DNA of 56,811 bases from Ancylonema sp. (lineage: Eukaryota): positions 62,001 through 118,811 of the forward strand of contig JBFLGF010000011.1 in assembly GCA_050230475.1 (NCBI GenBank). Reading direction: 5' to 3'. Positions 1 through 56,811 of this stretch are shown piece by piece. Position 1 is the stretch's first letter, and every line of letters starts with the position of its first letter. A program made the translations under genes and the position numbers. The notes below the pieces were generated by a model. The model had not been told where the DNA came from and did not search any database. It was given only the letters and a program-made list of their open reading frames with translations.

Positions 1-282
1 TCGCCTTTGGATCTCGTTCAAATTGTTCAAGTGATGTAGCGATGTCGTCACTGACAAGTGCATGAGTAGCATGACTGCCTTCTTTGATCTTTTGCGGAAG
101 CTTCACATCAAGTGTATACTGCTCCATTTTTGCTTCATTTGTTGGCCAGTGTTCTCGTATCTGGCTGTATCAGTTGGAATATTCTCTGTTCCTTTGCAGA
201 TCTCAAAGCACTCGGCATCATCAAGAGTAGCTGAGGCCTTAGATCTCCATGCTTGAAAGGTAACTTTATCTCCGTCCAGAAT
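1..282 (-). pseudogene. Degenerate Ty1/Copia gag N-terminus, running off the window edge
   Basis: Minus strand reads ILDGDKVTFQAWRSKASATLDDAECFEICKGTENIP..., then after a stop/frameshift ...LVSDDIATSLEQFERDPKA. This resembles the Copia gag start (LDGxxY/FxxW...GTE) and directly follows a tRNA-iMet PBS. Confidence 0.65.
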
Positions 283-292
283 GCACTACCGT

Positions 293-304
293 GCTCTGAT
301 ACTA
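293..304 (-). promoter_or_regulatory. Primer-binding site (tRNA-iMet type) of the Copia element
   Basis: Minus strand TAGTATCAGAGC is one mismatch from the canonical TGGTATCAGAGC and lies 1 nt from a ...CA LTR end. Confidence 0.7.
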
Positions 305-305
305 T

Positions 306-552
306 TGTGAGAACTTTCTTCTGCCATCGATGCAAGAATAAAATTCACTTCTTCTTCATCTCTTTAAATCAAGCAGATCACGTCATTACAAACGTTGACA
401 CAACAAAAGTGCAAGTTTGAAGTAGAAAGTATTGATTGCAGAATTCAGCATGCAAGCTCAGACCTAGTACAGTCGATTGCTGCCTAGTCAAAGAATCTAC
501 TGCTATCGAAACTACTTCGTCAACTGCCAATCATATCTAAGCATTTGCCACA
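306..552 (-). mobile_element. Putative 5' LTR of the Copia element
   Basis: Starts TGTG next to the PBS and ends at ...CACA (552), giving TG...CA termini. The right boundary is tentative because the second LTR is outside the window. Confidence 0.45.
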
Positions 553-1449
553 TTAACTAATTCTTATCGACACTTATGCGAGATGGCCAAGTAATCATTG
601 AAACAAGGACATCGGCCTGCAGCCAGCCGGTGCAGCGTGCCTGCAGCCTGCATTTGCTGAATAACGACAAAACTAAAGCTAAATTTCCGGTATTGCTAAA
701 ATCGATATAACGACAAAAGTTCACAGCCCCTAAAAACTAACAAATATAACTGACAGTTTTCGTGAAAGAGTGAACGTGTCTTGTAAGGTGGTTGGACATA
801 CGATTTTTTTGGGCATTACTGCACAATGCACAAGATAATTCATTCACGAAAGTACCCAAAATGTAGACATAAGTTACCTTACTACCGCCGTTCCAGCATT
901 GGAGCCCCTAAGGAAGAATCGGACGGCCCCGGGTTCGCGGTTCGTGCAACTATGCCGTCTCATTAAAATCTCAACCTGTGGTAATATTTACGCCAAGCTT
1001 TGTGTGACAAGCCAAGCTTTGTGTCTACAAACCCTTTCAAGGTGCCCTTTGACCACCAACCCCATCTCACATCGTCATGTCTCCCGCAATCGTTGCTCCA
1101 AGAGAAATCCCCTACAATTCCGAAATTCTGAAATTCCGAAAATTCCGAAATAAATTCCAAACGTATCCTACCACCGCCGACATTATGGTCTACGAAGATA
1201 GACCTCGGTCAGGAATCGGGACCTCGGAACTCCCGTTGGCCGGTCTGTGCCCCTTCAATGCAAGCTACAGAGGACCGGACCACTATGAGTTTTGCCATAT
1301 GTGTAATCACAGAATCGTACATATGAAAATAGTGAATAAATTATATCTCTGATGAAAATAGTACATAATACCTCCTATCGGTGTCACAACTTTGCATCAA
1401 ATGAAAAATCCAAATGGGGTAAAATGAACAATAGACCAGGCACATGTAT

Positions 1450-3350
1450 GACAAACTAACCAGATAAGGTTGTCTACCCAAGGTATGACTCGTCAACCCT
1501 ATTTTTGTAAACGCGAAGAGCAAGTACATAATGCCAAGGCCTTCTCGTCGTCTTTTAGTCGCCAGACCAGTCTGCGTCCCCAGTTTGCACATCTGAATGC
1601 AAACGTCGGATAACGGATAAATGTTGCACACAAAATGTTGCATTTCGTTACGTAAAATCCTCTCCGTATCCCACTATACGGATACATCCCTACGCATGCA
1701 AAGTCGTCTGAAAATTATATTTTATTCTGAGGCTCTACTCCACACGCAGAGGAGCACACCTAACCACATTCACATACAGAAAACCACTTTGCACAACCGG
1801 ATTTGATAATGGCTTCAACATCCAAGAAATCTTTCCCCAAAGCTCTAAAAGTTGCAGCGTTGAAACGACTTCTAATCATGTTGCTGGTGTGACTATGCTT
1901 TCCAGAAATGCGGGGACATTACCCTCGGCACAATCAAAGGCCAACAACTTTTCCACCAATGCCTGCGCGACACGAAACATACCTCAAAGGTCAATATCTG
2001 CCATGGAAGAGTTGAAAGCTACACAAGATTTTGAAGACCTCAGTCCTGACCTTAGACCTTGATGAACACCTCCACAACAACTGGTATCCACAATTCGTGA
2101 AACACACCTTTGTATTCTATTGTGTTGTGGAAATTTCTGTGTAGTTGTAGCGACACTCCTTGTATGTGAGATCATTAGATAAAACGCGCATTTCTTCTCT
2201 TCTCTCTGTGGGTACCTGAGATCATTCATCCATTTGATGCGATTATTTTCTCTACTCTCTGGAGTGTCTCCTCACCTTGAAGTTGTTGTCCTTCTCGTGG
2301 ACACCTTTGCTCTCCAGTCTATCTACCTCCCTTCCTTCCTTGAGGGCGCCACAAACATCCTGAGCTCGGCTCACAATCTCCTGAGGGACACCTGGAGGCA
2401 CGGACACCGACAGCGATCCATTGTCAAGCTTGTGGCCATCTCAGGAAATAGAAACAAACGAAAACGTGTTTAAAGAGTTGCATGTCCGATTCAGCCCAGG
2501 CATGTAAGGATGCGGATCGGCAGTACCATCGACAGAACCAGGTTCCCCCGAGATCTAGGGTAAATAAGAACGACTACTCCACCAACTTCTGCCTCCAACC
2601 TGCGGGTTTATAACACCACCGCTTTGGCCACAGGGCACTGATTTCAGAGACTCCAAAAAGTTCGATATGATCATAATTAAGGCTGTTCTGACTCTATTTT
2701 CTCGTTCCTCCGCCCTTCATTGTACATGGACTCCCCGAAATGGACTCTACCTGCCAGCTGGGCGCAGTGCACACCATAACTTTCCACTGCTTTCCCTGGC
2801 ACCAACCTGAAAACCAATAGGTCACATCCCTTCAGATACTTTCAGTGAAGCCCTGGGTGGCATAATCACCTCCAGCAACAGAGGTATGACAGGCTGCCTC
2901 TACGCAGAGTAACGAAGTTAATGAAACCAGATGATCAGCCGACCCGGAGATGTGAATTCCAATAGTTGAAAATAACTTTCTTGTGCTTACAATGACGATC
3001 TACACAAGATTCGGAATACATCCAGACAAGGGTAAGAAAGGTCCAAAAGCAGTGCGGAGCTTTCTTACCGGTACAGGAACACCAGATCTTCAAGCAACTT
3101 TTGTTTGCGGTCCTTAGTCGGGCGGTTCGAGTCACTGGGCTCCAGGACACTCATGGTGTGGAACGCGATCTGCTTCAGTTGCGATGCAATCCCCCGCAAA
3201 ATACTGAGTCAACATGCAAGCCACCCAAAATCTTCCACAGGGGTTCATAATGTATCCCCTGTTATCGCCCTTGAGGGGGAATGAGAATGGAGCCATCTCA
3301 GAAACCATCTTATGGGGTNAGTTGTTTGGCAAATTTGGTACCAATGGTCA
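1450..3350 (-). mobile_element. Highly decayed Mutator/MULE-like transposase remnant
   Basis: Fragments occur in MULE order on the minus strand, with many stops and frameshifts: KSCLKIWCSC..HCFW..HC (MuDR-like), LFKHVFVCF, ESRENNRIKWMNDL, LMISH..FPQH..RC, TSNM..FNA, and a terminal CTC...H (SWIM-like). Confidence 0.4.
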
Positions 3351-5276
3351 CGTTCTCTGCACCTGGATCGAATATTGGTAGAGAAGGTGTTTCTCCACCA
3401 ATAGTGAGTATTGATTGACTGTTGTCAACAGTTGGTATATGCCAGTTGGTTGTCAACCTAGCGGTGCAAGGGATCACCGGTGGTTTGGTGTTTTGTGGTC
3501 CCATTACAGAGAGTGCCATCGGTGGTTGTGACATCTCCGCCTGTCTGTGGTAATCATGTGGTGGGTGGTGGTATGTCACCTTGAGGTGAGTCAAGTAACA
3601 AATTTCGTCGTCGTGGACAGTTGGTCATTGTATGTCCTGTTTGTCCACAGAAACAACTTTGTAATTCTTTTTCAATGACATCGTATGGTTCTTCAAAATC
3701 AGGTCTGTTTGGTGCCTGATGTGGTGCAGACTCGAGTGGTGTCGCAGTACGGTACCTAAGTTATGTGTTTAGTATAATCGGGCACATCAAATCAAGTGTA
3801 CCAACCCACAAACAGCACATCCATAAATTATCCATACCCACCGATTTGAGAACATTTGCAAACCTCTTTGTTTGTAGCTTTTGAACACACCGCATTTGTT
3901 CATAAACAATCAAACTTCACCATACAGACGTGATCCCCCTCAATCTTTTGCACCCCTCTAATCTGAACACATGGTTTTTCCAACCCAGCGAAAAAACGCG
4001 CACCGTTACAATCCCCCACCACCTTTGCATACCAGAGAAAAAAAAAATTGATATATACGTGAAAGACAAAGAGATTTGATTATCACTCCGTTCATTTCCT
4101 AGCGTGTTACGCACTCCCCCCCCAGAGCACATCTCCATTTCTACTCCCCCATACACACAAATAACGGACTTCGCATTTGTACAAAAAGAACCTCCACAAG
4201 AGTTGTTGCCAGCTGGCAGCTTGTCATATCACCACCTGTCGCCTCCTGCGTTGGGGGGTGAGGCAGAGTTCCCAGAGGCTGCCAAGTGGCAGCTCTACAC
4301 CGAGGATGTCTCCCAGCAGCTGTACTCAGTGCCAGGTGGCACGCGCCAGGTGCAGGCACCTAAGAATCCCGAGAACACCTCATCTGACTGACCCTACATC
4401 CCCAAACACTCGACCCTACATCCCCGAGTACTTCTGCTCCCCAAATACTCCTCCAGAATACCGACATTCAGATTCAGATTCTACATCCCCCGCCCCCCCC
4501 CCTCGCTATGCAATCTCCTATAGAAAGGGCCTCAGTGATGACAATGACTTTCCCCTTCCCCCCCCTAAGTCTCCATGCCTATGTGTACAACAGATCCTGG
4601 CCACAGACTGAGAAGGACTAGTGCGGACAGATGGCAGAAGCAGAGACAGCGAGGGACAGGTGGCGTGTCAGGTGTCGGCTGCAGAGCTGGCCGGTCGGTC
4701 ACAGGCTGACTTGGCAAAACTCGTCATGCAGCACCTCCCTGACAGGCCTGCCACCCGGCGCCCCTCGCTGACGTGGCGATGCGGCGTGCTGACGTGGACG
4801 TTGAAGCCGTTGCTGGGACCCAGGCACCCCTCTGAATGCCAGGCTACATCCGTGCTGACGTGGACAATGACGTGGCAGGCCAGCTGGCGCGCCCTGGTCG
4901 TCTGTCGACACTTCCACCAACTTCGCTGCTGACGTGGCACCTGTTGGCGTCATTGCTGATGTGGCGCAAACGTTGGTGGGGATGACGTGGCAGAAGACCC
5001 GATCGCGAAGATGGCAGTCGCAGTCGTGAACTTCGCTTCTCTCCGAGGAAACCTTTGAATCAAGAGATCTGTTTTGCCTCTCTTCTGCCCCCTCATCCAT
5101 TTCTGCCTCAAAAGCAGCTCCCAACATAGGGCAGGCAGAACACACCAGGCAGAAATCCTCTGCCCCCACCCCCCACCTACTCAAAACCCCCCTACCCTTC
5201 CCCGTTCCTACCCCCAACCCCCAACCCCCTACCACCCCCAACTCCTCCCTGAACCCCAACCACCCCCTTCCCCCCC

Positions 5277-7741
5277 CTAAAACCCTGGGTAGGGCAGTAG
5301 GGGCCCATTGGGGGGCATATAGGGGGGCCGCATTCCCATATGAGGCATGGGGGGGGGTCGAAAATGGTTCTGCCGCGGGTCATACATCATCCCGGGCGGA
5401 AACATGGGGGGGGTCGGGTGCTGGGGGGGGGGTGCGGGATGCGGTATAAAGGGGGTGGGGTGGTCCATTATCCCCCCTTGGGCCATTCTCCCTGGCATGT
5501 TCCCTGGGGGGGCCCCCATGGGCCCGCCAAAGGGCATCCCCTGTGGCGAATCGCGATTGTCCATGGGGTTGTCCCATCGGGACAAATAGTCTCGGAATGG
5601 GGGGGGGGAGAGAACCTGTTTGGGGGTTGCTGGGGAGGGGTTGGGGAGTAAGGGTGGTCAAATTGGTAGAGGGTCGGCCCCTGGCCCTCCCTCCCCCCTT
5701 CCCACTCCCTTCCCCCTTCCCTCGTCTCCCTTCCCCCAAACCCTAAAAAGGGCTCCGGATTCCCCCTCCTGTTCTGCATGCCGCCCTGGTTCCCTTCTAC
5801 CATCCCAACCCCCTCCCCATTTCTCTGCCTCCCCCTCTCCTCCTCCTCCTCCTGTTCCCCCTGCCTCCTCTCCCTCTCCTTCTCCCTCTCCAGATCCCCG
5901 TACGCCATTTCCCTCATGTAGTCATCACTACCCTCCCCCCCCCCCCTGCCCCCCCTTGGGGTACCTGAACAACTGAGGCTGCCCATCCTCTGCCCCTCCC
6001 CCCCCCCACCCCCACCCCCACCCCTCCCCTCCTCCCCCCCATTCCCAGCCCCCACTATTTCCCCATTCCGGGCCGCATACGAGTCCTGCTCTCTGGCAGG
6101 GGGATGGGATCTCCCCCCCTCCCCCTCCTCCCTCCCCCTCTCCGCGCGCCCGCGCTCCCTACTGCGCCCTCGCTCCCTGCTGGGCGCGCTCTCCCTCGAG
6201 TCCCCCCTCCGCTTCCTCTCTCTGGCTGCCCTCGCCTTCCTCAGTCTCTCCTCCAGCACCTCCACTGACTCCTCTCCCGTCCCGCCCCCCCTATCCCCAC
6301 CCCCACTCCCCACCCGCGGCTGGGATCGCTCGGGTCTAGGGGGCGTTCTGGCCCCGTTCCCACTCCCGGCTCTGGTTTCGGTTCTGGTTCCGGTTCCGGT
6401 TCCGGATCTGGGTCTGGGTTCTTTTGATGCTGTTCTTGGGGGGCTGGATCTGGATTTCATTTTCGTACCCCCCCCGTTGACTGTCGCTGTGGGTTTGGGG
6501 TGGGCTCTGGGGGGGGGGACTTTTGCCGCCTCCCCTTTCTGTCGCTTTGCTGAGGAGGGTCCGGCAGATTGGGAAGATGCCTTCCTTTTCCTTTCTGCCT
6601 CCTCTGTCAGCTTCGTCTGTAGGTCTTCGGTGCGCTGAGTCAGCAGTTTTGTGGGGTACTCGTTCTCGAGGTCGCAGTCGAGGATGCATTCGATCGCGGC
6701 TTTGGTTGCCTCCAGTTCATCGGTCCAGGCATCCTGGGGGGGGGCACACACGTGTGGGAGGGGGGGTGGGGGGTGGAAGTGGGTTGGAAGCCCGCTTTGT
6801 TTTGATGATTTTTTATTTTTTCGTCGGTTTGGTTGTGAAGTGCTGTGGGGTTTCTATTTTTTGGGTTTTTCACCTGTTGGTTGTTTCTATTAGGGTGACA
6901 TTACCCTTAAGTTCTTGTCCGGAGGTTGAACCCTTCACTTGTTGTCAGCGATGGCCGAGAAAATCAAAGAGCTGAACGAAAGAAAGAGGGACCATAACAG
7001 GAAGTTCAGAAATAAAAAATAAAAATAAATCCAGAATGATGAAACTGTTTTGAGGAAAACGAAGTTCTTTTATGTAGCAAAGAAGATATGGGTTCGCTAG
7101 GTGTATACGTGTATTCATTAGTAACGCAAGAATCGTTTCTCATCAAAAAAAGGAATCGCAAAAAACTCTATCTGCCCCGATTCCAAACCTGTAGTTCTGC
7201 CGAAGTCGGACTTTTGCCCTTCCCGATGACTTTCTCCCCGTCTTCCTTCACTTTTGCCAGGTACTCCCGCAGGGCCTTCTTGGGGTCCACTGGCGGAGTT
7301 TTGCCGAAAAAGTGGCAGAATCGGAGGAGCTTCACTGGGCTTTTTTCGGGAACCATTTGCTTCACAATACCTGCACACAGGTCGGATTGTGAAAGTGAGG
7401 GTTTTTTTGGGGGTTTTTTTTTGGGTTTTTTTTGGGTTTTTTTTTGGGTTTTTAGCAAGGGAAGGAGGTTTTTAACAAAATGGGAAGGGGGTTTGGATGG
7501 TAAGGAGGTGAGAAAGGGAGGAGAAGGGAGTACCAGAACATGGCAGAAGTAGCCAGGATGTGGCAAAATGTTTTGAAAGCAGGGTACAAGTTGCCAAAAG
7601 AAGAAGGCAGAGTACCCCTACATCTAGCACCACCCAATCCGCGAGAAACCAGCAAACATACCAAAAAAAAAAGGCCAAAAATCCTTTGGACATCCAGCAG
7701 ACCCCCGCAGAACCCAACAACGCAGCAAACCTAACAAACCC

Positions 7742-7773
<32 letters not shown>

Positions 7774-10231
7774 GCAAAAATCCACGCCCGCTCTACTCAC
7801 CTTCCACCAGCCCCTCCACCCCCAGCGCCCCGCCCAGCTTCTCACTCTGCCCCAACCGTCTCCCCTGCCCCGCCGCCTTCACCAGCGCCGTCACCTCCTT
7901 GTCCGAGTACCGGTTCCGAATTCCGTACACGGCAATGAGGAGCAGCAGAACATGCGACTCCCCAGAGAGCCGGCTGTCGATCGGCTTCTCCAGACTGCTC
8001 ATCCACCGACTCGACAAAACGAACGCGATATCCGCCACCGGGGCGTCGATCTTCACCGGTGCCACGTCAGCGCGTGTGGATGCCACGTCAGCGGGGGGGG
8101 TCGGGGGGGTGCGCAGCAGGGAGTGGAGTGCCTCCAGGAGGGAGATGCAGGGCCTGATATGGGAGCGGTTCCCTCTTCGCTGTAAGTCCCCAAGGACGGG
8201 GATGAATGTGCGAACACCCGTGAGGACCAGCTTGGCAGGGGAGGGCGACAGCTGGAGGGCGGCGGGGAGCACCGCCACGTCAGCGTCTTTAGAGAGGATG
8301 AGGTCGAGCAGCACCGCCCCGTCCCCTCTCTCCACCACCGAGCGAATTCGGGAGGGAACGAGGACCGCAGCTGCTGACGTGGAGGGAGCAGGTGCTGACG
8401 TGGACGGGGCGGCTGCTGCTGACGTGGAAGGGGCAGCTGCTGCTGACGTGGAAGGGGCAGCTGCTGAGCTGGTCTTGCTTGCTGCTGGGCAGGACGGGGC
8501 TGCTGCTGACGTGGGAGGGGCGGCTGCTGGGGTGGCCTTGCCAGCTGTCGAGCCCACTGCCCCTGACTTCGATCCAACGGTCCCACCGTTGCTGGTGACG
8601 GCTGTAGGTGCGCCACCTAGAGGCTTCTCCTTGATCGGCTCCACAGCTGTCATAGCTTCAGCAGGCAGCTGGACACTACGTTCTCCACCTGTCGGTTTCA
8701 CCACGTGCATGCCAGGTGTCGCCTCCTCCTTGGCTGTTTCGGCTTGACGTGCTTGGCTAATGTCCGCAACATTCGGTAGAGAGTCGTCTACATGCGTGCC
8801 ACTTGGCACAGCCTGGGGCTCTGCATCAACAGCAGGAGATAGTACCGTGCTAGCTGGCACCACCTCCTGGACCGGTACCTTGCCAGCTGGCACCACCGCC
8901 TGGACCGGCACTTTGCCAGCTGGCACCACCTCCTGGACCGGTACCTTGACAGATGGCAGAACCGCCTCCTGATTTGCTGCGTCAGGTACAGGTTCAGGAG
9001 CAGATTCTGTATCCATATCCTGATCCGTTTCAACCTCTCTCCCGCCTTCAGCCTCTACCTCGATATCAACTGCAGGGGCCGTATCAGGTTCACGTTCATC
9101 GCCCTTCTCTTCCGATAGGGTCTCTGTTTGCACTACTACTGTCTGGTCACTAACCGTGCGGTTCTGTGCATCCGGATACCCGCCTACGGGATCACCCTGT
9201 GGCACCGGTTCTACCCCTTCTACTGCAACGGAAGTTTCCAAGACAGTCCCCGTCTCTTGGTCGGTGGGTGCCGGGGTGGGGTCCACAATTTCAGCCGCTC
9301 CTTCTTGGGGATTGGGGGACTGGGGGGGACTGGGGACGGGCGATTTCGACGCAGGTGAGGGTGGACCTGCATCGACAACCGCCATCAGCACTTGCCTCTC
9401 CTTGGCGACAGCGGCGAGGGCATCTGCCTTGAGTTTCTGAACCCTGCCTCTGGCGTCCGTCTCCTTTGCCTGCAGTGCCTCCTCTTGCTGACAAACATGT
9501 GTCAGACGTTTCTCTGCCTCCTGCTCCTTCTGAGCGACATCTCTCAGGCGGAGAGCCACCTCCTCCTCTTTCTGGTTCACAGATGCCAGAAGACGTCCAG
9601 CCTCCGCTTCTCGTAGACAGACCGTTACAAGACGATGGTCTACGTCCTCTCTTCTGCACAGAGCTGTCGAACGAAGACGCAAGTCCTCCTCTCCTAAGCT
9701 GACTGCTGCCACGCGTTGATCCACATCCTGCCAGCGCTCTAACATTTTTTCCCGCTCTGCAACCATCTGCGCCTCAAACTCCTGACTCCTTGCGTCCCAG
9801 AACTTGCCAGCCCGAAATGTCAACTCGCTCATTACCAGTCTCTTCAGCTCTGCCACGTCCTCTTGACAGCTGCCGAACAAGTCAAGCTGGGACTGGAGGG
9901 ATACTAAAGCCGACGCGATCCGACTTTCGACTCGCTCCAAAGCGGCGGTTAACATGGCGCTACCGCGCGTATCAGAATCCGAACCGTTATTCTCCACAAT
10001 TGCGCGGTCTGGTTCTGGCAGCGCAGCAACGATCTCATGTATTTCCACGTTTGACTCGTCAGCTCCACCACCCAGAAACACTAGTTCATCATCCACGCCA
10101 ACATTAGCGTCTGCATCGCCCTCGCTCATACAGATGTAATCCTCGCCATCAGTTCTCGCGACGTCACCTTCAGGTGCTGTTTCGGAAATTTCGACCGGTT
10201 GCCAATTCTCCATGCAACTCCCGTTTTCCAT
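5277..10231 (-). CDS. FRIGIDA-like protein. Exons ~10231-7801, 7370-7189, 6733-5277, with one apparent frameshift in a G-run at 5599-5608
   Basis: Frigida-domain motifs: SPAKLVLTGVRTF, RPCISLLEAL, LLLIAVYGI...LGGALGVEGL|GIVKQM...DPKKALREYL, and ELEATKAAIECILDCDLENEYP. GT-AG junctions keep the frame. The N-terminus is coiled-coil-like and the C-terminus is R/E/G- then P/M/G-rich. Confidence 0.8.
8370..8520 (-). repeat. Coding tandem repeat, ~24 bp unit (PSTSAAAA)
   Basis: Repeated GCTGCTGACGTGGA(A/G)GG units. Confidence 0.85.
8851..8948 (-). repeat. Coding tandem repeat, 33 bp x3 (KVPVQ[E/A]VVPA)
   Basis: Three copies of AGCTGGCACCACC(T/G)CCTGGACCGG(T/C)AC. Confidence 0.9.
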
Positions 10232-10566
10232 CTCGCAAAAAGAACAGAGCACTGCCTACTCCCGGCTCGCCTTTCTCAGAAGCTCTAAAGTCGCGCAGTC
10301 ATGAAAGCGGTGATCTACAGCAAGAGTAATGCACACAGCTTCCTTCGATAACTCAGTAGCCCCATAAAAAATGAGCTTCTGCAATTTTGGTCCCCTTTTT
10401 GAGCCGCAAAAGAGGCTGCAGCAGCCAAATGGAATTGCGAACCGCAAGCTCGAATATGCTAGCAGCAAGCCCGGCGAAAATGTAATACCGCCTTCTGCTC
10501 AGGGTTGTGACCTCCGCATTTTTCACCGCGGTAGGTAAAGTACCTTCCTTGCCAACCGCACCCAAC

Positions 10567-11396
10567 CGTTTCGGCTGGGCCCGACCGGGTGGCTTCTTCC
10601 CAACTGCATCTCAACCGCCGCCTGGTTGGGAAGGCGCCGCCCGGGTGGGATGCGGTTGGGCGGTCGGCAAATTGGCGAAAAACAGACGATAATTTCATCA
10701 CATCAAATTCAAAAGTTGGGTATAAAAAAATTACAAGTCCAAGAAGCACGTCAAACCAAAATCGAAGCATCAAAGTTATTTGCGACACCAATAGAATATG
10801 TATGGGAAGGCTTCTCTGCCACCGAATCCTTTCCTTCCTTCTCTGTTCCCCGGCCCTTGCATTACAACTCATATGATGTTCGTCCTGTACGTCTTGTCTT
10901 TTTGAATTCTTCTCCTAAACAATAAATGTATTTTTAGAGTAAACAACATATACGACAATGTGAACGCATTGCTATAATGTCCCCTTGTAATCCCCACATG
11001 ATCGCTCAATTAAAATGTGGAGAAGTGTGGAAAATCAAATAGAAATGGAACTTTACGAGTTTGATAACAAGATGTACTTCAACAAACACGATATATATGA
11101 AATAACACATCCTAAATGAGTATGGAATGGTTCACAAAATGAGCACGTGAATAGTAATAATTAGTCGTAGGAACCGAAAGGTATCCGAAAGGAACCTTTC
11201 ACGTATGATTTAAATATATTGAAAGAAGAATAAATCATAAGAAGTTATACGCCATGCTTATTCCCAACCGCACCCAACCGCAACCCAACCGCAACCCAAC
11301 CGCAACCCAACCGCTCCAACCACATCGCCAACCAGGTGGGGGTCGCCAACCAGGTGGGAGTTGGCCAAAAGCCACCCGGATGGGCCAACCGTTACC
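10567..11396. mobile_element. Non-autonomous DNA element with imperfect ~40 bp TIRs and CAACCG subterminal repeats
   Basis: CGGCTGGGCCCGACCGGGTGGCTT..CCAACT (left) pairs with AGTTGG..AAGCCACCCGGATGGGCCAACCG (right). The core is AT-rich and there is a (GCAACCCAACC)n array at ~11263-11320. No TSD identified. Confidence 0.5.
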
Positions 11397-11828
11397 TTAG
11401 GAGCCACCGCGCGGTTGCGCGGCTGGCCGCCGCGCGTTTGGCGCGGTTGGCCGCCGCGCTGCTGGCTGGGCTGTTTAACCCTGCTTCACCCTTTTAGCCC
11501 TGAATAATCCTAAAAACCCTGATCAACTCCAAAATACTTGTGAAAACTAATATGACGGAAGCGGAACACCTTTGGACATAGTATTAATTGACACGTCATA
11601 GTTCAGGAATTCACTTGAAATGGAAGCTCGGATGCTCGGATGCTTTTTTTAATATAAAAGTAGACAGGTTATAGACACAATATAATTATGGATAAGTTTC
11701 TATGTACCCGGAAGTACCCTTGGAAAACCGTCCCGGCGGCGAAATCAGCCGTCTTTAACCCTCGTTAGCCCTCTTTAACCCCTTTTAACCCTGATTAACC
11801 CTGATTGACCCTGGTTAACCCCGAAAAC

Positions 11829-12832
11829 CATAGATGGGTCTTTGGAGTGCGTGTCCCGCACGTGTTCCGCGCGCGCGCGAAAATCTCGCGCACGGTGCTG
11901 ACCCATAGGCGTTAAAATTATATTATTGTTGCCCGGGGGCGGGGGGGTACTTCCTGCACCCCAGGGGTGCCGGGATGTTTCCAAATTCATGAAATGTATT
12001 TGGTGAACCGGTTACAACGTGGCAGTATTCAATTTAGGGCCTAAGACGTTATACAGTGCTCCCTCGATATAACGACCCTCGATATAACGACAACCTCGGT
12101 ATAACGACGGTTTTTAGGAACTTTTTTAAAATCAATATGAAATCGCCCTCGATATAAGCATAACGACACTCTATATAATGACAAATTATTTCAGAAATTT
12201 GTTATTGAATGTCGTTATAATGTGTATAAAACGCTATTGTTTGCAGATAACAATGTATGGAAATCGAGAAAAATATAGAACCGCACCTCAAATTTAATAT
12301 AGAATTCCATACAGGTCCAATAGAATGTGCGTGTTCGGTGTTACTTTGTAACGACCTTAATACCTCCCCAACTCTCCTCGTAAAAAGTTGTGGTACATTT
12401 TGTCCATCCGCATGTATTGGTATCATGACGCACTTGTATAGCTCGTATATCAATACACACGCTGAATTTAATAAATATGCCAAGGCAACTTACTCTAGGA
12501 AACACATAATAAACACATTTGCTTATTCACTTTGCTTCATTCGTAAAGTCCCTCGATACAACGACATAGATTTCAGATTCTAGTAGTAAATGTCGTTATA
12601 CAGTGTATAACGACACTTTTATGGATTTTTTAATTGTCGTTATATCGAGAGAGCACTGTATCGAACTTTATTACACTACAAAATGGGTCAGTACTCACTA
12701 CTTAGTCACACATCGACGTCCGAAAACGATTACAAAAATTGTCCCGCTGCGGCACGCGTGCCGCACGCGTGCGCTCGCGCACGCGTGCCGCGCGCGGGCG
12801 CAAATCTTGCGCACGGTGCCGACCCATCTATG
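11829..12832. mobile_element. Putative TIR element (CATAGATGGGTC...GACCCATCTATG) hosting a nested MITE
   Basis: Perfect 12 bp inverted ends and GC-rich subterminal repeats (GCGCGCG..AAATCT.GCGCACGGTGC.GACCCAT twice). No TSD seen. Confidence 0.5.
12054..12658. mobile_element. Tc1/mariner/pogo-type MITE (family A)
   Basis: TIRs CAGTGCTCCCTCGATATAACGAC / GTCGTTATATCGAGAGAGCACTG with TA on both flanks. Internal sequence is shared with 43029-43928. Confidence 0.9.
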
Positions 12833-15810
12833 CCCTAGGGTTATCGGCGATAACCCTAGGGTTATCGGGATTATTCCAGGGTTAACCCGTAATCCTAGGG
12901 TTTTGACCTTGTTATCGGGAGCAGGGTTCAATTATGATATTTTCCTCGAGGTTACGGGTTAAGGGTTATCATGGTGAAAGGTTAACCCCCACTGTCACGA
13001 CGTCTGAGATCGTTAGCTATTTTACCCCTAAGCTATTTTACCCCTAATATCTACTAAATCTCTCCCTATATTAAATCACGTCTGCGCCGCACCAAATCAA
13101 AAGTTCCGCCGCACTACAACTTCCGCCCCGCTCGCCGGTCCCGCTCCCGAGCTCCAGTTGTCAGCCTGCGCCCCCGCTCAACATTAGCATTTGTTATCCG
13201 TCGATCCGACGTGGCACCTTTGTACTAGTCAACAATCAACTTGTGATGACTTGTCATAAATGTTAGCCGTCGATGAATATCCGACGATAGATATTGTAGA
13301 TAAGACATTTGCGCGTGAGGCATATTTCCCGAGATTGAATATGTAGATCGACACGCGTCTAGCGTCGTTTGTAGAAGTTTGAATACAACCTTTGTACTTC
13401 GAACTCTGAATTCAGCTTTCGCTGAATCTAACGCTGAAGAGACTTGTTGACTTACAGACATTTTCTGGAAGTGGATCGACTAAGTTCAGGACTAGAACTC
13501 AACGATAATAGACTTCTCCATGCAAATACACGCAAAGCAAAGAAAACTTGCAAGCTTTGGTGAGACATAATTAATTTGAGTGTTAGCCGAAAGTCGGCTC
13601 ACATACTCCGAGCAATTTTTGGTACAATCGTGCCCAGCCCCATCAAGAGGGTGACATGTATGACAAGGCATCCACGTCGGCAGACTCTAAAGGATAATTC
13701 CACTCTATTCGAAAATTATCACCACTTGTTGATATTGTCGAATCTAAGCCCTTAACTTGGTACTGACACTTGTACACATGTCTAGTTTTCTCACACCAAT
13801 TTACTTAGCAACTTATTGATACTACAACAAGTTATTGCAATATCAATGAAAACAAATAACAAATCGACAACCCGTCGACAAATGCGACATTATTCATTAT
13901 AAGAGAGACTTGCATTCCACTTCGTCACTATTGTAAATTGTATCTTGTGTGTGTGGCTTTGCTTTGCTTGCAGTCTGTTGCATCTGCATCCAGTCACTTG
14001 TTATTATCATTGTTTTGTTGATCGAGCTATCGCTCTCAGTACTTTACTATCGTTGCCTGCAACGCAGCTTCGTGACTCACACATTTACAACGACGCAAGT
14101 CGGTGTGCAGACTCACAGTCTTTTTGCTGCTGATTACAAGCACTGCAGACGTACACATAAATAGTTGCTCGCTGATCGAGAGCTATCGTTGTTCTTAGTG
14201 TACTATTGTATCGCATACTCTGCATTTAGAATCTTGTAGAGCTATCGCGTTGTCAGCTTGCCCGCAGTGAGAAGTTGCCGAGTCAAGGCGACGTTCGTGC
14301 CGTCGTTTAGATGATTGTTTACAATCACTGTCGCGAGTCAAGCGTACAAAACTCCTTAGATTCAGCGAAAGGGCCTCTGGCCATCAACTTTCCGAGGATT
14401 CTACATTTACAAACTTACAAGGCGACCAGAAGTTGTGCGTCGACATCTGAATAAATAGCTGAAATTACCAGATTTTTTTTTCCCTGCCATCAATCTTTTG
14501 TGCTTACAGCGCTGCGCGCTATTGCAACTAGAGGTAGAAAAATTGTTCGTGCGCATTTTTTTCTGTGAACTTGGTTCAATTCTGAGCATCGATTTACAGA
14601 ATTATGGGAATTTTGTGAAGAATTGTTTCGTGTAGGATTGCCCGGTTGCAAAATTTGTAATATCTGCAAAAATCTGTGAAATCTGCGAAATCTATGAACT
14701 TGTCATATTGCCAGGATTCAAATCTTATTAATTAAAAAAAAAAAAAAAAAAAGTGTGTTGATTTGCATCCGGCATCTTAGACAGCGAGCAATCTTTGTTG
14801 TTGTTAGGTTGTTTAGATCTGCATCATATCCTGGACACTTGTGTGCACACTTGCATCATTCTGTATCGATTTTTGCATCTGGCATCTGGCGAGTTACTAT
14901 TTTACTGCTGTCACGTCCATAGCGACACCCCAATTTCTTACACAGAAGGATCCTATTGCGGGTCAATCAACATTTGTACACGATACGACCCTTCAGCGGT
15001 CAACAACTTTACACACCAAAAAAAAACTTGTCTGATTGGATCAGCAAGTTCGGTAGTCCGAAGGAAAACCCGTGCCTCAGAGCCGTCACCTTGAGACTTG
15101 CCAGCTCGTTGGGATTGCGCAGGCGGTTCCAGTCCGTAACTTGCAAACCAACGGGAGGGTCAATCCTTGCTAACTTGTCTGACCACTCCACGGAGTGTTT
15201 TTGCAGTAGTGAGGCCGGTTTTATAAACTGCCTTTTTCAGACGCTTCTATCCGGTATAAATCTTACCCTGTGTACCACCTTCGGGTTGCACTCTCCCCAT
15301 CTCTTAACTTGAGAGGCTGTTAACACCCCGTGATTTATCACATTCCCCTCGAGTGACCCGCACTTGGAAGCTGTCTTACACCAGTCTTTGTAATTTGGAA
15401 GTGCTCTTGCAAAAGACATTTCTCGACTGCATTGACTACTCCCTGTCATAGATTTTTCATATAGTTAGTTACCAGTGGTTCGCGTACACTGAGCTCCGTC
15501 TTTATCCCCTGTGAGGACCTGGTGCCCACCTGATCTTCCTATAAAGGTTACACCTGAGATCCAATCTCTTTCCCCCTCTGAGATAGCCCCACGGCTCATA
15601 GATTTACCACGCCTATCTGGGGGTACCACGTGGTGCCAGAACCCTTACTTACTGCGTATCGAACGCGGTGGGCTTGTTACACCACCCCTTGTCATAGGTA
15701 CACGCTCCTACACAGGAATTTTGCTTGCAAAATCAACTCATCTAATTCACATTTGAGCTGAAACATTGCACTTGGTGTTTTGAATAATCATTTTTGCAGT
15801 TCAACTGAAA

Positions 15811-18800
15811 GTGTTCATTCAAGAACATTTACAAGGAGCGACATCTCCGAGTGGAGGAGTACAACTTCTGCATCGAATTCGTCGATTCCTGCTACGTACA
15901 ATTTACATTACAAACTCCTTACTACTACAAAACTCCTTCGAGCCAATACTGGAACCTGCCTACATCAATCTAGGAGGGGAAGTACAGGGTAACTCGATCG
16001 ACTCGAAGTCATCGACAGATCTAGTGAATCCGCGCTTCAACTCAAAGATCGGCATACAAGCTATCAACTACGATGCATCGCAGAGTAGTTCCATCTTACA
16101 CAAAACCACAATTATTAGAGGTTGTCAGCCCTCTAGCTGCACTACGCAAAATACCTACAAGCGCCAAATTAGTGCACGCCATTGATACTACACCATGGAA
16201 GAGCGCATTCACAGAGCAAGAAGTGCGCATTGATTTGATCCAAGAGCAGCTGGAGTACACTAAAGAATTTGCCGTTGTTTCTGATGACTTTCGGTACATG
16301 CGTCTAGGACAATTGCATGTCACACTCGAGGAAGCAATGGAGAAGCTTCACGACCTGCCTTACGAGGAAAGGTTGCAGAGTGAAGCAACATTGCTATTCT
16401 CAAACGACAACGAAGGAAACGCTAGATAAATAATCCTCCATATTCGACGTCGATTCAAATTCAAGAAGCAGAAGACGAATGGTATAATGAGCTCCGGAAA
16501 AACATTCTACCAAAACTTGCAACAGCTCCTGTTCAAGAGACGCCGGCTTACACTTTTGTGGCTAGTGCTCCAACCTCAATTTCAAAAAAACATTTCAACA
16601 ATTTTTTTGAACAATGGACTACACGACAAGTAGCAACACAAGAACAGATGGATCGAATGGAGTCACATCTTCTACGCATATTGAAACGACTAGATACTCC
16701 ACCTGGAAACAATTCAGAACAAGTGGTACCTCGCCTACCATCACCACCGGAAAAGTCGTGTTTGAAACCACCGACAGCATTCTCGGTATTACCAAAGGTG
16801 GGCGCATTGCCAGTAGTAGCCAGTAAAGCCCGTGCAACGGCAAACTGGACTATTATTACAATTTCAAATGCCACGGATAACTTGCGCATTGGAGATGTGC
16901 CTGCACAAAACGCTATTGTGGATTCGGGCGCAGGCAATGTCATCATTGGAAAGAGTTTAACGAGAGCTTTGGGCATCACACCATAGGACGTAGAGCCTAA
17001 CATTGCATATGCAACGGCATGTGGAAATATTCACACGTCGCTTCGTACAACCAAAAAGAAATTTCCGATCAGCATTGGCAAAGGTGCAAACCAAGCCATT
17101 GTATTTACAAATTTACATATGTCACCATCGGATGCATTTTCGGTGCTTCTCGGGAATGCATTTCTGGTACCGATTGGAGTAGTCATCGATACATGGACTC
17201 ATCGATTTCATTACCATGTCGATTGGGATAAAGAAGGCAAGCAAATGGCTTCCATCGGCATTGCTCACCACCAGCCTCACCCAGCTGCCAACCCAAAACC
17301 AGCTCAATATATGGAAATGGAAATAGGCACATCCAGTGACATATTGGGTAGAGAAGATGAAACAATATTTGTGTCAACACATGAAGACGAAGTACTGGCG
17401 GACTACGAGTTTCATGTAGTAGAAAATAATTTACAACATCGCATGGTGTCGATCATTCCTACAATACCAGAGGATGAATTTGAACCAACATTACAACATT
17501 GGGAAACGAATACTCTCGTGTACCTCGCAATTACATGTCACACAGACATTCGAGAAGCTATACGTCCAAAACTGGAAGCGGCCGGTCGCACACTGGCGCA
17601 AGTTTTAGAGAAAACAGCTACAATACGATTGACGGAGCTACGCCTCAAAAGCATGAAGCTCCTTCGACAAGCAAAGACACGGGTGTTGAACCTCCAAATC
17701 GCACCATCTCCACGACCTTGGCAAGGAATACCAATTCGTGACGCTGTTCCAATACCACCACGAGCCAATGCACGATTTGATCCAAAGGCCATGCAACAAG
17801 GCCTTCATGTTTGGGAACCATTTGGTGGATCAAGTTGCAGTGGTCTGGTCTCAGTCATGGAAGCAGAGTACCCGGTGCGTTGTTTTACACACACCGATAT
17901 CTGCAAAGATGCTTGACACACAACACGCACATTTCTACCAAAGGCGCAAGTACGTTACCCATAAATTTTACCAACATCATCGATTCGGGGTTTTGACACG
18001 AGACTCGAACATGATATAAGTCAAATTTCCAACGACCACCTCACAGCATTGGTCAAATTCAAAGGACCAATTGACTACATTGTGGCAGGATGGGAATGTC
18101 AAATGGTCACTCGAGGAGGATTCAAGCTAGGGTATAAAGATGAACGATTCCCTTACTTCTTTGATTTAATACGAGCAGTCAATCATTTGACAGAAATACA
18201 AATTTACTCCCCGTTGTTCGTGTTTGAAAATAGTTACCCGTTGGGCAAACTCAATCAAGAAATTGAAGATACAACAATCCTTATCACTTGGGAACACCTG
18301 CAGTAGTAGACGCTGTCAGTCGCGGAAGTACAGCCTACCGACTTCGATGCATCTGGACCAACTTCATCACGCCACAAATGTTGAAAAATGCTTTACCCGA
18401 CGAGCCAGTTCTTCCACCATTGGAATTACATTTGGAAAGGTATCACTCACCTTCTCCGGTTTTACAAAACGATACTCCTCCGTTCGCCACCGTCAACAAG
18501 ATTGGTGAAAAACGCCGAGCTGTACCAACATTGGTGTCGTTTCCTGAGAGTTACCAATTCATCTTGCAACCAGATGGAAATCCAAGACCCGGTATGGTGT
18601 ACAATCATACACGCCATGATTGGAAATCTCCGAACATGTGGGAAAGAGAACGTATGATGGGATTTGTGTCCGGCGACACTAATGCGGAGGGACTCAACGA
18701 CTACCAACGCAAATAATTGGTCGGTCAATGGATCGCAACATGATGAAATGGTTAGGAGGCATGTTACTAGCCGTTTACAACACACCCCTCAAAGACGCAG

Positions 18801-19150
18801 CACCTAAATCACCTAACCAATGGGGATCAGCATCTACGATTATGGGGGGAGCGTTTTACACGGTTCCCGAAGATTTCCATCAATTACAATTTGATAAAGA
18901 ATCAGGTGAATTCTTCGACAATTAAGAACAGCTCTTTGAACCAACAACGATGGATTGTCAATATTTGACAGACACATCCCCGATTCTGGAACACATAATT
19001 CCACAAAAATTCGGCAACCTATCACATGGTTCCATTTTACCCGTCGACGATATAGACGACCCTCCGACACTGAACATTAAATAGAAAATCGGTGCACAAC
19101 TTACAAAGGAATTGTTTGAAAGGTTCAAATATCACAAAGACTCTCACGAG
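15811..19150 (+). mobile_element. Decayed retrotransposon polyprotein (probably Ty3/Gypsy-type): gag-like region, aspartic protease, DNMT3-like methyltransferase; RT/RH/IN absent
   Basis: Retropepsin AIVDSGAG (DSGA 16921-16932) ... VLLGNAFL, in the same frame as the start of a C5-MTase domain. Multiple stops and frameshifts. Both boundaries are approximate. Confidence 0.75.
17800..18775 (+). pseudogene. DNMT3-like C5 cytosine DNA methyltransferase domain inside the retroelement ORF
   Basis: Motif I EPFGG (17815-17829), motif IV GPIDYIVAGWECQ (Cys 18097-18099), motif VI FVFENS (~18217-18234), motif VIII DAVSRGSTAYRLRCIWTNF (RLR 18339-18347), motifs IX-X ERERMMGF..GDT...QRK*LVGQ-MD. Order and spacing parallel DNMT3 (GPFDLVIGGSPCN; FENV; DAKEVSAAHRARYFWGNL; EMERVFGF...RQRLLGRSW). 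Confidence 0.88.
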
Positions 19151-19337
19151 GACTCATTGCGAGTGCCAGCTGGCACATGCAAGTGGATGACATTTATAAC
19201 CAGAAGAGCCTGGGTGTGATCGTAGAAGACAGCGAAAGCTTCGAGACTTCACGGCATTCCAGAGTGGACAGCATGCAGAAGGCCATTTTCCTTCCGCTCG
19301 CAAGTACGGAATTCGAAGCGGAAATGGTACTGCTGAC

Positions 19338-22300
19338 CTGCTTGATGTAGATACTCTTCCCAGAGTAGTTCGGTCCCGTGATGACACACACTCGGCCTGC
19401 CAGGCAAGTAGAATTTTGCTTGGGATCATGCATGCCATCAAAATTTAGATATGTAAAGAAAGATTGAAAATCATTGCATTCACAGCGCACAGTCTCCATG
19501 CGACTGTGATAGAAACAAGAGGGGAACGGGCTACTCCACCGGATTTTATGCGTACCCTCTGAGCCAATATCCGTGCTGTTTGGCACAAATGTGTCCACCG
19601 TCATTTCCTGCAACAGGTGCCTGAACCAAAAGAGCAAAGAACCACGTAGCAGTATTCAAAACTGTACGGCGATTGCAGGCAGCCACGTCCAAGGATCAGA
19701 AGAGAATGTCTCCGGTGTATGGTGTCCATGCTCTCATCTGTGGCAACACTGTGGTGCAACAACGAGTCACGACTCATTGTGGAAATGAGTGTTTATGCAC
19801 TGCATACAGTGCACTGCTCAAAATCTGCACTCTACCGTCCCTTTCCTTCTCCTCCAAAAAACGATACTCAAAGCAGGAGTACTTTTGAGTGTTTTTGAGT
19901 GTTCTGTGGTTTGTACCGACTACTTAAGAGTACTACAGTAGTTGCAATGATTATAGACTAGGATGTAAGGCTGACTGACTTCTACATGTCATCGCATATG
20001 TCTTTCATCAGAAACTATTTCAATAGGTCAGGGTGGAAAACCTTTCCTCCTGATATACCTTCCATTCTTGATGTTTATGACGTTTGATCTGGACAAAGTC
20101 GGCCGCTTGTACCGATACTCCCGCGCACAGCAAGCCAGGCTCACCAAGCTATGCATTCAGACAACATCATAAATGCCAGACAGTCAGTTTCAAAGCATGG
20201 AGTTGCTGAACGTCCGCGAAACTGAGGCCAGCAGTGGATGATCCTGTGCCAGATTCTTAGTGCCCCATCTTCCACAACCATGGGGAACTGCCATGCTCTT
20301 GCCATTTCTGGCGGTAAGAGTGCCCAGCAGTCTGCAGACATCATATTGTTCTTTTATTCAATTATAGTATTTTACGCAGATTTGGAAGTGATTGCTGATC
20401 AGGATGTCGGTTTGAACATCAGAAAAATAATCAATATCGGCAGTATCAGCAAAACCAGCAATATCAGCAAACTTATTGCCGGTCTAGGCCAAGGATTCTG
20501 TTCTACTTCTTGTTCTTTGTCTGGGCTGTAGCCAGTACAATGAGGTCGGTACAAAAGCATCTGACGGGGACTGTAACCAACGCACCAGTCTATTTCAGAC
20601 GCAGCCGCAGCTGCTTTCTGCAGGCTTGCACTGTAGCGGAGGATTCTTTCCTCCAGGTCTAGAATGACAGCGCTTTCCATGTCTGCACTCGAGACACAGC
20701 TCATCGTATTTCTGTTTGCAGCAGGGCACTGATTGGTTTGTAATCTGGCCACATGATGATCAGGTCGGCCTATTATGGATTCATCAATACCTATGATTTT
20801 GTGCAAAATATCCCCGAGGACCTCATCGAGTTCTTTCGTCTTTGGAGTTTGGAAGAAGGTTCCACGCCCCAAAACATCATTGCCCTCAAACTGCACCAAA
20901 CGCGCATCATATGGAATAACATGAAACCTGGTCCACGCCAGAAACAGTCAATTAAAAAACGTTTCTATCCAAAACCAGTACTTTTCTCGATATCTCTTAC
21001 AGGGGAAGGGTACTAAAAAATCATCAGCCGATACAGGTCTGCCAGGTCTGCAACAGAGCTCCTCACCCAAGTCAGCCGGTACACTATCCATATCTGCCAT
21101 CTCTTGCAAATATGCCTTTACATTTACACCAGACTCTTTTAAAGGAAACAGATGCAACACCTTACTGCCTTGGACCGGACACGTGTCTGTCTAGGGTCCC
21201 ACAGCCATGGCAACCCATCTTGAACCCAAAGGATACTGGCCAAACTCACAGAAAATTTGACGCCCGGTTGGCTTTCCAGATTATGAAACAAATCTCTCAC
21301 TCCTTCCACACGGAGTAGGAAACCTGTACCAGCCACAAACCCTCAGTCACCAAGGGGGGCAAAAAAGCGAGAGCAATGAAGTCCTGAACACCTAACCAAC
21401 GTGTACATACCAACTTGAGGAATGTATTCGATGGTGGCATGCTGCTCCTTGCAAAGCCTGCTGACGTTATCCGGCCACTGATCCAATTCCGCAGCTGCCC
21501 CCTGCACACAGCCGAAGGACAAAATTATGTACCAAGCAGGTGGATCTGTGTACCAACCGCTGCAAGCAATGCTACAGACGTCGTGACAAGCTGGTGGCAT
21601 AAGCCAGAGTGGATACAGATTCTACCCGGTCTACTCTCTTGCTTGTTCTGGCCCGGAAAGGTGCCTACAACCATAGACCAGGGAACAAAACCTATCTTGA
21701 AACTAAGCCTACACAAGGTGTACACCAAATGCCACTATAATAACATGCCAGTTTTCCCAAAGCAGGTTTTGCTAACTTACTTTCTGCAGGAAGTCTGAAA
21801 GTCCCTCATAAAGATGTTTGAGTTCGTCTAGCTGTGCCAAGAAACGGATGCACCGGCACCTCAGAACAAATCATAATACAAACTAACGACCTCTCATATT
21901 CAGTTGACTCTTGCATATAAGGCGTATCAACGACCTGCATGATAGACCATATTATTGACGGAAGTCTGCACCGTACCTCTTCACAAATCCCAAGTGCTAC
22001 GAGTGTCTCCTTGGTTTCACCACAGGTCTGGTCGAAGTCCAGGACTCTGGTGATCTGCGCCACTGGAAAAATCCACTCATGTCCCAAACGAGCCAAGGCT
22101 GCCAAGGCTGCTGATAACTAGCGTAGCTTCCTGTCAAATGGTAATACCGCCGAAAGGAAAAAACAACAGCTACATAGACAGCAGGTCATGGTGAGCTGCT
22201 TGATTCATACAATATTTTTGTTTCTCCTACACCATTCAAGCATGGCATCTTTGTCCGTTCGAGCACAGAACCCATACCAGTTCTGCAACATACTTGATGT

Positions 22301-22728
22301 CTTCGTTGATATTCTCAAAAACCTGCACAATTGACAGAAATGGTACAGTAACCAGGGGTTGATGTAATCTTTAAGCAGACGCATTTAGGGCTGCCTGTAA
22401 GTCAACCCTATAGAGATCCTGGAAATCCTCTACGGCATACCTTTTGAATGACTCTGAGCTGTGTCAGGTTTGTGTACTCCTGCTGCTGCCCAACTGCCAT
22501 ATGGCACAGCTCCCGAATGTGGAGAAGGTGCACAAGACTCTGCAGAGTGGAGGACTGTTCAAGATACAACGTCTAAAAAAAGTAGGGCTCCTTGAGTGGA
22601 AGCATGATGTGTAAAGAAAGAAATTGTAGCAACAAAAGCTTGCGACAGCATACCTCCTGTAGTTGCTGCCAGTCCTTCTTTGTGAAGAGAAGGTTTGCAG
22701 AACTTAGCTTCTGCATGTCAGACACATG

Positions 22729-22762
<34 letters not shown>

Positions 22763-25377
22763 ACACACACACACCCACCTTCAGCCTGCTGTTGAGGCAT
22801 ACCTGCAAAGTTATGCCAAACTTTCAAAATGAAAATATATTTTTTGCCGCTACAGAACGCATCAGTAGTGCTGGCTGACTCACATGCAACAACTTTGGCA
22901 CGTCTTTGATATGCTTGAGGATCTCCTGTAGTTGCCTCATCAGGTCCGGGAGTTCCTTCAGGTAGTCAATCTGCATTCGAGCTGGTCAAGGAGGACTGCG
23001 ATATGTTTATGAGATAAGTACGAATGCCGAAGTGCTTCAAACTAGCAGAAACGAGCCAAAAGCCAAATTGCCAGTCTTCTTGTGAGGATACGGTCGAGTA
23101 ACGATCTTGAATCATCTCCAAGCTGACGATAGGTCGCAAGAACCAAAGTCTGTCGAGTGCAAAGCAAACGCTCAGGTTATAACTATGCATGGCAAACAGC
23201 AAAGCTTCTAACACAATCAGATCACAACCAGCATCGTAGGGGTAGGAGCATCTTCAGGTAGGTCCATGAGTGAGGTCATTATGAGCCCATATATATCATA
23301 CTTCTTAGTATCATAGGAGCATCGTACCTCAGCATACGGCGGCCGGCTTGTGTGACGCACTGCAAAATCAGGGTGCTTAACTTGTCACCGTTCTGAATGT
23401 CTTGCTGACTCTAATATCATGTAACTTTCGAGTATTTGCCTGACATTCTCAAGGCTGTGAGAAGCTGTTGCCCCTGAACCAACAGATTGTCTTCTGGCTG
23501 ATGCGTCCTCACCTTATGGTACACGGAAGGTACAACACACAATAACATAAATTGACACATACAAGGACAAAAGAATGGTCTATACCTTGTTCATGATGCC
23601 GAACACCGAGAAGCTGCAAAGCGGCACGAGAAACATATAGAGCTGTCAAGTCATTATGAGGTGCCATAACTGTACGAATGTATGAAAGACGCTGCAGCCA
23701 CACAAACGCAAAAATCAAAATATTGCTATAAAAAGTGTACTAAGAATATTTACCCTTCTTTCGAATTTCCGATCCCCATCGAGCTGGGATGCTTCTCCGT
23801 CTGAAATATCTGGAGGGCGTCGTAGGTTGTCGCATCCAACGTCAAGTAGCCATCCCTGTACAGAAGAACAGACTCTGAAGGGGTCTGGGAAAGCAATTGC
23901 GGCTTAAACTTGCATCTTGCCACTCAATTGCACTAATTCACGAGATAAGACGCAAGACATCATGAGGCCATTTTACCCCCCCATGTACATGGAAAGCTGA
24001 GAAATCTCCCCAATTTGGAGAGGAGTTAAACTCCCATCATCATCGCCATCTGGGGCGTGATCAAGGATCATTTCCTGCTGCAGGATAGCTAACAGAGCTC
24101 CCATCGCACGCACTTGTACACTGTTATCGAAGTTGATCATATACATCAGCTGTCCAAACCCACAATAATCACCATCAATGGGCAACTGGAAAGTTTCAGT
24201 AGCTGAGGATAACTTTGCCAGGCACAGCAGATCTGTTGCCATACCATTTGTATTCTTTGCTTGTCTGTCAGATCCTCTGGCATGGTGGACCACGTCACGT
24301 ACGCCAGTCTGGAAATGAGACAATATTGATGAACACCATTGTGAGCACCTTCTGGTTAAACTGAAAGAGAGTATGTCAAGTGCGTTTTTCTTTGCCAAAA
24401 TGCTTCACAGAGTCATAAACACATTTACGGCTTTGTAAGATCAGCTTACCTATGCTTTGCCAGTTCGTAGCTGAACGTGGAGTTTTTTACTAATTTCACG
24501 TCGAACTCCTGGCCGTCCTCGTACACTGGTCAACGAGAGGGTCCAAGCGAGATACACGTGAATACAAATACTATTGCAGCAGCCAGCGCAATTCTTGTGG
24601 AAATGTTGGGCAAGTACCAGGTGCTTGAAGGGCCGTGAGGAATTGTTCGTCAGCCCTGGTGCTCCCATATATTATTGTCGGCTCCACCTGAAACTTTACT
24701 GTATCAAGCAGCAGGTGTAAAAATTGTCAAAGTAGAGAGATATCCCCTTCAAGAGGGATCTAAGACATAGACTTGATGGTGATGTGAACTGCTAACAACA
24801 CGGTCAACATACATGATTGCCCGCAGCCATCCCAGCACCCCTATGAAGTTTATCACGCTATAACTCACACAGCTGGAGACACGGGAAATTATCCCCTAAC
24901 GCATCTTCACACGCCTCCAGCCCATACAAATGACAGGCACTCGCATCGTAGTACGCCACACCTAATCTGAAACAACGCAGATGAGATTCTCTTGAATTCA
25001 GTTGACCTCTCTACTGGATGCAACAGAACTTGATCACGTGCAGGCACTTTAACTGAAACCTTTGTCGCTCAGATACAGAAGTGCTGCCATGTCACCGGAG
25101 TCACACTGTTGGAATATTCGATTGCTGGCCAATCATTGGTTCTGAGATGTTATTTACCTCTGCCCTTGCATTAAACAAGCGAGATACACCTGCACATACA
25201 CGAGACGAAGGGATACTGTTGATGGCTAGAGGATTGTACATCACTCCTCTTCCGAATCTTCATTTCGATGAGACCGTGATACAGAATCCACCGACTACTG
25301 ATGGCATAAATGATAGCGATGTACTGACGCACCTGATTTCCGTCCTCAGACAGACTGACGCCATTGCTGGATACCAT
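19338..25377 (-). CDS. MSH5: MutS homolog 5 (meiotic crossover factor). Multi-exon; the visible part ends just after Walker A
   Basis: GT-AG exons encode MVSSN..Q|VYLACLMQGQR|LGVAYYDAS, VKLVKNSTFSYE, QVRAMGALLAIL, LDATTYDALQIFQTEKHPSSMGIGNSKEG|FSVFGIMNK|CVTQAGRRMLR|LWFLRPI, TPKTKELDEVLGDILHKI, RHLLQEMTVDTFVPN and ITGPNYSGKSIYIKQ. All match plant MSH5 as I recall it. Confidence 0.92.
22730..22774. repeat. (CA)n microsatellite in an MSH5 intron
   Basis: Direct observation. Confidence 0.95.
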
Positions 25378-25999
25378 ATTGTCGCCTGTTCAGTACATGT
25401 ACGGAATCATTCAGGAATCTCTAGTCAATGGTGTTTCCTACCAAACCGTTGAAAGCAGCAAAGATTTTAGACGTCTTCTGTACATTTGCAGCGCCTGCAA
25501 CGTGAGACAAAAACTTGAAGCCGAGGGCATGGGGCTGGAGAGCTGATTGACTGCCAGACTTCTCACGTGCCGGGAGCTCAACCTGAAGCTCCCGAACAAT
25601 ATTTTGCCGGTTTCTGCCGAAATTTTGTTTTTCTGCCAAATTTCTTCGAAAAGGAAGGATCGGCGTAAGGGTAGGGGTTTTTAGGCTTCAAGCCCCCCCC
25701 GGACCCAACCTCAAAAACCTTAATAACCTCAAAAACTTAGCAATTCTTCAAAACCTTCATTTCTTCATAATTATCATAGATGAGAATAAGTGCACGGTTT
25801 CGGGGCCAAATCATAGCGCTGAACTCATTTACGACCTTTAAACTTAGTGGTTTTGAACAAAATCTAGCGTTTCACACAAAAGTAAATACATAAAGATCTC
25901 CAAACCGTTCATTTACGTGCCTATGTGCCTATGTCCGAACCGTTCATTTTTGTTGCCTAGAGTAAGTTGCCTTGGAACCGTCATCCACTTTAGCGTGTG

Positions 26000-26897
<898 letters not shown>

Positions 26898-27019
26898 GTA
26901 ACTAGTTACGTGGCCTTTCAAGCCTTAGAACAAAACCACTTTTTGAGAGTTCTTTAGGGTCCGGAAATCAGAGGAGTTGATAACCTCAAAAATCAAAAAT
27001 CCCTTAATTAAGAAAAGAG

Positions 27020-28220
27020 GAGACGCATTTTATTAAAGCACGATGGGAACCCCATCTGAGTACAACACCAACGTTATCGTACCAACCTAACGGAACAAAA
27101 GAAGGAAAACTACCCCAACCCTAAAACAACCGAGCAACAATCCTTAACTCTGTTGACGACAATATCACCCGCGGAGGGGGGGGAGGTAACAGAGCCATAC
27201 CCTCTTCCAATCGCAATGTCCTAGCATGGATTGCATGTGCTAGAGAACGTTGTAAAGCAACAGAAACTCTCTGCCGAAACCAAGTAACTAACAAATTAAC
27301 ATTCCGCCCCGATCGCCCATTCAGTTGCGCCGCACGGTGGTGAGCACAATCCACCAATAACCGATTGCTTGCATCGGAAAGCGCACCATACGTCTCTAAC
27401 GCAAACGGGATAAACAACTTGGTCCCTGCCGCGCGATCACGATAGTGAGTTTCTTTGCGCCGTTTTGCATCTTCTGCGGCCACCAACCCTCGACAAGCCG
27501 CGCGATCCACCAAGTCAGTGGGGTGGGTGAGCAATGACCACATCCACCAAAATATGCCCCTCCACCACATCCGAAATAACAATATCCACTCGCCCCTCAC
27601 GACCGCCCGGAGCGGAGGACGGAAGAAACCCCGTACGTTCACATTGAACATGCTGACCCGACTCGCGGAGGATGTGATGTACGGAATCTCGCACCGAGTC
27701 ATGAGATGAAGTGCGCTCCACCCCTCGACTGCAGCGCATAAGATGCGTACCCAGGGCGTCCATAGAGTTGCCGCACGTGCACGTATCATAGGTAGCAAGG
27801 CAAGGGTGGGGAAACCCGAGGCGCACGCGCACGGCAGTAAGGAATAGGGGAGGGGGGATACGAAGGGAGGGAATGATGGGGGACGCCACCGGATCCACTA
27901 GCGGACCGAAGCCTCGCCCTGGATGTCGCGAGATCGGTGCTCGTCTAAAGGAATACTGTCCCACAAGCACCTCAAACGCAGCAGCGTGGGTAGCATCAAA
28001 AAGTGTCGGTTGCAAGTGAGGAATAGAAGCCACGGCCAAGGTGGCATATTGAGGCAGTGCCGCGCGAGCTGTTGGGTGAAGAAGCTCTCGCGCTTCTCGA
28101 AGCACAATCTGTGTTCGTAGACCTCCCTCGTCCACAGTGCTGAAAAACTGGCCGAATGATAAACCGTGCTGCTGGAAAGCTGATGCGAGTGCAGGCGCGG
28201 CGAGAGCATAAGAGCCAATA
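27020..28220 (-). mobile_element. 5'-truncated non-LTR retrotransposon with restriction-like endonuclease (CRE-like clade)
   Basis: CTCGNSMDALGTHLMRC (CCHC knuckle), SSHDSVRD, RVDIVI...LVDVVIAHP, RKETHY, FIPFALETYG, RQRVSVALQR. Frameshift at ~27520 and stop at 27121, followed by a short 3' UTR. Confidence 0.85.
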
Positions 28221-30131
28221 AGGATCTTACATTGCTTTAGTTTTGAAGTTTCTCCAACCCTACATCGGCGAGCCCCAACGAAATGAGCCCGACATGAAGC
28301 GTGGCTTTAACAAGCTCGGAGCGCAGATGAGGCCAATCTCCCTATATTATGAAGAGAGCACGGACTCGTTTTTGGACTCGAACAAGCACTATAACTTATC
28401 CCATAACAAAAACCAATCTAATCCCATATAAAAACCCACTATCTATAGTGACAATCGCTATAGTGACACGCATTACCGTATAAGACTACGGACAAGGATA
28501 GGATTTCATGACGCTAGAGATCGCTAAGGCGAAACCCCTCTAGATTGTTCAGAAACCCCTCTAGATCAATACTCTGATATAACGGGAGTATTCGATATAA
28601 CGACTTTCTAGAATTTGTACTTTGCTGAGAAAATAGTGAAGTACGAAATTTGTACGACTTGAAAATAACGCGTGGCGTATTTTCCGAAGTCTAGATGCGA
28701 AGTCTAGAATCCAGCAGTCTTCAACAAATAGCTGCGTGTCGATTTTGTTAAAATCACAAGTCCCTTTCGACCCGGCGAATAAATCCAGCCGTAGAACTAG
28801 AGTAATATCTCCCGCCGCTTTCATCGGAGCGCTGAGATAAATTGTAATGTTCTAGAAGCCAGCTTGTCGCTATCTTCGACAATTTAACTCTAGTTAACTC
28901 CGCCGATTAGCACCGCGCAATAACTTTGTGATAAAAGTCAATTTGTACTTTCAGATCTGCCAGCTTCCGCTGTCAGATTGCGCTGTTAAGAAATCCCTTC
29001 CAACATCTTCCGTGTTATCTGAATCCTTTGCAATTGTGATATTGCATCCCTTCGCTTACGCGACTTTGCAACGTGCTCGTTTTCTTTCGTCTCAGCCTGA
29101 CATCCGTCAGCCAGACGGTAAGTTCTGCAAATCATTCTTTGCAATCTCTGTGTGTGTGTATTTGTGATTCATCTGAATTTGTTGCTGACGCTCTTTCTGA
29201 GCCAGCCTTGCTATCGACTGTAATTTATTACATCGATTCGCTGACGCTCACTCTGAGCCAGCACGCGTGCGTGTGTGTGTGAAAAGCATCTGTCGATTTG
29301 CCTGTGTACGCTCCGAACCGGCAATTTCATTTGTGTGTGTGTGTGTGTGTGTTTGTTGTCGCTCGCTCCGAGCCAGCATTTGTTGTTTACACCTGTGTGC
29401 TGACGCTCTTTCTGAGTCCGCATCTTTTATCGACGCGCCGTCGATACTTTGCTTTCGCACCGAAAGTAACTCTTACGGTTGTTAACCTTGATAGTCTGCT
29501 CCATACTATCTTGTTTGCTTTCTAGTATTTTCACAAACTTTTGTACTATAAACCATCTGTTAGCTCGCCCTCGGCGTTCGGCGTTAAGTAGTTAATTTCA
29601 CCAGACGTGTGATAGATATAATATTGATATTTCAGCAGAGACTCAATCTGCAAAACTACTTAGTGAGAGCAGCCGGACCACCAAGTCCACTTGAGACCAT
29701 TCGATCACCTACAAACATCATCGATACCATCCCAGTCGACATCATCGCTACTCCACCGCGAGCTTTACCACATGCATCATTCTGAGAAACATCCGGGAAC
29801 AAAGGTGACAAAGTATGAGGAATGCACTATTCCGGGCGGCCGACTCCAAACAGCACGTCAAGGGAACAGCGGAGAGGCTCATGGAGCGACTTAAGGAATA
29901 TTAATCTTGACCCGGCTTTTTGGCCTAACGGGGAATTGTAATTAATGTCGAGGTCTTTAAACCTGGCCGGCACGATATTAATATTGCGATGTCACTGTAG
30001 CGAGTGGATATTAGAAACGCCGTTTAGATGAGCCACCTCCCTTTCAAAAATACACAATAAAATAGAGGAGTATAATGTTTATTAACATTATAACAAGAAT
30101 ATGTGGTCATAAACCATGTCGATCTCTCTAT

Positions 30132-30172
30132 AATATTCTGGTCGTCTAGAAATTCTAGACGACCAGAATATT
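30132..30172. repeat. Perfect 41 bp palindrome (20-1-20)
   Basis: AATATTCTGGTCGTCTAGAA-A-TTCTAGACGACCAGAATATT. Confidence 0.95.
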
Positions 30173-31774
30173 CAAGACTAGAATGTATAGAAAGTTTATA
30201 TATATTGGAAGCGTGTATGTATTTGAAGCGTTTTGATAGGAAGATGTCAAGTCAGATTCGCATCCGTTTACCATTTCATTCACTTTCACCGTTTGCCATC
30301 TCCAAAGATGTTAGGCGGTAGAGCTGACGTCCAACTTGATATTACATCTAATGATCTAACCTGATGAATATAATGAAACACAACTCGCCATATTGACTTG
30401 GCAAAGAAAACCTAGTGAAAACAGAGTGGATCCACTTCTTTGCAAGAAGTGAACACATATTACGCAACTATAAGCATTCCTAGGTTGTCATAGCTTTTTT
30501 AATATATTTTTTGCGCATTTTTTTACATCGCAGAAGGCAAAACGATTCATGTTTTTTTTATTTTTTGACTAAAACCTCCACGGGAAACCTCTCAAAACCC
30601 CAATAAACTGAAATTAGTCTTAATCCGTCGGTCAGGCATGTGGACATTTAAGGACGGCCCTCACTCCGTGATCGGGACTATTCCGACCCGCCGGTCCGTG
30701 CAACTACGGTTTTCCGTCACCCGCCATAAGTATCTTCGACATAATATATCTTCCCGAGACGCCGTCACCCACATTTTCTCATGCTTGCGCGAAAAAAATA
30801 ACGTGCAGACATGCGGCTACACACGTTATGACATTCACTTGGTACATTCTCTGCATGTAGTTACCTTTGCTCCTTGCCACAACGATAATTACTAGACATT
30901 ACATACTCGTCCTTGCGACCGTCGATATAGTCACCATATATCCCCGCCGTTCGTAAAAATGTGAACTTATCAAGAGTTCTTTGTAGTGTAGTTCAATCCA
31001 AATCGTCACGTGTGCTATTACATCCTCTTGTTACAATTCCAGTTACGTTTTTTAAAAAGGAATAATGACTTTCTCATTAAAAGTTTTTAAACCAGATGTA
31101 TAACCCGGTACGAAGTAAGGCACGCGAGTGTTGTGGATGAGTGGTTCCCGTCCATATGTGTAGTGGGAAAATACACCTCCAAGATATGATTGGGGAGAAA
31201 CGACCCACCTTTATAAAAGAGTGGAACAGTCCCGTCGACGAGGGGGGTGAATGAACATTTTAATGCATGATCCGATCCACAAGTTTTTTTACCTTCTGTT
31301 GTCTTATTTTCTTTATTGATTAATCTGTATCACCTCCAGACTACCGTAGCGGGGTAACCGCCTTCATCGGCAAAACATTTTACTATAACCCCGCTCCTTT
31401 CCCCTACATGTATTTTTTTGGTTACATCTTCGCCAACCCCCAACTCTTATATGGCTCTCATTTCACACATTTGTTTTTTTGCATGCGAGCCCCCAAGGTA
31501 TTCATATTGAATTACAATTAAAAAGCTTTTTCGGAGTTCATTTCCTTGGCACCCTAGTAATTCTGAAGTGGAGAATCATGTCTTGCTGCAATGATAAAAC
31601 TTGATAAGAGTTCAAAAAAATATGAGTACTCACAACCTTTCAAGGTGACTAACTACTCGGTGTATGCCCAATAAAAATGACGATCACTACTCTATGATAT
31701 GAAAATCATTCTACAATTTGCTCCGTTCTTGCGTCGCTTTTTAACACCTACTCGTATTGTCACCCGTTACCAAC

Positions 31775-34418
31775 TTAAAGTGCACTTGCCACACGAAGTT
31801 CCTCCCTCGGTTCTTCTATATATTCTTCCCTTCCACTCAAAGCAACCATAGGCTCGGCCTCAACCTCTTCATCTAGAAAACTAGGGGGCTTTGGTGTCAA
31901 GCCGAGTCTCATAAACATTTTCTCGTCCGCTCCCGCCTCGTTGTTGGGGGTAGTCAACAACTTTTCGCCGGTGAAGATGGAGTTTGCCCCTGCCATGAAG
32001 CAGAGTGCTTGCTCTGATTCCTTTAGGTGCACCCTCCCAGCACTAAGCCGGACCATAGCTTGTGGCATTACAATACGGGCGGTTCCAATCATACGCACCA
32101 TTTCCCACCATTTGACAGGCTCTTGCGTCTCTAGAGGAGTGCCTGGCACTGCTAGTAGGGCGTTGATGGGAACACTCTCCGGGTGTTCAGGTAAAGTCGC
32201 AAGCGTATGAAGCAGACCGACACGGTCTTTTTCCTCCTCGCCAAGCCCAATAATGCCACCTGGTTGTGGAGGAAGAGGAGGGAAGAGTTAGCTTCGAAGC
32301 ACACACACCAACATGTGCACCTTGTTATGTTACAGGCACACAACCATAAACGCTGCAGCATATCACAAGGACAGGACGACAGCTTGGCACAACGGCCTCA
32401 CGGCCTCGCTTAGTCTTCACTGAGAAGGCAATGGATCCGGAGGGTTGACTCAGTAGCCACGTCCTTCCAAACCTCTTCTCCGTCTGTAAGTCCGTAGCCC
32501 CGTGTGTGATGACACGAATGTTCCCCTTTCTCAACATCCGACCCCCTATACACCCTCCCCACTCACCAGAGCATACTGAAATTCCTGCTGCACGAACCAT
32601 AGCCAACGTCTCCAACCTCTCATCATAACTCCGGGTGGTGATCACAGAAGGGTAGAATTCCCGCGAGGTGTCCAGGTTGTGATTATATGCTGTCAGGCCT
32701 GCTTGCTTCAGTGCCTTGGCTTGGGCATCTTCCAGCATGCCGAGAGTGCAGCAGACCTCCATGCCCATGCCCCTGAGCCTCCATCCAGACATCTATTCAG
32801 TGAGAGCCTCAAGTAGACCACTTTGACCCCTCAATCAGACACTGGTGTGGAGAAGAAGCAGATGGCAACATCTCCGAAAACAGCACTTCGAGAGAGGCGA
32901 AGAAGGAACATGATACGGCGGGGGTCTTGAAAGCAGCACGAAGAACGCCAGGGCTATAGTAAAGTCGATCTGACATTTCACAGGATTCACAATTGATCTG
33001 CCCCCGCATAATTCAAAAGTCCATCCAGTTCTTAGAGTACCTCTTTGCCCTCACCTGATTGCCGAAACATTGTCAAGAATATGTTGGAATTGTGTTTTCC
33101 GCCCCTTGGTGTCTCGCCATGCTGCTCCCATGCAGAACCGTGTGCTGCCAGCCTCTTTAGCCTGCATCCAATGATTCTTGACCGTCAAACAAAAATGGGC
33201 TCCTACAGCGTCAACAACAGATTCGAACTAGTTACAAGACGCTGCAGGATCTTCTGCTCCTAATCTCCATACAACTCCTTAGCTGCATCCCTATACTTCA
33301 GATTGTCATGCTGACACAGTCCAGGGTGGCGTGTTGAACTGAACCGAACCGAAAGCTTTGGGATACATTGGTGGCTGTTCTGTTTACGGTTCAAACGACC
33401 ATTCGTAGGTTCTTCTGGTGTGCACCTTTTTGGCTGCCTCCAGAATCGTGTTGTCTGGTAGCATCTTGGAGGCTGTAACTGGTGTATCGTAGCGGGATGA
33501 CTGAGGACAGTATGAACAGTCTTCAGAGCAACCCCCCGTCTTGATCGACAGCAGTGTGCACTGCTGGACTTCCCTAAATCGGTGCTTGGATCTATGCACA
33601 CGCGCCTGCACACGGCACAAATCGTGGCTCGCAAAGCTTAGTTCCGCATCATGGTGCGAATTTCAAACACAGAGCCACTTCAAAAGCATATCAACTCAGC
33701 GGCTGGCACAGCTTACGTATTAGCATCGCGAGACAGCATGCAATGCGCAGTCGCCCGCACTTAAAAACGAAGTAGCAGACAGTAGAGATGATGGCAACAC
33801 GTTGAACGAGACTGGTCGCCTACGCAGAAGATTCAGCTTCTGTCAACGAAACCCTCTGAACTTTGATTGTGTTATCAGTTCGATTTTACTTCCTTAGTAT
33901 TCCTCACAGTATTTTTATATCATGACAAAATAGACCGTAGTCCTGTCGCTTTTTTGCTAGGCATTCTATTCTCGTAATGAATACTGTGATCTAACAGCAT
34001 TGCCATTCTCACGGAGTCCGATAGGTCAGATCATAATTTTCAGCAATAACTCTGTGACTGTCCACTAGCTGCCACGCTCAATGTGAGAACATAGCGCTCG
34101 CTATGTGCCAACTCGACTGCAGGGTGTATTGTTACGTTTAAGTAATGGTTTATTATTATATATATATTTCAGTATTACCCCGTGGAAGATGAGGTCCATC
34201 AGTGGCGAGTCATAGATGCTCTGAATCTCCTCCCGGCTCCAGTCATTTCGAGGCGCATTCTGCACCGCCCAGTCAGCGGCGCGAGCAGCTGAGGAGTCAG
34301 CGTTACTGGGCGAAGATTCGCCCATTGTTGCGAAAGTAGCCGCTGACTGACTGGCACATCGAGGAGACAAGCGTGAAATGTTGAGAAATACAGTGGGTAA
34401 ACGCCTCGCCATTATCAT
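31775..34418 (-). CDS. BIO2: Biotin synthase (radical SAM), probably mitochondrial. Five exons: ~34418-34179, 33607-33426, 33161-33056, 32772-32567, 32259-31775
   Basis: [21 protein letters not shown] (CxxxCxxC), [60 protein letters not shown]. The R/S-rich N-terminus looks like a presequence. Confidence 0.96.
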
Positions 34419-34937
34419 GGCAGTTTGCTCTCTGATAGAATCAAGCGGCCAATTGTTTGGCTAGAAGACTGAAGTGGTATTAAACGCAAGAATGTTGATA
34501 ACGGAAATTTGTCGGGCGTCACGACTGAAAGGATAACAGGGTTGGATGTACGCTTGAAGTCTGGAACGCCCACTTCTTCCTTGTTCTCGGATTCTTGTGA
34601 TCCGTCAGCCGGTGAAGGTTGCTGCCCAGCCGGTGGAAGGCTAAACAGAAAGTGACAGCAAGTGCCAGCTCGGACGAAGGCAACATTTTCCCCGACGAGT
34701 CGGGTTTCGGGCCGAGTCGGTTCTCGTGTGCCGAGTAAATGAATTTAGACAGGTTATCATTGTAATCATTCTGATATCAATCCATGAAGGTTTTATTGTA
34801 ACACTGCGACCACCCGACAGGGAACCTGCGGAGGTTACATGGCATGTACATGATGATAGCACATATGAACATATCATTTGCGAAGTTGGCTTTTAGTACA
34901 CTTCTTTCGTCTCGGTTAAGACCTTTTGTCTTACGTG
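34419..34937. promoter_or_regulatory. Short divergent intergenic region, likely a bidirectional promoter (BIO2 / Psb27-H2)
   Basis: Start codons are ~520 bp apart, head-to-head, with no TE recognised between them. Confidence 0.55.
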
Positions 34938-36275
34938 ATGGCTTTTAATTCGCGGTTTCTGCTCGCGTGTAATGATGCTTGCACAAAGACGGGTGTTGGA
35001 GACTATCATAATTTCCGCCATGCTGGGCCAGGAAGACCCCGCGTGCATAAGCCCACCTCCAAGCTGATACTTTCGAGTGGCTACAAAAGAAATTTCGGGT
35101 TCGTACCCGCTGAAAATTCGAGTGTTTCGACCTCAACCTCGCTATTTCTGCCCCACGCCCGGGCCGATGAACCGTCTCGCTTCTCTGAGAAAGTACATTT
35201 AAAAGCTGGTATTTCTACTGGCCAATTAGATATGACTTCCGATAACTCCCGCAGCCCCTCTCTTGTCTCCCCTCTTCTGCCTTTCCACCTGACATTGATT
35301 GCATTCTGCCAGTTGGCGGCTCCACAGTGGTCGGCAGTAAATGAAGCCTTCGCAGAGCAGCTGCAGCCACCCGCAACCCTTCGTTCTGAGCCCAGTATTC
35401 AACCGAGCGCCATGCAGAATCTTCTGTCCGCGTTTGATTCTTCTGAAGTGTTGCCCTCGGGCACGAAGCTTCCAAAAGAGTACCTCGCAACTGCTCGGGA
35501 GGTGGTTCGAACTCTACGTGAATCTTTGAGTACCGATTATGGATCAGATTCGGGATTTCGAAAGTCTGCTGACGCTGCCAAAACGGCCATTCGTAGTTAC
35601 ATTGGGAGGTGGAGAAATTCTCCACTTGTATCTGGGGAGGTGAGTCTTAAGGGGGGCTGTCCAATGGCTGGTGACCACGTGTGTTTGCCGAGATGATGTC
35701 TGGCCGCTTGAAGGCCAACAATATTCATGGTCTTTCATGCGAAAAAATAAAACCCGAGCTTCTGATAATTTGATTATTTCTTCAAACATGTGCACTTTTT
35801 TGTCAAGATGAGGATGTGTTTGTATGTGCATGATGCCTTAGTGTTTTCTTGAATGAATGGACGAATTACTTGGACGAATATGGTTGCCTATAACTTGAAG
35901 CGAATCTTTGTATGTCTACATACACTCACGTATACATATTTGTATATTTTCATGTGTGCCTTTGCAATGTGTGCCCAGACAACTCGGAAATTGAATGTGA
36001 ACATTACGGAAAAGCATGACAAGTCAAGGGATGCATGACTACAGTGCAGAAACCCTCCACATACGGCCATTCCTTGTGGCATATATCAAATCATTTGTTC
36101 ATGTTTTCATGTGTTTGGTGTTGATGATGTCACGCAGGAATCTTATCGAGCGATAGAAGTCGCTCTTAGAGAGCTAGGGGCGTTTTACAGCAAAAGTGGG
36201 CCGAGTGCAGCGATGCCAAACGATGTCAAGGAACGTGTTATGTTTTCTCTCAACCAAGCTGAAGTTGATCTTTGA
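34938..36275 (+). CDS. PSB27-H2: Psb27-H2/LPA19 photosystem II D1 precursor processing protein. Exons 34938-35639 and 36138-36275
   Basis: SGTKLPKEYLATAREVVRTLRESL...FRKSADAAKTAIRSYI..W....GE|ESYRAIEVALRELGAFYSKSGPSAAMPNDVK...AEVDL*. Transit peptide with a hydrophobic stretch and an AxA (EAFA) lumenal cleavage motif. GT-AG intron. Confidence 0.9.
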
Positions 36276-36397
36276 TGTGCTCATCACATCAATCTCATGA
36301 ACAAGAATTCGCTTTCACACTTGTATCACTCAATCACTCTAATCATTTATGAACATATTGTTTCTTACGCTATATTCTTGTATTTACATACACACAT

Positions 36398-37720
<1,323 letters not shown>

Positions 37721-39724
37721 GCATATATGCTCAAGAGGCACACCCACTCTAGTGTGGATCGATATACCAACACCTGAAGGTTTAAATACGGCATCGCCAC
37801 GACATAAATACATGTGAACTTAGTGCCAGAAAGGGTTTAAAAAGCTACCGTAGTCATAACGAAAATCTCTCGCTAAGAATAGGTTTGAGGAGTTAATGAA
37901 TCATATCGCTCCATGCTCAATGCTGGTGTCCGAAACACGTATTTTTCCGAGAAAGATCAACAAAGTGAATCCGGTTGATTGTTGCGACTCTGGGCGCCGG
38001 GATTGGAATCTGGCCATGGTTTTGTGCGATGTGTGTGCTAGAAAGGGTATCATTTGTGGTGTGTGAATCCTGCGTTTGCGGAGGTGCCTCATTATTGTCC
38101 ACCTTTCACCCCACTCAAGCTAAAGAAAACAAAGAACATCCTGTCATATTGGTGGGGGTAGTGTACTCTTATTGTGTCTGAGGTGTGGGTTGTGTATTGG
38201 TTGGAGAGCACGGTAAGAGGATGATGAATCGGGGGAGAAGGAGAAAGGGGTACAATTGGGGATGCTCAGGTCTAAGGAGTACGCTTGGGGTGATAGCTAT
38301 GCCGGGTCATTCTGCCAAGGGTGGCCACATTACCATTTTTTGAGTCCCATCCATATGTGTACGACAATCTCAAGGGTTATCAATCGGATGCAACTCGACA
38401 TCAATTCAAAATGAGAGCGTCGGGTGCGATTTCACCCCGAAGCGTATACACTCGTTCAACTGATCAAAAATGTCGTCTTTGCAAATGATGGACCTTCGAT
38501 TTACCTATAACTTCCAAGTCACTCATCTTATGGATGCTGGTACAGAAGTTCATGGTATAAACAAATCATGAATGGAAAACATCGTTTGAAGAAGTTCTAC
38601 GGATAACGCAAGAGGTGATCTCAAAATATCATCGCGTATATATCGATTACAATTACACGTTATAATTTACGGTACACAATTATTACACATTGCAGATATC
38701 GATAGAATTGCTACGGCCACCTTATGAGAATGTGGCATGTAAGGTCGACAAGTGAAGCACCAAATCTCGCGCACAGCGCAGGCTCGCAATTTGGAGCTCA
38801 AAGATTACTAAGCGGGGATGGAAGGTGTGGCGATGCGTAACTCAGATTAGTGTGGCTCGGAATAATATGTAAAGGGGAGTTATAAGATGAGGGCAATACT
38901 CAAGCAATCTCCACGCTTATCACATTTGACGTGCAAGATTATGTCAATAGGGTAAACATGACATCGGTGACATCGACAGTCGATGTTGACATAAAAACTT
39001 GCAAATGATCGTCTGGTAAGTGTATTCGTCGATGAAGCATAATGTATGATGTAAGGGTCATTTGTTGTAATTTCTTCCTTCGGACTCGTAACCTCAGGCG
39101 ACCAAATTTGGGTCAGCTTGAGGTAAAAGAAAATAAGGCAATTTCTACCCTCAGACTTGGGTAACCTAAGGCAAATATTGTAGGAGTTGGGAGTGTAGTC
39201 ACAATCTGATGCGTGAAGGCGAGATGGGAAAAACGTAGATTTAACCAAGACAATCCGACATTTCCATGTTACATTTGTGAAATATTTAAATTCCAAATCT
39301 TGCTCCAAATCTGGGATGATGGATTGGATGGAGAAGTTGATGATGATGCCTCACTTATGGCATCTACAATTGGCCGAGGTGGAATTGGTCGTCGTGTGAA
39401 CAAAAGTGACGTTGTTTTCGGTGACAACGGAATTTTTGAAGAGTGTACTCCAACAATGACGTGCCAAATGGAGTTGGTAGACAACTTGTCGACGAAATCT
39501 CTCAAAAACAAAGAAATCGTTAGATTTCTGCAAAATCTGCAAAACATTAATTTATATGTTTTCTTAGCCAACGATAATGACGGATGGTGCTTGATGACTG
39601 GGGTGCTCGTCTTGGGTTAGCAAATCAGGATTGAGCTTCGGGTCATCATCTGAATCTCACTAGAGTTGTATTTGTAGGTTGATTTCTTACTGATAACACT
39701 TGATTGGGATTCTGGCGTTGTATG

Positions 39725-40590
39725 CTGGGTTGCACAATACGCAATACGTTATCAATACGCTAGGGTCACAATACGCCGTATTTCGCGTATTAAAAAAATC
39801 GCGATTTGAAAATACGCGTATTGTCAATAAATATGCGTTTTCCCACCATTTTAGACCCCACACATATCCGGAAGTAGGATGGTAACATCGGGTGCCTAAT
39901 CTAAATCGAATTGGCCATCAAATACAGGAGACATATTTATCCTTAAAATGCATGATAGGCGCATGACCAATCTATGTGCAATTGTTTTATTCATTTTGTT
40001 CGTGCGAGAATGGGGCATTATTTAGTAGACCCACTCTTCTCATCTTTTCTCTTCTCTAAATTTGATTGAATGTGCACACGCTTTTATCAATCTTTACTCC
40101 TTTTTCGTTTTTACTAGTCCCAAAAATGAATCAATCGTGGCTTCCGTTTTTAATTGAGTATGGTAATTAAAAAAGTGAAATACTAGGATCTAGTAACGAA
40201 TGCAATACCTAAGTCCAAGAAAAAATGATTCACAATAACAATTTTATGAGTCCTACTTTTACTTCTACTCATAGTTTTATTGCTCCTATTATTAACTTAA
40301 TTTTGGACGGTCGGATAAGGTTTACTAGCGAGAATGAAGATGGTTTTTTCCGTGCGATGTATTATCGAATAAATTTCACTTTCGCTAGTTCACTTTCAAA
40401 CGATGTGGACCTCGCTATGTTGTTTGCCTCCGAAAAAATCAGCCATACCTGCAATTACATACCGAAAATTAATGCAAATTTAAAATTTAGCGTATTTTTA
40501 AGCGTATTTCATCGTATGAATACGCTGGGAGCACAATACACGTATTTAGCGTATGATAACTCAACGTTTTGTGCGTATTGTGCAACCCAG
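39725..40590. mobile_element. hAT-type non-autonomous element
   Basis: Perfect 19 bp TIRs CTGGGTTGCACAATACGCA / TGCGTATTGTGCAACCCAG, perfect 8 bp TSD GTTGTATG on both sides, and subterminal AATACGC/GCGTATT repeats. Confidence 0.93.
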
Positions 40591-42199
40591 GTTGTATGTG
40601 ACTTCCGAACAAAGTTGAAAAAAAGTTATTACTCGCCAAAGACTGAGATGCACTTGATGTTAAGCACGGGGAGGTTTTGAAAACAGCGTACAGATCAATC
40701 AAGAGTTGCTAGTTGCAGAATTTCATAGCACGCGACAATTAATGGCAATACAACTCAGGGCAAATAGCCGTAGAATTTTTACAGATGTTTTTGCCAAAAA
40801 TGGGATTGACACGATGCTTCAATTAATGCACACAATGAATCAAACGTTGTGGTGAATGAAACGATTCGCTTGGCATGGAACGAGTTCATACAATTCAACG
40901 CGTGAACTTGTCTAGCTTAGCGTGCACCAAACGGTGCACAAAAACGTCTAGTAATCACTTCTTGCGACAGTTGCAAAGGTAACGACAATTTTGATCATGA
41001 AAGAATTCACAACGATGCGTGTTCAAAACGGCACAAGGCTTTGATTCACTTGTGATGAGGCAAAATGCACAAGCAAGCGGGCAAACCATAGGAACTTACG
41101 TTTGATAAAACAACGTGAAGCTTGCAAGGAAGTGCAGAGAATGGCGAAGGCGAAGCGGCACACTTGGCAACGATAGGAAACGATTTCAGAGTCCACAAAA
41201 TCATAGAGATTGGAAGGTGATGACGATTGCAAAGACCGACTGACAGACTAAGACTAAACTAAGACTTGTTGAAATTCAAACAACGTAAACTGACAGCGGA
41301 AGCTGGCAGTTATAATAGAGAATTTTCGCTTTAAAACAATCGACGCGGCTTTTCGCAAACGGCACTTTCTAGATCCTATCTTGATATATGGCTGAAATCA
41401 AATATCGAGTAAATAAGAATTTATGACTGTTTATTTTAGAGTCTTATCTTGTACACGTGCGACAACTCACTGGACAGGCCTCCAGACTTGAGTTACCTCA
41501 CCGCGCGAATTACTCGTCGATACGAAAAAATATTCAGAATCAACGTCACAAAAGTCGCATACCGATTTTTGTAAGCATACTGATAATGCAAAAATTATCA
41601 ACTCATACGTCCGACTGGTAGAATCTCTTATAACGACAGAGTTCGCTATCACGACCAAATATCGACCAATATCCAAATCGCATTTTTTAAGCCGCCATGA
41701 GCTGATTGTTGTCGAATGTTTTTTGCCAAACAATTGTACCGCGATAGATATTACTCTTGAGTTCGAGAGCATTGATGCATAACGATTCCAGATAATGAAT
41801 TTGCCACTTAGATGAGCTCATTGACCCATGTGGGATAGTCGTGGGGTGTAGTGCAAGTGTAAAACATGTAAGTTGGTGTAACATTTTGGTGAAGATGGCT
41901 ATGCTTGATCAAAGACACGAGGTTGTACAAAATCGCAACACGAGGCTCATGGATGCACATAACAGATTTTTCGTCGCGCATTGTTCGCGTGTGTGCTATC
42001 ACATATGATAATGACAGGCCTTTCGCGTTAAATGAGAGCAAGGATTTCCGCTTTGCTTATGTAAGTCAAGGCGATGAGGAAGGCGAGTGTCGAAGCCGTC
42101 CAATGCGCTATCCAGGAGTAGATCCGGGAATAGGACTTCAATCATGTGTCGGCACAAGGAACGTGCCTCCGGATCTTAGGTTCGAATCATCTCGACATT

Positions 42200-42555
42200 A
42201 GTTTGTGTGTCCGTTTGTTATGCCATATTGAAGGTTGTTGGTGATAATCTTGTAGTTTATTTCGAATCACGAAATGTGCTCTAAGGATTTGGATTACATT
42301 GGTTTGTTAGAATGTATAAAAATTTGTGTATTTTGCGGTGGAAACTTCGTAACTAATACGGTTCTCTACAAAAAAGTATTTGTGTGTCTTGCCTTCCAAA
42401 AATTGTCAATATTGTTCATAACTAACCACTGTGTCTATGTTCAACCAAATACGCAAGTTCTTCGTTGCTTCGGAGGACCTTAATACTACCCCAACTTTCT
42501 CCGTAAAGTTGTTTGATTATTTTTTGCTAGTCGCCATGTATTGGTCTTATTACCT
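42200..42555 (+). mobile_element. Internal fragment of MITE family A
   Basis: GTCCGTTTGTTATGCCATATTGAAG and TCGCCATGTATTGGTC also occur at ~43291 and ~43629. Confidence 0.65.
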
Positions 42556-42945
42556 ACGACGCGCTTTCGGAGGCTAGCGACCGGTTCGTGGTGGGGTGTG
42601 CCCATCGAGTGGTGGAGAAGGGCACGGGTCGGGGCACCAACCTAGATGGTTAGTGTTAAGGGATCGTCAACGTGTTTCGGTTGCATTGCAGCGGTCTTTA
42701 GCACATGTTATCCATGCTAAAAACATTGAAGTTCAAGCAGGGTATATCTTTCTTGCCCCCCCCCCCCCGCGCGCGCGTTGATTACGGCGGCACAATTACG
42801 CGTGGTAGTTGGGATCCCCTAGAATGTGCGGAACTTTGGTTTTGTATACATTGCCCTCCTAGGCATTTTCAGGTTTTTGGGTTTCTTCGTTGTAGTTAGG
42901 GTTCCCATCGTAATCCTTTATACCTCTTTCTCTCAATTTTTTTTT
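42555..42945 (+). mobile_element. Second 3' fragment of the CRE-like non-LTR family
   Basis: YDALSEASDRFVVGCAHR and RQRVSVALQRSLAHVIHA...PPPP, plus the shared 3' UTR motif GGGGTTCCCATCG, all match 27020-28220. Confidence 0.8.
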
Positions 42946-43028
42946 TGCAAAATAGTTTCATGTGGCGAAGAGTTTCTTATGACGAAGTTTCTCATATCAA
43001 GGTTTGATTGTGGAAGGACACCTCGATG

Positions 43029-43928
43029 TAGTGCTCCCTCGATATAACGACCCTCTTTGTAAAGACAACCTCGATATAAGGACAGTATTTTTAAACTTTT
43101 TTTAAAATCAATATGAAACCACCCTCGATGTAAGCATAACGACATTCTTAAAAAAATAAATAAAAAAATGAATGTCCTTCTTTTGTGTTTCTTGATAACG
43201 ATATCACGAAATCGAGAACAATCTAGAATCCTCATGAACGACACTTCAAATTCTCTTATGAACGTACTCGAGAACGTAGAACGTATTCGAGTCCGTTTGT
43301 TATGCCATATTGAAGTTGTTGGTGACAATTGTTCAATCTATTTCCAATCGTTTAATTATACACGAAGGATTTGTACTCTTTCGGTATGTTGGAATGTATA
43401 AACATGTGTATTTTGTTTGCGATTCACGATTCGGAAATAGGGAAGTTATCTTTATTACAAGTATCGATGTTCCTTGCCTACTAAAAGAAATGTTCATGTT
43501 GTTCATTGTTCCGCCGTCCATTGTGTTTACTCCATGTCCAACACAAGATGCGAGTATTTGGTCGCTTCGTACCGCATCGAAACTTCCCCAACCCTCCTCG
43601 TAAACTTTTTTTAAATATAATTTGCTAATCGCCATGTATTGGTCTCATTACGCACTTGTATAGCTTGTATTACAACACACGAGTTGAATTGGATGATGAT
43701 GCCAAGGCAACATACTTTAGACAACATTTGCTCATTCACTTTGCATCATTCGCGAAGTCCCTCGATACACATTTTAAATTCTAGTAGTGAATGTTTGTGT
43801 ATAGTGTATTAAAACACCTCGATATGAGGACAATTATTTTGTTACTTTTTATGTCCTAATATCGAGGGAGCACAGTATAAGGACAGTTGTTATGGGCTTT
43901 CTTCTGTCCTTATATCGAGGGAGCACTG
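43029..43928. mobile_element. Tc1/mariner/pogo-type MITE family A, longer copy with a duplicated right end
   Basis: Left (T)AGTGCTCCCTCGATATAACGAC and right TTATATCGAGGGAGCACTG-TA. An extra right-TIR copy sits at ~43859-43876. Confidence 0.88.
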
Positions 43929-44133
43929 TACAGGCGTTTTACCTCACCTGCCCTCACAGCCGTCCCCGAGGACTTGCGCGGGATCAACTTCGCATTCCGG
44001 TCTTATATTGTTGTACTGCGTGTCGGAGATATTAAGGAGAAGCAAGAATTAGAAGCTGTAATTTAGTACCCCCGTGTTAGGATGAGCCACAGTTCTCGTG
44101 CACAAAAAGTTTATTGTGAATGATACGAATGCG

Positions 44134-47100
44134 ATGGCTCTAGTTTTAAGTGAACACGTAAGTGAGGGTAGTAAACAAGACGGGAATATTCCTGAATCCG
44201 CATTTGTGGCGGTTGGAGACTATATTGGAGTGGACGAACAAGCTGGTTTCCTCAGGTATACTGCTACTTCTTTTACAGGTCGAATTTAGCTCGTCGACCG
44301 AATTTATCTGAACGGGGCTCAGTTATGTCTGATTCTCTTAGCCCCTGCTACTTGACTGGTGCCTGATCGTTATGCTTGTCCTGAGAGTTTCAGGGGTCAT
44401 GGAACGCAGCTCACACACGATGGAAAGCTCACTGCTACCGTCTGTGGAGTTGTTGAGAGAGTTAACAAACTTATCTCTGTCAGGCCCTTCAAAAGTAGGT
44501 GAGCGATCGGGTCCGATGCTCACTGTCGGGTGAAGTGACCCTTGTTGGTTCTGCGAAATATTATTCTTGTCGATTCTGAGCTACGTAAGGATCAAAGATG
44601 TCATGTCAAGAAGCTGCAAGTAGGTATATCCAAAGTTCAGATTGATATGGAATGGGAAATCTGTCTTCAACGTATTGTCGATGTGGCTTTGAAGGAGGAC
44701 GTGCCGTTCTTGTATGAAAGCAGCATTGAACGCATGGTCTGTTCCATATTCCTGTTTCACATATTCCTTTGTGACGTTCAATTCCCTCTTCCATGTTTAT
44801 TGTTGATGTCATTGCAGATACACCCCTGAGACGGGGGATGTGGTTGTGGGCAGAGTAACAGAGGTGACAGCCTTTTTGAAATTGCCAGCCTCTCCTCCCT
44901 TCAGCTATCTCCTCGTCGAAATCATTTACTCTTATTTAAAGCTCAAAGCTTTCACACTTCTGAATTCGAAAATGCTGCTCTGTTGGATGACTGAGCAATA
45001 CTCTGATCACAGAGTATTGATCCCAGCCGGCATTATTACTCCCAGCTGCGCATGTTGTTGTCCAGCTGGCTCGTTTGGCTGTTCAGCTGTTCTGACCTGG
45101 GTACGAGACTAGAGTGGTAGTGTAGGCAGTTCTCAAGAACCCTCACTATTTGAACAGGGGAGCAGGTGCTAACACTGCTGTCTTCTCAACTCGGAAGGTG
45201 GCAGAGAAGAAATGGAAAATTGACATCAATGCTCCCCAAGGAGCCCAACTGATGCTCTCTGCAGTCAACCTCCCAGGGGGGATTCAGGTGAGGAAATAAA
45301 GGGGCGGAAAGAAAGGGGCGGTTTAACCAACCATCAGCGGTCAAGGCACGGTTATCTCGACTCGTGCTTACCTTCAATACTGGAATACACGTGCATCATT
45401 CAGATCTGTAAGGGTTGAGAGGGTTGCAAGGGTTCAAACTGTGAATCAGAGCTCCGCCCAAAAAGCTCATGACTGGGCGTTCTGAAAAAAATGAATGACA
45501 GTAAGCATAGGTGTAGCTTGTTGCTCATCTCCCTTTTTCTAAGATTACTTGCATAAACCTTCAGAAAGTGCGCAGTTCAACTTCTTAGTCAGCCAGCCTG
45601 TTTCCTTTTGTGCAGAGGAGACGAACAGCTGTGGATGAATTGAACATGCGATCCATGTATACGGAAGGGGACTTGCTAAGTGTAAGACTCCAGTCCCTAT
45701 GTCGTCATCGCAGATTTCTACCTTCTCCCTCGATTCATTGTTAACTGATATAAGTCAGCTAAGTACTCAGTATAACCTGTCTAAAGGATTACTGTCTAAA
45801 GGAATAACCTGTCTAAAGGAAAAGAAAATGTTCCCCCCGACGTTGGGGGAGTGTAATTATTCCAAAACCTGCATAACTGTCTAAAGGATACTTTTCTAGC
45901 CCCCCGTGATACGTGTAAAGGAATGAAGTACAGAATCCGTACATTTTCTGACAGATTTGTGTTCATCCGTACCGGATTCGTATCTCCCAGGTTGTGGGAA
46001 GGAACGATAAAACACGCAAAATGACAAAATATGGCCCGTGCAATATTTGCCGGGTGGTATCAGTGCCTTCCACGTGCACATTTATGGTTGGAAATGATAA
46101 ATTTGGCACCTAATATCTCCCAGATTGTGGGAATTTACTCAAGACACGCTACGCGTCAAAATGTTGCCTCTGTGAAACGGAAAAACACGTTTAAACGGAT
46201 TCTGAGCTGGATATTGGCTCGTTTCCGGTCGTAGGAACATAGGAACGGGTTTCACGACATTTACAACCAAAACTGTCATAAGTGCATAACCTGTCTAAAG
46301 GAATATTTTTTATCCTCCCCGACAGTATTCCTTTAGACAGGTTATACTGTATTTCTACTATTACTGCCGTTACTACTCCTACAACTGCAACTACTATTAC
46401 TACTACTTGTTACTACCATTAGGCGTGATATTCACAAAGATATTGGTACAGCAGCGTCCCTGCTTTTGTGCAGCCGTAATCATATCTCATTTTATATCTC
46501 ATCTTGATGTGCTCTGAAAAGTCAACAAAGCCACAAACAGCAGTTGACTTGTCTGGACCACTTCCATTGTTGCTGATTTCAGGCTGAGATTCAAAGCTCT
46601 CATCAGGATGGGTCTGCCACCATTCACACCAGAAGTGTAAAATATGGCAAGGTAGGCACGGATTCTGGATCACGTAGTCTGACGCGTGCCCTCCTGTCAA
46701 CACCAACCCCTCTGCGGGGAGCTATATACTTTTCTATATGTGACCTCTGTCTGTTTTTTTTTTTTTTTTTTTAAAGTTTGATTTGAAAAGTTAACTTCAA
46801 AACCTCCTCTCAGCCTCCGTCCTGCTCATATTCTTCTTTCTCTGTTGACAGCTGGCGGACGGCCAGCTGGTGCAAGTGCCTCCCTACCTGATCAAAAGGA
46901 TGAAGCAGCACTTCACAGAGTTGAAATCTTTTGGTGTCCTTGTCATCCTCGGATGCAATGGGTATGCGTGGATTGGGGCCCCACCTCCCCCTCCACCTGA
47001 CGAGAATGGAACCGAGCCAATGGAGGATGAGGCGAATGGTGTGGTGCCACCTGGCAGCAATGGGGCCAATGATGACATGGAATCCCAAAGGCACCAGCCG

Positions 47101-47331
47101 GTGTCATTGCCTTGTAGGGAAAAGATTTGCAGGTGTGCAATGGCAATTAGGGCTCTAGGTCGTGCAGGATTCCCAATATTTCCTGGCGCAATCGAAGAAA
47201 CATATAATTTGAGTGTTAGAGGTGGAGTGAATATGCCGGACATGGTGGGTGATGATTTTGTGGAGCGCCTCATCGCAGTGGAAATAGAGAGAAGAGATAG
47301 AGAGGAGGGCTCTACTCCAATGGACATGTGA
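44134..47331 (+). CDS. RRP4: Exosome complex component RRP4 (EXOSC2). Seven exons: ~44134-44255, 44394-44498, 44818-44863, 45198-45287, 45616-45681, 46583-46651, 46852-47331
   Basis: GFLR|GHGT...ATVCGVVERVNKLISVRP..R|YTPETGDVVVGRVTE|VAEKKWKIDIN...LMLSAVNLPGGIQ|RRRTAVDELNMR...|AEIQ..HQDG...HTRSVKYGK|L..GQLVQVPPYLIKRMKQHF...ILGCNGYAWIG. All junctions are GT-AG. Confidence 0.95.
45768..46349. mobile_element. Tc1/mariner-type MITE in RRP4 intron 5
   Basis: TIRs CAGTATAACCTGTCTAAAGGA / TCCTTTAGACAGGTTATACTG followed by TA, with repeated internal CTGTCTAAAGGA motifs. Confidence 0.88.
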
Positions 47332-47997
47332 GGAGAAGAAGTGCCAGAAGTCAAAATGTGGACGACAAAATATTCGTGGCTCCAACATGATGTGGCATTT
47401 GGAATCATATTATTGGGTTAGAATGTGACATTCGCCATATCGGTGTATAAAGTCATCTCTCCCATCGCGTCCTACACACCAATATCAAGCGTTTGCCACT
47501 TCCACTTCTAATCATGAAGTGAGCACCCGAATCTTAAAACTAACAATTTTGTGCCTTATATCATGAATTACAATCCCTTCCTATCAATGCTGTTTCAGAA
47601 GAAAATTTACCAAGATCAGCATCGTGGATTGTAATGCTCTTGTCCGGGAAGTGTGGCGCATTTGGGGCCAACAATTCTTTAAAAAAAAAAAAAAACTATG
47701 TGTTATTTAGACATAGGCCTTTTCTTGTGGCAAGGGTCCGGGTCCGGGATGTGCCCCGGATGAATCCGAGCCCAAACATGTTCGAGTTCGGACGTGTCCG
47801 AAGATCCCTCGGCATGTGTGGGGACTCAAAAAACGTGGTGAAGTAAGGAGTTGTGCTAGGTATTGGATTTGAGCCGAATGTTCCCGAGAATAAGCACTTG
47901 CAAATTTTGTGGCTCGTCAATCCTCACTAACATCCTAATGAATGATCCTGGTCTACCTGCTCGCCGTGCACAGTAAAGAATCACCAAAAAAAAAGAG

Positions 47998-48030
<33 letters not shown>

Positions 48031-48393
48031 ACCCGAACTGGATAGGGAATGAAATTTTGGTTTTGTAGCAAGTGTGGTGAAGCACTTGTGAGCCACCCAA
48101 CTAAGGTCAACAATTTTATTGCAACTAACCGCCAAGGACATGAATAAACTTATGCCTCAAGGCATTGAACGCCCTATTTCGTATCGCAACAAATGCGGCA
48201 AAAACCCTAAAATCGATTGTGTATCCACTGTGTTCAAATATCAGATGTCAACACAATGTTAATCATCATCAAGTGTTTTCAATGTAGTGGGTGAGAAACA
48301 TTTCCCACTTGCAAATGGCGTGATACGTTTTGTCTAGACAACAACATAAGGTACAACCGCCACCTAAGAACATTTTAATCTAGATTCCTTTTA

Positions 48394-48622
48394 CCGTAGT
48401 GGCCATACATAATGACCCGGGTTTTAAGAAACGAACTAAAAAATCACCACTTGACCCAACCCGCGCACCCAATATAAAATTTCTAAAAATCCTGAAAAAT
48501 ATTTAGTATCTGGTGACCCACATTATAGAATGACCCACTTTTTTGAAAAATTGAATTATTTAATTTGACCCGACCCACCCTATTCATAATTATTTGCGGG
48601 TCATTATGTGTGGCCAGTACGG
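48394..48622. mobile_element. Small Tc1/mariner-type MITE (229 bp)
   Basis: TA-CCGTAGTGGCCATACATAATGACCC ... GGGTCATTATGTGTGGCCAGTACGG-TA. Confidence 0.9.
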
Positions 48623-49399
48623 TATACCACAATTTTTACCATGGAAGCGCAACACGCCATTGAAACAAACATGATGCATATGTGACGCCAAACGTCGTTT
48701 GCTTGTTTACATCACATTTAAACCACGCGTTCGTTTCATCATTGAGTGACTCCAACGGAGGCTAAGGAACACAATTCATGTTGGCATACAAGAATCACCA
48801 CCCATGTCCTGTTCTATAAGTGCATTTTCTTAGCGATCTCCCGCACCATACTCCTCAACCCCATCCATGCTTATTTTTACAACCGTACAAGCTATTTATT
48901 TACATGTTGTAATGTCAACATATCAATATTTGCCACCTCTGACTATGCTATCCAACCCCAGAAACCCTTCCAAGCTGTCGGCTTCGTTGACACCGAAATC
49001 TGCCTACCTTGTAAGCGCTTGCGGCTCCGATTCATTGCCATTGGCGTCATGAGAAGGCATCAAACCCGCCGTCTTCATCTCTTCCCTCCTCCCCTACTCC
49101 TTATCACAACACCGTTATCCAAAAAAACTCTTCCCTTGTGCCCTTGAATCGTACCTCCCACCTACTACCTTCCACCAACTAGCTTCACTCCTATCATCGC
49201 TTTTCGTAACCCATCACCCCCCATTGCTCCACTTCACAAATGGTACCGTATCCAATTCGCCACCGCCTTCCACCCCTGTAACTTTATTGTCACCTTTTCT
49301 CACACACTCTAAAACATGAGTAACTTTGAACTTGCAAATTCGGATTGAGGGACTTGAGCGTATTTGCTTCCAAATGCAATAAGTCAATCATTATTATTG

Positions 49400-51075
49400 C
49401 TGCATGGTCCATGTTCAACGACACACACACAACATCACACAAGCCATAACAATAACCAAGTCCTAAGGCACCAGCTTTTTCCTCTACCTGCTTTGACACT
49501 TCAGGATTGTCCCATTCCTCGCCTCTGCATCTCGCTGAAAACACGTCAACAAGGCCTTCCAGACAGGTGGCTCATACGGATTGCCAGTATCCAGCGGGTT
49601 GGGGTACTTCCATTTGCATCCACTACGCAACCAATGGACAACGGAGACATCTCCGCTCTTTGTTTGCGTTGATAGACGCTCCAGTATTCGCTGCGTGAGG
49701 GCTGCGTTCAGTAGCGACTCAAATTCGGGGTGGTGCAGATGCATCTTCGTGCCCTTGCTCTGGGCGACCTGGTTGAAACGGATGTGGATGTGCTCTGCAG
49801 TTGGTTCTCCATCAGGCTATCCATTGTAACCTGTAACAGCTTTCGATGTTCATCTTTGATCTGAACGTAGCTCCCTCTGCAAACCTGTGAAGAGTGAACT
49901 TCATATTGCAGATGGCGTGAAAAATCCGCAGTAGGTTCAGCAGGACCTGGATTTCGCGCTTGCTGACGTGATGGTTCTAGTGTTGAATGTGTCGCTGCCA
50001 TGGGATCTGATAATCTGTTCGGACCTCGCCTTGATGGTTCTAGTGTTGAATGTGTTGCTACCATGGGATCTGATAAACACGTTCGGACCTCGCCTAAACT
50101 CGGAACTTGAACCAGAAGGTCTATTCAGCTGTCTCTGGTCAAGGGACTTGTTACTAGAATGGTCACTGAAATGGTCACTACTCTGGTGGCTCAAGGTGCG
50201 ATCGTGACTTACTAAGCCTGTTGGAGTAGGAACGGGTACTTGCTCTATTTGCTGGCCGTTAGTAGGTAATAGTGCAACGTCAGACTGCTGTAAGATTACA
50301 AACTTTCCCCTCGCAAGACGTCCCCACTCCCAAATGGTGCTTGCAGCCCCAGTAAGACTGCGGCTCGCTCTAACACCTGATGGCGCAGCCAAAAGTACGC
50401 TATACCGCCGGTTCTTGAGTGTATGAAGGGCATTGGAGAAGTCACGGTCCCCGGAAATGAGAAACAGTATCGCAGGAGGGTTGTCCATGGCCCATACAAG
50501 AATGTGGACGATGATAGCTTTGTCCGCAGCTTCTTTCCTATCTGCAAGTTTGGACGATAAGGACGGAATGGATCAGAGAGGGAAGGTAGAGAAAGGCAAA
50601 ATCTACCTGGTATACTGTCAATTAGAAAGATCGGTTTGGCACCGGACGGCCAGACGGCCACACATGGTGTTTAGATACTGATACGACGAGCCTCAAAGAA
50701 CATGAAACTCTACATGAATTAGAAATACCGGCCTCGTACAAGATCCAATATGAATTCAGATCCAGATAGGCAGCAAGTATGCTAGTTAAAGTTTACGGAT
50801 GTCTACGCAAGCCAGCAGCTCTTCTATGTTGCTTTCACTACATTCTACCTACCATTCGGGACGTTCTTGAAATAGATGTTGGTCTCGGCCAAAGCTTCCT
50901 GAATGCTTTTTGAATGCTTTTGCACGTCGCCGTACGTAGACAGCGTGATTGGGCCATGCAGATGTATGCTAGCCAGAGCGTTTCGGATATGCTCCGAAAT
51001 CTGATTTGGTGCAACGCAATTTGGCACTGCGCAGTTTTCGATGTCCCACAGGACGATAATGCGGTGCCTATTCAT
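49400..51075 (-). pseudogene. NYN-domain (limkain-b1/MARF1-like) ribonuclease gene with a lesioned 3' half. Exon 1 51075-50853; exon 2 from 50541
   Basis: VLWDIENCAVP, TYGD, D|RKEAADKAI, LISGDRDFSNALHTLK.RRYSVLLA, WEW. The C-terminal part (LM-PTAEHI...W.YPNP...Y...W...CQSR*) resembles the tail of plant NYN proteins but needs frameshifts at ~50075 and ~49805 and has a stop at 49484. Confidence 0.8.
49970..50094. repeat. 63 bp tandem duplication inside the NYN gene
   Basis: GATGGTTCTAGTGTTGAATGTGT.GCT.CCATGGGATCTGATAA....GTTCGGACCTCGCCT twice; the right copy is 1 nt longer. Confidence 0.92.
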
Positions 51076-52699
51076 AACGTGTTCCTTACAGGGATTTCTG
51101 TTCAGCGCATTCGAACATTCTCCCTTTCAAGCGCATCCATTATGGAGCGAGCCACAGTCGTCGCACTAACAAATACCAGCTGGTCTAGTAGAGAAATCAG
51201 CAGTAACCAACAACTATGGCTCGCAGGCCATGGAAGGCCAACTATAGAAAATGCGCGAGAGGGCCAATTCAGGAATAACTCGACGGGAATTACAAAACTC
51301 TGTCGCTCTGAAATCTGTTGAAGGTGTCTTCCCAAAGCAACCGGCGACGCATTGAGGCTATTTTCCTATTTTCCTTCTGTCCTTCCCGAGACATCCACCA
51401 TTGGTTTTTCCGAAACAGTCCAGCGCGACACGTCTGCCGTCTCCATCTCAGAAATTGGCCGCGAAGATCTGGATCGCTTTTCGCCCTGCAAGAGCCGTGT
51501 GCCGTTATCCCCTGGATATCTGGGGCTCCACAGGATCCTGTCGTGACACGTGCGTGCACAATGCCTATGAGTTTTTGACGCGGTGTGTTGAGGATGTGCA
51601 TGCCCGACAAGTAGTCCAGCACTCACTCGTGCGTGCGGAGTGCGTGGGAAAAAACTGCATACAAGTAAACCCTTGATAGTGACATTAGGCCTTTTCAGAT
51701 ATTCGCTACTCGGTTTTCCGTGCGAACCGGCCACGGGTGCCAAAAATCCGTCAGTTTTCGGGAGGAAAACGACAGCGCGTTGTTTGAGTTACTTTCTATC
51801 GTTTTCACGATACTTTGGTGCATCGTTACTTTTTGTCTACAAAATGAACACCCAAAAACTTCAAAACTGAAAGTAATGCGTCACTTTCGTCCCCGCGTTA
51901 CTTCGAGTTTTCCGACGGTTTGACATCGAGTGTGGGAGGATACAAAAAGTTACATGATATGGATCAAACTTCGTTCATAGTTTGCCACGCTGCCTGACTA
52001 TCATTCCGTCCGTTTGATTTGGATACGGGTGGTCATCCTCTCTCGTCTCCCACGTTTTGGTGCATTCCATCCTGTGAGAAACTAGAACTCTGTACAATAA
52101 GTAGAATTTGGGTTGTGTCGATGTGTAGGTTGTGTAGATGATAACTCAAGGATAATTTGAGTGAAAGAATTAGTTGATTTGGAGTTGTGGTTAGAAAGAT
52201 ATGGATCTTACACGCATTACGTTCTGAGTGCAAATTAGGGGTACAGACGGTAACCCGTCAGAACTTTGAATTGATGGACACGCGTCATGCGTGGTCCGAA
52301 TCGAGTGATTTTAATTGTTTTGTGTTTCATTTAGGATGATACACGTGTTGAAAACAGTTGGTGATTTTTTCACATTTGTAAGGATTGACAGATAACGTGT
52401 CGACTTTACAAGACACTAGGTGTGAGATAGTGACACATAAGTGATACGTGGGTATGCTTAGAGGTCAGGGGCTGACAATCCCAGAAGTTGCATCAGTTAG
52501 GATTTGCGTTGGTTTGTACTAAGACACTCGAGTCTGAACTTTCTATCATCTTTTTGAAGAATAATTTCTTGCAAGGAGACCATGATGAATTGATATATGA
52601 ATTCTGAATTTGCACTTGTTGAATACTTTGCTTTTATATAAAGGAGAGTAGTGCACGTTCAATATGCAATACATCCTGACATAATTACCACCGGACAGA

Positions 52700-53460
52700 T
52701 ATCGTTCCCGCTAGAGGAAGCGACTCTGGCTCGTGCTTCATATTTACAACTACATCGCATTCGCGTAGTCCACATGAGGCCAGTAGTGGTACAAAAACAT
52801 GCTAGATAGAAGTTACTAACTAGTGATGTCGTATGCTGTTGCGATAAACACCAATAACCCTTATGTTCCTGCCTTCATTGCTATGTTGTCAGATATACAA
52901 TAATATAATGACATCCTCGCCTGTTGTACATACATGTAATGTCCAACCAAGCATCACATACCGGTGGCCATCCTCTCCCGCCTATAATAATAATATTTTT
53001 TTCGTTGCACTCACTAAAGTCAGAATTCCATTTTAAGAGAGTTTGTTCCCGCTAGAGGAGGGGGTCTCTTATCTTTGCCGATCAGCAATCATTACATCAG
53101 ATTCGCGTATTGTAGGTAATCTTCACAAATCTGTAGACATATATTTCTGAATGATGTCAGTATCGAAGTTAATGTATGTGTCATAATGTAGATTTTTGTT
53201 AAAATTGTGTTTTGAGAATGTAAGATTAGTACCGTTGTCGGAAATCTATCAGCTCGCGTTGTTTTACCACCGATTACCGCTATGTTTCCGTCTTCAGTAC
53301 TGTCTTGTCAGATTTTCACTAACACTAAAATCTTTGTCGCTCTACACATATCTGATGTAGACCCAAGCACAACATACCGGTGACCAATCGTGGTCATCTT
53401 CGCGTGGTGTACACATATATTATATACAACTAAGCATCACATACCGGTGTCATCCTCTCG
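52700..53460. repeat. Degenerate direct repeats, ~340 bp period
   Basis: GTTCCCGCTAGAGGA at ~52704 and ~53045; ACATACCGGTG at ~52956, ~53372 and ~53439. Confidence 0.65.
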
Positions 53461-53714
53461 AGCCTTTCTTGTTTTCGCTAAGATTGAATGCTTCGCTATG
53501 CTACGCTGCCACACGCTGCGCTGCTCTGTGCTGAAACTTTCATTGCTGAGATGTACTGTGCAAGACCGAACAATGCTGCGATCTACTACGATACTAAAAG
53601 CCGCTCCGCGCTGTGCACTTTATGGCTCTCTTTAACCTCTCCGTACGTGTGTCTATACTTTCACCGCTATGTAATTTTTGTACCTTTCTACATCACGATT
53701 GTTTTGAGCTAATT

Positions 53715-54058
53715 GTGCTTCACTAGTATCACAAGTACTCAGAATCACAAGTACTAGTGTACTAGTAATCACCGGCCTATCCTTGAGTGACGACTCATCT
53801 ATGTGTCAACGGCACATGCCGGACACTCCTGACATGACTAGAGATCTAACCAATCAAGACACGTCAAGCATTCCAACCACTAATAACGACTCTAAGTGTC
53901 GACATCAAGCGTGACAACAGATCAGGTGCCCGGACATAATCGTGCCCGGCCCCGCATACAAGCACATCTAGGAATAGCACCCGGTTAGAGTAAGTGGTCA
54001 CAACCGGACTAGCAAGCATAAGGCATGGCTATCCGAATATTCCTACACACCCCCTCGG
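53715..54058 (-). mobile_element. Putative PPT and 3' LTR of the right-hand Copia element
   Basis: Minus strand GAGGGGGTG is followed by TGTAGGAATATTC (LTR start at 54047). The distal boundary is a guess. Confidence 0.5.
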
Positions 54059-54522
54059 ATGCCATGCTAAAGTTGGCATAGATGTGGACATCATCCACCA
54101 AAGGACTACCCTAGTGACGGATAAATCATGGCGGAACCATTGCATAGCCTATAAAGTAGTGTGGTCTTCCCTAGCATACAAGCGTGCTAGGGGGGCCTAT
54201 TTAAAAACTCAGCCGATCGGCGGAAGTCTTGAGGCCGATCGCTCCCGCACCTTAGTCGTTTTTCGGGCCGAAGCCCTAAACAAACAAACAAATACCACAA
54301 GTTAGGCGGAAAAACAAAAACTTAAGAAAAAATATTTTTGACTTTTTCACTTTTTCAACTTTTCACTTTTACACTTCACAGTCTGGAAATTTGAAAATAT
54401 TATAACTTCAATACTTCTGCATGTACTTCTGCATGAAAGAAACACAAAACACACCCCCTGCCAACATGCATGGCATTCGAAACCTCCCAGAATAAAATAA
54501 AGAAAAGACTGACACCCATAGT

Positions 54523-56811
54523 TCAGTACAACCGTCCAAAACCTAGACATTTGCTGTGTCTGTCCAGTAAAACCTGTGGGAGAGCCTTGGTTAGCATATC
54601 TGCTGGTTGATTTCCCCCTGCAAGGTACACATACCTCAGTCCCCCAGTGGTGTGGCATTCCCGTACCCAGTGGTACACGACGTTAAAATGTTTTGCTTTC
54701 TGTCTTTGCACGGGGTTCTGGATCATGGAGAGGGCTGTTGTCGAATCAGTGTGGATAGTGATTTGGTTGGGAAACTTGAGTTCTTTCAAGAGAGACTTTA
54801 GATAACAGCATTCCTTAGATACACTACAGGCAGCGATGTATTCAGCCTCAGCTGTGCTCTGTGCAACGGTGGACTTTTTATGTGACTTCCAACTCAGTGT
54901 TGTCCCCCCAACCGTGGTAACCCATCCAGTTACTGACTTTCCTGTCATGCTGCAGCTGTTCCAAGATGCATCGCAGTAACCCTTGACTTCAAAGCTGTCT
55001 TTTCCCACAAACGTGAGTCCGTGGTTGACAGTCCCTTTCAAGTATCTGAATAGCTGATGCAAAGCCCTTATGTGTGCGATAGGATTACTCATGTGTTTAG
55101 CCAGTACCCCTAGTGCATATGCGATGTCCAGTCTGGTTTGTTTCATGGCGTAAATGAGAGACCCCCTTTTCCTCGAAAGTCTGTTATTTCTTCAGGTGTA
55201 GGGGGAAGGTTTGGTTCATCATCTTGCGTAAATTGTGTGCCAGGGGCGAGTGGGAGTTTTGTTGGATTACACTCGTGCATTCCGTACCGTTCAAGCCATC
55301 CCCCTCAAGAAGCCCGGTTGTCCCAATGTGAGCAGTCTTCGTGGTCTGTCTCTTTTCACTTCCACCCCCAGGATATGGGTTAGGGGACCCAGTTGAACTT
55401 TTTACTCATGTCCCCCTTAAATGTTTATGTTTTCACCAACATGGCGTTAGGACCTGTTATGACCTGATCATCAACATGAATGCCCAGTATGATTCCGCTG
55501 TTTCCCTCCCCCCTCATGTAGATGCAAGTATCCATGACACACCGTTCAAACCCTTCAGCTAGCATGATTTTCCTGGCTACTCTGTTTCAGTCCGTACAAA
55601 GCACCCTTTAGTCGTAAGACCTTGCCCTTAGCACCCCCTTTAATATACATACGCGGTGGTATTTTCAGATATACTTCTTCTTCTAGACGTCCATGCAGGA
55701 ACGCTGTGATTACGTCCATCTATTCCAGTTCCCTGTCAACTTGGTTTGCTATAGCGAGGAGTAAGGTGATCGATGTACTGTCAATAACTGGTGCAAATAC
55801 TTCATTATAGTCAATCCCTTCTTGCTGTAAGAATCCCTGTGCGACCAGTTATATATTTCAATATCCCCCTTTGAACGTCTCCAAGGTTGCAAGCTCTTCA
55901 ATGATGGCTCTGTTCCACTAGTCCCAGTCTGGCCTCCTCATGGCATGGTTGAGGGTGAGCGGCTCGGAGGAGTTGTTGGACCATGCGATGCAGGCATAGC
56001 CAGGATCCACAGGACCGTTGAAGCCAGTGAAGAAATAGCTCGGCTCCCACTCAGTCGCTGAGTAGTTGGCGTGTGCCTCGTCGTCGAACTCCTCCCCATC
56101 GCATCACAAAATGTCCCCATACCGCACAAAGTTGGCCCTCCGCCTGGCCATCACCCGCTCAGCTATGCTGCCTGGCTCCCCCACTCCTGGGTTTGCACCC
56201 CCTCCTTGCACCTCCTCCTCCCCTCCATCTCCACCTCTTGCATTGTTGATCCCCGACACGCTGTCAGACAGCTCAATCGCATCGATGGGGACCTCAGCAG
56301 CTTGTGGCTGGAAGTGTACGTGCGCGGGGTTGTTGGCAGCTGCTGGCGCTGGGGCTGCTGGAACTGCTGGTACCGGCATTGCTGGCAGGACTGCTGGCAT
56401 GATTGAGGGAATTGCTGCTGCTGGCACAACTGCTGCTGGGGCTCATCGTCGGTGTCGTGGAACATATAGAAGAAGTGCTTCTCTGCGTTGGCCTCAACCT
56501 GGGGAGCTCTCCCCCCCATCAATTTCGGGTACCCCGGCACCTTCTCAAAGAACCGCACGTCCGTGCGCGCTATCACCCCCGCCCTATGAGGGTCGAACAC
56601 GTTGTAGCCTGCACTCCCCGCAGCCATCCCTAAAAACACACCAAAGAAATTGCGAGGGGCAAACTTGTCTCCTTACCTGTTCTTTTCCGCCCCCACTCTC
56701 AAATATTGCACCAGACACCCAAAGTTATGACTTTTGTTCATTTTCACATTTTTTCCTTCCCAGACTTCAATGGGTATTTTGCCAGCGAGCGACTTAGTTG
56801 GTGTTATGTTC
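54523..56811 (-). mobile_element. Decayed Ty1/Copia pol (integrase C-terminal region, RT, RNase H), running off the window edge
   Basis: FLG...GYNVFDP...DVRFFE; LVAQGFLQQEGIDYNEVFAPV; MDVITAFLHG.LEEEVY; ALYGLKQ; IHVDD; TRLDIAYA; GYCDASW; STAEAEY; IHTDS; ADMLTKAL. Order is IN-RT-RH, with stops and deletions. Confidence 0.95.

What the first reader, a model, noticed from the sequence alone, without database searches (positions are those of the whole stretch)
16860..18800. Retrotransposon polyprotein carrying its own DNMT3-like cytosine methyltransferase
Seen: a retropepsin (IVDSGA...VLLGNAFL) and the C5-MTase motifs I, IV and VI lie in one reading frame from 16558 to ~18290, broken only by point stops. 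Motifs VIII-X follow after single frameshifts, and no introns are needed. Established (from recall): DNMT3-bearing Ty3/Gypsy elements were reported in Klebsormidium and DNMT5-bearing retroelements in Symbiodinium, so the concept is rare but not new. Inference: this is such a family, perhaps a new lineage or host, able to methylate its own cDNA or reshape host methylation.
Basis: partly seen in the sequence, partly recalled or inferred. Interest (0 to 1): 0.9.

Follow-up and report, generated by a model that had tools for sequence, protein, structure and literature searches.

The report
Algal retrotransposon carrying DNMT3 before RT
This is a broken, cut-short copy of a repeated algal jumping gene that encodes its own DNMT3-like DNA methyltransferase right behind its protease; most relatives found with this layout have a likely leaky stop codon after the enzyme, which would make it far more abundant than the copying enzymes.

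Summary
A retropepsin and an unpermuted, intronless DNMT3-like domain share one frame (three stops, two frameshifts), and the catalytic residues are kept. The copy is dead. It ends at 19108, about 250 nt before RT would start, at a junction with the host MSH5 gene that two laid runs do not share, so probably a misjoin. Relatives show the whole element: Gag-PR-DNMT-RT-RH-IN-PHD, with A-coding-B-A-B repeats in one locus as described for KnitGypsy-Dnmt3 (de Mendoza 2018). A sister RT clade has RT-RH-DNMT-IN-PHD instead. Named sources of the window's PR-DNMT layout are Mesostigma, Coleochaete, Closterium and Marchantia. The other layout occurs in chlorophytes. New here: 25 of 30 PR-DNMT-type loci carry a stop between DNMT and RT in a plant-virus readthrough context (TAR-CAR-YY or TGA-CGG), against 3 of 204 and 0 of 112 for decay stops. 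The DNMT would then be made at Gag level. The window's own copy shows no such signal, so whether its subfamily does this is open. The scan found this element kind before, repeatedly, in peat-moss DNA. Verdict: new variant of a known kind.

The parts
16028..16884 (+). Coding-like region upstream of the protease (frames 16028-16426 and 16429-16884); position of Gag, but no Gag or CCHC match
   Evidence: no Pfam or Atlas hit; P0026 is 73% identical over 16648-16899
16885..17238 (+). Retropepsin (IVDSGA ... VLLGNAFL), one stop at 16984
   Evidence: Pfam PF13975 E 2.7e-7; family profile 16900-17238
17239..17796 (+). In-frame acidic linker between protease and methyltransferase
   Evidence: Open frame 16987-17916; matched by P0001, P0003, P0007, P0027
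17797..18285 (+). DNMT3-like domain, motifs I-VI, in the protease frame; stops at 17914 and 17962
18288..18734 (+). DNMT3-like domain, motifs VIII-X, after a one-base frameshift; second shift near 18716-18730
   Evidence: tblastn of relatives; family profile columns 164-310 of 321
18725..19108 (+). DNMT-to-RT linker; stops at 18923 (not a CARYYA or CGG context) and 19082; ends in KIGAQLTK, which resembles the W-x-x-G-x-x-L-T motif just before RT in relatives
   Evidence: 9-residue match, E 0.15, suggestive only; P0298 has WKFGDKLT
19109..24404 (-). Host MSH5 gene, 5' part; the element is cut at 19108/19109 inside the intron after the Walker A exon
   Evidence: MutS_V positions 1-19; Walker A at 19376; X1/X2 contigs lie on 19109-22043 and run on 1052 letters unlike the window
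12850..16100 (.). Very high-copy repeat upstream, with a nested 13446-13903 insertion; may be the element's 5' repeat and leader, or a separate repeat (not resolved)
   Evidence: Summed contig depth 60,000-320,000 against about 124 on MSH5 in X1; joints 13446 to 13932/14022
3320..3700 (-). Second, diverged remnant of the same kind (zinc knuckle plus protease start), ending at the window's single N (3319)
   Evidence: tblastx E 9e-7 to the main copy; P0299 knuckle match E 0.004, P0037 E 7e-10

Best explanation
This is a decayed, truncated copy of a repeated retrotransposon whose protease is followed in frame by a DNMT3-like cytosine methyltransferase, and which, like its relatives, likely continued into RT, RNase H, integrase and a PHD finger. 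Shown: the domain order in the window and in relatives, the kept catalytic residues, purifying selection on the DNMT of relatives, and an in-frame stop in a readthrough-type context between DNMT and RT in most PR-DNMT-type loci. Inferred mechanism: the RNA is translated mainly as Gag-PR-DNMT. RT-RH-IN-PHD is added by stop-codon readthrough in most subfamilies and in one open frame in others. The protease would free the DNMT inside the particle, where it would methylate the new cDNA before integration, so that the new copy arrives already marked like host DNA; the PHD finger would steer integration. I put about 0.9 on the identity of the element, about 0.7 on readthrough in the relatives, about 0.35 on readthrough in this window's subfamily, and about 0.45 on cDNA methylation as the function.
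For: Of 54 metagenome loci, 38 have the window's order (PR-DNMT and/or DNMT-RT), 9 have RH-DNMT-IN and 7 hold only the DNMT. Of 23 PR-DNMT loci with at least 900 nt downstream, 20 have RT about 600-700 nt after the DNMT. L006 is near-intact Gag(CCHC)-PR-DNMT-stop-RT-RH-IN-PHD. The family profile hits DNMT3A at E 1e-21, DRM at 1e-9 and M.HhaI at 1e-6. An AlphaFold model of the L006 domain (pLDDT 92) has only DNMT3 entries in its 30 listed Foldseek rows. DNMT dN/dS is 0.10-0.16 in 4 of 4 pairs of relatives. L036 has A-coding-B-A-B repeats. Stop context: 25 of 30 loci (24 in the RT frame), 6 of 9 DNA subfamilies; background 3 of 204 TAA/TAG and 0 of 112 TGA decay stops. L006, L007 and L033 have no AUG between the stop and the start of RT. 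Several Marchantia copies end at 1278-1281 aa; the representative ends 84 aa after the DNMT. Summed contig depth over 16100-18900 is about 8,400-12,800 against about 124 on MSH5 in X1, which points to many copies, though the tool warns that it is no copy number.
Against: The window has no RT, RH or IN and no recognisable Gag; the pre-RT motif match is weak. No locus from the window's own DNMT subclade (support 1.0 with P0001, P0032, P0287, P0015) could be fetched, so its downstream part is inferred from relatives about 30-40% identical. The window's linker stop at 18923 has no readthrough context, and two subclade proteins (P0287/P0294, P0015) stop earlier than the window's frame does. Seven PR-DNMT-type proteins run into RT with no stop, and 5 of 30 loci lack the signal. 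Twenty of the 30 loci are one subfamily. The element is not CpG-depleted (observed/expected 0.91-0.94, against 0.58-0.75 in MSH5 and 0.54 in a Copia remnant), which argues against long-term heavy CG self-methylation. KnitGypsy-Dnmt3 gave no methylation in yeast.
Confidence: 0.78

Rival explanations
1. The window's subfamily is a non-autonomous, RT-less element (or a domesticated PR-DNMT gene family) that borrows RT and integrase from a partner.
For: No RT, RH, IN or Gag in the window; 40 proteins end after PR-DNMT; 3 of 23 PR-DNMT loci with room show no RT.
Against: The conserved in-frame stop would explain why those proteins end there. The window is cut at a junction that X1/X2 contigs do not share, just at a pre-RT-like motif.
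Confidence: 0.1
2. Same element, different job: the DNMT acts on integrated copies or host chromatin (self-restraint or flank marking), or only binds DNA, rather than methylating cDNA in the particle.
For: No CpG depletion but CHG observed/expected 0.75-0.83; no yeast activity for the K. nitens enzyme; de Mendoza et al. list such alternatives (section 11).
Against: Catalytic C, EN and RxR are kept in 131-134 of 134 rows, so a pure binder is unlikely. Fusion to Gag-PR would put the enzyme in the particle. The unrelated SymbioDIRS-Dnmt3 methylates CG de novo.
Confidence: 0.3
3. The cut at 19108 is real biology: a strain-specific insertion or rearrangement in an MSH5 intron that removed the element's 3' half and the middle of MSH5, not an assembly misjoin.
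For: The junction lies in an intron. X1/X2 differ from the window at 9 of 2935 letters there, so they may be another strain.
Against: The 15.8-kb stretch between the two MSH5 halves holds a whole FRIGIDA-like gene and starts at the only N. MSH5's middle motifs are missing from the window, while X1/X2 contigs run on past both joints, by 1052 and 78 letters.
Confidence: 0.3
4. A host DNMT3 pseudogene or retrocopy that lies next to a protease by chance.
For: The DNA_methylase hit alone is below cut-off.
Against: The same PR-DNMT fusion occurs in 28 loci and more than 40 proteins across streptophytes, and it is multicopy and intronless.
Confidence: 0.02

Closest known systems
KnitGypsy-Dnmt3 of Klebsormidium nitens (de Mendoza et al. 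2018, PMC5890265; I saw the abstract, passages, sections 9, 11 and 15, and passages of the held supplements, not the figures)
   Same: Gypsy-type element with an intronless, unpermuted DNMT3-like domain, kept catalytic residues, Ka/Ks below 0.2, and DIRS-like repeats (seen here in L036).
   Different: The host is another alga, and the lineage reaches Mesostigma, Coleochaete, Closterium, Marchantia and, in the other order, chlorophytes. There are two domain orders. The authors say the DNMT shares one ORF with RT and RNase H (review file passage), whereas most PR-DNMT-type loci here have a stop between them. I could not see Fig. 4c, and no named K. nitens polyprotein turned up, so its order is unknown to me.
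SymbioDIRS-Dnmt3 and SymbioLINE-Dnmt of Symbiodinium (same paper)
   Same: Retrotransposon-borne C5 methyltransferase; the DIRS enzyme is DNMT3-type and methylates CG de novo in yeast.
   Different: These are DIRS (tyrosine recombinase) or LINE elements; relatives of the window's element carry an rve integrase and a PHD finger.
EpiLTRs of Euglena and Cymbomonas (bioRxiv 10.64898/2026.05.21.726589; I saw the abstract, first fifth and passages)
   Same: Ty3/Gypsy-like elements carrying a cytosine DNMT plus a chromatin reader.
   Different: Their DNMT is sister to DNMT4 and comes with DAM and a chromodomain. Here it is DNMT3-like with a PHD; no DAM or chromodomain family was listed for the proteins scanned.
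Type I (UAG CAR YYA, TMV) and type II (UGA CGG, TRV) stop-codon readthrough; two-ORF GAG-PROT / RT-RH-INT plant elements (PMC2754532, PMC7026636, PMC6317226; passages only)
   Same: The same stop contexts, and the same split of the polyprotein after the protease region.
   Different: Here the abundant first product would include an enzyme cargo, the DNMT. The largest subfamily has CAA CCC, five of six consensus letters. Readthrough was not measured.

Membership tests
Gypsy-DNMT3 (KnitGypsy-Dnmt3 kind) | DNMT3-related, unpermuted, intronless C5 methyltransferase domain | tested here: met
   Colinear motifs I-X without introns; the family profile and a fold of relative L006 are closest to DNMT3A/B/C. 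No tree with host DNMT3 or DRM was built.
Gypsy-DNMT3 (KnitGypsy-Dnmt3 kind) | Key catalytic residues conserved | tested here: met
   The window keeps IV C, VI EN and VIII RxR; family 131-134 of 134 rows. Motif IV reads WEC here, as in 79 of 134 rows (E where P is usual).
Gypsy-DNMT3 (KnitGypsy-Dnmt3 kind) | Gypsy domain set (RT, RNase H, rve integrase) in the same element | tested here: inconclusive
   Absent from the truncated window copy; present in 20 of 23 PR-DNMT loci with room (RT) and in many polyproteins.
Gypsy-DNMT3 (KnitGypsy-Dnmt3 kind) | DNMT in the same ORF as RT and RNase H | tested here: inconclusive
   The window is cut before RT. Met by 7 PR-DNMT-type proteins and by the RT-RH-DNMT-IN type; not met in 25 of 30 PR-DNMT-type loci, which have an in-frame stop.
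Gypsy-DNMT3 (KnitGypsy-Dnmt3 kind) | DIRS-like A-coding-B-A-B terminal repeats | tested here: inconclusive
   Seen in L036; L002 shows the A repeat at both ends; none in L012 or L014. The window copy has no 3' end.
Gypsy-DNMT3 (KnitGypsy-Dnmt3 kind) | Purifying selection on the DNMT (Ka/Ks below 0.2) | tested here: met
   0.12, 0.10, 0.16 and 0.12 in four pairs of relatives, three with near-saturated dS; not measured on the window's own subfamily.
Gypsy-DNMT3 (KnitGypsy-Dnmt3 kind) | Common descent with the K. nitens sequences | not tested
   No K. nitens polyprotein was named among the 82 hits or the 30 proteins looked up.
Gypsy-DNMT3 (KnitGypsy-Dnmt3 kind) | Methyltransferase activity | not testable with these tools
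   Needs an assay.
Host DNMT3 | Multi-exon, low-copy gene without retroelement domains | tested here: not met
   Intronless, fused to a protease, summed depth about 70-100 times that of MSH5 in X1.
DRM | Circularly permuted motifs (VI-X before I-V; recalled) | tested here: not met
   The order is I to X.
SymbioDIRS-Dnmt3 | Tyrosine recombinase instead of integrase | tested here: not met
   Relatives carry Integrase_H2C2 and rve; I did not scan the loci for a recombinase.
Programmed stop-codon readthrough (type I/II) | In-frame stop followed by CAR YYA or, for UGA, CGG, in the window's copy | tested here: not met
   The linker stops at 18923 and 19082 lack the context; they may be decay.
Programmed stop-codon readthrough (type I/II) | The same context conserved in relatives | tested here: met
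   Exact CARYYA in L001, L006, L007 and L033; CAR-YY in 19 of 20 loci of the L002 group; TGA CGG in L040 and L054.

The most novel reading that the evidence does not exclude
A green-plant-wide Gypsy lineage with a PHD-tipped integrase has carried an active DNMT3 since before land plants, has moved it between two slots of the polyprotein, and in the streptophyte branch, this alga's subfamily included, uses stop-codon readthrough to load the methyltransferase into particles at Gag-level numbers, so that every new copy is methylated by the element itself before it integrates. Intact-looking copies in Marchantia make this testable in a model plant.
Probability: 0.25. Interest if true: 0.8.

Novelty: new variant of a known kind. 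Interest (0 to 1): 0.52.

Why it matters
Why retrotransposons keep the enzyme that hosts use to silence them has been open since 2018, and the only plant example gave no activity in yeast. The layout found here makes a prediction: if the DNMT sits before a leaky stop, it is made in structural-protein amounts and goes into the particle. Near-identical open Gag-PR-DNMT copies in Marchantia polymorpha put the test in a transformable plant. These ORFs also sit among annotated 'hypothetical proteins' and can inflate host DNMT counts. The window's copy itself is dead and adds mainly a new algal host and a distinct DNMT subclade.

Tried and rejected
No whole genome is held for the window, so intact copies could not be searched directly. 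The word-indexed search with the MTase half found nothing among 463 candidates; phmmer then did. Close relatives were not found in viral contigs or prokaryote genome contigs; one search gave 47 loci with only distant matches (E 4e-8 or weaker), which I did not use. No RNA holder was listed. No long terminal or inverted repeat belonging to the element was seen in the window. The region upstream of the protease gave no Gag match. A first pre-RT profile was cut too late to hold the motif and was redone. The RT-RH tree is a quick tree without bootstrap or outgroup, so it shows two groups but not which order is older; the DNMT tree is FastTree with a midpoint root. A Copia-plus-DNMT 'third architecture' (P0127, P0150) was set aside: P0150 is a gene model with a protease fragment and DNMT behind a Copia pol and may be a nested insertion. 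Paper searches for this layout and for readthrough in such elements listed no paper describing PR-DNMT-stop-RT. Most listed papers were seen only as listings, and the library lacks most subscription journals. The three held supplement files of PMC5890265 gave no domain order; its figures and the supplements of the 2026 preprint could not be seen and may bear on the novelty claim.

Full report
Observation. The frame +16429..18303, read with X at stops, holds a retropepsin (Pfam gag-asp_proteas E 2.7e-7) and the first half of a C5 methyltransferase (DNA_methylase E 0.0032, 17.4 bits, under the cut-off). It has stops at 16984, 17914 and 17962. Motifs VIII-IX continue in frame 18267-18716 and motif X is split by a second shift. 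Relatives align colinearly over both halves (E down to 4e-43), so no intron is needed. The window keeps the majority residue at every catalytic motif checked. Other copies in runs X1-X3 differ at the stop at 17914, and some differ at the break near 18716, so at least part of the damage is private to this copy.

Host and copy number. No genome is held. The window's biotin synthase groups (SH-aLRT 99) with three unnamed proteins, apart from land plants and Klebsormidium, among 23 proteins that I picked from the 120 listed hits and their clusters; no chlorophyte was in that set. With the FRIGIDA-like gene at 7793-10255 (streptophyte-specific by my recall), I infer a streptophyte alga other than K. 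nitens. Runs X1/X2 match single-copy DNA at about 99.7% (9 of 2935 letters differ). Summed contig depth in X1 is about 124 on MSH5, 8,400-12,800 over 16100-18900 at 80% likeness and 5,100-7,400 at 95%. The tool warns that this is no copy number; I take it only as a sign of many similar copies.

Where the copy ends. After the DNMT, a 128-codon linker ends in KIGAQLTK at 19108, resembling the motif that precedes RT in relatives (9 residues, E 0.15). From 19109 on lies the 5' part of MSH5 on the minus strand. Its 3' exons lie at about 2280-3200, and the middle motifs are absent from the window. X1/X2 contigs cover 19109-22043 and 717-3318 and run on by 1052 and 78 letters that fit nowhere in 600-24500. 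The stretch between starts at the window's only N. The junction is therefore probably a misjoin (or strain-specific), and the missing RT says little about the family. Upstream of the protease no Gag was recognised. The very high-copy repeat at 12850-16100 may or may not be the element's 5' end.

The whole element, from relatives. phmmer gave 315 hits at E<=1e-3, of which 150 were listed. Pfam on 32 and then 22 of these and their cluster members showed two layouts. A scan of metagenome contigs with six PR-DNMT proteins gave 54 loci: 38 with PR-DNMT and/or DNMT-RT (type B, the window's), 9 with RH-DNMT-IN (type A) and 7 with the DNMT only. Of 23 PR-DNMT loci with at least 900 nt downstream, 20 have RT. 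Complete type B is Gag(CCHC)-PR-DNMT-RT-RH-IN-PHD (L006); complete type A is PR-RT-RH-DNMT-IN-PHD (L024). On a quick RT-RH tree of 67 rows, A (54) and B (13) are the two sides of one branch (SH-aLRT 100); no root was available. Named type B sources are Closterium, Coleochaete scutata, Mesostigma viride and Marchantia polymorpha; named type A sources are Haematococcus and Monoraphidium. L036 has A-coding-B-A-B repeats, L002 the A pair, and L012 and L014 none. The window's DNMT falls in its own subclade (support 1.0) with P0001, P0032, P0287 and P0015, and no locus of that subclade could be fetched.

What the enzyme is. A profile of 10 family sequences matches DNMT3A at E 1e-21, DRM at 1e-9 and M.HhaI at 1e-6 among PDB sequences. 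The L006 domain folds at pLDDT 92, and all 30 listed Foldseek rows are DNMT3A/B/C (best E 4e-19). dN/dS of the DNMT is 0.10-0.16 in four pairs of relatives, against 0.14 for the protease and 0.60 for the spacer between DNMT and stop in the L006/L007 pair. The family has kept a working-looking DNMT3; the window's copy is dead.

A conserved stop in relatives. Many type B proteins end 9-174 residues after the DNMT. In the DNA, 25 of 30 type B loci holding both the DNMT end and RT have a stop followed by CAR-YY (23) or TGA CGG (2), 24 of them in the RT frame. By DNA similarity these loci form 9 subfamilies, 6 of which have the signal. The misses are L021, L032, L044, L045 and L049, decayed or shifted. 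Decay stops inside domains have such contexts in 3 of 204 and 0 of 112 cases. L001, L006, L007 and L033 match the TMV consensus CAR YYA exactly; UGA CGG is the type II signal (PMC2754532 and PMC7026636, passages). L006, L007 and L033 have no AUG between the stop and RT, which disfavours re-initiation; splicing is not excluded. Against generality: 20 of the 30 loci are one subfamily, with five of six consensus letters; seven type B proteins run into RT in one ORF; and the window's linker stop at 18923 has no such context.

How it most likely works. Shown: layout, residues, selection and stop context. Inferred: the RNA gives mostly Gag-PR-DNMT and, by readthrough, a little of the full polyprotein; the protease releases the DNMT in the particle; the DNMT methylates the new cDNA; the PHD finger guides integration. 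De Mendoza et al. proposed cDNA methylation for DIRS elements, showed CG activity for SymbioDIRS-Dnmt3 and saw none for KnitGypsy-Dnmt3. The window's element is not CpG-depleted (0.91-0.94) but is somewhat CHG-depleted (0.75-0.83), which counts against heavy CG self-methylation. I put this function at about 0.45.

Known or new. The kind is published: KnitGypsy-Dnmt3 (PMC5890265), cited as streptophyte Gypsy-DNMT3 in a 2026 preprint and in PMC12344493 (passages). This scan has noted PR-DNMT-RT elements many times in peat-moss DNA. A look-up with the words readthrough and stop codon found no note on this family that holds them all, and nothing was noted for this genome or by sequence. My paper searches listed nothing on the two domain orders, the chlorophyte members or the stop, but I could not see Fig. 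4c or most subscription papers. I file it as a new variant of a known kind, not a proven member, because RT, the repeats and the link to K. nitens could not be tested on this copy. Interest 0.52: a dead copy of a known kind, which led to a testable expression mechanism in its relatives.

Noticed in passing
window 2280-3318 and 19109-24404 (-): MSH5 is split by 15.8 kb and lacks its middle exons; X1/X2 contigs run on past both joints, so the assembly is probably misjoined here.
   Followed up: partly
window 42020-42200 (-) and 37884-38100 (+): Further remnants of the same element kind: a DNMT fragment and a PHD-region fragment (tblastn E about 1e-4; no Pfam hit).
   Followed up: partly
window 13446-13903: Nested insertion in the upstream repeat; contigs of X4 carry an initiator-tRNA-type primer site (my recall) beside 13445, as for a solo LTR on the minus strand.
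   Followed up: no
window 7793-10255 (-): 820-codon FRIGIDA-like ORF (PF07899 E 1e-12) in a GC-rich island; 5468-6853 (-) may be a further exon.
   Followed up: no
window 600-20500: The window differs from X1/X2 contigs largely by G>T and C>A (12 and 9 of 48 places in X1), an odd spectrum that may reflect assembly errors or oxidative mutation.
   Followed up: no
P0354, P0358, P0370, P0373: RT-RH-DNMT-IN-PHD elements are annotated in the chlorophytes Haematococcus lacustris and Monoraphidium neglectum, beyond the streptophytes named in print.
   Followed up: partly
P0312 and its cluster (Mp_4g09160, Mp_Vg00370, Mp_Vg00540, Mp_5g06330, Mp_5g06860): Marchantia has several open Gag-PR-DNMT ORFs of 1278-1281 aa annotated as hypothetical proteins, some on the V chromosome.
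   Followed up: partly
P0127, P0150: Copia-type RT followed by this DNMT; may be nested insertions or a third capture.
   Followed up: no
P0374: 1915-aa protein with a distant DNMT (27%) and RVT_1, outside both types.
   Followed up: no
window 27121-28306 (-) and 54523-56672 (-): A non-LTR-like remnant (by eye) and a Copia RT/RNase H remnant.
   Followed up: no
window 31775-34460 (-): Intron-containing biotin synthase gene, used to place the host.
   Followed up: yes
window 26.4-26.7, 36.4-36.8, 37.3-37.7 kb; 12055-12650, 25950-26900, 42200-43900: Long (AT)n arrays and a dispersed short repeat family with inverted ends.
   Followed up: no
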